A stretch of 64,000 bases of DNA from positions 584,788 through 648,787 of the forward strand of contig CP064989.1 of assembly GCA_016699875.1 (NCBI GenBank). Reading direction: 5' to 3'. The translations under genes and the position numbers were made by a program. Below, piece by piece: positions 1 to 64,000 of the stretch; within the stretch, counting starts at the first letter, position 1; each line of letters begins with the position of its first letter. Below the pieces are notes generated by a model. It made no database searches and was not told the origin of the DNA. It worked only from the letters and a program-made list of their open reading frames with translations. The stretch is from Candidatus Moraniibacteriota bacterium (GTDB taxonomy: Bacteria > Patescibacteriota > Minisyncoccia > Moranbacterales > UBA1568).

Positions 1-1378
1 ATACGCGATACTTTCCATCGCCGAAGATATCCTTGAAGTCTTTGAGTGGAAGCGACACCGTATACGCAAAGAGAAAGAGCCAGACAAATGAAGTCGGAAG
101 ACGAGCAATAGTCCCATCCGGAGAGAAAAGTAAAAATCCCAGAAAGAGGACTGTCAGACTCGCAACCGCGCTCACAAACGAGGCAAGTATCGGGAACCGC
201 TTGAGCCGAAAGGGCGGCGCAGAATAGACCCAAGCGATCACCTGATACAAAAGAAGTAGTAAGGCACTCTTCACACTAACCATGGCCAACAGAAAAATCG
301 ATGCCACAAAGAAGCTCACACCGATAAACCCGTAGAGCTCTCGCGATATATCGCCAGCAACTAATGGCCGGGAGCGATTGGTTCTCTGGTCTATTTCTTC
401 ATCAAAAAAGTCATTGACGACAACCGAAGCAAGCCATGCCAACACCACGCCGACAACCACCAAGAGAAGCGCGAGCGCATCGAAAAACCCAAGAGCTGTG
501 AACATAGCAGGCGAAGTCGCTAAAACCATCGAGAGACCGATACCCGTACAAAGAAGTCCGCTATGATACACCACTTGCGGCAGTCGAGCATTGCGAAAGA
601 GCGCGAGAAATATCTTCCTGTGCGATAGAAATAGCCAAAACCCGAAAACAACCGGGAAGAGTCCGCCATACAACAGGCTCATTTTTACATTCAATACCGA
701 CCGGGGATCCGTAATTGTGTGTGAGAAAAGCGAAAGTGGCGATAAAAAAATCGCCGCTACATCGGGAGAACGGAGCGCCCATTGTCCCCGAGCAATGCCA
801 TCAATGAGAATCGCCGCCCATGAAGGAAACGTACCGAGAAAGAAAAGGAGAGTGTACGCAGAAAGTGCTGAGAGGAGCGATCTCACAGCCCGACGCGTCT
901 TCCAGAGCACATACAGTCCAAAACCTACCGACACGAACGCGACTTCAACACGAACGCCATACGTAATTCCCATGTCCGGACGATCTCCGAAAAAAGTGAG
1001 GTATCGCTCAACAAGGCCGGAAAATCCATCGAAGATGTAAAAACTCCACAATCCCGTCCCGTCAGAAATAACAAAATCGATAATCGGCGGCGCAAGGATG
1101 ATCAGAAATCCGAAGAGGAGTATATTCGATGCCATTCGCAGAGAAATACGTGCAAAATACCGGACTATCGGGAGAAATAGAAGGAATGAGAGGAGAAAAA
1201 ACAGAACATTGTGTGTCCATTCAGAAAAAAGAAACCCGGCAGGAAGACTCTCAAAACCGAAAAGCCACGACTCTACCAAGAGTCGAAGGGTGATAAGACT
1301 GAAAAAAGCGGCCAGCCACAAGCCAAGATTCGTCTTGGATTCCTCAATCGCCAAAAGAAGCATTCTCAAGTATTTCAT
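1..1378 (-). CDS. UbiA-family prenyltransferase, partial (C-terminus beyond window start), with a ~290-aa N-terminal polytopic membrane extension
   Basis: Manual reverse-strand translation gives one uninterrupted hydrophobic ORF from ATG at 1378 down to position 1. It contains the UbiA motif 'NDFFDEEIDQRTNRSRPLVAGDIS' (NDxxDxxxD). It is missing from the ORF track because it runs off the window edge. The plus-strand ORFs 33..1430 are its basic, low-complexity antisense shadows. Confidence 0.55.
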   Translation of the reverse strand, partial: MKYLRMLLLAIEESKTNLGLWLAAFFSLITLRLLVESWLFGFESLPAGFLFSEWTHNVLFFLLSFLLFLPIVRYFARISLRMASNILLFGFLIILAPPIIDFVISDGTGLWSFYIFDGFSGLVERYLTFFGDRPDMGITYGVRVEVAFVSVGFGLYVLWKTRRAVRSLLSALSAYTLLFFLGTFPSWAAILIDGIARGQWALRSPDVAAIFLSPLSLFSHTITDPRSVLNVKMSLLYGGLFPVVFGFWLFLSHRKIFLALFRNARLPQVVYHSGLLCTGIGLSMVLATSPAMFTALGFFDALALLLVVVGVVLAWLASVVVNDFFDEEIDQRTNRSRPLVAGDISRELYGFIGVSFFVASIFLLAMVSVKSALLLLLYQVIAWVYSAPPFRLKRFPILASFVSAVASLTVLFLGFLLFSPDGTIARLPTSFVWLFLFAYTVSLPLKDFKDIFGDGKYRV

Positions 1379-1442
1379 ACGCGAAGCATACCAAACCGAA
1401 AGCCTCTCGCGCAATTTCCGGCAACCGTGATAGAGTGAATCC

Positions 1443-3680
1443 ATGACTTCACTCAACACCTCCCTCAACCCGGAACAGCGCCGCGCCGTCGAAACCACCG
1501 AAGGCCCGGTACTCATCGTCGCCGGAGCCGGAAGCGGAAAAACAAAAACACTTACCCATCGCACAGCTCATCTCATCCTGGAAAAAGGAGTGGGGGCGCA
1601 GCACATCCTTGCCGTTACCTTCACCAACAAAGCCGCCGAAGAAATGCGTGAACGCGTACGATCGTTGCTCTCGACAGCGAAACATTCATCATCAAGAGGA
1701 AGCGGAGATGAAACCGCTCATCACACTGGTTTGCCGCATATCGGCACGTTTCACAGTATCTGTTCGCGAATTCTCCGCAAGGAAATTTCCGCCCTCGGGT
1801 ATAAAAATACATTTACTATCCTCGACAGCGACGACCAACTCTCTCTCATGAAGCGCGTCATGAAAACGCTCGAGATCGACCCAAAGAATATCCATCCGCG
1901 CGCATTGCTCGATGCCATCTCCCGAGCAAAAAACCAACTTCTCGACGAGCTCACCTTCGAATCCCAGGCCGGAAGTTATTACGAGGAACTGGTCGCCAAA
2001 GCCTACCGGCGATATCAAGAAGAGCTCCGCGGCAACCATACGCTCGACTTCGACGATCTGGTACGCCTCACCATACATTTGTTCCACACGCATCCGGAGA
2101 CACTTGAACACTACCGACGCCTCTTCCGGTACATCATGGTGGACGAATATCAAGACACCAATCACTCGCAATACACGCTGATTCATCTCCTCGCTGAAAA
2201 ACATCGCAATCTCTTTGCAATTGGAGACGACTACCAATCCATATATGGCTGGCGTCAAGCGGATATCCGAAATATTCTCAATTTCGAAAAAGATTACCCC
2301 GAAGCCGCTATTATTACCCTCGATCAAAACTACCGCTCCACACAGACCATACTCGACGCTGCCGGAAGCATCATAGCCAAAAATCCCAACCAACGTCACA
2401 AAAAACTCTGGACATCTCAAAAGGGCGGCGACAATATCGTCCTTTTCGAAGCCGAAGACGAACGCAATGAAGCGGAGTATGTCATCCAAACCATACGGTC
2501 AATCATCAAAGGCACAAACAAGTCGGAACGTAGATTCTCGGAATGCGCTATCCTCTATCGAACCAACGCGCAATCACGCGCAATCGAAGAAGCATGCCTC
2601 AACCATTCCATTCCCTATCGCATCATCGGCGGACTCAAGTTCTATGGTAGAAAAGAAGTAAAAGACGCCATTGCCTACCTCCGACTCATCTCGAATCCCT
2701 GGGACACGATTTCACTCGCACGAATCGCCAATGAGCCGCCGCGCGGAATCGGCAAAAAAACACTCGAATCATGGCTAACATCAGCCAAAGAGTCGAAAAC
2801 AGACCCCGTAACGCTGGCACGAGAAAATGATGGGAAACAGCTCAGTATAGCCACTTCCAAACAAAAATCCGCCGCACAGCTTGCCAACATCCTGCACGAA
2901 AACACTCAAAAACTTCCTGAAAACAGCTCTCTCTCCGCATTTCTCAAAGAACTTCTCGAAAGTGTTGGATACATTGCATCGCTGGAAGACGGCACAGAAG
3001 AAGGGGCGGCTCGATTAGAAAATGTCCGAGAACTTTTCTCGGTCGCAAAAAAATACGACGGAACGCCTCTGGAAAGAGCTGTCTCATCTTTTCTGGAAGA
3101 AATAGCACTCGTCTCCGACACAGATGCCATTGACGGCAATGAAAACGCCGTCCAGCTCATGACCGTCCACAGCGCCAAGGGGCTTGAATTTCCCTTTGTA
3201 TTCCTCGTCGGACTCGAAGAGGGCATTTTTCCACACTCAAGAAGCGCCCTCTCGCCAGCCGAACTCGAGGAAGAGCGTCGCCTCATGTATGTGGGCCTCA
3301 CACGAGCCAAAGAAAAAGCGTGGCTCATATCCGCCGAAACCCGCATGATATTCGGCTCGACACAGATGAACGCTCCCTCACGATTCATTAGTGAAATCCC
3401 AGAAAATCTTATCGAAACGGAAGAGCGGGTCAAGGAATTTACAAGGAGCGCATATGGAAAGATGCCGATACCAACATCAAACACATCTCATCGAACGGAT
3501 TCCGAAAAACCCCGCAATAAAACAACACCTGAAACCCTCCGTCCGGGAGACTCCATCACGCACCCAACATTCGGCAATGGTATCGTCATAAAAATAGAAG
3601 GAACGCTTGCTACTATAGCTTTCCGCACCAAGGGTATCAAAAAACTCGCCCTCGGAATCGCGCCAATTGAAAAGATATAA
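1443..3680 (+). CDS. uvrD: UvrD/PcrA-type superfamily-1 DNA helicase
   Basis: 745 aa. Walker A 'AGAGSGKTKTLTHR', motif 'VTFTNKAAEEM', 'MVDEYQDTN', 'TVHSAKGLEFPFVFL', 'VGLTRAKE'. Typical UvrD/PcrA order and length. Confidence 0.9.
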   Translation: MTSLNTSLNPEQRRAVETTEGPVLIVAGAGSGKTKTLTHRTAHLILEKGVGAQHILAVTFTNKAAEEMRERVRSLLSTAKHSSSRGSGDETAHHTGLPHIGTFHSICSRILRKEISALGYKNTFTILDSDDQLSLMKRVMKTLEIDPKNIHPRALLDAISRAKNQLLDELTFESQAGSYYEELVAKAYRRYQEELRGNHTLDFDDLVRLTIHLFHTHPETLEHYRRLFRYIMVDEYQDTNHSQYTLIHLLAEKHRNLFAIGDDYQSIYGWRQADIRNILNFEKDYPEAAIITLDQNYRSTQTILDAAGSIIAKNPNQRHKKLWTSQKGGDNIVLFEAEDERNEAEYVIQTIRSIIKGTNKSERRFSECAILYRTNAQSRAIEEACLNHSIPYRIIGGLKFYGRKEVKDAIAYLRLISNPWDTISLARIANEPPRGIGKKTLESWLTSAKESKTDPVTLARENDGKQLSIATSKQKSAAQLANILHENTQKLPENSSLSAFLKELLESVGYIASLEDGTEEGAARLENVRELFSVAKKYDGTPLERAVSSFLEEIALVSDTDAIDGNENAVQLMTVHSAKGLEFPFVFLVGLEEGIFPHSRSALSPAELEEERRLMYVGLTRAKEKAWLISAETRMIFGSTQMNAPSRFISEIPENLIETEERVKEFTRSAYGKMPIPTSNTSHRTDSEKPRNKTTPETLRPGDSITHPTFGNGIVIKIEGTLATIAFRTKGIKKLALGIAPIEKI

Positions 3681-3694
3681 CTTGCAACGAGCAC

Positions 3695-4621
3695 TTACTT
3701 CGAAATTTCCCGCCCTTTTCCATGGAATTTCTCATGCACTTCACGAAGTCCCTCATCGGTAACGTGCGTATAAATTTGCGTCGTCGTAATGGACGAATGC
3801 CCAAGAAGCGCTTGGACACTTCGAATATCCGCTCCGTTCCGCAAAAGATCCGTGGCAAAACTGTGTCGTAACGTATGCGGGTGCACCTCTTTAGTAAGAC
3901 CCGCTTTAGCCGCGAGTCGTGCCACGATCCGCTCAACCGTACGAACCGTAATGCGCGAATCCTCGGCCGTATTCTTGGCAAATCCGTGTTTCGTGGAGAC
4001 GAAGAGTGCCGGGTCGGCATCCTTGCGAGCATCCAGATATATTTGCAGCGCTCGCCGAGCGCGGTCCGACACAAACACCATACGAAGCTTTCCACCCTTT
4101 CCGCGAACACTCAACTCTCCCGCATCGAGATTTACCATCTCGCGATCAAGTGAAACCAATTCCGAAACACGCAAACCCGAAGAAAACAAGAATTCCAAAA
4201 GAGCGCGATCTCGGCGCGCGGTTTCACTCATGCCGCTCGCCGCCAGACACATCCGCTCAAACTCCTCCAGCTCCAAAAAATCCACCTGGCGTTCCGGAAC
4301 CTTGGCCGTTTCCACACGTTCCGGAGGCGCTGAGACAACACCTTCCTTTGCCAGATACCGAAGAAATCCACGCAAAACAACAATATGGTAGTTTTGTGTT
4401 GTTTTTTTGAGTTCTCCGCCGTGGACATTTTGCCTCCGATTCAAAAACAACCGATATTTTCGTATACTGTCAAGCGTGATATCCTTTGGTTCTCGCACGC
4501 TTCTCCATGAAAAAAAACTCCTAAGTACGCGATCATAGCTTTCTATTGTTTTCGGCGACCGACCCCGCTCAATTTCCATATATTCGAGAAACTTTGTCAC
4601 CAAACTCGATACATCCGGCAT
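3695..4621 (-). CDS. xerC: Tyrosine site-specific recombinase, XerC/XerD-like
   Basis: 308 aa. N-terminal SAM-like core-binding domain; C-terminal catalytic 'HPHTLRHSFATDLLRNGADIRSVQALLGHSSITTTQIYTHV' (R..HxxR..Y). Convergent with uvrD. Confidence 0.85.
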   Translation of the reverse strand: MPDVSSLVTKFLEYMEIERGRSPKTIESYDRVLRSFFSWRSVREPKDITLDSIRKYRLFLNRRQNVHGGELKKTTQNYHIVVLRGFLRYLAKEGVVSAPPERVETAKVPERQVDFLELEEFERMCLAASGMSETARRDRALLEFLFSSGLRVSELVSLDREMVNLDAGELSVRGKGGKLRMVFVSDRARRALQIYLDARKDADPALFVSTKHGFAKNTAEDSRITVRTVERIVARLAAKAGLTKEVHPHTLRHSFATDLLRNGADIRSVQALLGHSSITTTQIYTHVTDEGLREVHEKFHGKGREISK

Positions 4622-4730
4622 ACGCGCATACTGAAGATAAATACACTAAACCCCTTCAGTATACCACAGAGGAAATAATTAAATTTTGGCTTAAATAAGC
4701 TAAACTAAAGAAAAATAATCCAAAAATCCA

Positions 4731-4759
4731 TTGACAAGAGATGCGCCTCTTACTATACT
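4731..4759 (+). promoter_or_regulatory. Sigma70-like promoter (TTGACA, 17-bp spacer, TATACT) upstream of the LysM-CHAP gene
   Basis: TTGACA at 4731-4736, 17-nt spacer, TATACT at 4754-4759. Consensus match seen directly. Confidence 0.5.
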
Positions 4760-4848
4760 CAACCTTGCGTAAAAATCTTCGGTTTCGGCTCTGATGGGGC
4801 GCTTCTTTTTACTAAGCACCCCTAGGATGCGGAAGCAATTGAAAGGAC

Positions 4849-6051
4849 TTGCGTATCTCTACGCGCATTTTCAGGGGGTTATTTCGTATTTTCCGTGAGG
4901 GGCAGGAACTGCTTCACAAAGGAAATACTCACATTCACCGATTGCAAAGAAAGGGTGTTGTTTATCTCAAACAACACAAGACCGTTCGGATTCTCCACCT
5001 ATTTCGCCAGTATTCCGCACTCACCGTCGTTGTGTCGAGTGCTTTTCTCGTTACCGGAACCAACATTGCGACTCATGAGCGCCCCGGAAGCGCCCTTTCC
5101 GGCTACTTTCACACTGGAGACAATCCGAATGACCAGCAATTTCCCATGAAAAGCCAGGTCAAACGGGAAAATCTCGGAACCGCCCCGCTCGCCTTCGCCT
5201 CAAGCACCGTCGATACGGAAGCGAAACTCGAGGACCCATCGGAAATCAATTCTCCCAGCAACACCATTGTCGCCTCCGCAGATCTTGCTCCGGTTATACA
5301 AGAAGACCCCGAAGAAGGCGACGGTGTGAAGATTTACACCGTGCAAGAGGGTGATACCCTCGGAAAAATTGCCCAAGACCACCACATTACCGTAAATACT
5401 ATTCTCTGGGCTAATGATATAGAGAATGTCGATGAAATCCGCCCGGGCGACCAAATATTCATCCTCCCCATCGCAGGACTGAAATACATTGTTAAAGAAG
5501 GCGATACCATACAAGATATCGCCAAGAAATACCATGGCGACACCGAGCGCATAATCGCATTCAATAACCTCCCAGCAAACGGCCGACTCGAAACCGATCA
5601 AGAACTTATCATTCCCGACGGTTACAAAGACACACCCAAACCATCTTCCGATAGCATTCTCGATCGCCGACAATACGCCACTTCGAGCGGCGGAACAGCC
5701 ACAGATATCTCCGGCTGGCGAACACTGACCGGAAAGGCTGGGACCGGACACACCTTCCCTTACGGCTATTGCACCTGGTATGTCGCTCAAAATCGCTATG
5801 TTCCCTGGGGTGGCAACGCAGGAACATGGCTTTATAACGCCAAAGCTCTTGGATACAAGACCGGAAAATCCCCGCGAGTCGGCTCAATTGTTGTCACCAC
5901 GGAAAACCGCTACTACGGACATGTTGCTCTGGTGGAAAAGGTGCTCGATGACGCCATTATTGTAAGTGAAATGAACTATGTCGGCTGGGGAAAAACCGAT
6001 CGCCGTACCCTTTCCACTGCCAACAGAAGTATTAAAGGATACATCTACTAA
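4849..6051 (+). CDS. Peptidoglycan hydrolase with two LysM domains and a C-terminal CHAP domain
   Basis: LysM repeats 'YTVQEGDTLGKIAQDHHITVNTILWAN' and 'YIVKEGDTIQDIAKKYHGDTERIIAFN'. CHAP Cys/His 'GYCTWYVAQ...YYGHVALV'. N-terminal TM segment. Start uncertain (4849 or an internal Met). Confidence 0.8.
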   Translation: MRISTRIFRGLFRIFREGQELLHKGNTHIHRLQRKGVVYLKQHKTVRILHLFRQYSALTVVVSSAFLVTGTNIATHERPGSALSGYFHTGDNPNDQQFPMKSQVKRENLGTAPLAFASSTVDTEAKLEDPSEINSPSNTIVASADLAPVIQEDPEEGDGVKIYTVQEGDTLGKIAQDHHITVNTILWANDIENVDEIRPGDQIFILPIAGLKYIVKEGDTIQDIAKKYHGDTERIIAFNNLPANGRLETDQELIIPDGYKDTPKPSSDSILDRRQYATSSGGTATDISGWRTLTGKAGTGHTFPYGYCTWYVAQNRYVPWGGNAGTWLYNAKALGYKTGKSPRVGSIVVTTENRYYGHVALVEKVLDDAIIVSEMNYVGWGKTDRRTLSTANRSIKGYIY

Positions 6052-6083
6052 TTATTAGTATCCGAAAAATATTCCCACAGCGA

Positions 6084-6116
6084 AAAGCAACTCATCTTTA
6101 AAGAGTTGCTTTTTAT
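6084..6116 (+). terminator. Rho-independent terminator after the LysM-CHAP gene
   Basis: Stem 'aaagcaactc'/'gagttgcttt' (10 bp) with 9-nt loop, then T-run. Confidence 0.55.
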
Positions 6117-6162
6117 TATCACTTTGAGAGAAAAATTGCTCAGTTTTTTACTCACAAGAAAC

Positions 6163-6230
6163 TGTCCACAAATCAACACTTGTCACCCAACAGCGTCAAA
6201 ACAAGAGAAACTGTTCACATCCTGTGCACA
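6163..6230. promoter_or_regulatory. Cluster of three TGTNCACA motifs (TGTCCACA 6163, TGTTCACA 6212, TGTGCACA 6223), putative operator or DnaA-box-like sites
   Basis: Motifs seen directly. The last two are 11 bp apart (one helical turn). They lie in the 570-bp AT-rich spacer upstream of the T4SS-like operon. Confidence 0.3.
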
Positions 6231-6561
6231 ACCCCATGTTTCCTGGTGAAAAACTACGGATATACCCTGTGAATTACCCAAGCAACAAAGTGAGCAATCA
6301 GGTTATTTCACCCAAATGAATTCCAAATCAACAGCAACACTTGAGAATTCCACGAAAGTATATGCCATTAAAAAGCCCCCAACAAACCCATTTAATCTGT
6401 TTCTCCACTTCTCCACAGTACTAATAGTAATAAAAATTAAATATATATATAAAATTCATTATTCATTAAGTAGGGGGAGATAGGGTGAACAAATCTTTCT
6501 TTGTGCTAACACAAGAGTACTGGCATTTTCGTATACGACGTATTTGCTTTACATCTTTATT

Positions 6562-6588
6562 TTGAACTGAGAATTTTCGTGATATACT
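6562..6588 (+). promoter_or_regulatory. Candidate promoter (TTGAAC, 15 bp, extended -10 TGaTATACT) for the T4SS-like operon
   Basis: TTGAAC 6562-6567; 'tgatatact' with TATACT 6583-6588. Spacer is short (15 nt), compensated by the extended -10 TG. Confidence 0.35.
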
Positions 6589-6621
6589 TTCCACTGGAAC
6601 ACTGTCTTTGTTTTTCGATGT

Positions 6622-8673
6622 GTGAGAAAAAGAGGTAAAACAAAAAAATCATTTTTGTTTAATGCGATTCTCTTTCTTCAGAGTCACCCTGCTCTGTTTT
6701 TCGCTCTGCTTGCAGGGTGTTTTTTGTTGGTTCCGAGCGGTCAATTTGCTCAAGCTGGCTGGTTTGAGAATTTGGCATCGCCAAGAGCGTGGATTAATGC
6801 TCTTGTGTATCCGTTTTTTCTGTTTTTTTCGTGGATTGTAAATTTGGCGGCGGGAATTTTTGTGTGGGTGATTAATGCGGAAACTTTTACCAAGCTCATG
6901 AATGCGGGAGCTATTTATGAGGTATGGCTTATTGTTCGTGATTTTCTTAATATTTTCTTTATATTGGTACTTCTTTTCTCTGCTTTTGCCACGATATTTC
7001 AGTTGGACAAATATGAATACAAGCGAACTATACCGATGCTGGTTATTATGGCTCTTTTGGTGAATTTCAGTTTTCCGGTGGCGCGATTTGTGATTGATTT
7101 GGCAAATGTGCCGATGTATTTCTTTTCGCAGAATATTTTTGGTGTTGATGGCCCCAATGAGATTACCTCGGGAATATTAAGTGGTGCCAAGATGCAGAAC
7201 ATTCTTATTCCGGGGGTTGATGATAAGTCCTTGAAGGACTTTGAGACAACACACCTTCTTGCAGCGACTATTTGTATGTTTTTGTTTGGCATCTCTTTCT
7301 TGGTATTGTCGGTGCTGATGTTGGTTCGAATGATTGCGCTTGCTATTTTGGTGATGTTTTCGCCAATTGGTTTTGTGGGAATGATTACCCCGGCGCTCCA
7401 GGGCTTTGCAAAGGGCTGGTGGGATAAATTGTTCAAATGGGCATTTTACGGACCGATTGCAGTGATGTTTGTATTGGTGTCGGTTATTGTCATGAAATCG
7501 GCAGGAGACTCTATATATCCCACTGCAGGTGCGGGTGGCGCCTTTCAGTCTACAGGAAGTTCGGTGAATGATAATATGATATCTGCTGTTGCTTTCTTTA
7601 CGATTCCAATTGTGCTTTTTTGGATCGCTATTACCTCCACAGAAAAATACAGCAATGATATATCCGGCTTGGGAATAAAATGGGGATCACAATTGGGGAG
7701 AAAGGCCGGGAATTTGGTTAGAAAGGGTGCGGTAGGGACGGTTTTATATATTCCAAGGCAATCAGGAATTGTTGGTGGCGTGGAGAATGCTTGGAAAAAT
7801 AGAAAGTCTTGGTGGCTTGGAGGTAGAGAATCAAAGGAGGCTCGGGAGAGGCGAGAAGCTGGGTGGGAAGGATTATTTGGAAGTGCCTCTCATCCTGTAG
7901 AAGGTGTACGAAAGGCTTTGGATGAAAATACACGAAAAAGGGTTCATGAACTTGCTGAAAAAAATAAAAAGGATAATCGTTCGTATGCTGATCTTCAAAG
8001 GGATCTTGAGTCTAAAGATGAAATCAAAAAACGAGCTGCAGCAATTACTATGGCGGACAAGGAGATGTTTGAAAGTGCTGAGGATTTTTCAAGAGCACTT
8101 GAAGCTGCTGGTGGTGATATTGACAGTATAACTAAGATTGTACGAAAAGCTCCTAAAGAAATGTTGCGGTCGGGAGATGACCTTGCAAAGGTGCTTGAAG
8201 CAGTAAATACTGCAACGTCAAAGATACCAGGAATGCGACCGGTTGCTCAGGCTCAAATAAAATCTCAACTTATTGATAAGGCGGGAAGTGGAGCTCTTCC
8301 ATCGGCGGATACTATTGGTGGTGCTCAGTATAGGAAGATTCTTAAATCTTTGGGGGGTGATTCAACTCTTGAAAAGACCTTGGAAGGGAAGATGAAAAAG
8401 GAAGGACGATTGAGGGCGGTTCTTGAGTATAGGTTGGGAGAAGCTGGTACGGATGCAACAAAGAGGCAAATGGCATACGAAACAACATTTGGGAAACTTG
8501 ATTCGGAAAATCTTGGGAAGCAAGGGGGATTAATTGGTGATTCTGGTTTCAGAGATTATTTCAAGGGGAGAATGAAGAGTGGAGAGTACAATGACGACTT
8601 TCTTGAGGGATACTTGCGATATACTGGTGGAGGAAATAGGAAATCTTTCGAGAGACATGTTACTTCCCCATAA
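6622..8673 (+). CDS. VirB6/TrbL-like polytopic membrane protein with a charged C-terminal soluble domain
   Basis: 683 aa, GTG start. About 8 TM helices in the first 330 aa, then a K/E-rich hydrophilic tail. Position is first in an operon with VirB3/VirB4-like genes. Confidence 0.45.
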   Translation: MRKRGKTKKSFLFNAILFLQSHPALFFALLAGCFLLVPSGQFAQAGWFENLASPRAWINALVYPFFLFFSWIVNLAAGIFVWVINAETFTKLMNAGAIYEVWLIVRDFLNIFFILVLLFSAFATIFQLDKYEYKRTIPMLVIMALLVNFSFPVARFVIDLANVPMYFFSQNIFGVDGPNEITSGILSGAKMQNILIPGVDDKSLKDFETTHLLAATICMFLFGISFLVLSVLMLVRMIALAILVMFSPIGFVGMITPALQGFAKGWWDKLFKWAFYGPIAVMFVLVSVIVMKSAGDSIYPTAGAGGAFQSTGSSVNDNMISAVAFFTIPIVLFWIAITSTEKYSNDISGLGIKWGSQLGRKAGNLVRKGAVGTVLYIPRQSGIVGGVENAWKNRKSWWLGGRESKEARERREAGWEGLFGSASHPVEGVRKALDENTRKRVHELAEKNKKDNRSYADLQRDLESKDEIKKRAAAITMADKEMFESAEDFSRALEAAGGDIDSITKIVRKAPKEMLRSGDDLAKVLEAVNTATSKIPGMRPVAQAQIKSQLIDKAGSGALPSADTIGGAQYRKILKSLGGDSTLEKTLEGKMKKEGRLRAVLEYRLGEAGTDATKRQMAYETTFGKLDSENLGKQGGLIGDSGFRDYFKGRMKSGEYNDDFLEGYLRYTGGGNRKSFERHVTSP

Positions 8674-8703
8674 GTTGCATTAAGCGTGTTACAGGTTGTA
8701 CCT

Positions 8704-9930
8704 ATGGATGACGCTGAAAATTCAAAAAAAAGAAGAGTATGTCGTCCCATGCTGACCAATATTGACTTCTTTGGAAAAGAGCTTTCCGAGAGTGAATTTA
8801 ATGGTTTGTGGGGAATTTTCGATACCCTCTCGGAGGAAGTAAAAGATATTTTGACGACGCCAGAAATGTCGCGAAGAATTGAGTTGCTTCAAAAAGAACG
8901 AGGCCTTTCGGACGAGCATATTGAAATTATCTCGGCGATTATCCGTGAATATTTTCTTCGGAATAAAGATGTAATCTGGCTTCAGGATGCTCTCACGCGC
9001 AGACTTGATCAGAAAGACGTGGTATTTGTGAAAGAGTATATTCAAAAGAATATTCTTACGATTAAGCCAGTTCCTAGGGTGCTGTCAGAAAATGATGGGT
9101 CTTCGGCGGTGCAAATTGTCCAACTTCCGCTTCTGGATGCATTGGCGAAGTATCAGCGGCTGTCGGAGCAAACAGTGACGGATGATCGTATCAGTGTGAA
9201 GGGGGAATCTGCGCCGGTTCGGGGGTCGATTCGGAATTGGTTGCGGCACTATCGTGATGCGGTGGGTATTCGAAAGCACTCGACAATGGAACGAGGGCAA
9301 TTTCTCTTTCAGGGAGAGAATACGAGGCGACTGTCTGCTCAGGATCGGGAAAAAGTATCTTTTCTTCTCAAGGCGCTCGATGAAAATACCCCAGTGCCAA
9401 TTGATAGCAATCGTCAAGAACTGATGTTTCCCGCGTTTCAAGATCGGGGAAGCGTCAGTACGCAACCGGTGACGGAGACTTCTGTTCCGGCGCTCGAGAC
9501 ATCATTTCGTCCATTGGAAAAGTTTCCAGCACAGGCGGCGCCTATTCAGAAGGCGCTTGAATGGAAATCGAAAGAGAAAAAAGAAAATATACCAAATCAA
9601 CCCCCTCAGCCCGGTGGAATATCCGCCCCGGTGTATGCTTCAGTCGCACCTTTTCAGTCAAAAGCTCCCGCTAAAGGGGGTATGAGTTTCAGCTCGAGCC
9701 ATGTGCTGCCGCATGAGAAGGAACAGGAAGCAACGAAGAGTCGACAGAATTCAATTTCACATGTGTCGGAGAGTTCTCGCGATCCGGAAGCAATTAGTGT
9801 CATTCGACCTCGCAGAAGTCTTCATGGTGCTCAGCGGGAGTCTGAATGGTCTCAGGGAAGTGGCTCTGACGCTTCTCGTGTGGTAAACTTACGGAGTTCG
9901 AGAGAGAAGAATATTCAAGGAAAGGTATAG
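8704..9930 (+). CDS. Hypothetical soluble protein (Ser/Pro-rich C-terminus) in the T4SS-like operon
   Basis: ORF 8686..9930; the ATG at 8704 ('MDDAENSKK') is the more likely start. No recognisable motif. Confidence 0.5.
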   Translation: MDDAENSKKRRVCRPMLTNIDFFGKELSESEFNGLWGIFDTLSEEVKDILTTPEMSRRIELLQKERGLSDEHIEIISAIIREYFLRNKDVIWLQDALTRRLDQKDVVFVKEYIQKNILTIKPVPRVLSENDGSSAVQIVQLPLLDALAKYQRLSEQTVTDDRISVKGESAPVRGSIRNWLRHYRDAVGIRKHSTMERGQFLFQGENTRRLSAQDREKVSFLLKALDENTPVPIDSNRQELMFPAFQDRGSVSTQPVTETSVPALETSFRPLEKFPAQAAPIQKALEWKSKEKKENIPNQPPQPGGISAPVYASVAPFQSKAPAKGGMSFSSSHVLPHEKEQEATKSRQNSISHVSESSRDPEAISVIRPRRSLHGAQRESEWSQGSGSDASRVVNLRSSREKNIQGKV

Positions 9931-9966
9931 TGTTTTCTTGGAGAATTACCGAGAAGTATCTTATAT

Positions 9967-10380
9967 GTGATTTGGATAGCGGCTTCTATGCTTTTTAATG
10001 TTCCGCAATTCATTGATGTTGAGGATAAAGTGGCGGGGCCGCTCACAGCAAAACAAATACTCTGGATGGTGGGAATGGGAGGGGTATTGTTTATTGTGTG
10101 GACATTCCTCGATACGACCACGTTCTTCGTGTTTTCTATTCCCGTCATCATTATTTTCGTATTGTTTGCTTTTTATCGTCCGTATAATCAGTCACTCCTC
10201 TTCTTTTCGGTGAATGCAGTCCTCTTCTTCTTTCGGCCGAAAGTGTATACATGGGATCGCCCGGGCGTGATGAAGAACGAAGTCTCGAAGCCAAAAGAGG
10301 AAAAAGCAACACGTGAGAGTCCAAGAGCTCTCTCGGTCGAAGAAATACGGAGCTTGGCAAAAGTGGTTGATAGGAAGTGA
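9967..10380 (+). CDS. Small two-TM membrane protein, VirB3-like by size, topology and position
   Basis: 137 aa with two hydrophobic helices ('LWMVGMGGVLFIVWTFL', 'FFVFSIPVIIIFVLFAFY'), immediately upstream of the VirB4 N-domain gene. Confidence 0.35.
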   Translation: MIWIAASMLFNVPQFIDVEDKVAGPLTAKQILWMVGMGGVLFIVWTFLDTTTFFVFSIPVIIIFVLFAFYRPYNQSLLFFSVNAVLFFFRPKVYTWDRPGVMKNEVSKPKEEKATRESPRALSVEEIRSLAKVVDRK

Positions 10381-10429
10381 TGGAGTCTATTTTTTCTGGG
10401 AAAGTGCCTTCTATAAAGTGGATGATCGT

Positions 10430-11131
10430 ATGGAAACATTGAGCGGCGCCAAAAAACCAGCAATGCAAGATTCGGCATCCAGTACTCAGCGCTATGTGGA
10501 TGTTGAGGAGGTGCGCGATGGTGTCATCGTACTCAAGAATGGCGCGCTTCGCTCGGTGCTTTTGGTTTCATCGCTCAATTTCGATCTCAAATCCGCCGAG
10601 GAACAAGATGCTATTATTTTGCAGTATCAGAATTTTCTCAACTCACTGGATTTTCCGGTTCAGATCGTCATCTCTTCTCGCCGGTTTGATATTCAACCGT
10701 ATATCGAAGTTTTGAAGGATAAAGAAAATCATCAGAGAAATGAGTTGTTGCGTATGCAGATTTCCGAGTACCAGAATTTTATTAAGAATCTTTCAGAAGT
10801 ATCAAATATCATGTCGAAGTTTTTCTACGTTGTTATTCCGTTCTCTCCGGTTGAAGACAAAGAAAAGGGATTGTTTCATAGTCTGACAACGCTCTTCAAT
10901 CCGGCTGGGGCAATTGCGGAGCGTCGTGAATACTTTGAAACCTACAAGAATCAACTGTGGCAACGTGTGGATCATGTGAGTTTCAGTTTGTCACAGACCG
11001 GGCTTAAGGTAGCGCCACTCAACACGGAAGAGTTGATAGAGCTCTTGTATAACTCCTACAATCCGTCGCTCTTTACGACTCGATTGACAAAAAATATCGA
11101 AGCGATTGACCTGGCGGTTGAGAAAGCATAG
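10430..11131 (+). CDS. VirB4/TrbE/CagE N-terminal domain protein (either a separate gene or the N-terminal fragment of a disrupted VirB4)
   Basis: 'VEEVRDGVIVLKNGALRSVLLVSSLNFDLKSAEEQDAIILQYQNFLNSLDFPVQIVISSRRFD' matches the conserved N-terminal region of conjugative VirB4 ATPases. Same reading frame as the downstream ATPase ORF. The track start at 10313 overlaps the upstream gene, so ATG 10430 is preferred. Confidence 0.5.
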   Translation: METLSGAKKPAMQDSASSTQRYVDVEEVRDGVIVLKNGALRSVLLVSSLNFDLKSAEEQDAIILQYQNFLNSLDFPVQIVISSRRFDIQPYIEVLKDKENHQRNELLRMQISEYQNFIKNLSEVSNIMSKFFYVVIPFSPVEDKEKGLFHSLTTLFNPAGAIAERREYFETYKNQLWQRVDHVSFSLSQTGLKVAPLNTEELIELLYNSYNPSLFTTRLTKNIEAIDLAVEKA

Positions 11132-11200
11132 TGAGTGCCGTTTTTTGTGGGCAATACCCATTTATTTTCAAAGAAAGTCATTTTCAGAATTTGAAATCGA

Positions 11201-13039
11201 ATGTTTATGCGCGTCCCTTTTTTGTCTTCTTCCGGAGGTGAACAGGATGAAATCCTCGCGAGCGAGGTGCTTTACCAGCGAGGAGTAGCTCGTATTCGTG
11301 ATCTCATTGCTCCATCTGCCATTAAGGTAACAGCGAATTCTCTTCAGTCTGGCGAAACATTGGTGCGAACGCACTTTATCATTGCGTATCCACGCTATCT
11401 CAACACGAACTGGTTCTCACCGGTGGTGAATCTCGATTTTCCCATGGATACGGCGATGTTTGTACACCCGATTGATACGCGTGACATCTTGAGGAATCTC
11501 TTGAAATCGGCAACGCGGGTGGAATCTTCGATTCAAATAGAATCCGAAGCTGGCAAGGTACGAAGTCCGGTACTTGAGACGGCACTTCATGATATTGAAG
11601 AATTGCGCGATCGACTTCAGCAGGGGACAGAAAAGTTCTTTCGTTTCAGTATCTATATTTCGCTCTATGCGCAGTCGATTGAGGAGCTCAATCGCATGGG
11701 CCGATCCATTGAGGCGATGCTTGAGTCTCAATTGGTCTATATAAAGCCGTCCGTTTTGCGGATGCAACAGGGATTCACGTCGACGCGTCCGATCGGGACG
11801 GACACGCTCGATGTGGCAAATAATTTGAATACGGCGCCGCTTTCGACGACATTTCCATTTGTATCCGCCGATCTTTCGTCGAACGACGGCATTCTATACG
11901 GTATTAACCGGCACAATAACAGCCTGATTCTTTTTGATCGGTTCAAGCTCGAGAATGCGAATATGGTGATATTTGCAAAGTCGGGTGCCGGGAAAAGCTA
12001 TTTCATGAAGCTGGAGATATTGCGTTCCATGATGTTTGACACAAGCGTTATTGTGATTGATCCGGAGAATGAATACAAGCATTTGGCAGAGACTGTGAAT
12101 GGCTCATTTATTCACATGAGTCTCAATTCCGCTTTCCATATCAATCCATTTGATTTGCCGAAACAGCGCGACGAGCAAGAAGATTTCGAAGGGCTCTTGC
12201 GAAGCAATATTGCTACGCTGATCGGATTGCTGCACCTCATGCTGGGGAGTGTCACGGCGGAGGAGGACTCTATTCTTGACCAAGCCCTCCGCGAAACGTA
12301 CGCGGTGCGCGATATTACCGGGAAAACAGACCTTGCGACACTGACACCGTCCTCATTCCCTACCATGAGCGACCTGTATGAGGTTTTGAGAAATATGGAG
12401 GGGACTGAGTCACTCTCCGCTCGTCTTGAAAAATATACTCAAGGGATTTTCTCGGGATTTTTGAATCATGCGAGCAATATCACCATGCAGAACCAGTTTG
12501 TTGTGTTTAATATACGTGATTTGGAAGAAGAGCTGCGTCCGATAGCCATGTATCTTATCTTGCACTATATCTGGAATGAGATGCGGTCGGAGTTGAAGCG
12601 GCGACTGGTTGTGGTGGATGAGGCATGGATTATGATGCAGAACGACGATGCGGCGAGCTTTCTTTTTGGCATTGCGAAGCGTGCTCGGAAGTATTATTGC
12701 GGATTAACAACGATTACTCAGGATATCAGTGACTTCATGGGGTCGAAATATGGAAAGCCAATCGTGACCAATTCATCGCTCCAGCTCTTACTGCGGCAGT
12801 CTCCCGCATCGATCGATGTGGTGACAGAGACCTTCTATCTCACGGATCACGAAAAGTTCTTGCTATTGGAGAGTGCTGTTGGTGAGGGAATATTCTTTGC
12901 CGGTTCGAAGCATGTGGCTATTAAGGTGGTGGCATCATATAGCGAAGATCAGATTATCACATCGAATCCGGAGCAGCTCGCTGAGATAGAGGCAGCAAAA
13001 CGGGAATTTGACGAGCATGGCGGCTGGAGCGAGAGGTAA
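11201..13039 (+). CDS. virB4: VirB4-family conjugation/secretion ATPase (C-terminal ATPase portion)
   Basis: 612 aa. Walker A 'IFAKSGAGKSYFMK', Walker B 'RLVVVDEAWIMM', 'RKYYCGLTTITQD'. Central VirB4 region 'RTHFIIAYPRYLNTNWFSPVVNLDFP'. Confidence 0.8.
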   Translation: MFMRVPFLSSSGGEQDEILASEVLYQRGVARIRDLIAPSAIKVTANSLQSGETLVRTHFIIAYPRYLNTNWFSPVVNLDFPMDTAMFVHPIDTRDILRNLLKSATRVESSIQIESEAGKVRSPVLETALHDIEELRDRLQQGTEKFFRFSIYISLYAQSIEELNRMGRSIEAMLESQLVYIKPSVLRMQQGFTSTRPIGTDTLDVANNLNTAPLSTTFPFVSADLSSNDGILYGINRHNNSLILFDRFKLENANMVIFAKSGAGKSYFMKLEILRSMMFDTSVIVIDPENEYKHLAETVNGSFIHMSLNSAFHINPFDLPKQRDEQEDFEGLLRSNIATLIGLLHLMLGSVTAEEDSILDQALRETYAVRDITGKTDLATLTPSSFPTMSDLYEVLRNMEGTESLSARLEKYTQGIFSGFLNHASNITMQNQFVVFNIRDLEEELRPIAMYLILHYIWNEMRSELKRRLVVVDEAWIMMQNDDAASFLFGIAKRARKYYCGLTTITQDISDFMGSKYGKPIVTNSSLQLLLRQSPASIDVVTETFYLTDHEKFLLLESAVGEGIFFAGSKHVAIKVVASYSEDQIITSNPEQLAEIEAAKREFDEHGGWSER

Positions 13040-13125
13040 TGGTTCTGTTGTTTACACTCGTCTGCATGCTCCTTATTTCTATAGCTGTGAATGGCGAATG
13101 CTCTGAGGGGTAAAGGTGTATCTGT

Positions 13126-13812
13126 GTGTCTATGGCTGTTGCCAGTGCCATTGCGAATAGTCGAGATCGTCTCGCCTCCGAAGCGTCTGCTGAGGAGGAG
13201 CGAGCGTTGTTTCGTGAACAGCAGGCGCGTTTGCAAGAAGCTCAGAGGGTAGCACGTATCGTACAGGAAGAGGCGGCAGTGTCTGAATCGGAAGACAATG
13301 AGCCAGAAAGCGCGTCCTTAAATCGCTTGGAGCGAGTAAGTATATTTTCGTATTCAGCGTCGCTCATCGTCGCGTGCTTCAAAGATTTGCTCGACTTCAC
13401 CATTGTGATGGCGCTTCCAGTGATAGCGCCGGTGATCAGTTTGTGTGCCAACGCTCTCATCGTGCTCCTACTCTTCTTTCCGAAGCACCGGTACAGGATT
13501 GCGTCAAATGCTCGACTCATCATTATCGACGCGTTCATTTTGCTCGGACTGATTCCGCTCGAAGGATTGGCGTTTCCTTTTAATCTTCTTCCGTTTACAG
13601 TGGCGGCAGTGGGCATGATCTATGTGGTTGATAAAAAATTCGTTGCCGCAAGAAATTCGAAGCACTTTGATAAAAGACGAATGAAAGAAAATCTGAGCCG
13701 TGTTATTCGTCAAGCGTCGAGTGATCGAGGGAACACTGATAAGAGTCGGGTGTCCGAGCAAATGCGGTCGACGTGGGATATGCCGGAACGCGAAACGAGG
13801 TTTGAGGCGTAG
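13126..13812 (+). CDS. Membrane protein (N-terminal coiled/charged region, then 3-4 TM helices), hypothetical T4SS-associated
   Basis: 228 aa; hydrophobic core 'ALPVIAPVISLCANALIVLLLFF ... LLGLIPLEGLAFPFNLLPFTVAAVGMIYVV'. Confidence 0.5.
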   Translation: MSMAVASAIANSRDRLASEASAEEERALFREQQARLQEAQRVARIVQEEAAVSESEDNEPESASLNRLERVSIFSYSASLIVACFKDLLDFTIVMALPVIAPVISLCANALIVLLLFFPKHRYRIASNARLIIIDAFILLGLIPLEGLAFPFNLLPFTVAAVGMIYVVDKKFVAARNSKHFDKRRMKENLSRVIRQASSDRGNTDKSRVSEQMRSTWDMPERETRFEA

Positions 13813-13843
13813 TTAAAACAAACATGAAAACCAGGAAGTTTCT

Positions 13844-14545
13844 ATGGTGTACCCGGCAAAAAAACATCCGTTGCTCGATATCTGCGTAAATCGACGGTTT
13901 CTTGGTTTGAATGCGCTTCTTTTGGCGAGTATTTTCCTGGCTCTTTTCTTTCCTGTTTCCGGAACAGCAGAGCAGTTTTTGCTGGCATTCTCGGTCTACT
14001 TTGCGCTGCCTGCTCTGTTTGTTCGGTTTGTTTTGTGCGAGCCGCTTTCGAAGTACGGATGTTCATGGGGGAAGTTCGGCATCGTTGCAAATATAACCTG
14101 GATTCTTGCGGGAGCTTCCCTATTTGGAGCTTTTGTATGGGGCGTGTTGCGATGTACATCTTCCGGACAGGTGTTCTTGAATTCGTCGCAAGCATCTCTC
14201 ACGGTGATTCACCGGGATTTTCTGATGTTTCTCGGATCAATGGCGTTTCTAGCGTGGTTTATCTTCTTAAAAGAAGTATTCTTTCGCGGATTTTTTCTCC
14301 TTCTTTGGAAGAAGTTCTTGTCATGGCGGAGTCTCATAGCGCATTTCTTGCTTGTTGCTGTTGTTTCCGCGCAAGAGCTTCACGTTTTCGCACATACTGA
14401 TACATTCGTGACACTTCTTTTTACGCTGGCATGGTCGATGGTGGCGTCGGTTATTGCATTTGCAACAGAATCTGTTTTTGTATCGTTCTGCTTCTCTCTA
14501 TTTTCTGCTATACTCGTGTTAGTCTTGTCGATTTCGCTTTCATGA
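13844..14545 (+). CDS. Polytopic membrane protein, weakly CPBP/CAAX-protease (Abi)-like
   Basis: 233 aa, 6-7 TM. 'KEVFFRGFF' resembles the CPBP EExxxR motif; 'HVFAH' resembles the FxxxH motif. Stop overlaps the next gene's start (ATGA). Confidence 0.3.
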   Translation: MVYPAKKHPLLDICVNRRFLGLNALLLASIFLALFFPVSGTAEQFLLAFSVYFALPALFVRFVLCEPLSKYGCSWGKFGIVANITWILAGASLFGAFVWGVLRCTSSGQVFLNSSQASLTVIHRDFLMFLGSMAFLAWFIFLKEVFFRGFFLLLWKKFLSWRSLIAHFLLVAVVSAQELHVFAHTDTFVTLLFTLAWSMVASVIAFATESVFVSFCFSLFSAILVLVLSISLS

Positions 14546-17259
14546 AACAAAGAGTTTTTTTCTTTCCGGCAGTGATGCTTGCGGCGATTGTTTTCGCTAC
14601 GATTTTTTCGATTCCAAAAAAGGCGTCGGCTGATATTACAGACGTTTTTGTGACGAATATGCCGAGTGTTTCCGGGAGTTTGAGTTCATTCGAAGAGCGA
14701 TATCATCTCAATCTGGAAAGTTTGCAGAATCAGGGAGAGAACTTCAACGTGTCTGCGCAAAAGGGGCAATCTCCGCAAGTGCTGCTCTATTTCAGTCCAT
14801 CTGATCCAAAGCCGGGGTCTGAAATGGAAGCCCGTGCATTTCCGGAGTTCTTCGGCAATGAAAAAGATACGCTCTATTACACATGGTACATTCGCCGGAA
14901 GGGATGTGAGTTGGATGATTCACCGAGCGAAGAAAAATTGAAGCTCTGCGATCGCGACTCAAGTCCAAGTAGTGATGACTGGCGGTATGATCGGTTTGGA
15001 AATCGGCGGGTTATCTCGGTTGAAGATTGGAAAATTGAAGCGATGCAGTCGATTGTGGCTGGGAATTTCGACTCCACTTGTTCGCTCAATGGCAGTCTTA
15101 CCGATGAAGAGCGTGCGGATTGTGCGGAAAATATGTACAACTCCGGTGCGCCAAGCCGAGTGAATCCGACGGGGAATAAGGGAAATGATCCCGATGAAGA
15201 CGGTTATCGGGCGACGTATGGCGGCGATGGCAAGCTTGGGCAGCACTCGTACTGCTACATTCATGATTTTGAGGATGGAGAAAATTATGAGTTGACCAGC
15301 GGATGTGAGCATTTGTTTCCGGATAGTTATCGAATAGATGGAAACGGTAGAATCGAGCGGGATGGGAATATCGGGGAAAACGACGATGCTTTCCCTATCG
15401 ACGAAGAACATTTCTGGCGGACTGACCCGGAAGATCCGAGTACGGCACAAAATGGCAATAAAGACGAAGCAAATATAGCGGGTCTGGGACAAGGCACTTT
15501 TAAGTGGACCTATCAACCGGAAGACAGGGTTGGCGTGGTTGTGGAAGGGGCGTCCCTCTATACGACGAAATATGATGATTCGAGCATGATGATCATGTGG
15601 GCATTGCCGAAGAATGTCTGTGATGTTGTCGGGAAGGGAACGAAGCAGATCACCACGAAAGGTTTTTCGAGCAATGAGACGGCGCAAGTAACTATAAACA
15701 CATCAACGACCGATATCAACGATTGCTTGGAAGATAACCTCGTTGATCCGACTGAGGGCGCGCAAGCGGAGAATGTTGATGTCTCGCTCTCGTATGAACC
15801 GGAATCGCCTTCAGCGAAGTTGATTCCCTGGGGAGATAGCACGGTGACAGACGCAAAGACTATTGCTCAGACTGGCGATATCCTTACAGTACATGCTTCC
15901 TCTTCCAATACCGGGCAGAGTGCGGCGCTTACCAACTATACTTGGCGTGTTCAGGCGAGTTCGGACGGCACCTTCAATACGCGGTTCAGCGATGAGAATG
16001 TGTGGACGGATATTACCGAGGACCTCCAAACAGCGAAAAATATCAGCATGCCGAATGGCAACAATATCTCCTCGCTTTCTATTAATCTCAATTTGAACAG
16101 CGATTCGTACACGGATGAACAAACAAACACGGTTGTTCCCGGTTTTGGCGAATACTTTGTTGATGATGCGGCGTACCTTCGAATTACCGTAAGTGCGACG
16201 ACAAACTTTTCCGGTTCGGTGAGTCAGAGCGGATCAAGTTCGGTGGTGGTGAAAATTGTGGCGAATAAGTCTATTGACGTCTACGATGTGGATACGGTGA
16301 GTGATTCGGCGACGGGACTGATCAGTGTCAAGCGAAACGACACGGCGCTCTGCACAGCGAACACATTCCAACAGACGATTTGTCCGGTTTTGAACAACCA
16401 GATAGTCGGAGTGTTCCTCTCAACGGGCGAGGGAGAGGTGCGCGATTATGCCTGGACACTGAATGGTCAGTCCCTTGCTTGTACCTCTCGGGTGTCGGGC
16501 GAATGTAACGACTCGAAGCAGGGGGCGGTCAACTTTTTCCCTGTTTCCGGGAATGTCGGGGATATGTATGTTGTAACGGTAGTGGCGAACAATGCTGAAA
16601 CCGGGAAATCGTTTACTGTATCGCGTCGATTTCAGATTGTGGATCCGGATTTCGATATCATTTCCAATGAAACTGAAACGGCATGGCCGAAGTATCTCGG
16701 CAAATATGTGAATCTCGACGGATCCGAATCCGATGATATGAGTAAAACCTCGTTTGAGGGAGTTGTCGGCGGTGTTGCGCAACTCTCCGCAGTGTTTCGC
16801 CCGAGCGTGCTCGGGACGTTCATCTTGAATGGTGTTGAATCGGGAGATGATCAGAGTGAGATGATCTGGTCGATCAATGGCAGTCCTTTCAAGTGGAATG
16901 ATACCGGACTTTCACTTGCGCTCGACGGCAATGTCGGCGACATCTACACGGTGACGCTTTCCGGCGCCTACAACCAGCCACGCAAATTTCGGAAAGCGCT
17001 CTATGATATCTGGCGTATCTCTCCTTTTAGCTCCGAAACCGTGCGATTTTCAAAAGAGATTCAGATTCAATTAGTCACGCTGGAAGGTCAGGAAGATGCT
17101 CGCGGAAAATCGAACACATTCTTTGCCTCGGTCTTTTCCGCTGTTCCGCCCTTTGTGCTCTTTTCCGTCCGACTCATTCTCTCGATGGGCATGATTCTCC
17201 TTATTGTCGGCGTTGTGTTTTCGCTGGCACCAGAGGAAGAAAGAGGTAATGTAAAATAG
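14542..17259 (+). CDS. Large secreted/surface protein (~905 aa) with N-terminal signal peptide and C-terminal TM anchor
   Basis: Signal-like 'MKQRVFFFPAVMLAAIVFATIFSIPKKASA'. Long Asp/Asn/Ser/Thr-rich ectodomain. C-terminal hydrophobic anchor 'ILSMGMILLIVGVVFSLA' followed by 'EEERGNVK'. Confidence 0.6.
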   Translation: MKQRVFFFPAVMLAAIVFATIFSIPKKASADITDVFVTNMPSVSGSLSSFEERYHLNLESLQNQGENFNVSAQKGQSPQVLLYFSPSDPKPGSEMEARAFPEFFGNEKDTLYYTWYIRRKGCELDDSPSEEKLKLCDRDSSPSSDDWRYDRFGNRRVISVEDWKIEAMQSIVAGNFDSTCSLNGSLTDEERADCAENMYNSGAPSRVNPTGNKGNDPDEDGYRATYGGDGKLGQHSYCYIHDFEDGENYELTSGCEHLFPDSYRIDGNGRIERDGNIGENDDAFPIDEEHFWRTDPEDPSTAQNGNKDEANIAGLGQGTFKWTYQPEDRVGVVVEGASLYTTKYDDSSMMIMWALPKNVCDVVGKGTKQITTKGFSSNETAQVTINTSTTDINDCLEDNLVDPTEGAQAENVDVSLSYEPESPSAKLIPWGDSTVTDAKTIAQTGDILTVHASSSNTGQSAALTNYTWRVQASSDGTFNTRFSDENVWTDITEDLQTAKNISMPNGNNISSLSINLNLNSDSYTDEQTNTVVPGFGEYFVDDAAYLRITVSATTNFSGSVSQSGSSSVVVKIVANKSIDVYDVDTVSDSATGLISVKRNDTALCTANTFQQTICPVLNNQIVGVFLSTGEGEVRDYAWTLNGQSLACTSRVSGECNDSKQGAVNFFPVSGNVGDMYVVTVVANNAETGKSFTVSRRFQIVDPDFDIISNETETAWPKYLGKYVNLDGSESDDMSKTSFEGVVGGVAQLSAVFRPSVLGTFILNGVESGDDQSEMIWSINGSPFKWNDTGLSLALDGNVGDIYTVTLSGAYNQPRKFRKALYDIWRISPFSSETVRFSKEIQIQLVTLEGQEDARGKSNTFFASVFSAVPPFVLFSVRLILSMGMILLIVGVVFSLAPEEERGNVK

Positions 17260-17328
17260 AAAAGGAGATCGGGAATAATAAGAGTGCGGAAGCTTCTTAT
17301 CTCGTACGCGCTTGGGGTTGCCATTGAA

Positions 17329-18591
17329 ATGAAACTTTGTATGAATTCTTTGAAGAGAATTGGGGAAATAAGGATTTTTTTATTTGTATGCATGTCTATT
17401 TTTTTGTTTTCTCATAAAGTGGCATTTTCAGCCAATCCTGCAACACGAGCTGAATGTCTTGTGTATGTTTCAAAAACAGCTCAGTGTAAAAGTACTTGTG
17501 ATGGTCTCCAGCAAATAGGAACGTGTAGCGATGACACTTCGGGGAATACTCTATGTTGCGATAAAATATATCAGGAAACAGCCGTGGACGATGTTTCTTG
17601 TCATGCTCAGGGGGGGGTCTGCGTGAGGGATAGCGGTGCCCTTGGTGGAGGATGTAGTGTAAATGGTGAAGTTATAGGGGTGAAAGTTGGTAAGTGCGAC
17701 AATATAGTCGGTACTGGTGCGGCTACAAGCTGCTGCACCGATCCTAAAAACTCACAGGGGACAAATAATTCTTCTTCGGTTTCTTCTACTTCTTCTGGCT
17801 CTACCTCTCTCAACTATACGCCGCTTGAGAATTTGCCTGGGTTTGAGGGGCAGAGCGGGGACTTCGCGACGTATTTCGGGAATCTCTACAAGCTGGCACT
17901 GTGGATTGTGGCGATATCGGCGCTCTTTATGCTCGTTGTGGGCGGGTTTCTCTATCTCTCGAGTGCGGGGAATACGGCACTTCTTGGCACGGCGAAGAAA
18001 ACAATCTACTCCGCACTGATCGGACTGGTGATTGCGCTTATTTCGTGGCTTCTTCTTGATACGATAAACAGCGATTTGACGAATTTGAAACTGACGGGAT
18101 TGACCGGAGCGATAGGAACAAACAGTAGTACAAGTAGCACGTCAACAGCTTCTCCAACAAGTGGCTCCGCGGCCGAGGTTTTGAGTGAAGCGTATAAGAT
18201 GGTCAACAACACATCGTGTTATTATAGCCAAGCTATCCCTCGGAATGGTTGCCAGGGCAGCCCGCCTCATACAGACTGCTCGGACTTTGTTGTTTCTGCA
18301 TACAAGCGAGCCGGATGTTCGGTTCCTCCCGACGGCACTTCAAATATGAAGGCCGTTGCTGAGGATATTGGCGATAAAAGCAGTTTAAAATCCGGCGATG
18401 CTATCGTTTACAATAACGGATCGCATGGACATGTGGTGCTATGTGAAAATGATGGTTGTAGCACATATACGGCTGCTGCCTCAACGAAGAGTGGTCTTGT
18501 GAAAGGTCGAGATTCCGCTCATGTGTTTTCTGATGGAGCTTCTGCTGGAGGTTTGAAGGTTCTTCGGGTAAGCAAATACTGCAAAAGCTAG
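17329..18591 (+). CDS. Cys-rich secreted domain + two-helix pilin-like (VirB2/TrbC-like) membrane hairpin + C-terminal NlpC/P60-type cell-wall hydrolase
   Basis: Signal peptide. 13 Cys in the N-terminal 130 aa. Hydrophobic hairpin 'LYKLALWIVAISALFMLVVGGFLYLSSAGN...KKTIYSALIGLVIALISWLLLD'. NlpC/P60 catalytic 'DCSDFVVSAYKRAG' and 'GSHGHVVLCEN'. Confidence 0.55.
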   Translation: MKLCMNSLKRIGEIRIFLFVCMSIFLFSHKVAFSANPATRAECLVYVSKTAQCKSTCDGLQQIGTCSDDTSGNTLCCDKIYQETAVDDVSCHAQGGVCVRDSGALGGGCSVNGEVIGVKVGKCDNIVGTGAATSCCTDPKNSQGTNNSSSVSSTSSGSTSLNYTPLENLPGFEGQSGDFATYFGNLYKLALWIVAISALFMLVVGGFLYLSSAGNTALLGTAKKTIYSALIGLVIALISWLLLDTINSDLTNLKLTGLTGAIGTNSSTSSTSTASPTSGSAAEVLSEAYKMVNNTSCYYSQAIPRNGCQGSPPHTDCSDFVVSAYKRAGCSVPPDGTSNMKAVAEDIGDKSSLKSGDAIVYNNGSHGHVVLCENDGCSTYTAAASTKSGLVKGRDSAHVFSDGASAGGLKVLRVSKYCKS

Positions 18592-18596
18592 CCGAT

Positions 18597-19319
18597 ATGA
18601 TCCAGAAAATTTACATGCAAAAAAAACTTAAAAAATTTGCCCTCTTTGCAATTATTTTTGTACTGAGCATTATTGCTGCCAGCATCTTCTTTCTTGGTAA
18701 GAAGGAACCTCCCCGGTCCGGAAATGTGAATTCGATAGAGATTGGTCAAGCATATGCATCAGTAAAACAATTTTACGATTCGATTTCCAATGACGGCGGT
18801 AAGGGAATGCTGTGGGCGAACTTTGATAGACATCAGGACGTCTATCCTGTTTCACTCAACAAAATTCTTCTGCAAGATGGATCAATTTCTTCAGAAGGAG
18901 AAGCATTTATTCACTACATGAGTCAACAGGATTTCGATGTCTTCTGCTATAAGGGTGGCAGTGTCCCAAGCTGCGGCATATACATGTCTTTTGCACATCT
19001 GGAGAACTATTCAGGGAATTCTTACGAAGATGCTCTTACAAAGTTGGATGCATGGAGTCCGCATATGCTGAAAGATTTGCGCGGAGTTCTCTTTCCGCAA
19101 GATCCGCTGTCCGTGGAAGATGCTAATCAGTACGTACAATTTGGTAAAGAATATTCTTTGGCTACGGATTTGGGGTTAAAATACAAAAGTTCCGAAGTAA
19201 CAATTGGCACAGAGAAGAGAGGTATTTATTATGGCGTTGTTGATGGATATGTCATTCTGACAACATCAAAGGAGAGTTTGTTTGAAGCCTCTCGGGAACT
19301 TTTTTCACTTGTTCCGTGA
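18597..19319 (+). CDS. Membrane-anchored (N-terminal TM) extracytoplasmic protein, hypothetical
   Basis: 240 aa; 'KKFALFAIIFVLSIIAASIFFLG' anchor. Confidence 0.5.
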   Translation: MIQKIYMQKKLKKFALFAIIFVLSIIAASIFFLGKKEPPRSGNVNSIEIGQAYASVKQFYDSISNDGGKGMLWANFDRHQDVYPVSLNKILLQDGSISSEGEAFIHYMSQQDFDVFCYKGGSVPSCGIYMSFAHLENYSGNSYEDALTKLDAWSPHMLKDLRGVLFPQDPLSVEDANQYVQFGKEYSLATDLGLKYKSSEVTIGTEKRGIYYGVVDGYVILTTSKESLFEASRELFSLVP

Positions 19320-19326
19320 AGTCTCT

Positions 19327-20484
19327 ATGAAGAAATTCTTCATTATCATGGCGGTGTTGTTTGGGGTATTGCTCCTGTTCTTTTTGATATACAACTTTTT
19401 GTTCAAGAACAATCCGCTTGAGGGGAAGGTGCCGAATGTTGCGGTGATTCCCAATGAGCCTGAGTCGGACACGTCAAATCAGAGTGCGGAGGTGAAGGAT
19501 AAAAAAATAGCTCCGCTGACTGATGGCGAGGGCGTTGCCCCATTCTTTGACGTGAAAGATCGCGCGCTGTTTTACCTGGTACCGGATGAAAAAGCACTCA
19601 AAGAGACGTTTCTGGTGACGGGATTGCCGAAGACAGTAGAGACGTTTTCTTTTGTGCCGCGCGACATTGTGTGGTCGCCGGATGGCGGGAAGGCTTTGAT
19701 ACAGAAGGGTGATACCGAATGGGTGCTTTTTAGTCGTAAGAAGGGTAACGAGTCTGATGCGTCATCGACAACTCTTTTGAAGTCGGGCATAGAGAGTCCT
19801 GCCTGGACCAGTCTTGGGGATCGTATTGTGTACAAGTACTTCGATCCGGAGACGAAGAAGCGGACGCTCAATATTGCGAATCCCGACGGGTCGGATTGGT
19901 CCGTGATCGGCGAGACGTCGTTTCAGTTTCTCGAGATGCGCCCGGTGCCGAAGAGTTCGACCGTTGCTGTCTGGAATCGTGGCAATGCGTTTGAGCGGAC
20001 ATCGCTTAAGATATTGCCGATTGTGGGCGGTGAAATGAAAGAAATATTTTCCGCTAACTACGGCGCTGATTACCTGTTCGCGCCGAATGGTTCACGCATT
20101 CTTGTGTCTGACTCCATAGAGAAGGGGAGTACGAGTATTTCGCTCGCGTTGCTCAATGATCAAGGCGGAGGGTATACCAATCTCTTTGTCCCATCATTTG
20201 CGGGGAAGGCGGTGTGGTCGAAGAATAGCCGGTTTGTGTACTACGCGCTTCCCGGGTCGATACCAGCGGGGAGTATTTTGCCAAACGATTACTATCGTAA
20301 GCCGATATTGACGGCGGACACATTCTGGAAAGTGGACGTAGAGACGGGTGAGAAGTCGCGCATTGTGGATCCAAACGATATCGATCAGAACTATGATGCC
20401 GAGAACTTGGTGCTTGATGCTGATGAAACCATGCTCTTTTTTCGGAATCGTCATGATGGGCGAATCTATAGAATTCTTTTGTAA
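19327..20484 (+). CDS. TolB-like (PD40/WD40-like) beta-propeller protein with N-terminal TM anchor
   Basis: 'WSPDGGKALIQ', 'WTSLGDRIVYKYFD', 'IANPDGSDWSVI', 'FAPNGSRILVSD', 'WSKNSRFVYYA' are repeated PD40-type blades. Confidence 0.55.
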   Translation: MKKFFIIMAVLFGVLLLFFLIYNFLFKNNPLEGKVPNVAVIPNEPESDTSNQSAEVKDKKIAPLTDGEGVAPFFDVKDRALFYLVPDEKALKETFLVTGLPKTVETFSFVPRDIVWSPDGGKALIQKGDTEWVLFSRKKGNESDASSTTLLKSGIESPAWTSLGDRIVYKYFDPETKKRTLNIANPDGSDWSVIGETSFQFLEMRPVPKSSTVAVWNRGNAFERTSLKILPIVGGEMKEIFSANYGADYLFAPNGSRILVSDSIEKGSTSISLALLNDQGGGYTNLFVPSFAGKAVWSKNSRFVYYALPGSIPAGSILPNDYYRKPILTADTFWKVDVETGEKSRIVDPNDIDQNYDAENLVLDADETMLFFRNRHDGRIYRILL

Positions 20485-21704
20485 GACGTAGGTGTGCACT
20501 TCTCAGGGGCGATTCCGAGAAAAAATATGATCCAGAAAAGATAGGACAGACTGATTCTCCAGTAGGGCGTGTCGAAAAGTCCGTGCACGAGGAAAGCGAT
20601 CATAAGAGCGGTGAATATCCAGGGAACCGAGGGGTTCTCTGTTTTTGATATCGATATGGCAATGTGTCGCAGCCAAGCGAAAATAAGGAAACAAAAGGAA
20701 ATGAGCCCGATAATGCCGCTCCCAAGCCAGAATGCGAGAAATATATTGTGCGGCTCGGGGACGGACCATTCGAGATAGGGCGGAAAGAATTGCTGATACG
20801 CAAGGTAACAACTCTGGAAATTTCCCGGACCTATGCCGAAAACAGGCGAATCAATCAGTATTTTTCCGGCGGATTGCCAGATCATGACACGCGATGCAAA
20901 CGATGACCGTGAGTCGAGACTGAAAAAGTGTTCGAATCGGGGAGTATTTCCGTAGGTAAAATAGAACAGAGCGAGAAGGAATGCTGCTATGCCGAGCGTC
21001 ATGCCGAGAGTTTTCGGCGTGGGGCGTTGATGTATAGCTTCAAAAAAGAGGAGGGCGATGCAGGTGGCGAGCCAGGCTGAGTACGAGTGCGTCAAGAAGA
21101 GAAGAAATATGAGTAAGAAAGAAAAGAAAAACCAAAAAATCGTTCTTTGTGTTCGAAGAAAATACCAGGAGAGAATGAGAATTGGCGTGAGGAGCATCGA
21201 GAATGCGTTTGGAGAATTGAAGATGCTCTCGAATCGTCCGTCGTAGGTTGTATAACTTCCAAAAAGCCACATGAGAGACGAGTAGAGGAAAAACGGGAGG
21301 AAAGATAGGGCAAAAATAAACAGGATGTTATCGCGCGAAAAATATCGTTGAGAGATGAGAAAAATCGTATACCCGAAGAAGATTGGAAAGAGAAACCAAG
21401 ATTTTAATATGCCGAGTGCCGTGAGGAGTGTCTCGGACGAAAGCGTGCAGAGAGCGCTCTCTGGAAGTGCGGCGAGAATGGAGAGTGTGACGCCTCCGAG
21501 GAGTGTGAATATGCCAACGGTGATGTGACGCGGTGGAAGCAATGCGGAATATGCTGTGCGGTCGTTTTGACGGTATCGAGAATACAGCATTGCTGCCAGA
21601 ACCATGCCGCACCCGAGGGTGGTTATCTCAACGAAATACATTGGCACGCCAAAAAAAACCAACCGAGCTCCTTCGAACGGGATCAGGAGGAATGTTGCGA
21701 GCAT
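20466..21704 (-). CDS. O-antigen ligase / Wzy-like polysaccharide polymerase family membrane protein
   Basis: About 10 TM helices with a large loop carrying a Wzy_C-like region. Track ORF runs to 21836, but a 21704 start avoids overlap. Confidence 0.5.
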   Translation of the reverse strand: MLATFLLIPFEGARLVFFGVPMYFVEITTLGCGMVLAAMLYSRYRQNDRTAYSALLPPRHITVGIFTLLGGVTLSILAALPESALCTLSSETLLTALGILKSWFLFPIFFGYTIFLISQRYFSRDNILFIFALSFLPFFLYSSLMWLFGSYTTYDGRFESIFNSPNAFSMLLTPILILSWYFLRTQRTIFWFFFSFLLIFLLFLTHSYSAWLATCIALLFFEAIHQRPTPKTLGMTLGIAAFLLALFYFTYGNTPRFEHFFSLDSRSSFASRVMIWQSAGKILIDSPVFGIGPGNFQSCYLAYQQFFPPYLEWSVPEPHNIFLAFWLGSGIIGLISFCFLIFAWLRHIAISISKTENPSVPWIFTALMIAFLVHGLFDTPYWRISLSYLFWIIFFLGIAPEKCTPTSYKRIL

Positions 21705-21733
21705 GCTCGTCAGAATGGGTATGCGTGCGTGTT

Positions 21734-23020
21734 TCACGGGATAAAAGCCAGAAGACTGAGAAAGAGTGGAAGGATATGGACCGAGTACAGAGGTGTTTCG
21801 AAAAAGCTGTGGATGGAGAAAATGAGAATCGAGCACCCGCCGGCAAAAATGAAGGGGCGGTTTCGATATTGTAGAAGTGATTGTATGAGTACGAGCGAAA
21901 TTGCGAGGAAGAATGTAAGTGCTGTTGCGATGCCGGTTTCAGCGGCGATATCGAGAAATATGTTGTGCGCGTAACGCGGTTCTCGGTAGTGAGCGGAAGG
22001 AAGTACTGTATTGGAATAATTTCCCAATCCGACACCGGTAAGAGAGTGTTGTTCGATGATATGGATTGCTTCGGCCCATATGGCGAGGCGGCCGCTTGTC
22101 GAGTGATCGGAAAGGTCGAGAGAGGAAACGAGTCTTTCGGAGAGCGGAGTCGGAATTATGAGTGCGAGTACGAAGATTGCTGCGGACAGGAGAAGTGGAA
22201 GAGTGTGTTTCCGAATCAGATCTGAGAAACGTATGGCCAGTGAAGCAAAAAGGGTGGCGAGGAGGGCGACGTATCCACCGCGGGAGAAGGTGAGTATATC
22301 TGCGAGAAGTATCAATAAAGATGTTGTTGCGAACAGAAAGAATCGCGACTTTTTTCCCTGGTCGCGCTTGGACTGAAAGGCGAGCGCAATCGAAAGGGGG
22401 AGCGACATGCCCCAGAAGAACGAGGCAATATGCGGATCAGGGAAAAAGGCGCTTGCGCGGAGGAAATTGGTCCCGCCAATATTGACGACCATGCTGGAAT
22501 ATTCAGTGACCACGTTGGAAAAAGTCAGCCCGGAAAAGAGGGGAATGACGGCGTGCTGCCAGAATTGTATCGCCGGATCAAGACCAATGACAAAGGGGAG
22601 GAGAAATTGCGCGATACCAACCAACGCCGAGAGTGCGGCGCCACCGGTGAGTGCTCGAACGAACGCTTCTCTTTCAGGAGTGGTACGAAGTAAGGAAGAG
22701 GCAATGAGAAGTGTCGGAAGAAATGAGAGGAGAAAGAAGAGTTTCCGAGTTCCCCATGAGGCATTTTCGGCAAAGAAAAGGGAAAATGCCGAAAGAAAAA
22801 AGACGGCGAAGAGAAGCCATGTTTCTGGTTTGGTGGGAATGGATAATGATCGGCGTATGAATGACCGTATCAGCCAAAGTCCGAAAAGTCCCAGAGCGAA
22901 GAGTCTCGATATGTGAAGATCAATGCCGGGGAGCGGACTCAGGGCAAACTGAAAGGGAAGTGTGGCGAAAAACAGGAGAAAGAGGAATCGGATCATAGTC
23001 GGAAAAGTTTTCGGAGCCAT
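21734..23020 (-). CDS. O-antigen ligase (WaaL/Wzy_C) family membrane protein
   Basis: 428 aa polytopic; 'FSRGGYVALLATLFASLAIRF' Wzy_C-like core. Confidence 0.55.
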   Translation of the reverse strand: MAPKTFPTMIRFLFLLFFATLPFQFALSPLPGIDLHISRLFALGLFGLWLIRSFIRRSLSIPTKPETWLLFAVFFLSAFSLFFAENASWGTRKLFFLLSFLPTLLIASSLLRTTPEREAFVRALTGGAALSALVGIAQFLLPFVIGLDPAIQFWQHAVIPLFSGLTFSNVVTEYSSMVVNIGGTNFLRASAFFPDPHIASFFWGMSLPLSIALAFQSKRDQGKKSRFFLFATTSLLILLADILTFSRGGYVALLATLFASLAIRFSDLIRKHTLPLLLSAAIFVLALIIPTPLSERLVSSLDLSDHSTSGRLAIWAEAIHIIEQHSLTGVGLGNYSNTVLPSAHYREPRYAHNIFLDIAAETGIATALTFFLAISLVLIQSLLQYRNRPFIFAGGCSILIFSIHSFFETPLYSVHILPLFLSLLAFIP

Positions 23021-23829
23021 TTCAAAAGAAGATGCTCGTGGTAGGGGCGATGTAGGGAGAAATATCGATCTTGGGAGGCGAAGTAGGCTCGTTTTTGAAG
23101 TGCTTGAGCGCCCTCCATGCTGCCTCCTCCTCGGTGGAGCACGCGTATGCGCGGCATGAAAAGGATGTTCTTCCGAAGCTGCTTTGTTCGAGCGCAGAGA
23201 TCGACATCTTCATAGTAGAGAAAGAATCGTTCGTCGAAACCATGAATGCGGAAAAAGAGGGTTCTAGGTATGGCAAGTGCGGCACCACTTACCCAGCTGA
23301 CTTTTTGTGGCTTCGTGGCGTTCCAAAGAGGAGTGCTTACGGACAGAGCGAGGTGATTGCGGACGATGCTGAGCAGAGAGATTGATTCCCCGGTGCTCCA
23401 TGGTTGAGGCTTTTCCGGTTCTATGAAGAGTTTCATGCCGATAATTCCGAGCGATGGGTGACGCTTGAATGCATTTTCGATATCTGAGAAGTTTCCCGAG
23501 AGAAACCGTGCGTCCGGATTGAGAAAGACCAAAATGCTGCCATGGGCATGTTCGGCGCCGCGATTGGTGGCGAAGCCGAAGCCGCGATTCCCATCAAGCG
23601 GAAGCAAAGTGAAATTGAATTTCTTCTGCAAATCGAGGAGCGCCGGTTGCTCGCGAGGATCATTATTGACGACAATACACTCGTATTTTCCGGGAACAGT
23701 GATGTTTTGAAATGATGAAAAACACGCCGGGAGAAGAGCGGCGCTTTGGTAATTTACGATAATAAAAGAAAATTTTGGCGGATTCGGCGTCGTGCTAGTA
23801 TCCATATTTCCAGAAGTCTCTGAAGGCAT
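22993..23829 (-). CDS. Family-2 glycosyltransferase
   Basis: 'FSFIIVNYQSAALLPACFSSFQNI...YECIVVNNDPRE' GT2 N-terminal DxD-type fold signature. Confidence 0.75.
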   Translation of the reverse strand: MPSETSGNMDTSTTPNPPKFSFIIVNYQSAALLPACFSSFQNITVPGKYECIVVNNDPREQPALLDLQKKFNFTLLPLDGNRGFGFATNRGAEHAHGSILVFLNPDARFLSGNFSDIENAFKRHPSLGIIGMKLFIEPEKPQPWSTGESISLLSIVRNHLALSVSTPLWNATKPQKVSWVSGAALAIPRTLFFRIHGFDERFFLYYEDVDLCARTKQLRKNILFMPRIRVLHRGGGSMEGAQALQKRAYFASQDRYFSLHRPYHEHLLLKWLRKLFRL

Positions 23830-24664
23830 CTCGTACGGAGAGGATCGAAGTGCTCTTTGTGTTTTTCAGGCGTTTCAGACGAAACGTATTCCACAGTCTT
23901 CGCAGGCCGAAGGCGAGCCAGAAGAACGGCTGTCCGATAAGCCATGTGTTCTTTTTGAAAAAGAAGAGTCCCGAACGGACCAGCCAGTATGTCTTGTCAG
24001 GATTTCCTGTGCTTTCCTCTGAGTGCTCTATGGAAACTCTCGGATGGACGATAATGGAAAATCCCAACTTCTTAGCTCGATATGAGAGATCGACATCCTC
24101 ATAGTAGAGAAAGAATCGTTCGTCGAAAAGCCCGACAATGCGAAAAACCGAAGTCTTGATAAGCGGCGCGCATCCGGAAAGGAAACCGGTTTCGAAGGGC
24201 GTGTCGAGACTTCGTGGTGGGATATGTGTGGCGCGCATCCGGAGCCAGGATATTTTTCCGCCGCCAAACCAGACCGACGAGCTTTTTGGATAGGTGATGA
24301 GCGGAGAAGCCATGCCGACGTTCGCATGTTTTTCAAGAACAGGGACGAGTTGTTGTAGAGAATCTGCTGGAACCTTCGTATCCGGATTGACGAGCCAGAT
24401 ATACTCAGCCCTTTGGTCGAGGGCAAATCGAATGCCAACATTGATGCCGCGGGCAAAACCGACATTTTCGGAGTTTCGAATGAAATGGGCTTTCGGATAT
24501 GTTTTTCGTGCTTGTTCGAAGGAATCATCTGTGGAAGCATTATCGATCACGACTACGCGAAAGAGCGGGTAATCGAGATGAAACACCGAGCGCAAACAAT
24601 CGAGAAGTGTAGCGCGCCCGTTGTAGTTGAGTATCAAAATGAAGACGAGCGGAGATCGATTCAT
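23795..24664 (-). CDS. Family-2 glycosyltransferase
   Basis: 'LVFILILNYNGRATLLDCLRSV...RVVVIDNASTDDS' GT2 signature. Confidence 0.75.
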   Translation of the reverse strand: MNRSPLVFILILNYNGRATLLDCLRSVFHLDYPLFRVVVIDNASTDDSFEQARKTYPKAHFIRNSENVGFARGINVGIRFALDQRAEYIWLVNPDTKVPADSLQQLVPVLEKHANVGMASPLITYPKSSSVWFGGGKISWLRMRATHIPPRSLDTPFETGFLSGCAPLIKTSVFRIVGLFDERFFLYYEDVDLSYRAKKLGFSIIVHPRVSIEHSEESTGNPDKTYWLVRSGLFFFKKNTWLIGQPFFWLAFGLRRLWNTFRLKRLKNTKSTSILSVRDAFRDFWKYGY

Positions 24665-26118
24665 AGAGGAGGTGAACCTGTTTCAATATCCTCTCTCGGG
24701 GCGGATTTTCGAAACAGTAAGGGGGCTATTTCGTCCATGCTAATACCTCCTGTTGACCAGAGGGCGATGAGATAGACTGCGATGCCGCCAAGAAGTCGTA
24801 CAATGAAGGGAAGTGACGCGCATACGAACAGGAAGATTCCCAAAATGACAGAAGAGAGAAGTATCCGGACAATCCCATGGCTATCGGGGCGGTATTCAAG
24901 GAATCGGAGGGCGAGGAATGCGGTTCCGAGAGCCACAGCCGCTTCGGTGGCGAGAGATACGCTGGCAGCGCCAACAAATGAGTATTGCGGGATGAGGAGG
25001 AGATTGGCAATGATATTAAAGAAAGCAACAACAGAGAGAAGAACAAGTAATCGTTTTTGAAGATTCCCGGCGATCAATATGGCATTGAAGAAGTTGCCGA
25101 AAAATATGGCGGCGAGGGAGAAAATGAGGATGCGAAGCGGCAATGCGGCAGCCAGAAAGTCCGGGCCGCCAATAAGGAGAACAAGTGGTTCCGCCAAGAA
25201 GAATCCGCCAATGGCTATTGGTGCGGCGAAGACGACAAATACCTTGAATGTCTTGTCAGCGACGAGTCGGAATTTTTCGGGTTCGTGAAAGATATATCGG
25301 GAGAAAAGCGGGAGAATGAGCCCAGCAATCATGGCAGGAAAAAAAGTGAGGTTCTCAATGATTTTGTAGGCGGCATTGTAGATGCCAACGTCGGCACTTC
25401 CTTGGAGTATGGAGAGAAGTATCGTATCCATTTTGAAATAGGCGAAGGATACGATGGAGATCATGCCGACAGGAAGTGACTCGCGGAGGAAATTTTTCCA
25501 GAAGGAGACATCAAAGGAAAGATGAAAAGAAAGGAGTCTTTGGCTGAGAAAAAAAAGTGATACGGCATTGAATACCATATAGGCGAGCAAGGCCAAAACG
25601 ATGGCTCCGAATCCCCAGTCAAAAGAAACGGCGGCAACAATAATGCCGAGTTGGAGACACTTCCCGAGAAACTCCACTGTTGCCACTTCAAACATGGCAA
25701 GGCGCTTTTGGAAGATGCCATTCAATATTCCGGAGGAAGAGGCAAAAACAAAGGCGATGGCGGCGATGATAATGCCGATGCGAAGCTCTCGGTCATAGGG
25801 CAGGAAAGGAACGGCAATGAGAGCGATTCCGAGAATGAAGGAGGAACTGGCAATGCGCAGTGCGACGACGTTGCCGACGATGGTTTGTTCGGGCGCGTCT
25901 TTTCGAGAGATTTCTCGTGTAAGAAGCGGTGAAAGTCCGAAATCCGCGAGAGCGGCAAAGAGTCCGAAGAACGCCAATACGGTTGCGTAGTTTCCAAAAC
26001 CTTCGGTGCCGAGATATCGTGTTATGAATCCGATAGCGACCAATGCCAAAACCGTCGATGCGATTTTAGCAACGGAATTGAAGACGACATTATACGCAAT
26101 ACGTCGAGCAAGTGGCAT
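24661..26118 (-). CDS. Wzx/MOP-superfamily polysaccharide (lipid-linked oligosaccharide) flippase
   Basis: 485 aa with about 14 TM helices and PST-family layout. Confidence 0.65.
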   Translation of the reverse strand: MPLARRIAYNVVFNSVAKIASTVLALVAIGFITRYLGTEGFGNYATVLAFFGLFAALADFGLSPLLTREISRKDAPEQTIVGNVVALRIASSSFILGIALIAVPFLPYDRELRIGIIIAAIAFVFASSSGILNGIFQKRLAMFEVATVEFLGKCLQLGIIVAAVSFDWGFGAIVLALLAYMVFNAVSLFFLSQRLLSFHLSFDVSFWKNFLRESLPVGMISIVSFAYFKMDTILLSILQGSADVGIYNAAYKIIENLTFFPAMIAGLILPLFSRYIFHEPEKFRLVADKTFKVFVVFAAPIAIGGFFLAEPLVLLIGGPDFLAAALPLRILIFSLAAIFFGNFFNAILIAGNLQKRLLVLLSVVAFFNIIANLLLIPQYSFVGAASVSLATEAAVALGTAFLALRFLEYRPDSHGIVRILLSSVILGIFLFVCASLPFIVRLLGGIAVYLIALWSTGGISMDEIAPLLFRKSAPREDIETGSPPL

Positions 26119-26274
26119 GGAAAGGAGTCAATGAATGTCAAGCGACAAAGTTCAAGAGGAAATCAGAAAAGATGATCTTCTCTGCAATCCGCGTTATCCG
26201 AGTAAAGCCAATGAATATCGAGAATAGTGAAATCAGAGAGAAGTCGGGTGAGCGGCATGGAAACCACCGGATAT

Positions 26275-26763
26275 TTAGAGAGCATCTCCAATATCTTCTT
26301 TTGGCTTGATGATGACTTTTCGGTGTTCGCCGGTACCGGAGCTTTCGGTAGTGACAGTCAAGGAGTCAGCGAGTGCCATATGGACACACTTTCGTTCAAA
26401 AGGAGTCATGGGGCGGAGAGAAGCCGGCGTTTTCTCTGTTGCTACTCTCGATTCGATTTCTTTTGCTTCGGTAAAGAGCGCTTCAGCTTTCTCTTTCCAA
26501 TAGGAGTTGACATCCAATGAAAAATTTGCCCAACCATCAAGCTTTTTTCGCGCCGATGCGCGCACGATGGTTTGCAGTGCTTCAAGGTTCAATCCGCGCT
26601 GACCGATGAGAAGATTCGATCCTTCAGCGGTGGAAATCTGACAAACAAACTCTCCCTGCAGGAGAAATGTCGGTGTTTCGATGGCAATCGATGCCGGCAG
26701 AGTCATCTTGGCGAGTATTTCGCTTACGAGGGATCGGACGGTTTCGGCTCTTTGGGTATCCAT
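26275..26763 (-). CDS. jag: KhpB/Jag RNA-binding protein (KH + R3H)
   Basis: KH 'EGSNLLIGQRGLNLEALQTIV'; R3H 'MTPFERKCVHMAL...GTGEHRKVII'. Classic position downstream of yidC. Confidence 0.75.
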   Translation of the reverse strand: MDTQRAETVRSLVSEILAKMTLPASIAIETPTFLLQGEFVCQISTAEGSNLLIGQRGLNLEALQTIVRASARKKLDGWANFSLDVNSYWKEKAEALFTEAKEIESRVATEKTPASLRPMTPFERKCVHMALADSLTVTTESSGTGEHRKVIIKPKEDIGDAL

Positions 26764-26901
26764 AGAAATCTTCTCATGTGGTTATGAATCGCAGAGCGAC
26801 TCTTCCCTCCTTGTATAGAGAAGATACCATTGTTGAGCCACGATGAAAAGAGCTGAGAACCGGATGCTATCCAGAGAATTTCGAAGAACTGTAAGGGATT
26901 A

Positions 26902-27687
26902 CTAGGCTGGAATAGCAGGTAGTTTGGGACGCTTTTTTGACGGTTGCTTCTTTAAGAGGTGCTGCTGTTGCGCGATCATGAAGAGTGTCGATACAAGCCA
27001 GTAGAGGGCGAGTCCCGAAGGGAAGGTGATGCCGAAAAAGAGCGTGAGTCCGGGACCGATATAGAGCATCTGCTTGGTCATGATTTGGTTGAAATCCGGC
27101 TCCTCCGGCGTTTTCGACTCTTTTGCGGGCACGGATTTTTCCGACTCCTTTTCTGTTTGCCGCTGATCCATGATCATCTTCATCTGGTAATACTGAGCGA
27201 GAGCTGTCGTGGCGGCAAGCAGTATGCTGGGTTTGGAAAGGTCGAGAATGCCCAGAAAGAATCGATGGATGTCTCCCGGATTGGAAATGAAGGTGTAGAG
27301 ATCTTCGGTCGAGACGCTGAATCCGGAATTGGAGATATTAAAGAGCACGCGATAGATGGCGATAAGCACGACAAGCTGAAGTATGAGCGGGAGGCAGCCG
27401 GAGAGCGGATTAATCTTATTTTCTTTGTAGAATTCCATCATGGCGCGGCTCTGCTTCTCCCGATCGCCCTTGTGTTTTCTTTGAAGTTCTTTTATCTTCG
27501 GCTGGATCTCCTGCATTTTCTTTTGCGACTCGATTTGTTTTTGAGAAAGTGGAAAGAGCGCGGTCTTGAGGAGGAGGGTGGCGATGATGATGGCAATGCC
27601 AAAGTCTCCGCCCGGGATGATGTCGTAGAGAAAGACAAGAAGATTGTATATCGGCTGGTATACGCCGGAGTGAAAGAGTGCGGACAT
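26902..27687 (-). CDS. yidC: YidC/Oxa1-family membrane protein insertase (short form)
   Basis: 'INPLSGCLPLILQLVVLIAIYRVL' 60KD_IMP signature in rpmH-rnpA-yidC-jag context. Confidence 0.8.
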   Translation of the reverse strand: MSALFHSGVYQPIYNLLVFLYDIIPGGDFGIAIIIATLLLKTALFPLSQKQIESQKKMQEIQPKIKELQRKHKGDREKQSRAMMEFYKENKINPLSGCLPLILQLVVLIAIYRVLFNISNSGFSVSTEDLYTFISNPGDIHRFFLGILDLSKPSILLAATTALAQYYQMKMIMDQRQTEKESEKSVPAKESKTPEEPDFNQIMTKQMLYIGPGLTLFFGITFPSGLALYWLVSTLFMIAQQQHLLKKQPSKKRPKLPAIPA

Positions 27688-27906
27688 GAAAATATAGTAT
27701 GAAAAGGGAATGATTATCGCTCAATAAGCTTTTGTATCGAGGTGATCTTTGGTGAGATTGCTGTCAAATAACATCATTTCGTCCGAATCGGATGACCCTG
27801 CCGTTTCGTATGCGATGAATAATCTCGTACGTTTTTCTGGTTTTTCATTCTCTCACTGTACCACAACTTTGGAAATTATAGACCGTGAGGAATCCGCCGT
27901 TTCTCA

Positions 27907-28263
27907 TTACCGCTTTCGATCCGATACCAGGTGCGTGCGGTGAAGCAGACTTTCTATATCGCGGGCAACTGTCGAGAGGTCTGGCTTTTTGGGTGCTTTC
28001 TGTAAAGAAACGACCACCGTGTCGTATCCGGGCATAAGGCGTGTAAGCCGAATGCGGAGTGCCTCTCGAGCAAGTCGTTTCATGCGATTCCGGTCAACGG
28101 CGCGCGGCGCTATTTTTTTGCTGACTACTATGGCAAACCGGCTCTTTTCGAGGGAATTCGGGAGTGTTATGAATGAAAAAAGGCTTCCATAAGCCTTCTT
28201 TCCGAGACGAAACACACGATGTATCTCTGCGTGATCAGATAAACGGTACGCTTTCGGCAGCAT
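27907..28263 (-). CDS. rnpA: RNase P protein component
   Basis: 'MLPKAYRLSDHAEIHRVFRLGKK' RnpA N-terminus, directly downstream of rpmH. The track ORF extends to 28335 but overlaps rpmH. Confidence 0.75.
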   Translation of the reverse strand: MLPKAYRLSDHAEIHRVFRLGKKAYGSLFSFITLPNSLEKSRFAIVVSKKIAPRAVDRNRMKRLAREALRIRLTRLMPGYDTVVVSLQKAPKKPDLSTVARDIESLLHRTHLVSDRKR

Positions 28264-28273
28264 AGTACGCTGT

Positions 28274-28408
28274 TTATACTGCGAGTTTCTTTCGCCCTTT
28301 TCGCCTTCGTGCGGCAAGAACCTTTCGCCCGCCAACGGTGGCGCTTCGTTTGCGAAATCCGTGCCGACGGCTCCGTCGCAGTTTTTTGGGTTGATATGTT
28401 CGCTTCAT
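28274..28408 (-). CDS. rpmH: 50S ribosomal protein L34
   Basis: '[44 protein letters not shown]' is near-identical to the L34 consensus. Confidence 0.9.
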
Positions 28409-28581
28409 AAGACGCTGTGCTGATGCAAAAAGTATTTCGAAGTGTATCAAAAAGGCGGAAAAAGTCAAACGTCACAGTTATCCACAAGTTGTGAACAACC
28501 CTTTTTACAAGGAATATCAAAGTGGTGTAGTGTGGAAAAGTACCCGCTATTTTTTGGAACAAAGAGGGGGCGTGAAGCGTT
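28409..28581. other. Candidate oriC (rpmH-dnaA spacer) with DnaA boxes
   Basis: Perfect TTATCCACA at 28478-28486; TTGTTCACA (reverse complement) at 28490-28498; TTTTCCACA (reverse complement) at 28531-28539. Divergent rpmH/dnaA arrangement. Confidence 0.55.
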
Positions 28582-30141
28582 ATGAAGCAAGAAGAACTCT
28601 GGAAAACCGTTTTGGGGGAGTTGGAATTGTCTGTTTCAAAAGCAAATTTCGAGACATGGCTTTTGAATACCGAACTTGTTTCCCTGGAAAACGGCATAGC
28701 GCGCATCGCTGTCGGAAGTCCGTTTACCAAGGAATGGCTGGAAAATCGATACAATCACATTATTCTGCAGGCGCTTCAGAAACAAGATGCTTCCGTTCGA
28801 GAAATTTCCTGTTTTATTCGTACGGCATCCGACGGAGTAAATGCCAAACCATCGGTTGCCGCACCTGTGCGCGTAAGTGATCATGCTCCGTTGACACCAA
28901 AGTCAGATGACCATGCGGCGCTTGCGCGGTATGTGGATACTCTTGAAAAGCCGTGGGAAAGCGCTTCTCAGCGCCAGTCTTCTGAAGTAAAGAAAATTGA
29001 CATTGTTGCGAAAGAAGAGACGGCGTCAAACTTGCCTCCCGGCATACTGCCGGTCCGTCCGACAATCAGTCAGGACGCGCCAATCCAGACAGCTCCCTCC
29101 TTGCCTCGTCGACCGGTTGCGTCCAATCTCAATCCTCGATATACATTTGAGAATTTCATTATCGGTGAAAACAATGAGCTCGCGCGGGCAGCGTCGTTTG
29201 CGGTATCTCAAAGTCCGGGCACGCTCTATAACCCGCTTTTCATATATGGCGTGGTAGGTGTGGGGAAGACACATCTTTTGCAGTCGATCGGCAATGAAGC
29301 GCGGAAGAATAATCCGGACTTGGTAGTGCGCTATACCACGTCTGAGCAATTTACCAATGAACTGATCAATCATTTGAAAAATCAGACCATGGAGGACTTC
29401 AAACAGTCGTATCGGGAAATTGACATACTGCTTATCGACGATGTGCAATTTCTCTCCGGTCGCGAGAAAACCCAGCAGGAATTTTTTCATGTATTCAACA
29501 ATCTTCACCAGTTGAACAAGCAAGTGGTTATTACCAGTGATCGAACGCCACGGGCGATTCCAACGATAGAGGATCGGCTGAAGAGTCGTTTCGAAGGCGG
29601 CATGATTGCCGATGTGAGTCGTCCCGATCTCGAGACTCGCATGGCGATACTTCGTCTTAAGTTGCTCGAAAAAGGGACAAATCTCGAGGAAGATTGTATC
29701 CGGTTTATCGCGGAGAATATCACGAATAATGCGCGCGAGCTTGAGGGCGCTTTGAATCGCGTCTTGGTATCGGCGGAGTTTCAGAAAGTCCGTCCAACGC
29801 CCGCCTATGTCGCCAAGGTGCTCGGGCAGATTATTACTGCGCACAAGCAAGCGGTGACAATCGAAACCATCGCACGCGCAGCGGCCGAATTTTACAACGT
29901 CGCCGAAGAGGAGCTGTATAAGAAAGGTCGAAAGAAAGAGATTGCGCTCGCGAGACAAACGGCGATGTATCTTGCCCGCACCGAACTCGACGTCTCGCTC
30001 TCGGGCGTCGGCAAGCACTTTGGCGGACGCGACCACACGACCGTACTGCATGCCGTTGAGCGTATTCAAAAAGACATGGAAAAAGACGGGCGCTTCAAAG
30101 AAGACATCGTGAGTTTGCGCGAGCGATTGTATCGGGAGTGA
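28582..30141 (+). CDS. dnaA: Chromosomal replication initiator DnaA
   Basis: AAA+ 'GVVGVGKTHLLQSIGNE', 'ILLIDDVQFL', sensor 'VITSDRTP'; C-terminal DNA-binding 'ALARQTAMYLARTELDVSLSGVGKHFGGRDHTTVLHAV'. Confidence 0.92.
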   Translation: MKQEELWKTVLGELELSVSKANFETWLLNTELVSLENGIARIAVGSPFTKEWLENRYNHIILQALQKQDASVREISCFIRTASDGVNAKPSVAAPVRVSDHAPLTPKSDDHAALARYVDTLEKPWESASQRQSSEVKKIDIVAKEETASNLPPGILPVRPTISQDAPIQTAPSLPRRPVASNLNPRYTFENFIIGENNELARAASFAVSQSPGTLYNPLFIYGVVGVGKTHLLQSIGNEARKNNPDLVVRYTTSEQFTNELINHLKNQTMEDFKQSYREIDILLIDDVQFLSGREKTQQEFFHVFNNLHQLNKQVVITSDRTPRAIPTIEDRLKSRFEGGMIADVSRPDLETRMAILRLKLLEKGTNLEEDCIRFIAENITNNARELEGALNRVLVSAEFQKVRPTPAYVAKVLGQIITAHKQAVTIETIARAAAEFYNVAEEELYKKGRKKEIALARQTAMYLARTELDVSLSGVGKHFGGRDHTTVLHAVERIQKDMEKDGRFKEDIVSLRERLYRE

Positions 30142-30237
30142 GGAATGATAGGTGTTTCATTGTGCAATAATTTCGAAATTTTCAAATTCAAATATTTTTT
30201 ATCGCCTGAAATTTGAAGATTATTAAAGAACTCTTCT

Positions 30238-32151
30238 ATGAAAGTTGAGACGCAAAAAATCGCTGTATTGGGAAAGAATGCTCTGGTTATCGGGTCATTT
30301 TCGTTATCTGTATATTTTGTGATAGCGCTTTGGAATTTTTGGTCCACCTTCGTCGATGCGCTTGGATTCAATAGTACGGTATTTATTCTTGGATTTGTAC
30401 TCCTCTTCCTTGCCTCCTATAGAATAACCGATTGGAAAAAACACGCTCTCTGGATTGTTCCCGTAGTGCTCATTGCTTTGAGCTTTTCACTGTGGGAAAA
30501 CCCCTATCTGAAGATTGTGAGCATTCTCTTGTTGCCACTTATTATGAGTGTTGTGTTTGGCTATGCGCTTCTCCCCACAAAAACTATTGATATATGGTTT
30601 GTTCTTCTTTCGATAATAGGAAGAATGACACTCATTTTTAAGTTGAAAGCAGCTGTCTCTTTGGTGTGCGGCAGGTGGCGTTCGACCGAAGGGGAAAATA
30701 AGAAAATATTCTCACGAGTTGTTCTGGGTCTTCTTCTCTTTTCTATTCTCGCTCTTACTGTTTTCATTCCACTGTTGTCTTCAGTTGATCCGCAGTTTGC
30801 AGTGCTTATGCGGGGCGTTCTTGATTGGTTCTATCAGGTATTGTCTTTTCGATATATGGGTCGAATCGCTTTTGCCTCGATTGCCACAGTGCTCATTATA
30901 GGCTATTTCCTTTCTTTCGAGAGACGATCAGACGACATGAAGGGTCAGTCGTTGCCGCAGAAAACCGTTCTTGATCCGGTCATTTCGGGGATCGTCCTTG
31001 GGGGAGTGCTCATGATTTATGTTGTATTTATAGCTCTGCAACTCCCCTATCTTTGGGTGAATCAATTGCCGGTTGATTTCCAGTCAACCGAACAGTTGGT
31101 GAAGAGTGGTTTTTGGCAACTTCTGCTTCTTTCGGTTATAAACATCATTTTCTTTTTCGGATATTTTAAGAAAACCAATACAGGAGTTCAGAACATACTG
31201 AAAGCGTTTACGATTGCTTCATTTCTTCTCTTGATTTCGGCTGGGCACCGGATGTTTCTCTACATTCTCTTCTATGGTCTGAGTTATGAAAAATTTTTCG
31301 CCTCATATACAGTGATATACTGTGCTATTCTCTTTGCATGGTTGTCGTATAAACTGTTTCTTCGTCGCGGAGGCAATCTTGCGAAACATTTAATTTTCTC
31401 ATTGCTCTGGATGTATGGAATCGCCACGATAATGCCGGTGGAAAGAATCATCTTTTCTTTTAACGCGGAGATGTCGCGTCGAGCTGATTCTAGGATCAAG
31501 ATGAACGAACTCAGAATGCTTTCATACGATGTTCTCCCTTTAGTGGCGACATACCGTCGGGATGAGGGATGGCAAGGGGATTGGTGCTATTGGGCCGAGA
31601 GGGAAATGCGTACCGTAGCGAGAAAAAAGTGGTATGAAAAGAACTTAGCGAATTTTGCTGATATACGTGTTCCCGAGAGATGGAAAAAAACTGAGGGATG
31701 CACCACACTTCAAGAACAAACCATACCGTCCGAACCCGAACCAACGCTCCCAGAAGATACTCAAACACGATACAATGACACGGATTTTTCGTTCCAAGTG
31801 AAATATCCAAATAAGGAATGGAGAATCATACAACTCTTTGATTTTGAAAAGAATCAAAAGAGGGGTATACATCTCTATAAAGATGAAAAAACGGATGTTT
31901 CCATTCAGCCGATAGGAAATGCACGACTGACAATTGATCACTCCATAAAGCCACGTATCACACGCCTAAGTGATCATCTTACGGGGATAAAAACCGTTTG
32001 GGAGTCCTTGAACGGTAATGGAGTGATTGTTATCAAGCTGGATGCATATCCGGAATCTTGGAATAGTGAACATGCCATTGAAGCAAGATATACCAGGGAC
32101 ACTAAAAGAGCAGTGGAAGGTATTCTTGAGAGTCTGGTACTGAGCAAGTGA
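30238..32151 (+). CDS. Large polytopic membrane protein (about 10-12 TM) with C-terminal soluble domain, unknown function
   Basis: 637 aa; unusually located between dnaA and dnaN. Confidence 0.55.
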   Translation: MKVETQKIAVLGKNALVIGSFSLSVYFVIALWNFWSTFVDALGFNSTVFILGFVLLFLASYRITDWKKHALWIVPVVLIALSFSLWENPYLKIVSILLLPLIMSVVFGYALLPTKTIDIWFVLLSIIGRMTLIFKLKAAVSLVCGRWRSTEGENKKIFSRVVLGLLLFSILALTVFIPLLSSVDPQFAVLMRGVLDWFYQVLSFRYMGRIAFASIATVLIIGYFLSFERRSDDMKGQSLPQKTVLDPVISGIVLGGVLMIYVVFIALQLPYLWVNQLPVDFQSTEQLVKSGFWQLLLLSVINIIFFFGYFKKTNTGVQNILKAFTIASFLLLISAGHRMFLYILFYGLSYEKFFASYTVIYCAILFAWLSYKLFLRRGGNLAKHLIFSLLWMYGIATIMPVERIIFSFNAEMSRRADSRIKMNELRMLSYDVLPLVATYRRDEGWQGDWCYWAEREMRTVARKKWYEKNLANFADIRVPERWKKTEGCTTLQEQTIPSEPEPTLPEDTQTRYNDTDFSFQVKYPNKEWRIIQLFDFEKNQKRGIHLYKDEKTDVSIQPIGNARLTIDHSIKPRITRLSDHLTGIKTVWESLNGNGVIVIKLDAYPESWNSEHAIEARYTRDTKRAVEGILESLVLSK

Positions 32152-32274
32152 TAAAGGCGAATTGATCCAGAGCTGCTGTTGAAACAGGCCAAAGCGTGAG
32201 AGGAGCTCCACGCGATGCGCGCTCAAAAATCTCTTTGTTATATAGAACGCAGTACGTGTTATGTATTATACGAA

Positions 32275-33420
32275 ATGCCTATGAAAATCATGTGTACGCA
32301 GGAGAATTTGAAGCGGGCGATCGGGGCGGTGGAGCGCGCGGCGGGGAGACAGAGCGCGCTTCCGGTTTTGGCAAATGTGCTTCTTGAGACGGAATCGGGC
32401 CGTCTCAAGCTCTCGGCGACCAATCTCGAAATCGGCATCATAGCGCGCGTCGGCGCCAAGGTGGAAGAGGAGGGAAGTCTCACGGTGCCGGTCAAGGTGC
32501 TCTCGCAATTTGTTGGGAATCTCCCGGGGACGGAAGTGGCTACGCTCGAAGAAACCGCGCAGTCGCTATCCATTTCATGCGGCGGATACCGCGTGAAAAT
32601 CAAAGGCTTGCCAGCAACGGATTTTCCGATTATTCCCGCCAAGAAAAGTACGAAGTCAATAGAGCTTCCGGCACAGGCGTTTCGCACGGCCCTTTCCCGG
32701 CTCTTGCCGTGCGTTGCGACACAGGAGACGCGCCTGGAGCTTACCGGTGTGAATTTCTTGTTCTCTGAGAAAGAGCTGGCGCTTGCGGCGACAGACAGTT
32801 TTCGTCTCGCGGAAGAAATCGTGCCGATCGAGACATTTCTCGATGAAGACATGCTCTCGGAAATCGGCGCAATCGGATCGCTTATTCTCCCGGCGACCAC
32901 GCTTATGGAAGTGTCTCGCGCTATCAGTCCGACGCAGAAAACTCTTTCTATGACGCTCGATGAGAATCAGGTGTTCTTTGAAATGGAAGGTGTCGAAGTG
33001 ATCTCGCGCCTTATTCTCGGTAAGTTCCCGGATTACCGGCAGATTATGCCGCAAGAATTTTCATTTTCTGCGATTCTTGAGAAGGAAGTATTTCTGCGAT
33101 CACTCAAAATAGCCAGTGTATTTGCTGCCGGAGAAATTGCAATCGACCTGGCTGCTGATGAGGGCACGGTGCGTGTCGAAGCGGTTTCGAGCGGTGTTGG
33201 TGAACAACAAGCGGAAGTCCCAGCGAAGTTTCTTGCGGGCAATGGACAGCTTCGCGTTGTCTTTCCGCCAAAGTCGCTCCTTGACGGTGTCGGCTTTATG
33301 GAGACTCCCTCGATTGTTTTTCGCGGGAACACCTCCGGGACGCCGGTTGCGCTTGCTATGGTCGACAGCGATACGCCGCGATCGAGTTTTACCTATATTA
33401 TGATGCCGATACAGAAATAG
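32275..33420 (+). CDS. dnaN: DNA polymerase III beta sliding clamp
   Basis: 'MPMKIMCTQENLKRAIGAVERAAGRQSALPVLANVLLE...LKLSATNLEIGI' DnaN N-terminus. Three-domain length (about 380 aa). The track start at 32215 is probably an over-extension. Confidence 0.88.
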   Translation: MPMKIMCTQENLKRAIGAVERAAGRQSALPVLANVLLETESGRLKLSATNLEIGIIARVGAKVEEEGSLTVPVKVLSQFVGNLPGTEVATLEETAQSLSISCGGYRVKIKGLPATDFPIIPAKKSTKSIELPAQAFRTALSRLLPCVATQETRLELTGVNFLFSEKELALAATDSFRLAEEIVPIETFLDEDMLSEIGAIGSLILPATTLMEVSRAISPTQKTLSMTLDENQVFFEMEGVEVISRLILGKFPDYRQIMPQEFSFSAILEKEVFLRSLKIASVFAAGEIAIDLAADEGTVRVEAVSSGVGEQQAEVPAKFLAGNGQLRVVFPPKSLLDGVGFMETPSIVFRGNTSGTPVALAMVDSDTPRSSFTYIMMPIQK

Positions 33421-33423
33421 GGT

Positions 33424-33741
33424 ATGAAATCGCTTGCGAATTTCCTCGATTCGAAATACCGTCAGGATGCGGCGCCGCGCAAGAAGGCGTCGCGCGCAAT
33501 CGATGAGAAGACCGTGATCTTTTTGGCGCCAAAGAGTAGCGAGGAAGAATATGGCAATCGCGGCGTCGCATCGGTGGTGCCGCGCTCGTTCGACGGACGG
33601 AAAATCCTTTTGTCTTGCAAGAGCAGTCTCTGGGTGGAAGAAATGGGAGCATTTCGAAACGATTTTCTCCGGCGACTCACTGATCAGGGGGCGGATGTGG
33701 TGGTTGACATGAAGGCTTCGAATGAATACGGACGAGGATAG
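33424..33741 (+). CDS. DUF721-family protein (DciA-like candidate helicase loader)
   Basis: 105 aa immediately after dnaN; 'SFDGRKILLSCKSSLWVEEMGAFRNDFLRRL' fits the DUF721 pattern (G.L.v.v.s..w..el......i...l). Confidence 0.45.
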   Translation: MKSLANFLDSKYRQDAAPRKKASRAIDEKTVIFLAPKSSEEEYGNRGVASVVPRSFDGRKILLSCKSSLWVEEMGAFRNDFLRRLTDQGADVVVDMKASNEYGRG

Positions 33742-33872
33742 ACATCGGCTTTTGGCGAAGAATCTTGCCAATGAAAACAACTTGCAGATATGACAAAACA
33801 GGCATAGAAAAGCCTCATTTTTCCGTATGCAAGGCTGTTCTTGAGATGAAGACCGATAAGTATCAATGAGCA

Positions 33873-33901
33873 TTGACAAATACTAGTGTCTATGCTACAC
33901 T
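33873..33901 (+). promoter_or_regulatory. Sigma70-like promoter (TTGACA, 17 bp, TACACT)
   Basis: TTGACA at 33873-33878; TACACT at 33896-33901. Confidence 0.45.
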
Positions 33902-34038
33902 CGAGCGTTGACAAATGAGAGAGGATATGTACGTGCCAGTGCTCTTTCCGACGGTATTTCTTGGCGGAACGGCGGTTCCGGAGTGATCTTCGGGATTGCC
34001 GTCCCACCCGGAAATATTTCATTTTTCAGTACTCGAAA

Positions 34039-34067
34039 ACAGAGGCTCGAAGGCCTCTGTTTTTTTG
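34039..34067 (+). terminator. Strong Rho-independent terminator (or attenuator) about 130 nt downstream of the promoter and 75 nt upstream of the giant gene
   Basis: Perfect 8-bp stem 'acagaggc'/'gcctctgt', 6-nt loop 'tcgaag', then TTTTTTT. Confidence 0.65.
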
Positions 34068-34142
34068 TCTCTCTTGTGCTGGGCTGCTTTCAGATCTCCA
34101 TCATATCTCGGCATACCCCGAATGTCCTACGGAGGTGATACA

Positions 34143-37100
34143 ATGGAAATAAAAGATATGGAGAGTTTCGAGCTGCCAAAATACGAATCCGAGAGAATTA
34201 ATTCAAATCCCTCTAACCAAAGGGATGTTGATAGAGATTCTCCATTTGAAATGTCTTCTGATGAGGAAGAAAAGGAGATTGATGATGCGATTGTGTCCTA
34301 TGGACAGGAGCAGGAATCAAACAATAGGCAGGAAAATTACAAAATATGGAACACGGTTTTTCTGTCGGATCCTGAAGAACTCTTTTCCGAATCAGGCTTG
34401 AAAAGACTTGAAGAATATCCTTTAGGGAAGCGCTTGGGAATTATTCGATTTGCTGCGACAGATCTGCGAACTAAGCCATCAATGTGTACAAGGTATTTTT
34501 CTCGATTTCCTTTGGATCTCAATGTTATTAAGTATGAATTTTTTGATGACAGTCACCTCCAATCTTCTGAAATGTGGTCTTTGTTTACGCTTCTTGCAAA
34601 GCAAAACACATCGTCACGACAAGAAGACATGTATGGTGATTCTTTGGAGCAAGCTCGAAAAATAGCTGAACGCAGGGAGCTTGTTGACCAAGTTCTTATG
34701 CGTGAAGGCTATGAATATTCAGAGGAAGCAAAGGCGGGCTTTGGAGGAGCTATTGAGGGCTATCATCGAGCACTTTCTGATGCGCGTGACATTTCGGCGA
34801 GAAGTGACCGATATATGGATACGGCTGTCTTATTTAATGATGCGTATGTGAAATTGCCGGAGTTGAAACAAATTGATTTTCTTCGTTTTTGTCTTGCTAA
34901 ATTTCACAATGATCTGGTTTTCGAAGAGGTGTTTAATTCTGATTTTACCAAGGAAAGCGTTCAACGAGACAAATCTCGATATTTGAATATCATGAAGAGT
35001 GCAAGGTATCTGCCTCCTGGTCAGATTAGAAATGAAGCTCACTCGATGATTTTTAAAACGTATCAACCAGCAGGAGCATACAACATATCTCAAGGTGATT
35101 TTGAATACGAAATGAACACAACGGTGCTAGGGGGCGGATCATTGGAAGAATACCCTTTTCACAAATTGATTCTAGCGGTTCTTGAGAGAATAAAAGATAT
35201 AAGAGGAAATGCTGACCAGCTTGTTGACCTCGTGGTGAGCTTTTGGGAAAAAAGCAGAAACCCGATGTTTGCCAATAAAGTTGCCGAGGTGCTCTCTCAG
35301 CAGAATCCGACGCTTGCGGTGTCGCGTCTTCTTGGCGTACTTCGATCGAACGTGACAGAAAATAAGAATGCTATTGCTGCGATACTGTATCGTCTCGAAT
35401 TTGGGAATATAGGAATATCGGAAGAAGGAGTGCGGTATCTTGAACGAATATATGATTTGGGTGAACTAAACAACCCTGAGTATTTTGTTCGTCGTCTTAC
35501 GCCAAATGGAGATGTGGGCATTTTTGATGAATCGAGAAACCTGAAAAACTATTTCAATATCGGAGACATCGGTAGAGATGCATCCGAGCGCACTGCAGTT
35601 GTGAGACCCGTGGTGCACGAATTTGTATATGAAACTCTGTTTCATGGGCGTGAGAATGAATCTGAGAAAGAGCGCGAACAAAGGGAAAAATATCTTAAGG
35701 AGTTTCAGGAAAACTATTTCGGATTTTATGACGAGTTTTTTTATGAAAGAACGGGTCTGTATTTCAACAACCTTTCATTTTTTGAGCAAGGGCAATTTCT
35801 CATCTACTACAAGCATTCCTCGAAGGAAAAAAAGGAGCACCTTCTTGATTTCCTGCGTAAGTATGGTGAAAACGGCTTTCATGCGTTTCTCTCTCTTGAG
35901 CGGGGTGAAGCAGAAATGGGGGAAGCGATACTTTCCATTGGTGAGAAATTGCCAAAAGAAGCGGCGGATGCGGTATTTGCGAGGTATGCGGAGCTGGTTG
36001 ATGTTTCTCGAGAAGAGGCAAGAAGAATATTTGCTATATACAAAGATACATTTTCTTCCGAGTCTCTGACGGAAGAGCGAATAGTGGGCGCGCTGATTGC
36101 GGAAGCGAACACACTTCTGCGGGATATTGGAGAGGCAATTGATGGGTCAGATAATGCTGTTTCAACTCCTGATCTAGTGGCGCAGTTTTCGGAATCAATA
36201 AGAAGAAATAAAGAAGCTCGAGGTCATTTGCTTGAAGAATTTTTTGGTATTTCCGAATCTCTCGATGCTCTTCTGGATGAATTGAAAGTACTCTATGTTG
36301 AGAGCTCGAATCGATTCGATGATGTTAAGTCAATGGGAGATTTTCTGGCTATGAAAAGTAGCTTTGATTTGGCATGGGGACAAGAAGCTCTTCCTGAAAA
36401 TAAAGACGCAGGATTAATTCGCACGAATCTCAGTGGGAATAACTTGATACAAGAGTTCATAACTCTTGTTGAGAGAGAGTATTCATGGGCGGAAAATCTC
36501 AGAGGGGAAGGAAGTCGGACTGACGTTGATGAAGAAACACTTAAGAAGTACCTGAAAATGGCGGAATATCAAGCAAGGCGTTTCCAACCGATTACCAAGA
36601 AACTTACTGAGATACTCAAACAGCGAAAGCGGATGGAGACTGCTTTTGAGGCAGTGCTCTATGGGCGCGAGCTGGCGGCTTTGCCGAAAGAGTTTTTTGC
36701 GGGTTTCGGAAAAGCTGTCGATCGTATCCGACCAGAGCTTCCTTCATCCGAACGAGCACCGTATTTCCCGGTAGGTATTTCGAAAGAACTTCCAAAATGG
36801 GAAAGGGTATTGGCGGGAGGGGGAAAAAGTGCGAAGCCGATCGATCTCTATAATTTTCTCTTTTGGCTTAACAATCAGGGCCGAGAGATTTCTCTTCCCG
36901 TATGCGATGAGACGCAGGCGCTGAATTACGAGGTGCTTTATGGAAAAACACACGAAGAAGCTTTGGAGAGTGCGCGGGCTATCGGGAAGGTGGAACGCGA
37001 ACAGTATGAACGAATTGTTCAAACGTTTGGCTTGAGTAACATTCGCATCGTTTCCTCCAAAGAATTTTTCAAAGATACGGAGAAGAAGAATGAGAAGTTT

Positions 37101-37985
37101 GAGAAATATCTGACACTGCTTGAAAAGTTGAGCGAAACACCGGTATGGCGCTCGGCGTTCCTGGGAATGGTTGGTGAATCAGTTGCAAAAAAATCAGAAA
37201 ATGCAAATGAATCCGGAAAGATGAGAGAAGCCGTCTTGCCCTATGCTCTTGAAGAGCTTGCTCTGATTCTTTCTACGGATGGTTTGAAGCTGAGTCATCC
37301 AAATGAAGCGCGGTATGATATGATTGCGGCGGTTTTGGAAAATATGGAGGCGTATGCAACCAAGCAAGGTATTGACTTCTTTGATGTGAATGAGCATGAG
37401 AAGCTCGATCCGGTTCTGAGGGATATCCTTGAGGCGCTGGCAAATCGCATCAATACGCCGCGGGAAGAAGAGCGAAGTATGCCCGGGCAGGCATATATGG
37501 GCGCGGCAAGGAAATCGCTCCTGTCTATTCAGAAACCGACTGTTCAGGGAGTTTTGACAAAATCGGAAAAGAAAAACATCGCCTTTAATTTTTTCCCCAT
37601 GCCGGCAGATTCCCGGAGTTTCGGATGGCGGAGCGCTGGGAAAAAGGGCGAGGAAGAGCGGCTGGTATTCAAGGAGCCGTACAGTACTTATTTCCCTTCG
37701 AGTGAAGCGGATATCCTCCTCGAGGATCAAGTGGTAGCCCTGCCGCAAGGGGTGCTCTCGGGAAAGATTCTGACGCTTTCGTCAGAAAAACAACGAGAAT
37801 ATGCGGAGAATATTCTGAAGCCACTTCTCCTTCACTATTTCAAATCACTTGAATCCGCGCCGCAAGAATATTTTCAATCTCTTGGTGAAACGCGCGCATC
37901 ACTTCTCATGCGTTGCCAAAAATCAGAGACGCTTAGCGATGTTTTGCGATTCATCCAGAAATATATCGTTGCACCATCAGTGTAG
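34143..37985 (+). CDS. Giant (1280-aa) highly charged, predicted alpha-helical hypothetical protein
   Basis: Strong SD 'GGAGGTGA' 6 nt before ATG 34143. The track start at 33996 would read through the terminator. No TM, no recognisable catalytic motif, and low GC (about 40%). Confidence 0.6.
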   Translation: MEIKDMESFELPKYESERINSNPSNQRDVDRDSPFEMSSDEEEKEIDDAIVSYGQEQESNNRQENYKIWNTVFLSDPEELFSESGLKRLEEYPLGKRLGIIRFAATDLRTKPSMCTRYFSRFPLDLNVIKYEFFDDSHLQSSEMWSLFTLLAKQNTSSRQEDMYGDSLEQARKIAERRELVDQVLMREGYEYSEEAKAGFGGAIEGYHRALSDARDISARSDRYMDTAVLFNDAYVKLPELKQIDFLRFCLAKFHNDLVFEEVFNSDFTKESVQRDKSRYLNIMKSARYLPPGQIRNEAHSMIFKTYQPAGAYNISQGDFEYEMNTTVLGGGSLEEYPFHKLILAVLERIKDIRGNADQLVDLVVSFWEKSRNPMFANKVAEVLSQQNPTLAVSRLLGVLRSNVTENKNAIAAILYRLEFGNIGISEEGVRYLERIYDLGELNNPEYFVRRLTPNGDVGIFDESRNLKNYFNIGDIGRDASERTAVVRPVVHEFVYETLFHGRENESEKEREQREKYLKEFQENYFGFYDEFFYERTGLYFNNLSFFEQGQFLIYYKHSSKEKKEHLLDFLRKYGENGFHAFLSLERGEAEMGEAILSIGEKLPKEAADAVFARYAELVDVSREEARRIFAIYKDTFSSESLTEERIVGALIAEANTLLRDIGEAIDGSDNAVSTPDLVAQFSESIRRNKEARGHLLEEFFGISESLDALLDELKVLYVESSNRFDDVKSMGDFLAMKSSFDLAWGQEALPENKDAGLIRTNLSGNNLIQEFITLVEREYSWAENLRGEGSRTDVDEETLKKYLKMAEYQARRFQPITKKLTEILKQRKRMETAFEAVLYGRELAALPKEFFAGFGKAVDRIRPELPSSERAPYFPVGISKELPKWERVLAGGGKSAKPIDLYNFLFWLNNQGREISLPVCDETQALNYEVLYGKTHEEALESARAIGKVEREQYERIVQTFGLSNIRIVSSKEFFKDTEKKNEKFEKYLTLLEKLSETPVWRSAFLGMVGESVAKKSENANESGKMREAVLPYALEELALILSTDGLKLSHPNEARYDMIAAVLENMEAYATKQGIDFFDVNEHEKLDPVLRDILEALANRINTPREEERSMPGQAYMGAARKSLLSIQKPTVQGVLTKSEKKNIAFNFFPMPADSRSFGWRSAGKKGEEERLVFKEPYSTYFPSSEADILLEDQVVALPQGVLSGKILTLSSEKQREYAENILKPLLLHYFKSLESAPQEYFQSLGETRASLLMRCQKSETLSDVLRFIQKYIVAPSV

Positions 37986-38023
37986 AAGCGGGGGCTGTCC
38001 ATGTTTGTCTTGCACGTGTGCTG

Positions 38024-38842
38024 CTATGCGCTGAACCGCTCCGTCCAATTTGGCTGAATATCTTGGCAATGCTTTCTGCCAAATGACCATATGAAACTGA
38101 AGAGTGATCGGAATGTCTCATATATTTCCTGGTTTTCTATAAGGACGCCGACGAGACTCTTTTCCGAGAAGGTGACGAAAGATACCTTCCCACTGTATAT
38201 ATTGACTTCGGTCTTGAAGGGGTATGCCTTGTGGTCAAGGAGAAGTATCTCGGTGACTTCGCTTGCTTGATAGCCCTTGAGAAACTCGAGAGCGGCCTCG
38301 GTGTTGGGAACGATAGCCTTTTCGTAAATACCGAGCCGATTTCTTTTTGGGGCGTAGTGTGCTTTGTTCCACTTTCGGAGTTCGGGAGACCCGATGTATC
38401 CGGCAAGATCTGAGAAAGTAAAAAGCTTTTTCTCCGGATTGTGATCGAGAGTATCCTCGAGAATTGTTTTGATGCCATCGATTCCTTCATACACCAAAAC
38501 ACCCGGTTTTCCTGAGACGAGGTTGTAATCGGAGATGATAGCCGGTAAAACGCCTTCAAGCGCGAGCTTGGCGTTTTTTGCTTCTTCTTCACGTCGTTCG
38601 GCGAGCTCTTTGAGTCTCAATGGGTGCCGTACTTCGAAGAGCGTGGTTTTTCCCGGCTCTTCTCGACGATCGATGAGTCCTGCTTCAGCGAGCTCATCGA
38701 GCACTTTGTACACGAGTCCGCGTTTCAGGGGCACGTCTTTGTGGAGTGCGCCTGCCGAAGAGGACCCCTTTTTGAGGAGCGCTTCATAGAGAATAGCTTG
38801 CTCCGGTCGAAGCCCGGCATGCTCGAGCGACTGACTGTACAT
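38024..38842 (-). CDS. TrmB-family winged-helix transcriptional regulator
   Basis: N-terminal wHTH 'PEQAILYEALLKKGSSSAGALHKDVPLKRGLVYKVLDELAEAGLIDRRE' plus a TrmB-like C-terminal domain. Confidence 0.6.
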   Translation of the reverse strand: MYSQSLEHAGLRPEQAILYEALLKKGSSSAGALHKDVPLKRGLVYKVLDELAEAGLIDRREEPGKTTLFEVRHPLRLKELAERREEEAKNAKLALEGVLPAIISDYNLVSGKPGVLVYEGIDGIKTILEDTLDHNPEKKLFTFSDLAGYIGSPELRKWNKAHYAPKRNRLGIYEKAIVPNTEAALEFLKGYQASEVTEILLLDHKAYPFKTEVNIYSGKVSFVTFSEKSLVGVLIENQEIYETFRSLFSFIWSFGRKHCQDIQPNWTERFSA

Positions 38843-38991
38843 AGGATAGTTTACAATATTTTGACACTTCTAGTGTAGCAAAATACCTGCGTATTGTCAA
38901 ATATCTGTGACTATATAATCGTATAAATAAGCCAATATTACGTTTGAAAGGAGCTATTTTCATGTATTATCAAATAACTTGCCACAAAGTA

Positions 38992-39020
38992 TTGACAAAC
39001 ACTGTTATCTGCGCTATACT
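38992..39020 (+). promoter_or_regulatory. Near-consensus sigma70 promoter (TTGACA, 17 bp, TATACT) with no protein-coding gene downstream
   Basis: TTGACA at 38992-38997; TATACT at 39015-39020. The downstream 700 nt have no protein-like ORF. Confidence 0.5.
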
Positions 39021-39026
39021 GTGGTG

Positions 39027-39200
39027 TCAAGCTGAAAGAGTAAGAGAGACAAGTTCATTTGACACTCCATGAACAAGACAGTGCTCGAAGGGTTTTCGAA
39101 AAGAGACCTGCAAGCGAGAGAAAGATATGGGCGAAGCCGGGCAGAGGAAACATAATTTTTCTACCATCTGTTCTCACTGATCCGGCACCTCCCACACCAC
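39027..39200 (+). ncRNA. Candidate small structured RNA of about 175 nt (5' end 'GUGGUGUCAA' complementary to both an internal 'UUGACACU' and a 3' 'CACACCAC')
   Basis: It starts just after the orphan promoter and has no coding potential (ORF 39059..39313 has non-protein-like composition). Family not identified; boundaries approximate. Confidence 0.25.
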
Positions 39201-39734
39201 TCGTTTGCACCTCTCTTTCCGGCAACGACCGAAAAGAAGTTCATTTCCGCTTCCACTTCGTTCGCGTGCATTTGATGCTTTCCTTCAAGAGGGATGGATC
39301 GGATGGAAGATAGGCGAATAAGGTGGGCGGAAGACAACACTGGAAAGAATCGGGCGAGACTCTGACTATTATAGAATGTATTTCTTCCAGTAGGAAATCA
39401 TTCCGGAGTCGCCGCGAGTAGAGGTGTGACGCGATTGTGCGCGGGAGGTGTTCTCGAAAGAGAACGCCATCGGATATGCCCAGCGAGGCACGTCAGAAAA
39501 CCGTGCGCCACCGTTCCTTCGAAAGGCGCCACGATTCGATCGCTCTCTTTGCGAGATCGACCGTAAATGGAAGATTAACCACCTTCGGTTTGCGGGAATC
39601 TCTTTGAGAGAAGAGCACTGGTTTTGTACCTCAACAATTCGATAAAACATGACGAACCGAAAGGAAGATTTCTTGCAAGATTTTGCTTCGGGCGGTTTTA
39701 GTCATGTTTTATCGCCCAAGCGAATCTTGCAAAA

Positions 39735-39758
39735 AGCATTTCTTCGGAAGTGCTTTTT
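39735..39758 (+). terminator. Rho-independent terminator with UUCG tetraloop
   Basis: 'gcatttc' / loop 'ttcg' / 'gaagtgc', then TTTTTT. Confidence 0.5.
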
Positions 39759-39826
39759 TGTTCTTTGGCATCCGCCAGTTGGCGGATAAGAAGTTCTTTG
39801 AAAAAAATCGAGTAGTAAGAAGTTCT

Positions 39827-39906
39827 GGCAGAAGTGTGTTTGTTTGCCTTGCAAATTTTCATCCTTGGAAAAAGGGGCAAGAAAAGTAAGCAAACACACT
39901 CCTGCC
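39827..39906. repeat. Long imperfect inverted repeat (16-nt arms, 15/16 complementary) around a 46-nt spacer, just upstream of the high-GC island gene
   Basis: 'ggcagaagtgtgtttg' (39827-39842) versus 'caaacacactcctgcc' (39891-39906). Confidence 0.45.
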
Positions 39907-39995
39907 AGAACACACGAATGTGTTATGGCGTTTCGGTCCAAGGCATTTCGCTGAGGACACTTGAAGCCCGACTAGACCCGGGCGAGGAAGATGTC

Positions 39996-41273
39996 ATGAC
40001 TACTACTAATGCGACCCGTTTTGCTGATTCAATTGCTCAAGAAGCTCAAGAGTATCTTTCCGGTGTAAGCCGGATTGGGATTCCTGGGACTTGGCGGGAT
40101 CTGACGAGTACCTACCACCTTTATTCTCCACGCGCGCATGCGCATGGGCTTGAGACGGCCATAAGTCGTCTCTCTGAGGAGGTAAAAGTACATGTTGGAT
40201 GGGGTGTTTGCCTTCCATACAACTATGGACCGAAACCAGAATGGCGGCGTCAGGATGCTCCGGAGAAGGTTGTCTTGGCAAAAGCCGAAATTAACTGGAT
40301 TCTGGGTGCTGCCCAGCTGGCCACCCAGTGGCCGGTAGCGGCGTTTATGTTCCATCGGTTTTTCCGGGATGGCATTGACGGCGGAAACGGGGTTAATTCT
40401 CCGTATAGCTGTCTTGCTCAGATTCCTGCTGGGGTTCATTCACCCGGCGCACTCGTGCGTCGGATGATGAAGATCAGGGCAAAAGCCTGGGTGCTCATGT
40501 CGACTTCGGTCGACGGGCTTCAGCCATCTTGGGCAGCTGTGGCTGTTGCGGCAGCTGGAAAGCTGCCAGTCAACAAAGCGGCAATAACTGTGTGGGCGAT
40601 GACACTGAAGAGTCCTCGCCTTGAGGGCAGTATCGTCAGCGAGTTGCGGCACTACCGCGCTGCTCGAAATTGGCTTTCCCGGAATCTCTGCTCTGCTCCG
40701 AGTCGCTCCGAGAATTTCGCCGCGTGGATTCGTGGTGAGATTCAGGAGGGATCTCGGGTCGAAACCGTGGAGGGTGTGCGAGCGATCGCGCGCCCAGAGC
40801 GGAGGGTGCGACACGGAATTTCGGTGCAGGAATGCGTTGAAATCCAAACCTCGCAGGATGGAAATCCGGCGGGGCGTGACTCAAGTCTTCTCGTTCGCAT
40901 TGGCGGGTTTGCGTATCATCAATCCACCTCGTGGTGGAGAAGTGACTACGACGATCCGAAACGTCAAGAAAGCAAGGTAATAAAGCGAGCTTTCGAGGCG
41001 CTTCGGCGTCATCGGGAAGCGCTCCGTGTCGAGGGCGTTTCTGAGGAAATTCAGAAAATGATCTCTAGTGGAAAACTTGAAATCCTTGTAACGCGCGAAC
41101 ATTCGTACTCCGCCGGAAACTGCCGGCAGGGAACGGAAAGCTTCGCGCGGCAACATGGCTATGTGGGGCGGTTGTACGCTCCGGCAACTGCCCTGTTGAA
41201 TTCAGGGAACTCGCGGGCGGTTGCCGCCGCTCGAGTCGCCATCCGTCAGTTCATGGAAGCGATGGCGGCGTAG
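39996..41273 (+). CDS. Hypothetical protein (425 aa, Arg/Ala/Trp-rich) encoded in a high-GC (about 60%) segment
   Basis: Single long ORF; SD-like 'GAGGAAG' 7 nt upstream. Strong GC shift relative to flanks. Many overlapping alternative-frame ORFs are high-GC artefacts. Confidence 0.55.
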   Translation: MTTTNATRFADSIAQEAQEYLSGVSRIGIPGTWRDLTSTYHLYSPRAHAHGLETAISRLSEEVKVHVGWGVCLPYNYGPKPEWRRQDAPEKVVLAKAEINWILGAAQLATQWPVAAFMFHRFFRDGIDGGNGVNSPYSCLAQIPAGVHSPGALVRRMMKIRAKAWVLMSTSVDGLQPSWAAVAVAAAGKLPVNKAAITVWAMTLKSPRLEGSIVSELRHYRAARNWLSRNLCSAPSRSENFAAWIRGEIQEGSRVETVEGVRAIARPERRVRHGISVQECVEIQTSQDGNPAGRDSSLLVRIGGFAYHQSTSWWRSDYDDPKRQESKVIKRAFEALRRHREALRVEGVSEEIQKMISSGKLEILVTREHSYSAGNCRQGTESFARQHGYVGRLYAPATALLNSGNSRAVAAARVAIRQFMEAMAA

Positions 41274-41474
41274 CAGTAAAGTAAAGAGGAAGTCAAACCT
41301 CTTAAAAAATTGGCTACGGATCGGAGTGTCTCCGTAAACAAACACTCCAAAAGGTTACAAAAGGGGAGGGGTATTCATGGTTGAAAACTCTTCCCCCGCT
41401 TTATCCGAAATGCAAGCAGAACGCTTGCTGGTCGGTAGAGTGATTTTTCCGAAAAATAGATAAAGGAGAGGGGA

Positions 41475-41651
41475 ATGCAAAATGAAAATCTTCCGAAGTG
41501 CCCGTATTGCGGGCGGCGGATGTGTGGAGCTCTGACGGGCTCCACTGTCTGCGAGCCGGACGGATATCGTCCGAATTACTCTCGGCAGGAAGTCGAAGCG
41601 CTTGCCAAGGATTGGCAGTATACCGTTAGTCCCGAGAGGATTCGGGACTAA
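41475..41651 (+). CDS. 58-aa zinc-ribbon-like mini-protein (CPYC-x4-C-x8-C)
   Basis: Strong SD 'AAAGGAGAGGGG' before ATG 41475; stop TAA at 41649-41651. Below the 60-aa ORF-track cutoff. Confidence 0.35.
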   Translation: MQNENLPKCPYCGRRMCGALTGSTVCEPDGYRPNYSRQEVEALAKDWQYTVSPERIRD

Positions 41652-42080
41652 CAAAAAACGGGCGCGCGTGCTCGAATTTTCACGCGCTTCGCGATAAGTT
41701 TTGAGGGTGCTTGTCGCGAATATGGTCAACCCTCTCTCAATCCAATTTTCAACTTGAAAAAGCTTGAGGGTTGGTAGATATCCCACACTATAAGTACAGC
41801 GTGCGGGACGGGAGAGTTCTTTGAAAGTTTACCATTAGGAAAGTCAGTAGTTTTTCTCTCGGGAAGGAGAAGAGAAAGAAAACAGTGGTGCAGCAGAGAA
41901 TGTTTTTACGATTCGTCGGCAAATCAAGTAAGGTGTTTTTGTTGCTAGTGACGAAATATTCGGCAGAAATGCCGGATGGGTAGAAACTTTTCTGCTGCAC
42001 CGCGGCAAATTTCTTTCATTCTCTTCTCGCTCGCCATGGGTGTGGAGGGATTCAATCAATCCTTGAAAAAGGAGAAAGAC

Positions 42081-42452
42081 ATGAATAAGAAACTGACAGT
42101 TGTTTGTGGTAAAGAATACAGATACTCCGATTACAACGGGGGATTCTCGAAGCGAGTTGAAATATCTGTCGAAGTTACGGCAGGATTCATTCTCAGGGTA
42201 GGGATAAAAATAAAGGATATTCATATAAGGCTAGGAGAAGACAGGTGGCATGTTCTTGAAAGGGAATTCGTCCATATTCCACTAAGGGAAGTGGAGAAAT
42301 GGCTGAAGGAAAATGCCCCGGTATGGTCCACAAGGAAGTGGCAAGCATGTCTCGAGGAAGTCAGGCGTCGCCAATGGAATGAGTTGCGGGGGTCGGAATC
42401 GGGATACGCCGGTAGCCTCCGCCATCCTGACAGCGAACGGCGTGGAGATTAA
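42081..42452 (+). CDS. Hypothetical protein (123 aa)
   Basis: Excellent SD 'AAAAAGGAGAAAGAC' directly before ATG 42081; high-GC island. Confidence 0.5.
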   Translation: MNKKLTVVCGKEYRYSDYNGGFSKRVEISVEVTAGFILRVGIKIKDIHIRLGEDRWHVLEREFVHIPLREVEKWLKENAPVWSTRKWQACLEEVRRRQWNELRGSESGYAGSLRHPDSERRGD

Positions 42453-42464
42453 GGAGATCTCCCA

Positions 42465-42845
42465 ATGAACGCCGCCGTCATGCAGAGATGTCGGGTAGCT
42501 GGGAGAGGCTGGAGCCTTGAGCAGGTTGCAAGGATCGCCTCCCTATTCATTCGGTGGAAACACTCGAACGAGTCGCTTGCGAAGCAGGATGCCTTTGTGA
42601 GCGCTGTCACCTTTGCGGTAACGGGGTGGCGACCTTCCCTCGGGAAGGGGCCGACGGTTCGGGAGTGGGCGGCGGCGAGAGTGTGTCGACCGTACTGGGA
42701 TGTGCGGTCGGCGATTGCTGTGCTGGTCGCCGAAGATGGTCCCATCTTCGGTCCCATCACTGACATTCATCGTCAGTGTTGGGCTGAGGAGGATTGCCTC
42801 GATGATGACCCGAGAGATGTTCGGGAGTTGTCGGGGCAAGGTTAG
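42465..42845 (+). CDS. Hypothetical protein (126 aa)
   Basis: SD 'TTAAGGAGATCTCCCA' before ATG 42465; followed by a terminator. Confidence 0.5.
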   Translation: MNAAVMQRCRVAGRGWSLEQVARIASLFIRWKHSNESLAKQDAFVSAVTFAVTGWRPSLGKGPTVREWAAARVCRPYWDVRSAIAVLVAEDGPIFGPITDIHRQCWAEEDCLDDDPRDVRELSGQG

Positions 42846-42883
42846 TTCTTTTTCGCGCCGGGGTCGCGAGGTTAATGGTTCAA

Positions 42884-42923
42884 GGTTCCGATACTCCGGG
42901 TCGGAACCTTTTTTGTTTATTTT
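42884..42923 (+). terminator. Rho-independent terminator ending the high-GC island operon
   Basis: 8-bp stem 'ggttccga'/'tcggaacc', 9-nt loop, then 'TTTTTTGTTTATTTT'. Confidence 0.6.
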
Positions 42924-43036
42924 AATTCACGAATGATTTTCGGATGTATAGAGTCGGGAGGGTATTATAAGAAAATCCGCCTGAGGCGGAGAAAAGTTTT
43001 TTGAAAATGCGGGAATGATGATATGGATGTGACACG

Positions 43037-43648
43037 TTAAGCGATACTTGCTTTTACGAGGAAGTCGCGCACGGTTTCGTCTGGTGTTTCGAAACCCGGG
43101 AGGTAAGAAACGGATTCGGAATAATCGATATCGTCGAAATATGCAAGCTGTTCGCGGAGGATTTTTTCGTTGAATTCGTTTCCAAACATTTCCCGAGTTT
43201 TTATCATGATATCGGTGAGAGAGGAATGATCTCTCAAGATGAAGTAAAGATCGACGTAGTCTTTCCATTTGGCACGGCGACCCAGGGCGAAGAGTTTCAT
43301 GGCGCCGAGCGTTTGGAGATTTGGCATGCGAAGTGTTGACTCGAACGATTCGGAAAAGTCGAGCGCATACGGATAACGAAGAAATGTAATCCGAACACCG
43401 CCAACAAGCGCTTCATACTGATCGAGTTCGTCCACAAAAACGCGTTCGATGGGAGCGAATGACCGAAGTTTTGATGTGATAGCAGTGTTGTCGAACGGTG
43501 ATATGGAAAACAAATCGAAGTCGATCGATCGCCGATGTCCGATAATGTAGGCAATTGCCGTTCCTCCAACCAAACCGAATTTTGAAGAAAAAACGGAGAG
43601 TGATGGTAGGATATTTCGCTGGGTAGCTTCAAGGATTTCGGGGTGCAT
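43037..43648 (-). CDS. AbiEii/AbiGii-family (DUF1814) nucleotidyltransferase toxin
   Basis: 'KFGLVGGTAIAYIIGHRRSIDFDLFS' matches the AbiEii NTase core (GGTAL...R.S.DIDF). The track ORF extends to 43876, but Met 43648 gives the typical ~200-aa size and a 20-nt overlap with the upstream small ORF. Confidence 0.55.
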   Translation of the reverse strand: MHPEILEATQRNILPSLSVFSSKFGLVGGTAIAYIIGHRRSIDFDLFSISPFDNTAITSKLRSFAPIERVFVDELDQYEALVGGVRITFLRYPYALDFSESFESTLRMPNLQTLGAMKLFALGRRAKWKDYVDLYFILRDHSSLTDIMIKTREMFGNEFNEKILREQLAYFDDIDYSESVSYLPGFETPDETVRDFLVKASIA

Positions 43649-43895
43649 GAGTGTCGAAGTAGAGAGTGAAGAAATGCCGGGTCTTCGAGGAGTAGTTTGA
43701 TCGAGGGCTGGAAACTTGTTCGCGGAAGACTCGTGCGGCGGATTCCATACCGACAAGCCGGAGCATTTCCTGGACATCATCCCAGTTTCCGGAGGTGAGT
43801 GTTGCTTCGATAATAGCTTCGTCGGACAGGTGAGTCGGGTCGTCGGTCCACCAGACAAAATACGGGCGATTCGCAATGAAGTTTTGGAGGCTCAT
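43629..43895 (-). CDS. Putative cognate antitoxin/partner of the AbiEii-like NTase (88 aa)
   Basis: Small upstream ORF overlapping the toxin start by 20 nt. No direct motif match. Confidence 0.3.
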   Translation of the reverse strand: MSLQNFIANRPYFVWWTDDPTHLSDEAIIEATLTSGNWDDVQEMLRLVGMESAARVFREQVSSPRSNYSSKTRHFFTLYFDTHAPRNP

Positions 43896-44029
43896 AGCTT
43901 TATTCTAGCAAAAAAACAGCCTTTCGGCAAAGAGAAATTGAGGACAATTTCTTAGTTGCCGCATCGTATGTGAACAAGTACAGCGTTTTTCTTTGCATTC
44001 TTCTGCTTGGCGGGGTAGACTTTTGAGGT

Positions 44030-44641
44030 ATGGCACAGCAGTCACAATCCGATGCTCGTGAGACGAAACCGGTTTTGCCAGAGCATGTGCCGAGTGCGGT
44101 TGAGCAATTGGCTGACCGGGCGGCGAAGTGGATCGGCTCGGTGCCGTCGCTTCTTGCACACTCGGCGTTCTTTGTCGGGTCGTTCTCACTCTTTTTCTTT
44201 GGGGTTTCTCTCGATCACATTCTCCTCCTCCTCACGACGGTCGTGTCGCTCGAGGCGATTTATCTTGCCATCTTTATTCAAATGACCGTGAATCGCCACT
44301 CGGAAAATATCGAAGGGGTTCGGGAGGATATTGAAGACATTCAAGAAGATGTCGAAGATATTTCCGAAGATATTGAAGACATTCAAGAAGATGTCGAAGA
44401 AATCGGCGAAGATGTGGAAGGGATTCAGAAGGAGGTGGAAGAAATCGGAGACGATGTCGAAGATATTCAGAAAGACGTCGATGACATTCAAGAAGATGTG
44501 GAAGACATTTCCGATGATATCGAGAAAGAGGACTCGGAAGAAGATCGCGAACGACGCTCGACTGATGAGAAATTGGAAAAGATAGAAAGCGCGCTCCAGT
44601 CGCTTGTACGTGATATAGAAAGGTTGCGGAGGAGAGAATAA
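44030..44641 (+). CDS. DUF1003-family membrane protein with a C-terminal acidic heptad-repeat (coiled-coil) tail
   Basis: 'LADRAAKWIGSVPSLLAHSAFFVGSFSLFFFGVSLDHILLLLTTVVSLEAIYLAIFIQMTVNR' is the DUF1003 core. It is followed by about 10 units of 'EDxEDIQ'. Confidence 0.6.
   Translation: MAQQSQSDARETKPVLPEHVPSAVEQLADRAAKWIGSVPSLLAHSAFFVGSFSLFFFGVSLDHILLLLTTVVSLEAIYLAIFIQMTVNRHSENIEGVREDIEDIQEDVEDISEDIEDIQEDVEEIGEDVEGIQKEVEEIGDDVEDIQKDVDDIQEDVEDISDDIEKEDSEEDRERRSTDEKLEKIESALQSLVRDIERLRRRE
44303..44524 (+). repeat. About 10.5 tandem 21-bp repeats (consensus gaagatgtcgaagatattcaa) encoding heptads inside the DUF1003 gene
   Basis: Units at 44324, 44345, 44366, 44387, 44408, 44429, 44450, 44471, 44492 and so on, seen directly. 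Confidence 0.8.
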
Positions 44642-44709
44642 TATGTTAGAGTGCGCGGCAGGATTGATGTACAAGGAGTTCTTTTTTTAAGAATGGCTTT
44701 GCGGAGGTA

Positions 44710-45015
44710 TTGCTCATGGGCATTTCCGAGGTAGATTTGAAAAAAGCTTTGGAGATCGTTCCGGAAGAGGAACGGCAAATAGTGTGCGGTGAGCTTTTGA
44801 TGATGTTGCTGGCCGCTTTGCGTCAGCAATTTTCTGAGGGAGACCACATTCTTTCTGAGGAAGTTGGTCGATTGCTTGAGCAAAAGATTATGACGTCGGT
44901 TTCGGACGCGCTCGTTTCGTGTTTCGAATTGGATACGCTCTTGCCTGGTCTTTCTCATGTTAATCCGCTGGATGTTCGGCGAGAGGCTCTCGTCCTGGGA
45001 CAATTGATTGCATGA
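44710..45015 (+). CDS. Hypothetical small protein (101 aa)
   Basis: ORF with plausible composition; no motif. Confidence 0.4.
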   Translation: MLMGISEVDLKKALEIVPEEERQIVCGELLMMLLAALRQQFSEGDHILSEEVGRLLEQKIMTSVSDALVSCFELDTLLPGLSHVNPLDVRREALVLGQLIA

Positions 45016-45172
45016 ATCATGAGATTCAAGAGCTGGTCTATTATTCTGGCAAGAAAGCGGTGGAGAGTGTTGAATCTCCACCTGTTCAAGATCTCCGGAC
45101 AGACATGGGAAGGAAAGTAGGTAGGACCATGAGGCAATGAAATTAAAGGGTGCTTAACGTTGATTTACAAAA

Positions 45173-45204
45173 CCCCCTTCGGGATCGAAGGGGGCGTTTT
45201 TTTT
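45173..45204. terminator. Bidirectional Rho-independent terminator between convergent genes
   Basis: Perfect 8-bp stem 'cccccttc'/'gaaggggg', loop 'gggatc', T8 on the plus strand. Confidence 0.7.
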
Positions 45205-45219
45205 GCAAATGAAGAAAAG

Positions 45220-47877
45220 CTATGATGTTTCCGATGGGGCGGTGGTCTTTACGTCTTTCGAGGTTTTGACTTCGTTGCCGTTATTGTCTTTGAGGCGAGC
45301 TTCGACGGAGAGGGTGTCGCCGCGCTTTCCATTGGGGATGGCGTAGGTAGTGGAGAGTGAGTCGCTACCACTCGAGTCTACTTTGTCTCCATCAACGAAT
45401 ATTTCCAATGAGTCGACGCCATAGGGCGCATCGCCTTCGGCAGAAATGGAGAACGACGCATCTGAGGTTTCGCTTGGGACGGAGAGAGAAATGCTCGGTC
45501 CGAACTTTGAAGAAAAGTCTTTCTCGGAGCACTTCTCCGTTGGTGGGCTTTCGAATATGACCTTCTTGTCTTTGCCGTACCATTCTTCGGCAGCTTTATC
45601 CCAGAGTTTGTATTGCGGATCGCGATCGGGCTTGTCGGGAATGGGACCGCGAGGATCGTTTCGGTCGACATAGAAGAGGATGTCGTGCGGACTGATGAAA
45701 TCGCGCTTGAACTGTTCCTTTTCCGGACAGGCATCGCTTGCGAGGCAGAGATTGTCGCTTTTTGGTATCTCGCAAACCTTTACACCTTCTTTCTTCTCAA
45801 TCCATCCACCGAGGAGTGGCTTCGTGATTTTGGGGAAATGCGGATCGAGTGGATCATCTGTTTGATCGGTTGTCTCTGTTGTTTCAGATGGGGCGTTTTC
45901 TGTAGCGGTATCGGTGCTGTTGTCGGACTCGGTTTCTTTGAGATCGCCGTCATTGTCGCGCGGTACGATCTCATCGTCCGGATTGTATTTCGGAAATTCT
46001 TCGACGGCGGTATTCTCGAGCGCCTTGTCCAGAAAGGCTCGCCAGATGGGAGCGGCTACATAGGAGCCGTCGGAGCCGGGTTTCATGGGGGTGTTGTCGT
46101 TGTTTCCCGCCCAGACGCCAACAGCGAGAGAGGGAGTATAGCCGATGGTCCAGGCGTCGCGCCACTCATTCGTGGTGCCGGTTTTGGCGACAACGGGTCG
46201 ATTGTCAAAACGAAGCGGGCTGTTGGCGCCGAAGACCCAGGCTCGGTTGTCATTGTTGGAGAGCACAGAGTCGAGCATGGCAACGAACTTCTCGGCAACG
46301 ATGCGTTCGCCGGGAGAATCTTGGTATTCCTCTTGTACTTCGCCCTTGGAATTTTCGATGCGAAGTATGGCGGTTTTCTCGTGCTTAATGCCTCCGGTTG
46401 CCAGCGTGGCGTAGGCGTTCACATGGTCGAGCAGCTTCACTTCGCCGCCACCCAAGACAAGAGAAAGTCCGTAGCGATCTGGCTGATTGAGTGTCGTGAT
46501 GCCGAGATTTTTTGCGAGTGTGATGGCATCTTTCACGCCAACCAAATAGAGCACTTTGACAGCGGGAATGTTGAGCGAGCCGCCGAGCGCCTTCATGAGT
46601 GCAATGGGACCATGAAAAGTGCCGTCATAGTTTTGCGGTTCATAGGACTTGCCGTCGTCAGTGGAGAAATTTGTGGGCACATCGTAGAGAACTGTTTCGG
46701 GAACATAGCCTTTGGTAAAGGCATCGAGATAGACATAGGGTTTGAAGGATGATCCCGGTTGGCGGTCTCGGATGGCGACATTGACCTGCCCGTCTATTTT
46801 GGTATCGAAGTAGTTCTTCGATCCGACCATGGCGAGGATCTGTCCGGTTTTGGGATCGATGGCGACGAGCGAGGCATTCTCGGCATTGTAGCGAAGGTTT
46901 TTCTCGGCACCTTCGGAGACGGCTTGTTCGGCAGCTTGCTGTTTATCCCAGTCGAGCGTGGTAATTACTTTGAGTCCACCTTGCTCGATTTGGTCATCGC
47001 CATAGTGCTTGGCGAGGTATTCTTTCACGTACATGACGAAGTGCGGCGCTGAAATCTGTTCGTGCTGAGGGGTGAGTTTTTCGAGTGTATCAATCGCCTT
47101 TGCTTCATCCGCCTGGTCGGCGGTGATATAGCCAAGGCTTGCCATGGCGGTGAGTGCCTTGGCTTGGCGCGCTTTGAGCTCTTCGAGATGTGATCCGTAG
47201 GGAGAGTAGTAGGTTGGCGCATTGGGGAGCGAAGCGAGGAGGGCGGACTCGTCGAGTGTCAGGTCTTTCGCGTTTTTGCCGAAGAACGTTTGCGCTGCCG
47301 CTTCGAGTCCGTAGGCGTTTGAGCCATAGGGGATTTCATTTAAGTACATCGCGAGAATTTCGTCTTTCGAAAATTTTTGCTCCATTTCGACGGATAGTAT
47401 CGCTTCCTTGATTTTTCGCGTGAATGTTTTTTCCGGCGTGAGAAGGGAATTCTTTACAAACTGCTGGGTGATAGTGGATCCGCCCTGCTGGGCACCGCCG
47501 CCGACGAAGTCTTTGAAAACGGCGCGCATGATGGAGGAGAACTTGATGCCGTGGTGGGAATAGAAATCCTGATCTTCGAGCGTGATCGTTGCCGCGCGAA
47601 CCGTTTCGGGCATTTCGGAGAATGGGATGATAGTGCGCTTTTCTTCACCGTGCACTTCATAGAGGAGATGCTCTCCGGTGCGATCAAGTATCTTGGTCGA
47701 TTCAGCAATAAAGCGCGCGTTGACTTTTCCGGGACTCGGAAGGTCTTTGGCGAAGTAAGCGAAGACGCCGATAACGGAAATCACGCCAGCCAGAAAACAT
47801 CCGAGGAATATTCGGAGCACCCATTTCCAAAAGCCGGATTTTTTCTTGGGCGATGAAGGGGATAGAGACTTCTTCAT
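45220..47877 (-). CDS. Class A penicillin-binding protein (PBP1A: GT51 transglycosylase + transpeptidase) with a low-complexity C-terminal extension
   Basis: GT51 'FYSHHGIKFSSIMRAVFKDFVGGGAQQGGSTITQQFVKN'. Transpeptidase 'SSFKP' (SxxK), 'SLN', 'KTGTT'. Signal-anchor 'WKWVLRIFLGCFLAGVISVIGVFAYF'. The 47877 start is preferred over the track's 48069. Confidence 0.88.
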   Translation of the reverse strand: MKKSLSPSSPKKKSGFWKWVLRIFLGCFLAGVISVIGVFAYFAKDLPSPGKVNARFIAESTKILDRTGEHLLYEVHGEEKRTIIPFSEMPETVRAATITLEDQDFYSHHGIKFSSIMRAVFKDFVGGGAQQGGSTITQQFVKNSLLTPEKTFTRKIKEAILSVEMEQKFSKDEILAMYLNEIPYGSNAYGLEAAAQTFFGKNAKDLTLDESALLASLPNAPTYYSPYGSHLEELKARQAKALTAMASLGYITADQADEAKAIDTLEKLTPQHEQISAPHFVMYVKEYLAKHYGDDQIEQGGLKVITTLDWDKQQAAEQAVSEGAEKNLRYNAENASLVAIDPKTGQILAMVGSKNYFDTKIDGQVNVAIRDRQPGSSFKPYVYLDAFTKGYVPETVLYDVPTNFSTDDGKSYEPQNYDGTFHGPIALMKALGGSLNIPAVKVLYLVGVKDAITLAKNLGITTLNQPDRYGLSLVLGGGEVKLLDHVNAYATLATGGIKHEKTAILRIENSKGEVQEEYQDSPGERIVAEKFVAMLDSVLSNNDNRAWVFGANSPLRFDNRPVVAKTGTTNEWRDAWTIGYTPSLAVGVWAGNNDNTPMKPGSDGSYVAAPIWRAFLDKALENTAVEEFPKYNPDDEIVPRDNDGDLKETESDNSTDTATENAPSETTETTDQTDDPLDPHFPKITKPLLGGWIEKKEGVKVCEIPKSDNLCLASDACPEKEQFKRDFISPHDILFYVDRNDPRGPIPDKPDRDPQYKLWDKAAEEWYGKDKKVIFESPPTEKCSEKDFSSKFGPSISLSVPSETSDASFSISAEGDAPYGVDSLEIFVDGDKVDSSGSDSLSTTYAIPNGKRGDTLSVEARLKDNNGNEVKTSKDVKTTAPSETS

Positions 47878-48155
47878 AGCGTCCTGTGGGAGATTGACGG
47901 TGCCAAGCGGTCCGCGGGAAAACGTTGGTATATAGCGGCGACGGGAGAAGCGCGCGCACCAGCGTCCGACTGCCGAATCGGCGAGCCGGGAGGGAAGTGA
48001 ATCCGGATCTCTCCGAAGCCGTTGCCAGGCATCTCTCGCCTCTCGGATGACCTTCTGCAGATGCTCCATTCGTTTGAAGAAAAGCGTATTCCCAAACGGA
48101 CTCTGTGCGCATGTCCGTCAGATTACCCACATTGTAGCGCGGAGAAGCGGTTGGT

Positions 48156-50120
48156 TCAAGGAGCTAGAATGAATTGATCTTTCATTCTTTCCCATATCTT
48201 AAGGCAATAATATTTCGGAGTTTTTATATCTTCAGGATTAAGGAATCCACTTCGAAGAAGAAATGTAAGGGCGTTCAAGTTTGCCCCACCAATGAAAACA
48301 TATTTTTCCAACCCATGTTTTTTTAACTCCCGAAAAAGTCTTACTTGTTCGAGATATACGGTGTCCTTGCTTTTGGCAAGAAATCCTTTCTGTGACGAAA
48401 GGTCTGATCCATCTTTGAAGAGACGCTGGGATCTATTAATGGATAGCCTAAGGTTTTTCCGCATTTCTTTTTTGAAATCTTCATCGGAAAGTGTCCCAGC
48501 TGATTTTTCTTGTCGAGGGATCTTCATGGCGCTCTCATAGAATTCTTTGACGCAATCAAGGTAATTTCCCCCGTCAATTTTTTTCTGCATAGCGCGAATA
48601 TAGTGCGGATGCGGCGGAGAGTTAAAGCCGAATGCTTCTTTGGAGACAATGTCTTGGTTGTTCATGGCTCCGCATTCGGCAAAAACTAATGACCGTCCAC
48701 TCCCGAGTTTTTTGAAAAGTCGAAGTGGTATTTTCGATCTATTTTCGTATTGAAGAACATGACCTTCTATTTCATGGGCAAGTGCTATTGATATAGCAGC
48801 TACAACAGATTTTCTACTGGTTCCGCACTGAATAATTTTTTTCTTTCCATTTACTGACATTGATGTGATCTCTTTTCGAGTAATAAATTGCCACTTATTA
48901 TCCGGAGCTGGACCGATTCTGTCCGGATCGTATTCCGATGCCGGTTGGTTGCTTAAAAGGTCGTAGGAACGAAGAGTTTCCTCGGCGAGTTCTCGCAAAT
49001 TCTCTTCAGAGATAGCAGTTTCGTCCCCTATCTTTTCCGGGTCGAGATTTTTTTTCACGATATTTTCTCGTTTACGGATTTTTCCTTCGTAGGATTCTTC
49101 TTCAATCTCCGAAGCAAATTGACTAAGTTCTTCCCCGACTTGTTGTCTCCATCCCGATGAAGTTTCTTCGTGCACTACGCCATGTATGAACTTATCGTAA
49201 CGCGAGAGGTTTGTTTCCGGCTGTTTCCGTATGAGTTCAAGTGCTGATTTTTCCGCTTCAGTTAGGTTTTCATGCCCAAGGAGTTCCGCTTTACGTTCAA
49301 TGTCAAAAATCGAGGAGGTGCTTTCCGCAATCATCTCATTGACTCTTGATTGGTAAAGCTGCAAAATATTGAGAAGAGTTTCCTGCTTAGGCGAGGAGGG
49401 GTACTTTTTTAGGGAGTCTTTCTGCCGCTTTATCTTTTCCTTGAATTGACGCAGTTTTAAAATTTTTTCGACGTTTTTTTCTGTGTCGAGGTGAATCTTG
49501 ACGGGATCGGGCATGAGTACGTTGTTGATTCTGATGGTTCCGTTGTGATCGGCAGTGTCAATGAGCGATGTAAATAGATTTGTGTCGCTGTAGTCTTGAG
49601 ATCGTCCAGCAATACCCATTCGTTCTTTTGATGAGAGGTGGGCGATGATCGGTGTGGCCTCATAGAGAAATCTTCGTATTGACTCTTGTGTGTTTCCAGT
49701 GGATTCTAGACTAATACCGGTTATTTTCTCAAAGTCTTTGCGACCCGCTTCAGTGAGAAGATATCCACTATAAAAAGTTGAAGATCTTGGTGATATATCT
49801 GATATACTTTCCAATATATCGCCGAGCAAGTCTTCCATGTTCTTTATTTCTTCGCGCTCTTCGAAAGAAAGTTGGATCTTTTCTCCTCTGCCACTATCAA
49901 AATCGGCAAGCGCCCGAATCTTTTCTTCGAGATGATCTGACGGCCGTTCCGGGTAAAATCCCCGTGGATCTCTTTTGTCATCTTGATTCTTCGGGAGGAG
50001 TTCCAATGAATTCATAGAAAATTTTTGTTTTTCGATTGGGCGCTTTGGATGGCTGCATTTATTTACTGGCTCGCTTTTCAAGAGATTCGAGAGTTTTTTG
50101 TATAAACAGTTCTGATCCAA
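48156..50120 (-). CDS. HExxH zincin-like metallopeptidase, DUF1704/MATCAP-like (gluzincin arrangement)
   Basis: 'IALAHEIEGHVLQ', with 'FAECGAMN' about 25 residues downstream supplying a third-ligand Glu. Long charged N-terminal region. An alternative start at Met 50015 would remove the overlap with the upstream gene. Confidence 0.5.
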   Translation of the reverse strand: MDQNCLYKKLSNLLKSEPVNKCSHPKRPIEKQKFSMNSLELLPKNQDDKRDPRGFYPERPSDHLEEKIRALADFDSGRGEKIQLSFEEREEIKNMEDLLGDILESISDISPRSSTFYSGYLLTEAGRKDFEKITGISLESTGNTQESIRRFLYEATPIIAHLSSKERMGIAGRSQDYSDTNLFTSLIDTADHNGTIRINNVLMPDPVKIHLDTEKNVEKILKLRQFKEKIKRQKDSLKKYPSSPKQETLLNILQLYQSRVNEMIAESTSSIFDIERKAELLGHENLTEAEKSALELIRKQPETNLSRYDKFIHGVVHEETSSGWRQQVGEELSQFASEIEEESYEGKIRKRENIVKKNLDPEKIGDETAISEENLRELAEETLRSYDLLSNQPASEYDPDRIGPAPDNKWQFITRKEITSMSVNGKKKIIQCGTSRKSVVAAISIALAHEIEGHVLQYENRSKIPLRLFKKLGSGRSLVFAECGAMNNQDIVSKEAFGFNSPPHPHYIRAMQKKIDGGNYLDCVKEFYESAMKIPRQEKSAGTLSDEDFKKEMRKNLRLSINRSQRLFKDGSDLSSQKGFLAKSKDTVYLEQVRLFRELKKHGLEKYVFIGGANLNALTFLLRSGFLNPEDIKTPKYYCLKIWERMKDQFILAP

Positions 50121-51003
50121 TCATAGCTTCTGTTGGAAAACCTATTTGATCGTTTAGTTCGAAAACAAAGGGCGTTGTCTTATTTTGAATCCCGAAATCT
50201 ATTGAATAGAGAGGGAAGTCATATTTTTTATCGAGAAGGGATTGAATTTCCCCTGTTGCTGTTTGTATAAATTGAGGAATGGCATCTAGTGGAATTTCTC
50301 GTATGGATCCGCCTTGCGCGACGTTGGCAAGGAGTGAGCCGGGTTTTGGCTCTCTTACGTGACTCAGGACAACCTCTCCATCTACAATAACAATGCGGAG
50401 ATCGTGGTGGGATTTGGCTATTTTTGGAATTCCGAGAGAGGTGTCGACAAACCCTTGAAGGGTGTATTCGTTGCCGTCTTCTATGTGAAATTGCGCTATT
50501 TTGCTTGGCGTGTCGATAAGAATGCCTTTCCCTTGCATGCCTCGGGCTGGCTTGAGGACAATCTTTGAATCTCTATTGCATTTCTTGATGCAAGTGGAAA
50601 GATCTCCTTGTGTGCGAATGCAGAAGCTTTCCGGCATGTATTTCCCCAGAATCTCTTTTTGGGCATTCTTGTCATTACAAAGCTGTTTAAATTCAATGCA
50701 ATTTAACACTTTGCTCCCGATTTCTTTCGGAGGGAAACCCAATCCTCCACTTCTATCGAAGATTGCGTCAGCACGTACTTCCCGTTGGTAAGGTTCGAAA
50801 TGGTCAGAATTATATACAAAAGTGTTTCTAAACAGTAGCGAGTGCCTGTGGTTTTCTTCTCCGCTCGCAATGAACATGTTAAATCCACGTAGAACTCCTT
50901 GCTGAAAAAACTTATGGTATACAGATCTCTTTGTTCCGAATGTTTCAAATGGATCGCGGGAGAGAGGGCGTTTTCGAAAATACATGACTATGTTCTTTCG
51001 CAT
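50059..51003 (-). CDS. ATP-grasp superfamily ligase
   Basis: 'KIVLKPARGMQGKGILI', 'DLRIVIVDGEVVLSHVR', 'SLLANVAQGGSIREI', 'FVFELNDQIGFP' follow the ATP-grasp fold order. Confidence 0.6.
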   Translation of the reverse strand: MRKNIVMYFRKRPLSRDPFETFGTKRSVYHKFFQQGVLRGFNMFIASGEENHRHSLLFRNTFVYNSDHFEPYQREVRADAIFDRSGGLGFPPKEIGSKVLNCIEFKQLCNDKNAQKEILGKYMPESFCIRTQGDLSTCIKKCNRDSKIVLKPARGMQGKGILIDTPSKIAQFHIEDGNEYTLQGFVDTSLGIPKIAKSHHDLRIVIVDGEVVLSHVREPKPGSLLANVAQGGSIREIPLDAIPQFIQTATGEIQSLLDKKYDFPLYSIDFGIQNKTTPFVFELNDQIGFPTEAMIGSELFIQKTLESLEKRASK

Positions 51004-51899
51004 AGGGCGAGATATTCAGAAAGTTTTTCAATTTCGTTTGAGATTTCTTCATCAAGTGTGAACTCCGGACAGCTATTTACCTCGAATATTATAGGAGAGT
51101 CTTCTTTGTTGATGACGACATCAACTCCTGCAACTTCTATATTGGTTGTCCTTGCCGCAAGAATAGCCGCTTCTTTTGCAACGAGTTCAACATGTGCTGG
51201 GTCTATAAATTCTTCGGTAGCGCCCAAGTGCACATTGTTTCTAAACTCTCGTCCGCGGTCTCGAACTTTTTTCTCGGCAACGGCGACAGTATTCCCTAAA
51301 ACAAGAAGTCTGTACTCAAATGTGTTATCTATGAATTCTTGAAGAAATAACATTCTTTTTTCCGGTAGTGCTTGTCTTTTATGGAGAATATCTTTTAAAT
51401 CCTCCCGGTTCTTTGCAAGAAAAACACCTAATCCGTGAGAAGTGTTCGATTCTTTTATGACCACGGGAAATCCAAGGTATTTGGAAGCATTTTCGATATG
51501 CGCATCTGTGTATGAGGGCGAGAAGTATGTCCTCGGGATTGGGACTTCAGCTTCCGCAAGGTTAAGCATTTGTACTATTTTGGCCGAATCGGAAGCGTCT
51601 TTGGTTTGCTTATGAAAAGGATCCAGAAATCGTATGGATGACTTTTCGCATGTCCGTGCCAATAGGTGTGCGGCGCATTTTTGTCGGCCAACTTTTCGCG
51701 GATAAATGGTTGACCATGTGGAAATGGGAAGGTTTTCTATGAGAACATTGACACTTCCTGGTTCTATAAAGAATTCCGTCTGTTCGAAATTTGATATCTG
51801 GTAGTCAATATGTAACTTTTCTAACTGCTTTTCAATATGTGTCAAGAAATCCCTCGATTTTGTGCTTGGGGATTCTTTGTCTAGTAGGAGGAGCAGCAT
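50988..51899 (-). CDS. RimK-like ATP-grasp ligase (alpha-L-glutamate-ligase family)
   Basis: 'LGFPVVIKESNTSHGLGVFLA', 'FLQEFIDNTFEYRLLVLGNTVAVAEKK', 'FRNNVHLGATEE', 'VAGVDVVINKEDSPIIFEVNSCPEF'. Confidence 0.7.
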   Translation of the reverse strand: MLLLLLDKESPSTKSRDFLTHIEKQLEKLHIDYQISNFEQTEFFIEPGSVNVLIENLPISTWSTIYPRKVGRQKCAAHLLARTCEKSSIRFLDPFHKQTKDASDSAKIVQMLNLAEAEVPIPRTYFSPSYTDAHIENASKYLGFPVVIKESNTSHGLGVFLAKNREDLKDILHKRQALPEKRMLFLQEFIDNTFEYRLLVLGNTVAVAEKKVRDRGREFRNNVHLGATEEFIDPAHVELVAKEAAILAARTTNIEVAGVDVVINKEDSPIIFEVNSCPEFTLDEEISNEIEKLSEYLALCERT

Positions 51900-51918
51900 A
51901 AATATTTGAGTTTATTTT

Positions 51919-53334
51919 TTATTTGCTGGCGTCTATGAGGAATTTCCGCAAGCTCTTTCTTCCAATAATAGCAGGATATTCAAGATGTGATCTTTCGACA
52001 ACACTTGCTTTTGAAGGGACGTCGATTCCATCAAGAATGAATGAAAGCGATATCTTCGGCCTCATGGTGAATCCGTTTGAAGCATACACAAAGGTAATAC
52101 CAGCGAGGTCCGGATGTACGCTTTTGTACTTCTTATCATATTCGTCGGAGAGGGCTCGAAGCTCAGATCTGTCTGCTGTATTGGGAGTGGGAATTGTTCT
52201 GAAAAACTCCAGCACATCTCCAAATCCCAGCTCTCGCGCGAGTTCGGTGTCGATGGAGGTGGAGTCGGCGCCGGTATCGATTTTGGCTTCTACTTCTATT
52301 TCCTTGCCGTTTCTCCCGATGAGCTTCACCTTTTCCACTGTGCCGATGATTTTCTTTCCGGAGATTTCTTCAAGTTCTTCTTCGATTTCACCGCCGAAGA
52401 GATCCATGCCCATGCGAATGCCTTTTTCAGCTGTCTTTATGGCGAGTCCGGCGACGCGTTCGAGACGGCCTTTGAGTCCGTCGAGATTGGCTACTTGGAT
52501 GGAGAGTCCCGGGCGGGCATTCAGTTCGAGGAAGACCGGACCGCGATCGCGATCAATCGCGATGTCGGCGCCCAAGAAGCCGAGCCCGGAGACTTGCTGC
52601 GCCTCGACGGCCATTTTGAGGATATCTTTCCAGTAGGGGATGCGGATACCGGAGAGGACGAGTCGGGTGCCGGGAATGTTTTCGATGATTCGATTCTTGC
52701 CCCAGACAGCGGTCGTGGTAGTGCCGGAAGCAAGGTCGATGCCGACGCCGATCGCGCCCTGCTGGAGATTGGCGCGCCCGCCGGATTCTTTTGTAGGAAG
52801 GCGGAGCATCGCCATGACGGGCACTTTGTTGTATACGACGATACGGATATCGGGGACGCCTTTGAATGTGTAGGGCTTGAAAAGTTTGAGGAGTTTGAGG
52901 CGCTCTTCGAAGAATGCGGAGTCGGGAATATTGGCAAGCGAGAATGAGCCGTCGAGAATATTCCTGATGTGTGTTTTGAGATCTTCGACCGTGACAAGTG
53001 ATCCGTCGGCTTTGATCCAGGTGTGCTCCGCATCTTTCTTTTTCCCGTATACAACCAAGATGCCTTCGCCACCGAAACCGTGATTGGGTTTGAGAGCGAA
53101 GCTTCCCGGGAGCAAAGACCAGTCGAAACTTTCCAAATCTTGCGCGGTCTTGACGCGAGCAAGAAGGGCGGGGACGGGAAGCTCGTTTTTTTTCAGAAGG
53201 CGTTTGCAGGCCATCTTGTCATCGGCAAGGCGCTTCGAACGGCGCCGATTGTACGGGCGCAGGTAGTCGAGGTTTCGCGCATTCATTCCAAGAATATTGC
53301 GACTCTTTTTCCAGGCTTCGAAAACATGAAACAT
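51919..53334 (-). CDS. Fusion protein: N-terminal RimK-like ATP-grasp ligase + C-terminal retropepsin-like domain ('putative ATP-dependent Zn protease', RimB-like)
   Basis: ATP-grasp 'SFALKPNHGFGGEGILVV', 'IRIVVYNKVPVMAMLR', 'ANLQQGAIGVGID', 'FLGADIAIDRDRGPVFLELNARPG'. C-terminal 'VEAKIDTGADSTSID' carries the aspartyl-protease DTGA motif. Start chosen at Met 53334, 11 nt after the upstream gene's stop. Confidence 0.65.
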   Translation of the reverse strand: MFHVFEAWKKSRNILGMNARNLDYLRPYNRRRSKRLADDKMACKRLLKKNELPVPALLARVKTAQDLESFDWSLLPGSFALKPNHGFGGEGILVVYGKKKDAEHTWIKADGSLVTVEDLKTHIRNILDGSFSLANIPDSAFFEERLKLLKLFKPYTFKGVPDIRIVVYNKVPVMAMLRLPTKESGGRANLQQGAIGVGIDLASGTTTTAVWGKNRIIENIPGTRLVLSGIRIPYWKDILKMAVEAQQVSGLGFLGADIAIDRDRGPVFLELNARPGLSIQVANLDGLKGRLERVAGLAIKTAEKGIRMGMDLFGGEIEEELEEISGKKIIGTVEKVKLIGRNGKEIEVEAKIDTGADSTSIDTELARELGFGDVLEFFRTIPTPNTADRSELRALSDEYDKKYKSVHPDLAGITFVYASNGFTMRPKISLSFILDGIDVPSKASVVERSHLEYPAIIGRKSLRKFLIDASK

Positions 53335-53345
53335 AGACGACAGTG

Positions 53346-54014
53346 CTACGATTTCAACAATTTCGAGAAACGCAGGTATTCCGAAAGGCGCAATCCTCTC
53401 CAGCGACCGAGGAATATATTTACGGGAATCGTGAGAAGAACGATCCACGGTGAAAGGAGAAGGATGCTGGCGAGTGCTTGAGAGCGCGCGAGGAAATACC
53501 CGACGAGCGAGATAAAGAGTGTCTCTGTCGCCAGAACAAGCGCGGTTTTGTCTCCCTTCTCGATTTGCGTGGCGACAAATTTCTCAACTAAGGTGATCAT
53601 GATAAGGAGCGGGAAAATGGAAACCGAAGCGAGTCCGGTTCGGTGGAGGTATCCACCGGCGACGAGTATGCCCAAAATGACGATCGCGACAATGGTAAGC
53701 GTGATGGCAACGCGCGGAAGATAGAGAAGGCGGAGTCGGCGGAGAACGAGTCGCGAGAGCATGCCGATGAGAATGATGCTTACAAAGATGGCGATGCCAT
53801 ATTTGAGACCTCCCGGATCAAAGGCAAGAAAAGCGAATGTAACAATCGATGGCGTGTAGATGCCAAATGCCTTGATGCCGATCACTTGCCGAAAAAAAGC
53901 GACGAGCGTGACAACGAGCGGAAACATGAGGATGTACCGGATCGTGTCGATGGGCACGCCCTGATCGACAAAATTAAGAAAGAGCGGATGAAGAGACATA
54001 GGATGGAAAATCAA
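53346..54014 (-). CDS. Seven-TM membrane protein, first gene of the ATP-grasp/peptidase operon
   Basis: 222 aa with seven clear hydrophobic helices. It resembles the 7-TM modules reported next to RimK-like ligases, but that is a recollection that cannot be verified here. Confidence 0.5.
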   Translation of the reverse strand: MIFHPMSLHPLFLNFVDQGVPIDTIRYILMFPLVVTLVAFFRQVIGIKAFGIYTPSIVTFAFLAFDPGGLKYGIAIFVSIILIGMLSRLVLRRLRLLYLPRVAITLTIVAIVILGILVAGGYLHRTGLASVSIFPLLIMITLVEKFVATQIEKGDKTALVLATETLFISLVGYFLARSQALASILLLSPWIVLLTIPVNIFLGRWRGLRLSEYLRFSKLLKS

Positions 54015-54043
54015 ATTTCAAATGTTTCATCGATACCTATCTT

Positions 54044-54541
54044 CTATATGTTTTGTTTGAGCATGTTTTGGTATGTCCGGCTGTTGGCATGGCAAAGGGC
54101 AAGGGCAAGGGCGTCGGCGACGTCATCGGGTTTGGGTATTTCAGAGAGTTTCAAGATGCTCTTGATCATGATTTGCATCTGTTTTTTTTCGGCACGTCCG
54201 TATCCGGTGAGCGACTGCTTTACCTGGAGCGGCGTATACTCAGACAGCCTAATGCCCAGAGTCTGAAGCGTCAAGAGTATGGCTCCGCGGGCTTGACTCA
54301 CGGCGATTACTGTTTTCTGATTCTTAAAGAAAAATATCTTCTCTACGGAAGCTTCGGAAGGAGTGTATCGCTTGGCGATTTCCCGGAGGTCTCGGGAGAT
54401 TTCGGCAATACGTTCGGAGAGTGGAAGTGCGGGGCTGGTGGAAATATGTCCGTAGGCGATGGCAGTCATAGTGTTCCCATTGACTTCGAGGACTCCCCAT
54501 CCGACAGTCGCTGTTCCAGGGTCAATACCGAGTATTCTCAT
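54044..54541 (-). CDS. ruvC: Holliday-junction resolvase RuvC
   Basis: 'MRILGIDPGTATVGWGVLE', acidic catalytic residues, 165 aa. Confidence 0.88.
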   Translation of the reverse strand: MRILGIDPGTATVGWGVLEVNGNTMTAIAYGHISTSPALPLSERIAEISRDLREIAKRYTPSEASVEKIFFFKNQKTVIAVSQARGAILLTLQTLGIRLSEYTPLQVKQSLTGYGRAEKKQMQIMIKSILKLSEIPKPDDVADALALALCHANSRTYQNMLKQNI

Positions 54542-54618
54542 GAAAGTAGGTCTTCACGGGCAGCTGATAACAAGTAACGGAATAAGTCGATGCGTATCTC
54601 GCGGTTGTTGACTGTTGG

Positions 54619-55344
54619 TTATTGCGCATTGTCATACACGGTATCCACATCATCGTGATCATTGAGTCTCTCGAGGAGTAATTCATAGCTAGATCGGTCG
54701 GCTTCGGAAAGTGATATCTGCTCCGTTGGGCGGTGGATAATTGATGAGGATGCCACGATGAGTCCGGTTTTTGCAAGGGCATTTTGCACTAATTGAAGAT
54801 CGGAAGGAGTGGTGTAAATAAAAAGAATGCCTTCTTTCATATCATACTCCGTATCGATGGCGCCGGCCTCTATGGCGGCGAGTTCGGCGGTTTCATAAGA
54901 GCGAGAGTCGATTTCCAGGGCAATCTCTCCGACTTCTTGAAAGAGAAATGAGACTGATCCGGTCGGGACGAACTTCCCTCCATTTTTGGTGAGAATACTT
55001 TTGATCTCGCTGACGGTTCGATTGCGATTCTCGCTCGATGCCTTGATGATGATGGCGACATTGCCAGGACCGAATGCTTCGTAGACAAGCTCATCTATTT
55101 GCACGCCGTCTTTATCGCTGCCGGCCCCCCGTTGTATAGCGCGATCTATGTTTTCCTTCGGCATGTTGTACTCGCGTGCCTTGTCGATAGCGAGACGAAG
55201 TTTGAAATTGGTATCCGGGTTGCCGCCACCTTCGCGCGCCGCGATAGTGATGGGGCGGGCGAGTTTGGTGAATACTTTCGCGCGCTTCGCATCATTGACG
55301 CCTTTTCGGTGTTTGATTCCCGCCCAGTGTGAGTGTCCTGACAT
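54619..55344 (-). CDS. yebC: YebC/PmpR-family transcriptional regulator
   Basis: 'MSGHSHWAGIKHRKGVNDAKRAKVFTKLARPITIAAREGGGNPDTNFKLRLAIDKAREYNMPKENIDRAIQRG'. The track ORF is 5'-extended to 55716. Confidence 0.85.
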   Translation of the reverse strand: MSGHSHWAGIKHRKGVNDAKRAKVFTKLARPITIAAREGGGNPDTNFKLRLAIDKAREYNMPKENIDRAIQRGAGSDKDGVQIDELVYEAFGPGNVAIIIKASSENRNRTVSEIKSILTKNGGKFVPTGSVSFLFQEVGEIALEIDSRSYETAELAAIEAGAIDTEYDMKEGILFIYTTPSDLQLVQNALAKTGLIVASSSIIHRPTEQISLSEADRSSYELLLERLNDHDDVDTVYDNAQ

Positions 55345-55447
55345 ATCGCCTTTCCAAATAAAACCGTTTACTGGCGACAGTGTACCCGCTCCGAGGGGTT
55401 TTTTCAAGGACCAGGCACTGGTTCTCAAGAACACGGGAAGGAAGTCT

Positions 55448-55960
55448 TTACATCTTTGTTTGAGCAATGATCTCTTCTGCCACTTGGTCCGGTGGGTTTT
55501 CGGCATTGATAACAATAGCGCCATTTTTTGTGACACTTTCATTAAATTCTTCAAACCATCGCAGCTCGTTCTCTTTTTCCGAAGGCAATTTTCCGTAATT
55601 GTTATTTGTGCGTAAATCAATTCGCTTGGAAAAGACTTCCGGACTACACTTGAGCAGGAAAAGTTTGTCAAAATAGTGGAGAAAATCATTTTGATTTGCG
55701 CAGGCTCCGAAAACAAAGAGTGGACCTGTCTGATCTTTGAGAAGCTCCGTCAACTTTTCCAGGTCGCAGTACCAGTCATTTTTATCGTAAAACCCCGGAA
55801 CACCCTTTTCTTTTATGTTAGCTTCTTCGCTGGTTTCAATATTTCTCCATTTGCAAAAACCACTGTCCAAGTCTACGGAATTAAGCCCTCTTTTCTTGAA
55901 TGTTTCCGTAAGGGTGGACTTGCCTGTTCCGCTTACACCTGTAATATAGTACTTCTTCAT
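55448..55960 (-). CDS. P-loop NTPase, nucleotide/nucleoside-kinase-like
   Basis: 'MKKYYITGVSGTGKSTLTETF' Walker A at the N-terminus; about 170 aa. Confidence 0.5.
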   Translation of the reverse strand: MKKYYITGVSGTGKSTLTETFKKRGLNSVDLDSGFCKWRNIETSEEANIKEKGVPGFYDKNDWYCDLEKLTELLKDQTGPLFVFGACANQNDFLHYFDKLFLLKCSPEVFSKRIDLRTNNNYGKLPSEKENELRWFEEFNESVTKNGAIVINAENPPDQVAEEIIAQTKM

Positions 55961-56079
55961 AGATTCATGCCATGGCAGATTCCTTGGGGAATCATGGGGT
56001 TCCTGCCGCCTTTGCGGAGTAATCGGAAAATACGCCGCCTGTACCTCGCCATTCTGAATGAGATTGAGGAATCTTACGA

Positions 56080-56709
56080 TCAAGCGTTGCTCTTGTTATT
56101 CTTCTCAGGCGGATTTTTCTTGGCTCCTCGGTGCTGGAAGTTTTCCTCCATAAACTCGATTTCTTCCTGATGCGTGTCGCGCGCCATGTCCATGATGGTG
56201 TCTTTGACGGCGTAGGGATCAGGGATTTTGTGAAACTGGAATCGTTCTTGTTCGCCGGCTGACTGAATGAAGACGTCGCCGTAGTTGAGCATTGATGGGA
56301 AGAACCCCTTTACTTCGCTGGTTGTATCTTGGACGCGAAAGAGATAGAGCTCGCTCATGGATCGGACGAAGAGCCCCTTTTGTTCGATATTGACGATTCG
56401 CTTATTGGTGATGATCCAGACATCGAGGTAGTAGTCTATCCAGATGAGGAAGGCGAAGATCCAGAGGAAAATGAGGAGCACGCTTTCGACAAAGGCGAAG
56501 AATCGTCGATCGAGAGCGGCGAATGCGTCCGGATAAATGAAGAAAAAGAAAACGAATACCGCGAGAACGGCTATGAGACCGAGTACGAAGGGAATAAATT
56601 GCACGAGTATGTTGAACCAGTGACGGTGAATCACATAGAGAATTTCTTCGTCACGATCCTGACCTTCAAAGGAGCAGGTGCGAGTAAGTTCTTTGTTGGG
56701 CGTCATCAT
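56080..56709 (-). CDS. Membrane-flanked bacterial PH-domain (YdbS/DUF304-like) protein
   Basis: Two TM helices ('FIPFVLGLIAVLAVFVFFFFIY', 'VLLIFLWIFAFLIWIDYY') followed by a soluble beta-rich domain. Confidence 0.45.
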   Translation of the reverse strand: MMTPNKELTRTCSFEGQDRDEEILYVIHRHWFNILVQFIPFVLGLIAVLAVFVFFFFIYPDAFAALDRRFFAFVESVLLIFLWIFAFLIWIDYYLDVWIITNKRIVNIEQKGLFVRSMSELYLFRVQDTTSEVKGFFPSMLNYGDVFIQSAGEQERFQFHKIPDPYAVKDTIMDMARDTHQEEIEFMEENFQHRGAKKNPPEKNNKSNA

Positions 56710-56742
56710 AGGAGAGAGGGGCGAGGAAGATTGAGGAACTAT

Positions 56743-57039
56743 CTAGAACGAGCCACCGGCATTACCGGGAAGGGATGGGAAGATCGAAAGTATCGTATCG
56801 AATGGAGTCGAGAGGAAAAGCGCCACATTGACGAACAGTAGTATCGCAGTGCCGGCGCAAAAGATGAGAATGGTGAGTTGAGAAATGCGGCGATTGACGG
56901 AGTAATTTGCGAGGTGAAACACGATGAAAAAACTCGCAAAGAGTATGCCGAGCATGAAGAGTGCGTAGAATGGTCCGACAAGGAGTTTCATGGTCGCATT
57001 ATACCACGAATAACCATATTTACTGAAAACAAAAACCAA
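56743..57039 (-). CDS. Small two-TM membrane protein, hypothetical
   Basis: 98-aa hydrophobic ORF. Confidence 0.35.
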   Translation of the reverse strand: MVFVFSKYGYSWYNATMKLLVGPFYALFMLGILFASFFIVFHLANYSVNRRISQLTILIFCAGTAILLFVNVALFLSTPFDTILSIFPSLPGNAGGSF

Positions 57040-57095
57040 CTTCCTACCGGTGTGGAAGTTGGTTCGAAGATAGTCTCTATCCGAGTTTTTTGAAG

Positions 57096-57647
57096 CTAAG
57101 AGGGAATTTTTGGAGCGTATTTATCTATATCGTCTTGTCTCCAATTCTTCTTTTTAAGGACCTCGTCTCTCAAATAGATTCCGGTTACGCTCGCTATGGT
57201 TGAAAAGTCAATGCCGCGTTCATATACGAAATCTTTCATTTTGCTCACTCGCGGATCGCTTTCCAGGTCACTCGCTATGGCTCTAGAGAGTTCCTGAACA
57301 TCATATGCTGTAGAAGGATTTTTCTTGTCTATTTTCTGATAGAGTTCTTCAATGTTCGAGTCAACAAATTGTTTAGCGCCGCTCTCTTCCAGAGCTTCTA
57401 ACCCTTTATCAGTAAGCGATATAGGACTCTTCCTTTGGAAGAAGGCATTTTGACTGGTTTCAAACTGACCCTCCAATTTGGACAATCTTCCATTAAGGCT
57501 ACATTTTTCTAGCTGGTCTATTTTTTCTGCGTACCGACCGAATTTGTACGTAACAAACGCAAGTGAAGTCAGGAATGACGTTATGACTGATGCAACAATT
57601 GTATATATAGTTTCCGTACTCATAGCCCTTTTCCTAGAGTAAAACAA
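57096..57647 (-). CDS. Hypothetical protein with N-terminal TM anchor
   Basis: 183 aa; 'IYTIVASVITSFLTSLAFVTYKF' anchor, then a helical soluble domain. Confidence 0.4.
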   Translation of the reverse strand: MFYSRKRAMSTETIYTIVASVITSFLTSLAFVTYKFGRYAEKIDQLEKCSLNGRLSKLEGQFETSQNAFFQRKSPISLTDKGLEALEESGAKQFVDSNIEELYQKIDKKNPSTAYDVQELSRAIASDLESDPRVSKMKDFVYERGIDFSTIASVTGIYLRDEVLKKKNWRQDDIDKYAPKIPS

Positions 57648-57717
57648 CGCGTTACTGTGGATAGTTTACAACAGTAAACCAAAAAAGGAAATATGGCAAT
57701 GATTCTGTAGAAATTTC

Positions 57718-58731
57718 TTAAAAAAGTTTGTTTTCATGTCCTTCAGGGGGAGTTGCCCCGAGATGGGAATATGCCTCCGGGGTGACGATGCGGCCTCTCG
57801 GGGTGCGGGCGAGGAGTCCGAGTTGGATCAAGAACGGTTCATAGACATCTTCGATGGTTTCGCGTTCTTCGCTGGTTGCGGCGGCAATGGTTTGGACGCC
57901 GACGGGGCCGCCCGAGAATTTATCGATCATGGTGGAGAGAATGTGCCGGTCGGTCGGTTCGAGTCCGAGGTGGTCTATCTCAAGAAGGGTGAGCGCTTCG
58001 TGCGCGGTGTCACGAGTGATGATTTCGACGTCTCGCGTTTGCGCGTAGTCGCGGACGCGCTTCAGGAGGCGGTTGGCGACGCGCGGCGTGCGCCGGCTCG
58101 CTTGGGCGATGCGTCGAGCGCCGGCGGGGTCGATGCCGATATTGAGTATGCGGCTCGAGCGCGTGAGTATGCGGGCGATTTCTTCTTCGGTATAAAATTC
58201 GAGACGATGCACGGATCCGAATCGGTTTCGAAGCGGATTGGAAATGGACCCGAGTCGGGTTGTAGCGCCGATCAGGGTGAATTTGGGAAGATCGAGTTGG
58301 ATGGTGCGCGCCGATGGGCCTTTGCCGATAATGATGTCGAGCTTGTAGTCTTCCATTGCCGGGTAGAGCACTTCTTCGATGAGCTTGTTGAGGCGATGGA
58401 TTTCGTCGATGAAGAGCACGTCGCCGTTCTCAAGATTGGTGAGGATAGAGCCCAAGTCGCCGACGCGTTCGATAGCGGGGCCGCTCGTCACTTTTATGCC
58501 GACACCCATCTCCTTGGCTATGATATGAGAGAGTGTCGTTTTGCCGAGGCCTGCCGGACCGTAGAAGAGTACGTGCTCGACAGGGTCGCCGCGCTTGCGT
58601 GCCGCCTCGATGAAGATGCCGAGGTTTCGTTTGATCTTCTCTTGCCCGATGTACTCGCCGAACCCTTGCGGGCGAAGCGTTGTGTCGAGGGCGGGATCGT
58701 CGGACGTAGCGGTCGATGAAATGAGGGTCAT
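57718..58731 (-). CDS. ruvB: Holliday-junction branch-migration helicase RuvB
   Basis: '[24 protein letters not shown]' (Walker A), '[10 protein letters not shown]', '[10 protein letters not shown]'; winged-helix C-terminus. The track start at 58821 is probably extended. Confidence 0.9.
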
Positions 58732-58843
58732 AGCGTGTGTTTCACGCCAGTATACCCCCGGTTGACAGAAAATAAAAGCTATGCTACCATTTCCAGTCGC
58801 GCTGTTTTTGCTCATTGACAATTGAAAACGCCCATAAGGGGCT

Positions 58844-58876
58844 GTCAGGAGTTGTCAGTTGTGCGCTGTTTGTCAG
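58844..58876. promoter_or_regulatory. Three direct TGTCAG repeats (58844, 58855, 58871) in the ruvB upstream region, putative operator
   Basis: 'cTGTCAGgagtTGTCAGttgtgcgctgttTGTCAGtgg', seen directly. Confidence 0.3.
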
Positions 58877-59129
58877 TGGCTCAGTATTCATCCCTGCCCG
58901 TCTGTAGACAATTGGGGACTTCTATCTTTTGTCCTCAATCTGGGAGCTTTTGCCAAGATCGGGTGGAAGGGTTTCGGCTCTTCCATTCCTCGACACCGCT
59001 CCTTCCCTCGGGGAAATATCTTCGAGGACTTGTCTACAGGCTGGCGGGGATGTTTTTGTGCCTCGGCTAAATGGTGGCATTGTTGGGTGGCTGAATAGTT
59101 AAATTGCAAGCCCTGCGGGGCGGAGGTGT

Positions 59130-59684
59130 GTGATGAATAGTAAGGAAATTCCAGTGTGGACATTGCTACAAGGACAGGTTTTGTTGAAAACATTCGGAGT
59201 CATTTCCAAGTTTGGCGATGATGATACCGTATGTACAGTGATGGATGACCCGAGGTTTTGCACTTTCCGTGTTCCTCATGAGATAATGTTGGGACATTAC
59301 AATATTCTGGTTTTTGTTGGGCTTATTCCTCAAGGAGGTGTAAGTAATAAGGTAATCCGTTTGGATCAGGAAGTCGCCCCTCGCGCATATGCATATTCAC
59401 CTTTTATAAAAGGCGGTATTTCGACGAGAAAAGGATCTGCAGCATTGTTGGTATCGAATGGAGCACCATTTGATACGACGGTGACCGCTTTTTCTTCTTC
59501 TGAGGAAAGGTTTGTTCAAGGGGAACAGCTTGTGCAGGTTGTTTATCGATCGGTACTTGCTTTTCCGAAAAGAGATGGGAGTGGAACGATTATAACGTTT
59601 CGATATCCAAGTCTTGAACCACAGTATCGATTTGTTCGGTCGCTTCCAAACGAATTGATTATCTGTTCGGCAAGCAGCTACTAG
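59130..59684 (+). CDS. Hypothetical protein, paralog A of a local two-copy family
   Basis: 184 aa; shares 'IPVWTLLQGQ', 'GLIPQGG...VIRLD' and 'EPQYRFVRSLPNELI' with the downstream copy. Confidence 0.45.
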   Translation: MMNSKEIPVWTLLQGQVLLKTFGVISKFGDDDTVCTVMDDPRFCTFRVPHEIMLGHYNILVFVGLIPQGGVSNKVIRLDQEVAPRAYAYSPFIKGGISTRKGSAALLVSNGAPFDTTVTAFSSSEERFVQGEQLVQVVYRSVLAFPKRDGSGTIITFRYPSLEPQYRFVRSLPNELIICSASSY

Positions 59685-59707
59685 CGAGAAATCCGGAGGA
59701 AAGTAAG

Positions 59708-59938
59708 ATGGCAGATCTTTTTTGGGTTTTAGGAGGTGCTCAGGAGATGAGTGAGTCCGTTCGAGCTTGGGAAATTGTACGGAAATCAGACGAGTACGCT
59801 CAAGAGAAGGGCTTTCTCTTCATGAAGAACATGGCAGGTCGCAAGGGGAAGGGTGGCGGCAGGCAGAAAAGTTATAACGGTCGTGGCGTACACGTGCGCA
59901 AGGGGTACGTGGGTCGCCGGAAGATGATGAAAAAGTAG
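59708..59938 (+). CDS. Small basic protein (76 aa, Gly/Arg/Lys-rich C-terminus)
   Basis: ORF between the two paralogs; 'GRKGKGGGRQKSYNGRGVHVRKGYVGRRK'. Confidence 0.35.
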   Translation: MADLFWVLGGAQEMSESVRAWEIVRKSDEYAQEKGFLFMKNMAGRKGKGGGRQKSYNGRGVHVRKGYVGRRKMMKK

Positions 59939-59962
59939 CTTTCAAAAACCGGAGGTAGAAAA

Positions 59963-60527
59963 ATGAGCGAGATTAAGAATATCCCAGCATGGACATTGTT
60001 TCATGGCGAAAATCTGATGGAACGAGAGGCTGTTGTTGATGGGGATCGCGTGCGATTCCTTATCGAGAATAGTGCTTGTTGGAATACCTGTAACTGTCCA
60101 AGAGTTATTGTCCCACAAGGAGAGACACTTGCAGGTCTCCATCTTTTCCTCTGCACGGGGTTCATCCCTCAATATGGCGCAGCAGCTAACGTGCGGCGGT
60201 TTGATCTCTCCAAATACTGCTCTGATCCGGCAGAATCAGGACATGAGAGATTCCGTCACGGAGAACTCTTTACTAGGATTAACTCACGTAACTGCGACAG
60301 GTCTTCCATACGCTGCTGGGGGAGATTTAAAGCTCTCTCCTGACATTAGCGGTACTGGCTTTCGTGATTTTTGGTCTTGTCGTCAACGAGCTTTTCAGAA
60401 AGTCTCTATCTGTGCGCTCGGAATTCCGAATGGTATACGGGTAACGATGTTAGTCTTTGACGAGCATCTTAATCCGGAATACCGAACGATTCGGAGTGCC
60501 CCAGAGGGGTTGTTTATGGAAAAATAG
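59963..60527 (+). pseudogene. Paralog B of the 59130 gene, interrupted by a +1/-1 frameshift near 60195-60215
   Basis: The N-terminal half in the 59963 frame ('IPAWTLFHGE...GFIPQYGAAANVRRFD') and the C-terminal half in the 60033 frame ('GGLISPNTALI...NPEYRTIRSAPEGLF') each align with consecutive parts of paralog A. Confidence 0.5.
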
Positions 60528-60612
60528 CCACAAATAAAAGGACTAGCCTGAACTTTTAAAAAGCCGACGCAGTGCGCCGGCTTTTAACTTTCTCGAGTTC
60601 TTTTGACGTGGC

Positions 60613-63600
60613 TTACAGATGCACCACGCGGAGGACTTCTTCGAGGGAGGTTTCGCCATCGAGGGCCCGTAAGACGCCGTCCATGAGCATGGTGATCATG
60701 CCGTTTCGTATGGCGGCTTCTTCGAGTTCGAGATTGAGAGCGCCGTTCATAATGAGGTGTTGGATGTCCTTGTTGATCTCGAGGACCTCGCTTAAAACGA
60801 GTCGTTTTTTGTATCCGGTGTTGCTGCACTTTTCGCATCCGCCGGCGATCCATTGCTCGTTTGGGATTTCTGGAATGGCGACGCCGGACTTTTCATTGAA
60901 CAATCGCAATACTTTTTCGACGGTCTCGCGAAGTGCGCCGTCGAGTGGTGCGCGCTTCTTGCAGGTGCAGAGCTTGCGGACGAGGCGTTGTGCCATGTAA
61001 GTGCCGCCCGCATTTACGATATCGTCAGGGCGAACGCCCATCGAGATGAGGCGCGGTATGCTTCCGGCGGCATTGTTGGTGTGGAGGGTGGCGATGACGA
61101 GATGGCCCGTGAGTGCCGCCTGGAAGGCGATTTCCGCAGTTTCGTCGTCGCGGATTTCGCCGATCATGACGATGTTGGGATTCTGCCGGAGAAGTGAGCG
61201 GAGTGCGGATGAGAACGTGTATCCGCCTTCTTCGTTCACCTGTGTCTGCAGTATTCCGGAGAGCTGGTATTCGATCGGATCTTCGACGGTGATGATTTTT
61301 GTCTCCGGCGTTTTGACAAAATCAATAAGACTGTACAGTGTCGTCGTCTTGCCACTTCCGGTGGGACCGGTGTTCAAAATGATGCCGGTCGGTTTCTTCA
61401 TGCCGTCCAAAAGATGATGGAGCGTCTGCTCGCGGACGCCGATTGTTTTGATGTCGAGCGCGACGGCGCCGCGGTTCAAGAGTCGCATTACGACGGTCTC
61501 GCCAAAGCCTCCCAGGATGATGGAGACGCGGATGTCGAACTTCTGCTCACTTGTTCCGGCAAGCGGTGATTCGGTCTTGACCATGAAGCGGCTGTCGCGC
61601 ACGCCGGCGCGTTCTTCGGTCTTGAGTCCGGAGAGGAGTTTGATATCTCCCAAAATAGACGGGTATTCGTTCATCGGGAGTGTCGCAACCGTCTGGAGGA
61701 CGCCGTCGATACGAAAACGAATGTCGACGGAATTCTCCTGCGGTTCGATGTGGATGTCGTTGGCGCCGGTCAAGAGGGCTCCGGCGAATACGTACTTGAG
61801 CGCTTCGCGTTGCTCGGCGTTTTCGATGAGTTTTCCGAATCGGTCGAAAGAAACAAGGCTTTCTCGTGTCTCTTTGAGAATGGTGTCGCCGACCGGGAAG
61901 GCTCGGGCGAGTGTTTGTGACATGAGTTGGTCGTAGAGGTCTTCGAGGAATTCGGTTTGTCCGGTGACGCGCCAGACTTCATCGAGTGATGTGTCGCCGC
62001 TCACGGCTTTCAATATGCCATCTTGCGCCATAGTGACCATGCCTTCCTCGAGCGCCTCTTTCATGATGTCGTTTTCGCTCGTGAGCGAGACGATTTTTTC
62101 AGTGATCACATCGGTGAGCGTGAGGACTTCAAAAATGCCGATCCGCCCTTTGTATCCGGTTCCGTTGCAGTGGAGGCAGCCCTTTGGCCGCCAGAGTTTT
62201 TGTATGTCCTTGGGTATGTCTATCTTCGCTTTCGGTGAAATCAGGGAGAGAATTTCTTTGAGAGAATTCGAGGTCTCTTCGGCGGGCTCATATGATTCTT
62301 TGCACTCCGAGCAGAGGATACGGACGAGCCGCTGAGCGATAAAAGCGTTTACGGCGTTCGGAATGGTGTTGGGGCGTACGCCCATCTCAACGAGACGCGC
62401 GACGCTGCCGGCGGCATTGTTGGTGTGCAGTGTCGAGAGGACGAGATGTCCGGTGAGTCCGGCATTTACGGCAATGTTGGCGGTTTCGTCATCGCGAATT
62501 TCGCCGACGAGGATGATATCCGGGTCTTGGCGGACGATGGAGCGAAGACCCATGGCAAAGGTGTAGTTTCGACTCTTCGATACCTGTGTCTGCGTGATAT
62601 TCGGAATTTCGTATTCGATCGGATCTTCGATAGTGATGATTTTCGTCTCGGGAGTATTGAGTTTGCGGAGAATGGCGTAGAGCGTCGTTGTTTTTCCGCT
62701 TCCAGTCGGGCCGGTGTTCAAGACAATGCCGGTCGGTTTTTGAAAAGCGCGCTCGACCTGCTCATAGGCGAGTCCGCGGAGTCCGAGTGTCGAAATATCT
62801 TGGAGAGCGGTTTCTTGATCGAGGAGTCGCATCACGAGGCTCTCGCCGAAGTTTCCTGGAATGCTCGAGACGCGAATGTCTATTTTCCTCGAGTCGAGAT
62901 TGAGCGAGAAATGACCGTCTTGAGATTTATCGCGGATATTCAGCTTCATTTTCCCGAGCATTTTGACGCGCGAAAGGAGAAGAGGATAAATGCTGGCCGG
63001 GAACCGCCCGATGTCTTGAAGAACTCCGTCGATGCGGTAGCGGAGCCGGATTTCGTTTTGCTCTTCCGGTTCGAGATGGATATCGCTCGAACGGAGCTTG
63101 ATCGCGCCGACCATGATGGTCTCGAGAACCTGTGTCGTGGGGATCTCTAAAATTCGGTTCTTGAGTGCAATGAGATTGCCGAATTCTTGCTCGAATGCCG
63201 CGAGGTCGCTGTCGGAAAGATTGACTTTCAGATGATCGAGATAGTCGAGAAAGACCGGCTTTTTGTAAGCATTCCAGGCATGTTCGAGCGAAGGTCGTGA
63301 GGCGACATAGAGCTTCGCGATGAGTCCTTCGCGATCTTCGAGTGCGCGTATATAATCGAGCGCTTTTTGGCGGTTCGGATCAAGAATGGCAATGCGGATT
63401 TCCTTGCCTCTTTTCTGAAAGAGAGAAATGCCGAGCGATGTCGCATCTCCTTCGGGAATGAGCGCGACGCGCTCTGTTTCAATGGGGAAGATGTGCAAGT
63501 CGACATAGGGAAGGCGCGCGCTATGAGCGAGCGCCGCTGCCTCGCCTTCTTCGGAAGAGCGTTTCAGCGTGGTGAGAATCTTGGCGGTTTGTTGTTCGCG

Positions 63601-63651
63601 TTCGGAATGGAAGTTTGCTGTCGAAGCATTGCGAGGGAGCACCTTGACCAT
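60613..63651 (-). CDS. Tandem-fused double GspE/PilB-type secretion ATPase (two complete N-domain + ATPase units in one 1012-aa polypeptide)
   Basis: Unit 1: 'NTGPTGSGKTTTLYAIL', 'ILVGEIRDDETA', 'STLHTNNAAGS', C4 'CSECKESYEP...CLHCNGTG'. Unit 2: 'NTGPTGSGKTTTLYSLI', 'VMIGEIRDDETA', 'ATLHTNNAAGS', C4 'CTCKKRAPLD...CEKCSNTG'. The two units also share long near-identical nucleotide stretches. Confidence 0.85.
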   Translation of the reverse strand: MVKVLPRNASTANFHSEREQQTAKILTTLKRSSEEGEAAALAHSARLPYVDLHIFPIETERVALIPEGDATSLGISLFQKRGKEIRIAILDPNRQKALDYIRALEDREGLIAKLYVASRPSLEHAWNAYKKPVFLDYLDHLKVNLSDSDLAAFEQEFGNLIALKNRILEIPTTQVLETIMVGAIKLRSSDIHLEPEEQNEIRLRYRIDGVLQDIGRFPASIYPLLLSRVKMLGKMKLNIRDKSQDGHFSLNLDSRKIDIRVSSIPGNFGESLVMRLLDQETALQDISTLGLRGLAYEQVERAFQKPTGIVLNTGPTGSGKTTTLYAILRKLNTPETKIITIEDPIEYEIPNITQTQVSKSRNYTFAMGLRSIVRQDPDIILVGEIRDDETANIAVNAGLTGHLVLSTLHTNNAAGSVARLVEMGVRPNTIPNAVNAFIAQRLVRILCSECKESYEPAEETSNSLKEILSLISPKAKIDIPKDIQKLWRPKGCLHCNGTGYKGRIGIFEVLTLTDVITEKIVSLTSENDIMKEALEEGMVTMAQDGILKAVSGDTSLDEVWRVTGQTEFLEDLYDQLMSQTLARAFPVGDTILKETRESLVSFDRFGKLIENAEQREALKYVFAGALLTGANDIHIEPQENSVDIRFRIDGVLQTVATLPMNEYPSILGDIKLLSGLKTEERAGVRDSRFMVKTESPLAGTSEQKFDIRVSIILGGFGETVVMRLLNRGAVALDIKTIGVREQTLHHLLDGMKKPTGIILNTGPTGSGKTTTLYSLIDFVKTPETKIITVEDPIEYQLSGILQTQVNEEGGYTFSSALRSLLRQNPNIVMIGEIRDDETAEIAFQAALTGHLVIATLHTNNAAGSIPRLISMGVRPDDIVNAGGTYMAQRLVRKLCTCKKRAPLDGALRETVEKVLRLFNEKSGVAIPEIPNEQWIAGGCEKCSNTGYKKRLVLSEVLEINKDIQHLIMNGALNLELEEAAIRNGMITMLMDGVLRALDGETSLEEVLRVVHL

Positions 63652-63704
63652 AAACGTGAGACAGAAGAGAAAAGTGTCTCAAGTATATCACGGAATGCCT
63701 CTCA

Positions 63705-63899
63705 TTATCGCGTCGGCGGCAGTGTTTCCAGCATAAGAGTTTCCGCCTCTTCGAGCGATGCGGTCGGGAGCGAAATATCGAGGGTGTTGTTGCGAAGTTT
63801 GGACTCGGGGAAATGTTCTGCGATTTCGGAAAGAAGCGTGTTGGTGTGGCACTTGAGGAGTGCCCGTGTTTTTGACGGCGATTCCGCAGAGAGAATCAT
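63705..63899 (-). CDS. Small hypothetical ORF upstream of the double GspE
   Basis: 64-aa ORF whose ATG overlaps (ATGA) the stop of a minus-strand gene that enters from the window edge. Confidence 0.25.
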   Translation of the reverse strand: MILSAESPSKTRALLKCHTNTLLSEIAEHFPESKLRNNTLDISLPTASLEEAETLMLETLPPTR

Positions 63900-64000
63900 G
63901 AAGGTTGACCCGACAGACGAGTGGTGGCGGATCTTTTCAAGAATAAGCGGGAGGTCTTCAAGGCGTGACCGGGATTGGACGATATCGTCCGGCGTGACGA
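63897..64000 (-). CDS. 3' end of an unidentified minus-strand gene (partial)
   Basis: Open frame '...SSRRTISSNPGHALKTSRLFLKRSATTRLSGQPS*' running in from beyond position 64000. Confidence 0.3.

Follow-up and report, generated by a model that had tools for sequence, protein, structure and literature searches.

A Patescibacteria-type type IV secretion operon of Moranbacteria with a pilin fused to a replaceable, predicted peptidoglycan-hydrolase head

Eleven co-directional plus-strand ORFs fill positions 6622-20484 of the window (the whole 64-kb stretch of DNA analysed here) and constitute a Patescibacteria-type, monoderm (MPF-FATA-like) type IV secretion system (T4SS), a kind already known from papers of 2023-2025. 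The locus is no new kind of system, but it resolves one well in Moranbacteria and shows a conserved core of eight genes. What is new is a detail: the only pilin is fused to a wall-cutting enzyme head that is replaced by different enzymes in related genomes. We consider it very probable that the locus is a chromosomal, vertically inherited T4SS of Moranbacteria (Patescibacteria/CPR), derived from monoderm MPF-FATA conjugation machines whose DNA-processing parts were lost. Established here are the identities of the parts, the conservation of the operon, the strong constraint on its motor, the lack of a relaxase or coupling protein in the window and the modular replacement of the head. The operon genes (g1 to g11) and their surroundings are:

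3695-4621, tyrosine recombinase gene, 2 kb upstream of the operon
4849-6051, plus strand, peptidoglycan hydrolase with two LysM domains and CHAP (Pfam LysM 1.3e-23, CHAP 9.2e-18)
6622-8673, plus strand, g1, putative extended VirB6/TrbL-like polytopic membrane protein (transmembrane (TM) scan; orthologue matches)
8686-9930, plus strand, g2, conserved soluble protein, no TM segment (orthologue in 55/80 loci)
9967-10380, plus strand, g3, PrgI/VirB3-like small membrane protein (Pfam PrgI 1.4e-8, 35.6 bits, cut-off 27)
10430-11131, plus strand, g4, TrsD-like protein, the VirB4 N-terminal domain as a separate ORF (NCBIfam; present in 78/80 loci)
11201-13039, plus strand, g5, VirB4 ATPase (Pfam P-loop_TraG 2.9e-27; NCBIfam; PDB)
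13126-13812, plus strand, g6, membrane protein with 4 TM segments and charged tails at both termini (TM scan)
13844-14545, plus strand, g7, 7-TM degenerate CPBP/Rce1-like membrane protein (TM scan; motif conservation)
14542-17259, plus strand, g8, 905-aa surface protein with N-terminal anchor or signal and C-terminal TM segment
17284-18591, plus strand, g9, Cys-rich/VirB2-like T4SS pilin/NlpC/P60 fusion (Pfam)
18597-19319, plus strand, g10, N-terminally anchored 240-aa protein (TM segment at residues 15-33)
19327-20484, plus strand, g11, N-terminally anchored 385-aa protein (TM scan)
28582-30141, dnaA
32215-33420, dnaN

The initial annotation had described a tightly packed plus-strand operon of eleven genes, and this description holds, with successive genes spaced by 12, 36, 49, 75, 86, 31, -4, 24, 5 and 7 nt. 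It had also listed several ATGA overlaps, of which only the one at g7/g8 (14542-14545) could be verified. Its figures for composition (42-45% GC against 50-53%), a contrast that had hinted at horizontal acquisition, have to be corrected: GC is 46.4% in the operon and 48.4% in the remainder of the window, and other stretches flanked by housekeeping genes are equally low. The LysM-CHAP hydrolase noted upstream is present, with a 570-bp AT-rich spacer between it and the operon. In 47 related loci, across both gene arrangements, its gene adjoins the one for the VirB6-like protein, and the hydrolase is a possible VirB1-like accessory of the operon. On the other side, yidC, rnpA, dnaA and dnaN sit 6-12 kb downstream. 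Promoter and terminator scans gave results no better than shuffled sequence, and searches of the window for tRNAs and Rfam families returned no match.

The motor is g5. Its translation contains KSGAGKS as Walker A and VVVDEAW as Walker B, both intact as had been claimed, and the protein matches the NCBIfam CD1110 VirB4-like family, its best curated family and one of MPF-FATA type, with 348.7 bits (6.6e-104; cut-off 325), PDB entry 4ag5 (E 2.3e-48) and, at the profile level, pCF10 PrgJ (hhalign probability 99.8). Translation probably begins at the ATG at 11207. A database match with 100% identity is labelled Candidatus Moraniibacteriota and there are thousands of Moranbacteria homologues; among the matches listed, those with a named source are Moranbacteria/Moraniibacteriota or generic conjugal-transfer ATPases. 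VirB4 is under extreme purifying selection (dN 0.015 with dS saturated; dN/dS < 0.01). The adjacent g4 (dN 0.024, dS likewise saturated) matches N-terminal VirB4 model positions, all under the family cut-offs: VirB4_plasma positions 92-282 (1.5e-11), TrsD (4.9e-7) and the N-terminus of CD1110 (1.3e-5); its orthologues bear PF26593 TraC-like. Both genes share a reading frame with three in-frame stops between them (TAG, TGA, TGA). Because these stops differ and the split is kept in 78 of the 80 loci, an alternative genetic code with UGA as sense, a frameshift and a pseudogene are ruled out, and the separate VirB4 N-domain ORF proposed at the outset is a real two-gene arrangement. Longer VirB4 homologues (~780-880 aa) were considered as TrsD-VirB4 fusions and rejected, their N-terminal extensions being Pro-rich, of low complexity and without a TrsD domain.

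Regarding the membrane platform, g1 has ~6-7 TM segments within residues 1-340, followed by a hydrophilic helical tail of ~340 aa. Its earlier designation as VirB6/TrbL-like stands as far as the polytopic topology and the TrbL-linked orthologues are concerned, while g1 itself has no significant TrbL match in Pfam and matches only weakly an NCBIfam family, the CD3337/EF1877 mobilome membrane protein (7.7e-5). The assignment as a VirB6/TrbL-like channel protein is suggested by transitive homology: g1 is 30% identical (E 3e-64) to a protein of locus L085 with a precomputed PF19590 TrbL_3 match, the same match is on record for the L083 and L088 orthologues, and PF04610 TrbL is matched by 1 of 22 orthologues (1.1e-8). 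The VirB3-like mini protein was correctly recognised, with a PrgI match above the family cut-off, and is present in 75/80 loci. When the operon profiles were aligned by hhalign with single pCF10 proteins, PrgJ alone was recovered; PrgH ranked top for g1 and PrgI for g3, neither significantly. A VirB8-like component was not recovered: Pfam and NCBIfam gave no match, and neither PrgL nor PrgD aligned by hhalign with any of the g1-g9 profiles; such a component is rarely found in Patescibacteria (PMC12102498).

Six further genes (g2, g6, g7, g8, g10 and g11) are conserved as a set specific to Moranbacteria and have no Pfam family. Among them is g2, a cytoplasmic protein that matches nothing in Pfam or NCBIfam; its conservation centres on residues ~140-250, its C-terminal half is disordered, and g2 orthologues always lie between the VirB6-like gene and PrgI. 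The two membrane proteins, the ~900-aa surface protein and the membrane-anchored protein of the initial annotation were all recovered in the TM scan. Directly 3' of virB4 in 76/80 loci, g6 is among the widest-conserved partners alongside TrsD and PrgI; it has no family match in Pfam or NCBIfam. Its neighbour g7 retains an EVFFRGF motif and lacks conserved His motifs, judged by conservation across 57 sequences; the L091 orthologue, which matches the g7 profile at 6.8e-44, carries a weak precomputed PF02517 Rce1-like match. The ectodomain of g8 is beta-rich and includes Ig-like sandwiches of adhesin type. For g11, the anchor is clear and the proposed TolB-like propeller weakly supported: PD40 matches are sub-threshold (5/11 orthologues, best E 0.0047), as is the top match of a PDB profile search (TolB 7mx5, E 0.061), so that g11 is possibly a PD40/TolB-like beta-propeller.

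How the operon is inherited can be judged from its relatives. Counts of conservation refer to the 80 best species-level loci, and the locus was found in 80/80 relatives sampled. The order UvrD, Xer, LysM-CHAP, g1, g2, PrgI, TrsD, VirB4, g6, g7, g8 is kept in ~56/80 of them, as a secretion operon and not as a cell-division or envelope-biogenesis cluster. One could still imagine that the genes supply mating-pair formation for an integrative conjugative or mobilisable element and so serve to transfer DNA from cell to cell, given that the nearest characterised relatives of VirB4, PrgI and TrsD are Gram-positive plasmid/ICE conjugation proteins and that there is a tyrosine recombinase gene 2 kb upstream of the operon. 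However, ~48 species keep this recombinase, UvrD and LysM-CHAP beside the operon in syntenic order, and the recombinase is therefore a chromosomal Xer-type gene. Moreover, no relaxase, VirD4/T4CP or VirB11 was found among the likely-gene ORFs of at least 130 aa scanned against Pfam across the window, in agreement with the first reading that this is not a canonical conjugative module, and relaxases occur near virB4 in only 15 of ~2,400 genomes (PMC12102498). Together with an operon GC that resembles its surroundings, the universal presence in sampled relatives and the constraint on VirB4, this largely refutes the conjugative module, which we regard as highly improbable. Genes for a coupling protein or relaxase may lie elsewhere than in the window, and distant T4CP homologues are present in many Patescibacteria (PMC12102498). 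Horizontal acquisition of the operon is ruled out by composition and synteny. The conserved order with housekeeping flanks, the purifying selection on VirB4 and the lack of relaxase, coupling protein and VirB11 in the window argue for a vertically inherited chromosomal machine and not a mobile element.

The same architecture, near dnaA and without relaxases, has been reported across Patescibacteria (PMC12102498; PMC10633639; reviewed in PMC12857230). Our locus shares with the T4SS of this clade (Quinonero-Coronel et al. 2025, PMC12102498; S. epibionticum SEML1_0006-0019, Wang et al. 2023, PMC10633639) VirB4 and its TrsD-like neighbour, PrgI/VirB3, a VirB2-like pilin, one or more wall hydrolases and, putatively, a VirB6-like protein; both are chromosomal, close to dnaA and have no relaxase or coupling protein nearby. 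This hallmark set (putative VirB6-like, PrgI, TrsD-like, VirB4, pilin, hydrolase), of which the VirB4, PrgI and pilin families were matched in our profile searches, bears out the initial idea of a VirB4-driven, Gram-positive-type envelope machine as in ultrasmall bacteria. The pCF10 Prg/Pcf system has the same core order, from the VirB6-like PrgH through PrgI and the VirB4 PrgJ to the membrane-tethered hydrolase PrgK, and the pGO1 Trs system likewise has a split TrsD and TrsE-type VirB4. Unlike in pCF10, there is here no PcfC/VirD4, relaxase (PcfG) or PrgB-type LPXTG adhesin, and no PrgL/VirB8-like protein was detected; in contrast to both plasmid systems the operon is chromosomal and vertically inherited. 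Patescibacteria T4SSs are unusual in having pilins, and the Moranbacteria operon does encode a VirB2-like one, which Gram-positive systems lack (PMC12857230). The published Saccharimonadia model has six small divergent pilins and separate peptidase and lysozyme genes (PMC12102498, PMC12857230), whereas the Moranbacteria locus has one pilin, fused to a hydrolase and Cys-rich modules.

This fusion, g9, had been recognised from the start, and both Pfam matches that support it lie barely above their cut-offs: T4SS_pilin (PF18895) at 4.2e-6 and 27.2 bits (cut-off 26.6), and NLPC_P60 at 7.9e-6. We provisionally place its start at 17284; the initial annotation has the ATG at 17329. After a signal peptide come two modules of 6 Cys each, then the VirB2-like pilin TM hairpin and, joined to it by a Ser/Thr linker, the NlpC/P60 head. 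As the sole pilin ORF in the window, g9 carries domains of ~150 aa on either side of its hairpin. The catalytic Cys of 'DCS' and His of 'GH' align to the NlpC/P60 structure 8er5. Across homologues, the pilin domain is found in 42/43 (best 1.2e-11) and the heads vary, with six classes on one hairpin: NlpC/P60, three LAS zinc-peptidase types, VanY-like and SLT. On the VirB4 tree, loci with different heads are intermixed. The Cys-rich N-domain is hypervariable, with ~30% identity beside a 99% identical hairpin. The proteins of loci L086 and L001 are 98.8% identical through the hairpin end and carry unrelated heads, a sharp breakpoint at the domain boundary and the only truly recent swap. A VirB4 identity of 98% had been taken as strain-level kinship, with near-identical strains swapping heads; we rejected this, since dS has reached saturation against the nearest relatives of the window and most comparisons are therefore between species. 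Together these observations show a conserved pilin carrier whose alternative C-terminal enzymatic domains are exchanged by recombination. A literature search found no description of a pilin hairpin with interchangeable hydrolase heads and a hypervariable Cys-rich N-domain.

What the machine does is the question that matters. The role of Patescibacteria T4SSs is an acknowledged open question, although one of them is essential for epibiotic growth in the single species tested (PMC11665869, PMC12857230), the Saccharimonadia member Southlakia epibionticum (PMC10633639). By analogy with characterised systems, the VirB4 ATPase, its N-domain given in trans by the TrsD-like protein, would dock on PrgI/VirB3 and the extended VirB6-like platform, with g6 and the CPBP-like g7 completing the translocon or assisting its assembly and the Ig-like g8 and anchored g11 forming the extracellular part. 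The single pilin would display the Cys-rich binding module at one end and the peptidoglycan hydrolase at the other, outside the membrane. This hydrolase might open the cell's own wall or, more probably because the head diversifies, that of an attached host cell, and the machine could then mediate contact-dependent exchange with the host. We infer, from characterised systems, this order of assembly, which wall is opened, and what is transported in which direction.

The motor might instead only assemble a surface pilus or adhesin and remodel the cell's own wall, translocating nothing and using the hydrolase as a VirB1-type assembly factor. VirB4 drives pilus biogenesis in other systems (PMC12102498), a membrane-tethered hydrolase such as PrgK or CwlT is required when Gram-positive T4SSs assemble (work cited in PMC12102498), and the adhesin-type domains of g8 would suit such a role. 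Yet a housekeeping hydrolase has no obvious reason to occur in six enzyme classes or with a hypervariable N-domain, and the VirB6/VirB3 translocon parts are kept under constraint, which makes a pilus without translocation improbable. Another alternative is a DNA or nucleic-acid import machine feeding an organism unable to make nucleotides. The Helicobacter pylori ComB and archaeal Ced systems, precedents for import, are also VirB4-based and without relaxase or VirD4-type coupling protein, and g5 weakly matches CedB (E 4.6e-14). The T4SS has been put forward in a perspective paper as a possible route of nucleotide acquisition, because in S. epibionticum comEC is dispensable and the T4SS essential (PMC11665869). 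However, the CedB match (51.9 bits) is far under the family cut-off of 700, the best VirB4 matches being of the conjugative CD1110/PrgJ types; ComB is a diderm VirB2-B10 system; and the operon contains no recognisable import-specific component, nor any DNA-binding, nuclease or ComEC-like gene in Pfam or NCBIfam. Diversifying hydrolase heads and Cys-rich surface modules fit the breaching of a target cell, although breaching would also be needed for uptake from a host, so that the hydrolase does not separate import from export. Overall, we find import rather unlikely, and prefer contact-dependent exchange by a T4SS as outlined above.

Within this preferred reading, we tentatively suggest, as a possibility that falls short of being probable, that g9 is a modular host-directed 'warhead' on a T4SS pilin, beyond a VirB1-type assembly hydrolase, combining host recognition by the Cys modules, wall-matched heads exchanged by recombination and g10 as a partner. 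The hypervariable defensin-like Cys-rich module may recognise the host surface, and the exchangeable head (NlpC/P60, LAS, VanY-like or SLT) may match the chemistry of the host wall. If so, the head and N-module types would track host range, and the cassette would account partly for the essentiality of the T4SS in epibiosis. In any case, swappable heads and a hypervariable surface module on the sole pilin offer a concrete handle on function: they make the breaching of a partner cell's wall experimentally testable, and their types are a possible marker for comparison with host identity in metagenomes.

As for g10, which may act with the NlpC/P60 head as its cognate partner, in self-protection or regulation, its family is small and unannotated (27 clusters among 1.84 billion representatives), without a match in Pfam or the PDB. 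It lies downstream of NlpC/P60 heads in 6/6 loci and of other heads in 0/11; LAS and SLT heads have no such linked partner. It also diverges faster than the head itself (62% versus 94% identity). As a cassette, g9-g10 is analogous to modular phage endolysins and polymorphic toxin loci, in which a conserved delivery or anchor module carries interchangeable heads (NlpC/P60, LAS/M15 peptidases, SLT); here, the anchor is a T4SS pilin hairpin instead of a phage cell-wall-binding domain or an Rhs/CDI/T6SS carrier. As in these systems, one head type is accompanied by a small linked downstream gene and the breakpoint falls sharply at a domain boundary.

The eleven plus-strand genes described here (g1 to g11) constitute an already known system, the Patescibacteria type IV secretion system (T4SS) surveyed by Quinonero-Coronel et al. 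(2025; PMC12102498). In that survey, the Patescibacteria VirB4 proteins form a clade nested in MPF-FATA, with TrsD, PrgI, VirB6 and VirB2-like pilins encoded near VirB4, relaxases almost absent and dnaA often close. Tn-seq has shown that the equivalent cluster of Southlakia epibionticum, in which the pilins are unusual and coupling and relaxase proteins are missing, is essential for epibiotic growth (Wang et al., 2023; PMC10633639). The initial annotation had interpreted the operon as a Gram-positive-type, VirB4-driven, non-conjugative machine of ultrasmall bacteria; this interpretation is supported and matches the published systems. Family searches, structure prediction and transmembrane (TM) scans identified the following parts.

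4849-6051, upstream of the operon: hydrolase with two LysM domains and CHAP (Pfam)
6622-8673, plus: g1, extended VirB6/TrbL-like protein (transitive homology only)
8686-9930, plus: g2, soluble protein without family match in Pfam or NCBIfam searches
9967-10380, plus: g3, PrgI/VirB3 (Pfam, above cut-off)
10430-11131, plus: g4, TrsD-like VirB4 N-domain protein, 233 aa (NCBIfam matches)
11201-13039, plus: g5, VirB4, 612 aa (P-loop_TraG/AAA_10/DUF87, Pfam)
13126-13812, plus: g6, 4-TM protein (TM scan)
13844-14545, plus: g7, degenerate CPBP-like 7-TM protein (motif and orthologue)
14542-17259, plus: g8, Ig-like surface protein, 905 aa
17284-18591, plus: g9, Cys-rich/pilin/NlpC-P60 protein (two Pfam matches above cut-off)
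18597-19319, plus: g10, N-terminally anchored protein (27 clusters in 1.84 billion)
19327-20484, plus: g11, N-terminally anchored, weakly PD40/TolB-like protein (matches sub-threshold)

The eleven co-directional ORFs at 6622 to 20484 are, as initially described, separated by short gaps (12, 36, 49, 75, 86, 31, -4, 24, 5 and 7 nt from g1 to g11). Instead of several ATGA overlaps there is a single one, between g7 and g8 at 14542-14545. The reported GC contrast with the backbone also did not hold: the operon has 46.4% GC against 48.4% for the remainder of the window, and equally low values occur at 30-32, 34-36 and 48-52 kb. Since the operon resembles its surroundings, the compositional contrast is not real and does not hint at a foreign origin.

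The g4 and g5 genes lie in one reading frame with TAG, TGA and TGA standing between them, and together they encode a single VirB4 supplied as two polypeptides, as is also the case for TrsD/TrsE of pGO1. In the NCBIfam search, g5 passes the threshold for the CD1110 VirB4-like family (model positions 185-734 covered); g4 matches the mycoplasma VirB4 model (positions 92-282), the TrsD family and the CD1110 N-terminus. The C-terminal domain of g5 matches the Thermoanaerobacter VirB4 domain structure 4ag5 (E 2e-48), and g5 aligns with PrgJ of pCF10 (hhalign probability 99.8). For g1 no direct TrbL match was obtained. One orthologue that is 30% identical to it (E 3e-64) has a TrbL_3 match on record, as do two further orthologues, and one of 22 orthologues matches TrbL/VirB6 at 1e-8. 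Its roughly 6-7 TM segments, followed by a hydrophilic tail of 340 aa, resemble the layout of 'extended VirB6' proteins (PMC12857230). In g7 an EVFFRGF motif is near-invariant and the CPBP histidine motifs are absent; one orthologue has a weak Rce1-like match.

The VirB4 ORF has a database match of 100% identity assigned to Candidatus Moraniibacteriota. The initial annotation had called for a comparison across relatives. One genome per species was scanned, and the best 80 of the 417 relatives returned were profile-searched; all 80 loci are of Moranbacteria type, in two arrangements overall. About 56 of the 80 keep the order of the window (UvrD, Xer in reverse, LysM-CHAP, g1, g2, PrgI, TrsD, VirB4, g6, g7, g8). 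In about 20 (L009, L018, L024, L029, L030, L036, L037, L039, L040, L045, L046, L048, L050, L054, L055, L059 and others), two pilin genes precede PrgI-TrsD-VirB4-g6, the second with a pair of pilin domains but lacking a hydrolase head; the UvrD-Xer-LysM/CHAP-VirB6 block lies 6-11 kb downstream, and g7 and g8 were not found nearby. Of these 80 best loci, 78 have TrsD, 76 have g6 and 75 have PrgI. Downstream of the operon follow a convergent glycan cluster, jag, yidC, rnpA, dnaA and dnaN. Against the nearest relatives dS is saturated, and dN is 0.015 for VirB4, 0.024 for TrsD, about 0.08 for g8, about 0.2 for g6 and g7, and 0.28 for g10; the motor is under very strong purifying selection. A conjugative element is essentially excluded: the upstream recombinase lies within conserved chromosomal synteny and is therefore not an ICE integrase, and the reported absence of relaxase, VirD4 and VirB11 was borne out among the scanned ORFs of the window.

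Among the ORFs of the window, g9 alone encodes a pilin. Its pilin hairpin is kept in 42 of 43 homologues, but the C-terminal head, which lies outside the cell, is of several distinct classes: LAS_B (13/43), LAS_A with an H..D..HxH motif (10/43), LAS_C (10/43), NlpC/P60 (8/43, the window counted in), SLT (1/43) and one unclassified head (P0172; 1/43). In the papers searched, we found no description of a pilin-hydrolase fusion with interchangeable heads and a hypervariable N-domain. The NlpC/P60 head of the window retains its catalytic Cys and His. Two related loci, L086 and L001, share 98.8% DNA identity across 8.2 kb. The match runs into the final codons of the hairpin; beyond it the head regions are unrelated (NlpC/P60 plus g10 versus LAS_C), and identity returns to 85% in g11. 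This difference is a clean, recent cassette replacement. On the VirB4 tree, the different head types are interleaved, and locus L091 has two pilin paralogues with near-identical hairpins, one with an SLT and one with a VanY/M15-like head, flanking the g11 homologue on both sides (8001-8945 and 10168-11067). The N-terminal domain is hypervariable: it consists of 6-Cys modules (0-225 aa, 12-23 Cys among homologues), and genomes that share 99% identity in the hairpin share about 30% in this domain. Homologues of g10 follow NlpC/P60 heads in 6/6 loci (one with a different gene order) and other heads in 0/11, an association that is suggestive only because the loci are not phylogenetically independent.

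How might such a machine work? The core would operate as in monoderm T4SSs, with VirB4 and the TrsD-like protein seated on a PrgI/VirB6 platform, g6 and g7 as additional membrane parts, and g8 and g11 as the extracellular part. Pilin topology places the two variable domains of g9 on the extracellular side, where the head may act on the wall of a partner cell, followed by contact-dependent exchange. We favour this action on the partner's wall because a housekeeping VirB1-type role alone accounts neither for the exchange of heads nor for the hypervariable N-module. Effector delivery and uptake have both been put forward as candidate roles for these T4SSs (2025 review, PMC12857230; 2024 perspective, PMC11665869); DNA import is possible, as is a role limited to the pilus.

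Other features of the window deserve mention. The 570-bp spacer directly upstream of the operon (6052-6621; 36% GC, with a very AT-rich tract inside) holds the densest cluster of DnaA-box-like 9-mers in the window (six within 450 bp, where the mean is 1.3), and GC skew turns from negative to positive exactly there. The skew does not change at the dnaA gene, which lies 22 kb away and has one perfect DnaA box at 28478. Loci L002 and L003 show the switch as well, 29 other Moranbacteria loci do not; it points either to an origin displaced from dnaA or to an old rearrangement. At 1-1500, plus-strand AT skew is strong (+0.36 to +0.40) with near-zero to negative GC skew.

The convergent glycan cluster (20466-26118, minus) encodes two Wzy_C O-antigen-ligase-like proteins, two GT2 glycosyltransferases and one flippase, and also follows g11 in close relatives (L001, L003, L005-L007, L066, L082, L085, L088-L091). 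Between dnaA and dnaN lies a DUF4153 membrane protein gene of low GC content (30238-32151, plus; 42%). Three large ORFs had no Pfam match: 33996-37985 (plus, 1329 aa, with a low GC of 44%), 39834-41273 (plus, 479 aa) and 48156-50120 (minus, 654 aa). The ORF at 43037-43876 (minus) encodes a nucleotidyltransferase toxin domain of the AbiEii type (type IV toxin-antitoxin/abortive infection). What looks like a peptide-ligase/modification cluster (50059-54014, minus) comprises three ATP-grasp proteins in a row (RimK-like, YheCD-like and sugar-transfer-associated, the last with a protease-like stretch at its C-terminus), then a 7TM_transglut membrane protein. A 1012-aa protein (60613-63651, minus) has two complete tandem PilB/GspE-type (T2SSE) ATPase domains behind an MshEN domain, 46% identical to each other and each with a GPTGSGKTT Walker A; a pilus ATPase as a fused double is unusual. 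Finally, 'uncultured Bdellovibrionales bacterium' is the title of many public MAG records that contain this Moranbacteria-type locus (among them L001, L002, L004 and L006), which looks like a taxonomic mislabel by the submitters.

What the first reader, a model, noticed from the sequence alone, without database searches (positions are those of the whole stretch)
10430..13039. VirB4 homolog split into an N-domain ORF and an ATPase ORF in the same reading frame by three in-frame stops
ORF 10430..11131 (VirB4 N-terminal region) and ORF 11201..13039 (rest of VirB4, including Walker A and B) are in the same frame (both positions are 2 mod 3).

They are separated by TAG (11129-11131), TGA (11132-11134) and TGA (11192-11194).

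Together they would make a normal VirB4 of about 850 aa. This could be a recent pseudogenisation, a sequencing artefact, a real two-subunit VirB4, or a stop-codon readthrough/recoding site. TGA clearly acts as a stop elsewhere (dnaA ends in TGA), so recoding of TGA genome-wide is unlikely.
Basis: seen in the sequence. Interest (0 to 1): 0.55.

Follow-up and report, generated by a model that had tools for sequence, protein, structure and literature searches.

The report
Normal two-gene VirB4 (TrsD-like + ATPase)
The "split VirB4" is real, but it is the normal, conserved and already published two-gene layout of the type IV secretion system in Patescibacteria (a TrsD-like N-terminal protein followed by a shorter VirB4 ATPase), and the shared reading frame is a coincidence.

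Summary
ORF 10430..11131 (233 aa) and ORF 11201..13039 (612 aa) are in one frame, separated by TAG, TGA and TGA. ORF1 matches only the N-terminal part of VirB4 models and the TrsD/TraD family. ORF2 matches the rest of VirB4, including Walker A and B.

It is not a pseudogene, an artefact or a recoding site. In 78 of 78 related Candidatus Moraniibacteriota loci that contain both genes, the N-terminal ORF ends in a stop (TAA 43, TGA 19, TAG 16) and the ATPase ORF follows. The relative frame is 26/27/25, which is uniform. Spacers run from -32 to +228 nt and are not conserved. Both ORFs are under very strong purifying selection (dN/dS about 0.01 against the closest relative). The junction has no RNA structure and no Rfam match.

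None of the 270 listed ORF1 homologues is a full-length VirB4. The same order, VirB3-like, ~230-aa protein, ~610-670-aa ATPase, occurs in S. aureus pGO1 (trsC-trsD-trsE), with the ATPases beginning at equivalent positions, and in Firmicute plasmids. A haloarchaeal plasmid carries the same split with longer proteins.

Quinonero-Coronel et al. 2025 (PMC12102498) already report TrsD, a remote homologue of the VirB4 N-terminus, as the most abundant T4SS component in Patescibacteria, usually next to virB4.

Verdict: already known, low interest.

The parts
9967..10380 (+). PrgI-family (VirB3-like) small membrane protein, directly upstream of the N-terminal ORF
   Evidence: Pfam PF12666 PrgI, E 1.4e-8, 35.6 bits against a cutoff of 27. 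The same position is occupied by trsC in pGO1 and by a PrgI-family gene in C. perfringens pJFP838A.
10430..11131 (+). ORF1, 233 aa: stand-alone TrsD-like protein homologous to the N-terminal ~200 residues of VirB4; ends in TAG followed immediately by TGA
   Evidence: NCBIfam matches: VirB4_plasma positions 92-282/894 (E 1.5e-11), TrsD/TraD 21-161/201 (E 4.9e-7), CD1110 7-116/752. 5121 homologues; the best 120 are 186-276 aa. The best 150 cluster representatives are 104-443 aa. The AF2 model (pLDDT 61) has TrwK/VirB4 chains of R388 as its top 14 PDB fold matches. dN 0.030 and dS 3.2 against L001.
11132..11206 (.). Non-coding spacer (69-75 nt depending on the ORF2 start), A+T-rich, carrying the two extra in-frame TGA codons; no conserved signal
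   Evidence: Spacers in the close relatives L001-L004 and L006 are 29-228 nt and unrelated in sequence. The RNA fold z-score is +1.27, less stable than shuffles. No Rfam match at E <= 1. There is one weak terminator-like hairpin at 11147-11161, with terminator-like counts only modestly above shuffles (4 found against a mean of 1.4, sd 1.1).
11207..13039 (+). ORF2: VirB4-family ATPase lacking the first ~180 residues of fused VirB4s (610 aa from ATG 11207, 612 aa from ATG 11201); Walker A SGAGKS, Walker B VVVDEAW; ends in TAA
   Evidence: NCBIfam conju_CD1110 positions 185-734/752, 348.7 bits against a cutoff of 325. Pfam P-loop_TraG 95.8 bits. PDB 4ag5 VirB4 C-terminal domain, E 2.3e-48. It aligns with pGO1 TrsE from residue 34 to TrsE residue 36. 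dN 0.015 and dS 1.9 against L001; codon-position identity 97/99/54%.
6622..8673 (+). Large membrane protein, candidate VirB6-like channel component of the same locus (weak assignment)
   Evidence: NCBIfam CD3337/EF1877 mobilome membrane protein, E 7.7e-5, 21.6 bits, below the cutoff of 120. The equivalent position in the Pontibacillus locus holds a 779-aa hypothetical protein.
17284..18591 (+). T4SS pilin-like segment fused to an NlpC/P60 cell-wall hydrolase domain, downstream part of the locus
   Evidence: Pfam T4SS_pilin, E 4.2e-6 (27.2 bits against a cutoff of 26.6), and NLPC_P60, E 7.9e-6.

Best explanation
These are two intact, separately translated genes of the chromosomal type IV secretion system of a Candidatus Moraniibacteriota (Patescibacteria/CPR) bacterium. 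One is a TrsD-like protein that corresponds to the N-terminal ~200 residues of a conventional VirB4. The other is a VirB4 ATPase that starts where that module ends. The division is ancient and is shared with the pGO1/pSK41 trsD-trsE pair, with Firmicute plasmids and with a haloarchaeal plasmid. The shared frame and the extra stops in the spacer of this genome are accidents. What is shown: the separateness, the conservation, the purifying selection and the collinearity with fused VirB4s. What is inferred (about 0.6): the ORF1 protein works in trans as the detached N-terminal module of VirB4. It would bind the ATPase subunit and the adjacent PrgI/VirB3-like membrane protein and so dock the ATPase at the membrane channel, as the VirB4 N-terminal domain does in the R388 structure. 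Short or overlapping spacers in many orthologues suggest co-translation from one operon.
For: The split is present in 78 of 78 orthologous loci, with relative frames 26/27/25 and N-ORF stops TAA 43, TGA 19, TAG 16. Spacers run from -32 to +228 nt, many are 12 nt or shorter or are ATGA overlaps, and they are not conserved in sequence. dN/dS is about 0.01 for both ORFs against L001, with third-position identity of 54% against 97-99% at positions 1 and 2. None of the 270 listed ORF1 homologues is a full-length VirB4. ORF1 and ORF2 cover consecutive parts of fused VirB4 models: VirB4_plasma 92-282 then 293-893, and CD1110 7-116 then 185-734. pGO1 and pSK41 carry trsC-trsD(227 aa)-trsE(672 aa) in the same order, and ORF2 and TrsE begin at equivalent positions. 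Pontibacillus and C. perfringens plasmids have a stand-alone ORF1 homologue directly followed by a 621-641-aa VirB4/DUF87 ATPase; Haloglomus has a 541-aa protein with the ORF1-like domain at its N-terminus followed by a 781-aa DUF87 protein. The fold matches of the ORF1 model are TrwK/VirB4. Literature: PMC12102498 reports TrsD as a remote homologue of the VirB4 N-terminus, the most abundant T4SS component in Patescibacteria (2,272 homologues, 1,664 next to virB4), essential in Ca. Southlakia epibionticum ML1, with the T4SS often near dnaA. Here dnaA lies at 28582-30141.
Against: No data here show that the two proteins interact physically. The ORF1 structure model is only moderately confident (pLDDT 61), and its fold matches have E about 3e-3, with none at or below 1e-3. 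ORF1 scores far below the curated cutoff of the NCBIfam TrsD/TraD model (29.8 against 200 bits). A direct profile comparison with pGO1 TrsD is weak (E 0.012, probability 3.5%), so orthology with TrsD, as opposed to shared descent from a VirB4 N-terminal module, is not established. The 69-75 nt spacer in this genome is longer than in most orthologues, so tight translational coupling is not evident here.
Confidence: 0.9

Rival explanations
1. Recent pseudogenisation: a formerly continuous virB4 was interrupted by nonsense mutations in this lineage.
For: The two ORFs are in the same frame and only about 23 codons apart, with three stops. Fused VirB4s collinear with ORF1 plus ORF2 exist in other phyla (model coordinates).
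Against: All 78 related loci are split, down to 58% ORF1 identity, and two thirds of them have the genes in different frames. Both ORFs have dN/dS of about 0.01. The spacer has no similarity to VirB4 sequence and is not conserved even among close relatives. The listed ORF1 homologues are stand-alone proteins.
Confidence: 0.01
2. Assembly or sequencing artefact: the stops are base-calling or assembly errors in a continuous gene.
For: None beyond the shared frame. Reads are not available.
Against: Three independent stops would be required. Independent assemblies from many studies show the same two-gene structure with different spacers and frames. The ORF1 C-terminus and the ORF2 N-terminus (MRV...) coincide with those of orthologues.
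Confidence: 0.01
3. Programmed stop-codon readthrough or recoding that produces a fused VirB4 in addition to, or instead of, the two proteins.
For: The genes share a frame here and in 26 of 78 orthologous loci, and in some of those a single stop and 3-36 nt separate the genes.
Against: The frame distribution is uniform (p = 0.96), so the in-frame arrangement is not under selection. The commonest N-ORF stop is TAA (43 of 78). Here three stops, two of them adjacent, would have to be read through. The junction has no stable RNA structure (z +1.27) and no Rfam match. The spacer sequence is not conserved. TGA, TAG and TAA all terminate genes whose lengths match their families in this window, which is consistent with the standard code.
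Confidence: 0.02
4. Two real genes, but ORF1 (TrsD-like) has diverged to a role of its own, for example a regulator or assembly factor, and does not act as a detachable VirB4 N-terminal module bound to the ATPase.
For: [quoted passage not shown] Many homologues carry extra C-terminal sequence, with lengths of 300-540 aa. No interaction was tested here.
Against: The gene stays strictly adjacent to, and in the same order as, the VirB3-like gene and the ATPase across Moraniibacteriota and Firmicute plasmids, with the same ORF1-homologue-then-ATPase order in a haloarchaeal plasmid. Its coverage of VirB4 models is exactly complementary to that of ORF2. The model has a VirB4-like fold. Conservation is extreme and parallels that of the ATPase.
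Confidence: 0.15

Closest known systems
Patescibacteria chromosomal T4SS with a TrsD homologue next to virB4 (Quinonero-Coronel et al. 2025, PMC12102498; genetics in Ca. Southlakia epibionticum ML1 by Wang et al. 2023, as cited there)
   Same: The phylum is the same: the related loci are Candidatus Moraniibacteriota / Patescibacteria. The component set matches: PrgI/VirB3-like, TrsD-like, VirB4, VirB6-like, a pilin-like protein and a cell-wall hydrolase. No relaxase was seen in the locus ORFs scanned. The locus is close to dnaA and dnaN, about 15-20 kb away.
   Different: Nothing substantive. The paper's CONJScan TrsD profile could not be run here. The NCBIfam TrsD model matches at E 4.9e-7, below its curated cutoff.
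trsC-trsD-trsE of Staphylococcus aureus conjugative plasmids pGO1/pSK41 (MPF_FATA, pGO1 subclass); traD-traE of pIP501 by recollection only
   Same: The gene order is the same: VirB3-like, ~230-aa protein, ~610-670-aa VirB4-type ATPase. The ATPases align from residue 34 of ORF2 to residue 36 of TrsE, so the breakpoint is the same.
   Different: Sequence similarity of ORF1 to TrsD itself is marginal (hhalign E 0.012). ORF1 scores better against the N-terminus of fused mycoplasma ICE VirB4 (E 1.5e-11). The pGO1 system is a plasmid conjugation apparatus with a relaxase and a coupling protein, whereas this one is chromosomal.
Fused VirB4 ATPases (CD1110 family of Clostridioides CTn2, Mbov_0397 family of mycoplasma ICEs, TrwK of R388)
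   Same: ORF1 plus ORF2 are collinear with these single polypeptides. The ATPase domain is homologous. The ORF1 model resembles TrwK chains.
   Different: In those systems the N-terminal module and the ATPase form one chain of 750-900 aa. Here they are two genes.

Membership tests
VirB4-family T4SS ATPase (ORF2) | Score above the curated cutoff of a VirB4 family model | tested here: met
   NF045971 conju_CD1110 scores 348.7 bits against a cutoff of 325. PF19044 P-loop_TraG scores 95.8 bits against 25.8.
VirB4-family T4SS ATPase (ORF2) | Walker A and Walker B motifs in the C-terminal domain | tested here: met
   SGAGKS and VVVDEAW are in the ORF2 translation. The domain aligns with the 4ag5 VirB4 C-terminal domain at E 2.3e-48.
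VirB4-family T4SS ATPase (ORF2) | N-terminal ~200-residue module in the same polypeptide | tested here: not met
   ORF2 starts at model position 185 of 752 (CD1110) and 293 of 894 (VirB4_plasma). The missing part is encoded by ORF1.
VirB4-family T4SS ATPase (ORF2) | Encoded among other T4SS genes (VirB3-like, VirB6-like, hydrolase) | tested here: met
   PrgI at 9967-10380, a weak CD3337/EF1877-like match at 6622-8673, and T4SS_pilin plus NlpC/P60 at 17284-18591.
TrsD/TraD family (NCBIfam NF041427) (ORF1) | Score above the curated family cutoff (200 bits) | tested here: not met
   29.8 bits, E 4.9e-7, model positions 21-161/201. hhalign against pGO1 TrsD gives E 0.012. ORF1 is a distant relative, not a member at NCBI's threshold.
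TrsD/TraD family (NCBIfam NF041427) (ORF1) | ~200-230-aa protein encoded between the VirB3-like gene and the VirB4-type ATPase gene | tested here: met
   In the window: PrgI 9967-10380, ORF1 10430-11131, ATPase 11207-13039. In pGO1: trsC 25492-25899, trsD 25886-26569, trsE 26584-28602.
TrsD/TraD family (NCBIfam NF041427) (ORF1) | Remote homology to the N-terminal part of VirB4 | tested here: met
   VirB4_plasma 92-282 (E 1.5e-11), CD1110 7-116 (E 1.3e-5) and TIGR00929 18-124 (E 2.6e-3). The top 14 PDB fold matches are TrwK/VirB4 (the model is of moderate confidence).
Patescibacteria T4SS 'TrsD homologue' as defined in PMC12102498 | Detected with the CONJScan MPF_FATA TrsD profile and encoded near a virB4 of the Patescibacteria clade | not testable with these tools
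   The CONJScan profiles and the paper's VirB4 tree are not available here. Adjacency to virB4 and Patescibacteria origin are met.
Pseudogene / disrupted gene | Interrupted relative to intact orthologues, with relaxed selection | tested here: not met
   78 of 78 orthologous loci are split. dN/dS is about 0.01 for both parts.
Programmed readthrough / recoding site | Conserved in-frame arrangement, a leaky stop context and a stimulatory RNA element | tested here: not met
   Relative frames are 26/27/25 and TAA is the commonest stop. The fold z-score is +1.27. There is no Rfam match and the spacer is not conserved.

The most novel reading that the evidence does not exclude
The breakpoint between the TrsD-like protein and the ATPase appears to be the same in Patescibacteria and staphylococcal pGO1, and the same two-gene division is found in Firmicute plasmids and a haloarchaeal plasmid. 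That would mean either a single very old fission, or that the two-gene form is ancestral and 'canonical' VirB4 arose by fusion. The detached module would then be a separately regulated, possibly exchangeable, adaptor between the ATPase and the VirB3-like membrane subunit in an essential, non-conjugative T4SS. None of this was tested here beyond the shared breakpoint with pGO1 and the synteny.
Probability: 0.3. Interest if true: 0.4.

Novelty: already known. Interest (0 to 1): 0.12.

Why it matters
It matters mainly for annotation. Pipelines and readers should not flag this pair as a frameshifted or pseudogenised virB4, nor merge the two genes. ORF1-type proteins are mostly labelled 'hypothetical protein' in public records, although they are the N-terminal module of the one ubiquitous T4SS ATPase. 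The T4SS of Patescibacteria is reported as essential for epibiotic growth (PMC12102498, PMC12857230), so how a two-piece VirB4 assembles is a fair mechanistic question. The existence of the split is not new.

Tried and rejected
1. Pfam scans of ORF1 at E <= 0.01 and at E <= 10 gave nothing relevant. The precomputed label PF26593.2 carried by all listed homologues is not in the local Pfam copy, so I could not check its name.

2. Sequence searches of ORF1 and of its 50-sequence profile against PDB chains gave no meaningful match. Only the fold comparison pointed to VirB4.

3. The AF2 model of ORF1 from a shallow alignment (identities 62-91%) reached only pLDDT 61. I used it as supporting evidence only.

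4. Profile comparison with pGO1 TrsD was marginal, so I do not claim orthology with TrsD.

5. A Shine-Dalgarno check was uninformative. Most genes in the window lack a clear motif, although many starts in that scan were mechanical first-start calls.

6. dS is saturated for all relatives except L001 (and ORF1 against L004), so dN/dS could be estimated for few pairs.

7. The promoter and terminator scan of 9900-11400 gave promoter-like counts close to shuffles and terminator-like counts modestly above them (4 against 1.4). The hairpin at 11147-11161 has 5 pairs and is weak.

8. I did not predict a complex of ORF1 and ORF2. The structure tool takes single chains, and only window or database sequences.
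Full report
**Observation**

The sequence is as described. ORF1 ends ...GAGAAAGCA TAG TGA at 11129-11134. A further TGA lies in the same frame at 11192-11194. ORF2 opens at ATG 11201, with a second ATG at 11207. A single-frame translation of 10313-13039 reads '...AVEKA**VPFFVGNTHLFSKKVIFRI*NRMFMRVPF...'. The mechanical ORF list gives 10313..11131 and 11201..13039. Walker A (SGAGKS) and Walker B (VVVDEAW) are in ORF2.

**What the two ORFs are**

- **ORF2** passes the curated cutoff of the CD1110-type VirB4 model (348.7 against 325 bits), but only over model positions 185-734 of 752. It also matches Pfam P-loop_TraG, AAA_10 and DUF87, and the crystallised VirB4 C-terminal domain 4ag5 at E 2.3e-48.
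- **ORF1** has no match in the local Pfam copy. It does match the N-terminal part of three VirB4 models: VirB4_plasma 92-282/894 at E 1.5e-11, CD1110 7-116/752, and TIGR00929 18-124/792. It also matches the TrsD/TraD family model at positions 21-161/201, E 4.9e-7.
- Together the two ORFs tile a fused VirB4 without overlap: VirB4_plasma 92-282 and then 293-893.
- An AF2 model of ORF1 is of moderate quality (pLDDT 61). Its 14 best PDB fold matches are all TrwK/VirB4 chains of the R388 T4SS (E about 3e-3, probability 0.85-1.00). I treat this as supporting evidence, not as decisive.

**Is the split a lesion or the normal state?**

- ORF1 has 5121 database homologues. The best 120 (63-91% identity) are all 186-276 aa.
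- An exhaustive search of 1.84 billion cluster representatives found 2453 relatives. The best 150 are 104-443 aa. None of these 270 listed proteins is a full-length VirB4.
- A scan of GTDB genomes returned 80 loci. Those with an informative title are labelled Candidatus Moraniibacteriota, Moranbacteria, Paceibacteria/Pacebacteria, Parcubacteria or Patescibacteria. Many others carry an evidently wrong 'Bdellovibrionales' title.
- In all 78 loci that hold both genes, the N-terminal ORF ends in a stop and the ATPase ORF follows.
- The relative reading frame of the two genes is 26 same, 27 at +1 and 25 at +2 (chi-square p = 0.96). The terminating codon is TAA in 43, TGA in 19 and TAG in 16.
- Spacers range from a 32-nt overlap to 228 nt. 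Many are 12 nt or shorter or are ATGA overlaps.
- Among the relatives examined at 80-97% identity (L001-L004 and L006), the spacers are unrelated in sequence and are 29-228 nt long.
- L001, at 97% amino-acid identity, has the genes in different frames.
- So the shared frame in this window is the expected one-in-three coincidence. The two extra TGA codons are simply what an A+T-rich non-coding spacer contains.

**Selection**

Against L001, ORF1 has dN 0.030 and dS 3.2, and ORF2 has dN 0.015 and dS 1.9. For ORF2, identity by codon position is 97%, 99% and 54%. Both genes are under very strong purifying selection, which is incompatible with a pseudogene.

**Recoding**

The junction RNA folds less stably than shuffled controls (z = +1.27). 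It has no Rfam match. It carries only a weak 5-bp hairpin. With the uniform frame distribution and the predominance of TAA, I reject readthrough or recoding. Genes of this window that end in TGA, TAG or TAA have the lengths expected for their families, which is consistent with the standard code.

**Gene starts**

M1 and E2 of ORF1 are nearly invariant in a 50-sequence alignment, which supports the start at 10430. Close orthologues of ORF2 all begin ATG-CGY-GTY (MRV). The ATG at 11207 is therefore the likelier start. Shine-Dalgarno motifs are absent upstream of most genes in this window, though many starts in that scan were mechanical first-start calls, so their absence here says nothing.

**Wider distribution**

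- A tblastn search of ORF1 against plasmids found 48 records from Bacillota and haloarchaea, among others.
- In Pontibacillus, a 274-aa hypothetical protein overlaps a 621-aa gene annotated 'VirB4-like conjugal transfer ATPase, CD1110 family'.
- In C. perfringens pJFP838A the order is a PrgI-family gene, a 312-aa hypothetical protein and a 641-aa DUF87 protein.
- In Haloglomus, a 541-aa protein with the ORF1-like domain at its N-terminus precedes a 781-aa DUF87 protein.
- In S. aureus pGO1 and pSK41 the order is trsC, trsD (227 aa, annotated as TrsD/TraD family) and a 672-aa DUF87 protein, TrsE.
- ORF2 aligns with TrsE over 589 columns, starting at residue 34 against residue 36 (E 1e-42). The ATPase subunits therefore begin at the same place.
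- The direct similarity of ORF1 to pGO1 TrsD is marginal (hhalign E 0.012). I call ORF1 'TrsD-like' and do not file it as a member of the NCBIfam family, whose cutoff it fails.

**Literature**

Quinonero-Coronel et al. 2025 (PMC12102498) state the following:
- It was the most abundant T4SS component they retrieved in Patescibacteria: 2,272 homologues in 2,221 assemblies, 1,664 of them associated with virB4.
- The homologue in Ca. Southlakia epibionticum ML1 is listed as essential.
- The T4SS is often near dnaA and dnaN.

In this window dnaA is at 28582-30141 and dnaN at 32215-33420, about 15-20 kb from the pair. A 2025 review (PMC12857230) also covers the Patescibacteria T4SS. The arrangement is therefore already described.

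**Mechanism**

Shown here: two separate, conserved and co-located genes that together equal one VirB4.

Inferred from the R388 cryo-EM work (7O41 and 8RTB entries as listed; the role of the VirB4 N-terminal domain in binding VirB3 is from my own knowledge and from the statement in PMC12102498 that VirB3 anchors VirB4 to the membrane): the ORF1 protein acts in trans as the N-terminal module and links the ATPase to the PrgI/VirB3-like protein encoded immediately upstream. I put this at about 0.6. The main alternative is that the TrsD-like protein has a diverged role of its own.

**Verdict**

The split is real, but it is ordinary for this phylum and already published. The same-frame coincidence has no significance. 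Interest is low.

Noticed in passing
window 60613-63651 (- strand): A 1011-aa ORF with two separate T2SSE (PilB/PilT-type secretion ATPase) stretches, 730.8 bits in total, plus an MshEN domain. It looks like a tandem or fused type II/IV-pilus ATPase, roughly twice the usual length.
   Followed up: no
loci L067, L043, L071, L065, L029 and others: In some Moraniibacteriota orthologues the VirB4 ATPase ORF is 750-900 aa, against 606-620 aa here. The homology to ORF2 ends at about residue 605, so these carry long C-terminal extensions of unknown nature.
   Followed up: no
window 11207-13039 against L001 1307-3136: The proteins are 97-98% identical, yet third codon positions are only 54% identical (dS about 1.9-3.2), and 7 kb of the locus is 77% identical in DNA. 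The T4SS proteins are unusually constrained relative to the divergence of the genomes. GC3 also differs (0.55 against 0.63).
   Followed up: partly
window 1-6500: GC skew changes sign near 6 kb, and AT skew is strongly positive in 1-6 kb. This suggests a replication origin-type switch just upstream of the T4SS locus, while dnaA lies 22 kb further on at 28582-30141. Only 6 kb lies to the left of the switch, so this is weak.
   Followed up: no
loci L001, L004-L008 and many others: Many public MAG records that carry this Moraniibacteriota-type locus are titled 'uncultured Bdellovibrionales bacterium' (also 'Micavibrio' and 'Pseudobdellovibrionaceae').
   Followed up: no
window 17284-18591 (+): A single 435-aa ORF combines a T4SS pilin-like segment (residues 196-260) with an NlpC/P60 hydrolase domain (residues 326-386). 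A separate LysM-LysM-CHAP hydrolase lies at 4849-6051.
   Followed up: no
ORF1 homologues P0001-P0120: All listed homologues carry a precomputed Pfam label PF26593.2. That family is absent from the local Pfam copy, which finds nothing for ORF1. I could not verify the family's name or definition.
   Followed up: partly

Follow-up and report, generated by a model that had tools for sequence, protein, structure and literature searches.

In 2009, Iyer, Abhiman, Burroughs and Aravind reportedly predicted neighbourhoods in which ATP-grasp peptide ligases occur with unrelated peptidases and a 7TM/transglutaminase protein; three Pfam families matched here, PF14397, PF14398 and PF14402, presumably stem from that work. 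The original prediction for the present locus held that no product or target was known for such systems, which is now partly outdated: the rlo trio of Pseudomonas aeruginosa, consisting of a 7TM protein, RloC and a retropepsin, has been described (Lormand et al., mBio 2025, PMC12239564). Regarding its activity, RloA cuts runs of at least eight Glu residues, and loss of rloB or rloC suppresses the loss of the rloA1-3 proteases; RloB was reported to be 96% proteobacterial (PMC12239564). The Rlo mutants of P. aeruginosa have cell-shape defects and are sensitive to cell-wall antibiotics; the authors speculate on peptidoglycan homeostasis, and also consider that the system could serve glutamate/polyglutamate homeostasis and osmoprotection (PMC12239564).

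As for other related enzymes, RimB stimulates RimK and cleaves poly-Glu, and RimK makes free poly-α-Glu in vitro (Little et al., JBC 2025, PMC11957791). The eukaryotic enzymes MATCAP/TMCP1 (KIAA0895L) and TMCP2 (KIAA0895), both of PF08014, are carboxypeptidases and deglutamylases (PMC10499314), which trim C-terminal residues and poly-Glu off acidic tails built by the ATP-grasp enzymes TTL and TTLL. Finally, CphA, with an ATP-grasp G domain and a Mur-ligase-like M domain, polymerises acidic amino acids in an iterative and primer-dependent manner.

The window, the whole stretch of 64,000 nucleotides analysed here, comes from a member of the Moraniibacteriota, a tiny uncultured bacterium, and carries what appears to be the Pseudomonas Rlo envelope-stress system in rearranged form, together with a seemingly imported trio of genes, two for further amino-acid ligases and one for a bacterial MATCAP relative. 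The cluster most likely builds and trims short acidic peptide chains, and, on balance, it is probably a membrane-associated composite system for ligating and trimming chains of acidic amino acids. By analogy with RimK and RloC, the RloC-type ligase would use ATP to add Glu (or Asp) stepwise to the carboxylate of an acceptor or primer at the membrane; the tethered aspartic endopeptidase would cut acidic runs, setting chain length or recycling the product, as RimB does for RimK; the two ligases of the accessory cassette, RimK2 and AG3, may add further residues that lengthen or cap the chain; the MATCAP-like metallo-carboxypeptidase may strip C-terminal residues, as MATCAP/TMCP do on acidic tubulin tails; and the 7TM protein could anchor, gate or export the product. 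The sequence analysis itself establishes the gene identities, the domain limits, the catalytic motifs, the constant 7TM-fusion pairing, and the variability and foreign base composition of the cassette; which residue is added and to what acceptor, which way transport runs, and the sharing of one substrate by all five proteins are inferred.

Gene layout and the 7TM-fusion core

ORF and profile checks confirmed all six minus-strand ORFs, with family assignments well beyond chance, and bore out the gene content originally predicted. The five cluster genes stand as proposed; the overlaps attributed to them reduce to a single one of 16 nt, between RimK2 and AG3. The coordinates first given were those of the longest ORFs; with realistic starts, the intergenic distances from the 7TM gene to the zincin gene are 11, 19, −16 and 43 nt. 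Regarding these starts, the ATG at 53334 yields a 471-aa fusion protein with 100% identity over its full length to a database protein, and the ATG at 50015 fits an identical database protein of 619 aa for the zincin. Promoter and terminator scans gave no signal above the shuffled background, and no candidate acceptor gene is visible within the cluster. GC3 is 0.38-0.39 in the three distal genes versus 0.57-0.61 in the core and the flanks: the locus is a composite of a conserved two-gene core and a cassette of foreign base composition, and we propose, as part of the preferred explanation, that the distal trio (RimK2, AG3 and zincin) was gained horizontally.

The first core gene (53346-54014, minus strand) encodes a 222-aa membrane protein with seven hydrophobic segments, which matches PF14402 (7TM_transglut, E 2.9e-29) and covers positions 298-507 of the 508 of the NCBIfam RloB profile (E 1.9e-25); it has 29% identity to residues 310-506 of a Legionella protein annotated as "inactive transglutaminase family protein", the RloB of a canonical rloABC locus. 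It is the C-terminal 7TM half of RloB only and lacks the periplasmic inactive-transglutaminase domain, and it has the basic C-terminal tail in common with RloB; in some relatives, a PKD domain takes the place of the transglutaminase domain. All 64 related loci examined for this have its gene immediately upstream of the one for the fusion.

The fusion (51919-53334, minus strand) starts with an RloC-type ATP-grasp domain (residues 1-313, 52396-53334) that matches PF14397 (E 3e-68, 230 bits) and TIGR02291, "alpha-L-glutamate ligase-like protein" (E 8e-86, 287.9 bits, cut-off 314.2), and that aligns over its whole length, at 40% identity, with the 314-aa RloC from the same canonical Legionella rloABC locus (E 6e-75). 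Unfused RloC stops exactly ahead of the acidic linker GGEIEEELEEISG (residues 314-326, 52357-52395), and homology to retropepsins begins immediately behind it. This linker occurs only in the fusion and hardly varies: of 76 fusion proteins, with identities as low as about 46%, nearly all retain the motif FGGEIEE-E(L/I/V)E(E/D)ISG. The architecture is widespread; at identities of 66% and higher it is found in more than 120 clusters.

The C-terminal part (residues 327-471 plus the stop codon, 51919-52356) is a RimB/RloA-type retropepsin-like aspartic peptidase domain; in phmmer it retrieved the structures 9g58 (E 4e-4), 9g59 and also 2pma, of which 9G58 and 9G59 are RloA crystal structures (PMC12239564). 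PF05618, the peptidase family initially suggested, is listed for most homologues and matches the window protein weakly. The catalytic DTGA is at 52267-52278, and D353-T354-G355-A356, K351, R425 and R448 are invariant across 37 homologues. The three basic residues align in columns with K26, R94 and R117 of the 9g58 chain; adding 20 to these chain numbers gives K46, R114 and R137, the RloA residues reported to contact poly-Glu (PMC12239564). RloA and the window domain have DTGA and these reported poly-Glu-binding residues in common.

With tight linkage and the three families PF14402, TIGR02291/PF14397 and PF05618 shared with rloABC of P. aeruginosa and other Gammaproteobacteria, the core is Rlo-like, although it departs from that system in several respects: the gene order is B-C::A instead of A-B-C, the host belongs to the Patescibacteria/CPR, and additional ligases in a variable cassette come after the core. 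Primary data underlie the present account of this cassette, of the fusion, of the missing transglutaminase domain and of the distribution in the CPR. Moreover, RloA is a separate, secreted protein, whereas the window retropepsin, being fused through the linker to the C-terminus of a cytosolic ligase, has no signal peptide; for this reason the CPR core may function differently from Rlo. In its cytosolic protease it resembles RimK-RimB and the fused RimBK, where an α-L-glutamate ATP-grasp ligase is partnered or fused with a cytosolic retropepsin-like endopeptidase in one compartment, with the differences that the protease domain of RimBK is N-terminal (residues 1-163) and that the window ligase is of the RloC subfamily and has an obligatory 7TM partner (PMC11957791 for RimK-RimB/RimBK).

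Accessory ligases and the variable slot

RimK2 (50988-51899, minus strand, 303 aa; GC 0.413, GC3 0.378) is the first gene of the low-GC cassette. It matches PF08443 (RimK, E 2.2e-28) and TIGR00768 (rimK_fam, 100.8 bits, cut-off 143.4); it falls in the RimK family, but differs from RimK itself in scoring only 63.6 of the 331 bits required by the S6-Glu ligase equivalog. AG3 (50059-51003, minus strand, 314 aa; GC 0.422) is a divergent ATP-grasp protein whose profile matches are weak throughout (rimK_fam 2.8e-11, GshB 6e-8, YheCD 1e-7), and its translation shows an E-x-N metal motif (FELN) and a glycine-rich loop. The two belong to ATP-grasp families 0 and 1, with 35 and 33 members, respectively, in the related loci. 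The scores of all the ATP-grasp genes stay well short of the equivalog cut-offs for Ddl, GshB, CarB and RimK, in keeping with the original view that they are not housekeeping enzymes.

In relatives, the slot occupied by these genes is hypervariable, with zero to four ATP-grasp genes from at least seven sequence families in shuffled order; 29 of 32 loci hold between one and four extra ATP-grasp genes. The predicted linkage of ligases and peptidases holds across genomes; as for the five genes, they do not form one conserved operon, as only the 7TM-fusion pair is invariant, and L003, the nearest relative (87-94% identity), is alone in having the full set again. The slot also holds genes for cyanophycin-synthetase-like, Mur-ligase-like and GNAT proteins, and unrelated ones, namely a GT4 glycosyltransferase and an AAA-ATPase/DUF4143 gene. 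The CphA-like proteins include G-domain-like (184 bits), M-domain-like (209 bits) and full-length (688 bits) forms; the ligases of the window itself do not exceed 42 bits, where the cut-offs are 850-877, and no cyanophycinase is present.

These genes bear on the proposal that the product is a polymer or peptide that stays free and serves storage or osmoprotection (poly-α-glutamate, a polymer resembling cyanophycin, or an acidic dipeptide with an N-acetyl group, for example NAAG or NAGGN), with no macromolecular acceptor and with the peptidases mobilising it. The CphA-like enzymes and GNATs of the relatives speak for it, together with the free poly-α-Glu made by RimK, the suggestion of the Rlo authors on polyglutamate, and the weak matches to N-acetylglutaminylglutamine synthetase of AG3 (6e-6) and of its GNAT fusion in L031 (3e-8). 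However, the latter are far under the cut-off (25 of 569 bits), CphA-like and GNAT genes are both missing from the window, and a purely cytosolic storage polymer would need no obligatory 7TM partner. We regard this proposal as doubtful; it is also a sub-case of the acidic-chain reading more than a true alternative.

Flanking genes and the cell wall

Downstream of the cluster, the class A PBP gene (45220-48069, minus strand) is a confident PBP1A (TIGR02074, E 1.5e-157, 525.6 bits, cut-off 508.75). The PBP1A alignments of relatives start at residues 58-74, which places the true start probably at M65 (47877) and leaves about 278 nt between the cluster and this start; PBP1A need not, then, share the transcript of the cluster.

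ATP-grasp D-aspartate ligases modify cell-wall precursors in some Gram-positive bacteria, and a similar role can be conceived here: the cytosolic ligases would attach residues of a side chain or bridge to UDP-MurNAc-peptide or lipid II, the peptidases would edit these additions, the 7TM protein would handle a lipid-linked intermediate, and PBP1A would polymerise the product. PBP1A lies within 6 kb downstream on the same strand in 27 of 32 related loci, some cassettes have Mur-ligase-like genes, surface structures typically show strain-variable cassettes, and the phenotype of the P. aeruginosa Rlo mutants (PMC12239564) fits as well. Nevertheless, RuvC, which has no envelope role, is equally conserved next to the cluster (43 of 49 loci); in L011 PBP1A faces the other way, and here it probably has an upstream region of its own; and neither gene was found beside the cluster in L010 or in L103 and L104, the most distant relatives with adequate flank on both sides. 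In addition, the Mur-ligase-like proteins fit the M domain of cyanophycin synthetase (209 bits) far better than MurE (78 bits), and no window ligase is Ddl- or Mur-like at equivalog level. This role is accordingly judged quite improbable, and the adjacency of PBP1A, formerly taken as a hint of envelope relevance, loses that meaning: with an unrelated gene equally conserved, it reads as synteny, from which no functional link can be drawn.

The MATCAP-like metallopeptidase

The last cluster gene (48156-50015, minus strand) encodes a 619-aa gluzincin that reaches no Pfam threshold; searches of Pfam and NCBIfam gave no match for the protein itself, Foldseek found nothing significant, and no signal peptide was detected. 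Its motif, first read as HExxH, is HEIEGH, an HExxxH (48759-48776), and the presumed third zinc ligand is E447 in FAECGAM (48663-48683). DUF1704, proposed earlier as a family to search, is now MATCAP (PF08014) and is the remote family of this protein, even though the protein misses its threshold. The atypical HExxxH and, downstream of it, a Glu ligand set in an E-x-G motif (TMCP1 has EEG, a bacterial relative that passes Pfam has QEGLA, and the window protein has AECGA) suggest a MATCAP-like enzyme, and the ligase neighbours parallel the TTL/TTLL enzymes that build the tails trimmed by MATCAP/TMCP. Differences are the identity of only 12%, some 300 additional residues, helical in character, at the N-terminus, and a setting without tubulin.

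Of the 21 species that could be assessed, 13 have the zincin next to an amidoligase, the ligases being of four different kinds, such as the CofE-type γ-glutamyl ligase in L021. Every enzyme family associated with the cluster, namely RimK, the CphA-like proteins of relatives and this CofE-type ligase, appears to handle acidic residues. In the remaining 8 species, and also in L001, no ligase is nearby, so that the zincin may act independently of them.

This independence would suit an unlikely alternative, in which unrelated modules have come to lie side by side at an integration hotspot between the core and PBP1A, with the 7TM-fusion pair as a system of its own, RimK2 (and AG3) as an ordinary S6-type or metabolite-type Glu ligase and the zincin as a general cytosolic peptidase. 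The foreign composition of the cassette, the restriction of the identical gene set to L003 and the unrelated glycosyltransferase and ATPase insertions agree with it. Yet the inserts are overwhelmingly amide-bond ligases, the spacing is very tight, including the RimK2/AG3 overlap, RimK2 is far from the S6 equivalog score, and the frequency of zincin-ligase adjacency is far over the few percent that we infer, as a rough estimate, for a random gene.

Finally, the zincin branch is small, with 534 representatives among 1.84 billion, and it looks restricted to the CPR, as all its organism-named matches are Patescibacteria/CPR or probably mislabelled.

A rearranged Rlo-like core

The six open reading frames that the original prediction had placed on the minus strand were confirmed in position, and they comprise the genes of a 7-TM protein (53346-54014), a ligase-retropepsin fusion (51919-53334), the ligases RimK2 (50988-51899) and AG3 (50059-51003), a zincin peptidase (48156-50015) and the class A penicillin-binding protein PBP1A (45220-48069). 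The frames of the fusion and the zincin are 509 and 654 aa long, respectively; because the database proteins, 100% identical to them, have 471 and 619 aa, the likely starts are 53334 and 50015, and with these revised starts the intergenic gaps are 11, 19, -16 and 43 nt. A scan for promoters and terminators over 44.5-54.7 kb gave counts inside the shuffled expectation.

Regarding the ATP-grasp genes, their assignment to housekeeping Ddl, GshB or CarB enzymes, which the original prediction had named among its refuting conditions, was rejected on NCBIfam scores: the models for Ddl, GshB, CarB, AccC and PurK reached 23-37 bits at best, far below their cut-offs of 243-1027 bits, so the proposal survived on this point.

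The 7-TM protein matched PF14402 (Pfam, E 2.9e-29), and the ATP-grasp portion of the fusion matched PF14397 (3e-68; 230 bits against a cut-off of 31.4) and TIGR02291, 'alpha-L-glutamate ligase-like' (8e-86; 287.9 bits, slightly below the cut-off of 314.2); this is the family of RloC, the cytosolic ATP-grasp protein of the Pseudomonas aeruginosa rlo operon, which also encodes RloA, a secreted retropepsin, and RloB, an inactive transglutaminase with a 7-TM region (PMC12239564). The comparison was made with an annotated canonical Rlo locus, on a plasmid of Legionella adelaidensis. The ligase domain had 40% identity, end to end, with the whole 314-aa Legionella RloC (E 6e-75), which finishes exactly at residue 313 of the fusion, and the alignment with the Legionella retropepsin begins at residue 327. 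The 7-TM protein aligned to residues 310-506 of the 508-aa Legionella RloB, basic C-terminal tail included; its 222 aa cover positions 298-507 of the 508 of the RloB profile, and score 89.6 bits where the cut-off is 900. From these boundaries, the window encodes an ectodomain-less RloB followed by RloC and RloA as a single cytosolic polypeptide.

This arrangement differs from the Pseudomonas system. The N-terminal periplasmic inactive transglutaminase domain, the ectodomain of RloB, was not found in the window protein, of which the 7-TM half alone is present. In addition, no separate secreted RloA was found: the retropepsin forms the C-terminal end of the ligase polypeptide, which is cytosolic, and it has neither a signal peptide nor a TM segment. 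As for known ligase-protease hybrids, RimBK carries its RimB domain N-terminal of RimK (PMC11957791), whereas the window fusion has the opposite order, ligase then protease, and its ligase is of the RloC and not of the RimK type. In two deeper relatives the 7-TM proteins are longer, about 520-545 aa (L083, 5458-7011; L098, 5383-7023), with an N-terminal PKD domain in place of the inactive transglutaminase domain of proteobacterial RloB; therefore, the RloB ectodomain is exchangeable or dispensable.

The C-terminal region of the fusion gave weak matches to PF05618 and RloA, the RloA1-3 models scoring 20-25 bits against cut-offs of 210-280, and the domain matched the RloA crystal structures (PDB 9G58 and 9G59). 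Its DTGA motif and residues K351, R425 and R448 are invariant in the fusion homologues, and these three residues share alignment columns with K46, R114 and R137 of RloA, reported to bind poly-Glu (PMC12239564).

Between the ligase and the retropepsin domains lies a linker of 13 residues, GGEIEEELEEISG (52357-52395, minus strand), nearly invariant in 76 fusion proteins (about 46-100% identity); such conservation is unusual and far above that expected of a passive linker. The linker is Glu-rich and adjoins a protease domain of a family that cuts poly-Glu, and it may act as a tethered pseudo-substrate or mark a point where the fusion processes itself. An AlphaFold2 model of the fusion, built with the aim of docking the linker, had a mean pLDDT of 64.5, with values under 50 in the linker region, too low to interpret.

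The ligase slot and the flanking genes

A survey of the fusion protein covered 80 metagenomic loci, with denominators of 64, 49 or 32 loci depending on the feature. The 7-TM gene was directly upstream of the fusion in 64/64 loci, RuvC was upstream in 43/49, and PBP1A was downstream on the same strand in 27/32; the zincin was present in 4 of 32, and the extra ATP-grasp genes numbered from 0 to 4 per locus. These extra genes make up seven sequence families, reshuffled from one locus to the next, and the exact five-gene set of the window was found in its nearest relative (L003) only. Within the window, RimK2, AG3 and the zincin have a GC content of 0.41-0.42 (GC3 0.38-0.39), against 0.51-0.53 (GC3 0.57-0.61) for the 7-TM, fusion, PBP1A and RuvC genes, with a sharp step at 48156-51899 relative to the flanks. 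Given the shuffled families and this step, the locus is a conserved two-gene core with an imported three-gene cassette, and the view of the five genes as one conserved operon was abandoned. A rival reading takes the genes as independent modules that share one integration hotspot. The GC content is also low elsewhere in the window, at ~6-8 kb, 30-32 kb and 34-36 kb.

As for the cassette ligases, RimK2 matched PF08443 (2e-28), and it scored 63.6 bits against the 331 of the S6--L-glutamate ligase equivalog NF007764 and 100.8 bits against the 143.4 of the rimK_fam subfamily, in both cases under the cut-off; AG3 is a divergent ATP-grasp with weak matches only, to RimK, GshB and YheCD. The acceptor of RimK is ribosomal protein S6 with its C-terminal Glu-Glu; the S6 gene, rpsF, is absent from the 64-kb window, where a tblastn search gave a match at E 0.45 only.

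The synthesis of a free storage or osmolyte polymer is another rival reading. With the cyanophycin synthetase models, whose cut-offs are 850-877 bits, no window gene scored above 42 bits. In the slot of the relatives, a frequent family is a homologue of the G domain of cyanophycin synthetase (184 bits; 8899-9888 in the related locus L005), and some loci have a Mur ligase resembling its M domain (209 bits; L064, 8489-9751) or a full-length CphA-like protein (688 bits; L057, 10319-12880); other loci have GNATs in the slot, either on their own or in fusion with AG3-family ligases.

PBP1A is a class A PBP (TIGR02074, 525 bits) that probably starts at M65, with ~278 nt left free upstream. Its adjacency, from which an envelope function had been proposed, is real and widespread; the functional argument was not retained, as RuvC, functionally unrelated, is an equally faithful neighbour. 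Both genes are absent beside the cluster in three relatives (L103, L104 and L010), and PBP1A is inverted in another (L011). The adjacency is therefore treated as clade-level synteny, compatible with an envelope role and not evidence for one. Modification of a peptidoglycan precursor by the cluster is a further rival reading.

Convergent with PBP1A, a gene at 44030-44641 (plus strand) encodes a 203-aa protein that is hydrophobic near its N-terminus and contains an extended, strongly acidic EDIEDIQEDVE-type repeat, but nowhere a run of 8 consecutive Glu; DUF948 was borderline, DUF1003 weak, and there were many coiled-coil false positives. Just past it, the product of 43037-43876 (minus strand) has an AbiEii-type nucleotidyltransferase toxin domain (PF08843, 1.9e-11).

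The MATCAP-like zincin

The zincin matched no family of Pfam or NCBIfam; PF08014 (MATCAP, formerly DUF1704), whose gathering threshold is 27 bits, gave no match even at E ≤ 10, and in 2 of the 28 family members it was just below the threshold (25.8 bits at best). The zinc motif, described as HExxH in the original prediction, is instead HEIEGH (residues 414-419), that is HExxxH with the catalytic Glu, and none of 28 homologues departs from H414, E415 or H419. Downstream, in the segment FAECGAM, E447 and G449 are also invariant and provide the E-x-G Glu expected as third metal ligand; hhalign aligned this segment with FQEGLAL in a protein above the PF08014 threshold. The arrangement is that of TMCP1, where the motif is HExxxH and the third ligand is the Glu of an EEG motif (PMC10499314), the counterpart in the window being AECGA.

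The profile of the zincin family aligned by hhalign to a distant PF08014-passing protein of Peregrinibacteria (98.4%, E 1e-14), with HEIEGHVLQ identical in the two, and the fold is of the MATCAP type; the term MATCAP-like rests on these two results, and the same profile found nothing relevant among the PDB sequences. The family is small, with 45 clusters in a search of 5.8 billion proteins and 534 representatives among 1.84 billion, and all its organism-named matches are CPR or probably mislabelled. The zincin gene was seen in MAGs labelled 'uncultured Bdellovibrionales' or 'Candidatus Saccharibacteria' (L003, L004, L005, L009 and L012), labels that are probably taxonomic mis-assignments; two of them, L003 and L005, have in addition the complete Moraniibacteriota-type block, from RuvC, 7-TM and fusion to PBP1A, with protein identities up to 87-94% for L003.

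The neighbourhood of the zincin family was surveyed in 25 species, 21 of them assessable for a link with ligases, which was found in 13. Six Moraniibacteriota-like genomes have the order RuvC, 7-TM, fusion, one or two ATP-grasp genes, zincin and PBP1A, and four more distant CPR genomes have a RimK-like gene paired with the zincin. In single genomes, the zincin is flanked by a TTL/RimK-like gene (L006), or the 7-TM-fusion pair is upstream of it with two unrelated genes (about 1.8 kb) between (L010), or a CofE/folate-type gamma-glutamyl ligase (TIGR04132, 197 bits; PF01996; L021, 8976-9695) directly precedes the MATCAP-like gene. This last case, from one MAG, combines a ligase fold unlike the others with the same peptidase partner. 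No ligase was near the zincin in eight species, nor in the related genome L001.

A second recurrent context, devoid of the Rlo-like core, was observed in three species (L006, L008 and L009), where the zincin is followed by a conserved run of genes, among them those of an MBL-fold hydrolase (PF13483) and of a DNA alkylation repair protein (PF08713).

A possible chemistry of acidic tails

In vitro, RloA of P. aeruginosa cleaves stretches of 8 or more Glu (PMC12239564, Lormand et al. 2025). When all three RloA paralogues are lost, the cells die under hypo-osmotic conditions, are misshapen and become sensitive to antibiotics that act on the cell wall, defects that are suppressed by deletion of rloB or rloC; beta-lactam sensitivity is part of the role ascribed to the system (PMC12239564). 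MATCAP/TMCP1 and TMCP2, in turn, take C-terminal residues and poly-Glu off acidic tubulin tails (PMC10499314).

Every enzyme family associated with the locus acts on acidic residues: the ligases are alpha-Glu enzymes of the RloC/RimK type, Asp polymerases of the CphA type and one gamma-Glu ligase of the CofE type, and the peptidases come from a poly-Glu endopeptidase family and from a family of carboxypeptidases that shorten acidic tails. The reading with the fewest assumptions is that of a membrane-associated machine in which the ligases would add Glu/Asp-type residues to an acceptor or primer, the endo- and exo-peptidases would control how long the chain is and how it ends, and the 7-TM protein would anchor, gate or export; since all the soluble components are devoid of signal peptides, the chemistry is cytosolic. 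In this machine we infer the residue added, the acceptor and the action of the cassette on the product of the core.

A bolder version, which we consider improbable, is that the Rlo-like core and the interchangeable cassette of Moraniibacteriota-like Patescibacteria would operate a reversible 'acidic-tail code', the bacterial counterpart of tubulin glutamylation and detyrosination, with the ATP-grasp ligases as writers, the retropepsin as endo-eraser and the MATCAP-like zincin as exo-eraser. The target of this code would be a membrane-proximal component of cell-wall synthesis or a lipid-linked precursor, the cassette would set the tail chemistry per strain, and the protease would be controlled through the near-invariant Glu-rich linker, either as its tethered pseudo-substrate or by self-processing there.

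In Pseudomonas, the Rlo system has effects on antibiotic tolerance, on the formation of biofilms and on cell shape, and the form in the window is simpler and rearranged; ligase and protease are in one polypeptide and the membrane partner is cut to its 7-TM core, which argues that both activities share one substrate and meet it on the cytosolic side, and offers a compact pair of genes to reconstitute. The ligases taken up as neighbours across many genomes, namely RimK-like, cyanophycin-synthetase-like and gamma-glutamyl ligases, point to acidic amino-acid chains. Moreover, MATCAP-like peptidases in bacteria repeatedly have Glu-type ligases as partners, so the ligase/carboxypeptidase pairing of the tubulin code may have prokaryotic roots.

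These observations are a lead rather than a discovery, and give testable handles on the products of Rlo systems. Neither the protein families nor the general theme is new, and the Rlo operon was described in 2025; a literature search on Patescibacteria with ATP-grasp or RimK had no such system among its top-ranked results, the best ten of 55 papers all lacking the word Patescibacteria. Three elements appear undescribed: the CPR architecture, in which the ectodomain is lost and the protease is fused C-terminally behind an acidic linker that does not vary; the slot of amidoligase genes, which is hypervariable; and the repeated occurrence, as a partner, of a divergent MATCAP-like peptidase of bacterial type. 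Finally, the split and complete CphA-like enzymes beside the Rlo-like core of CPR genomes are possibly worth a separate study.
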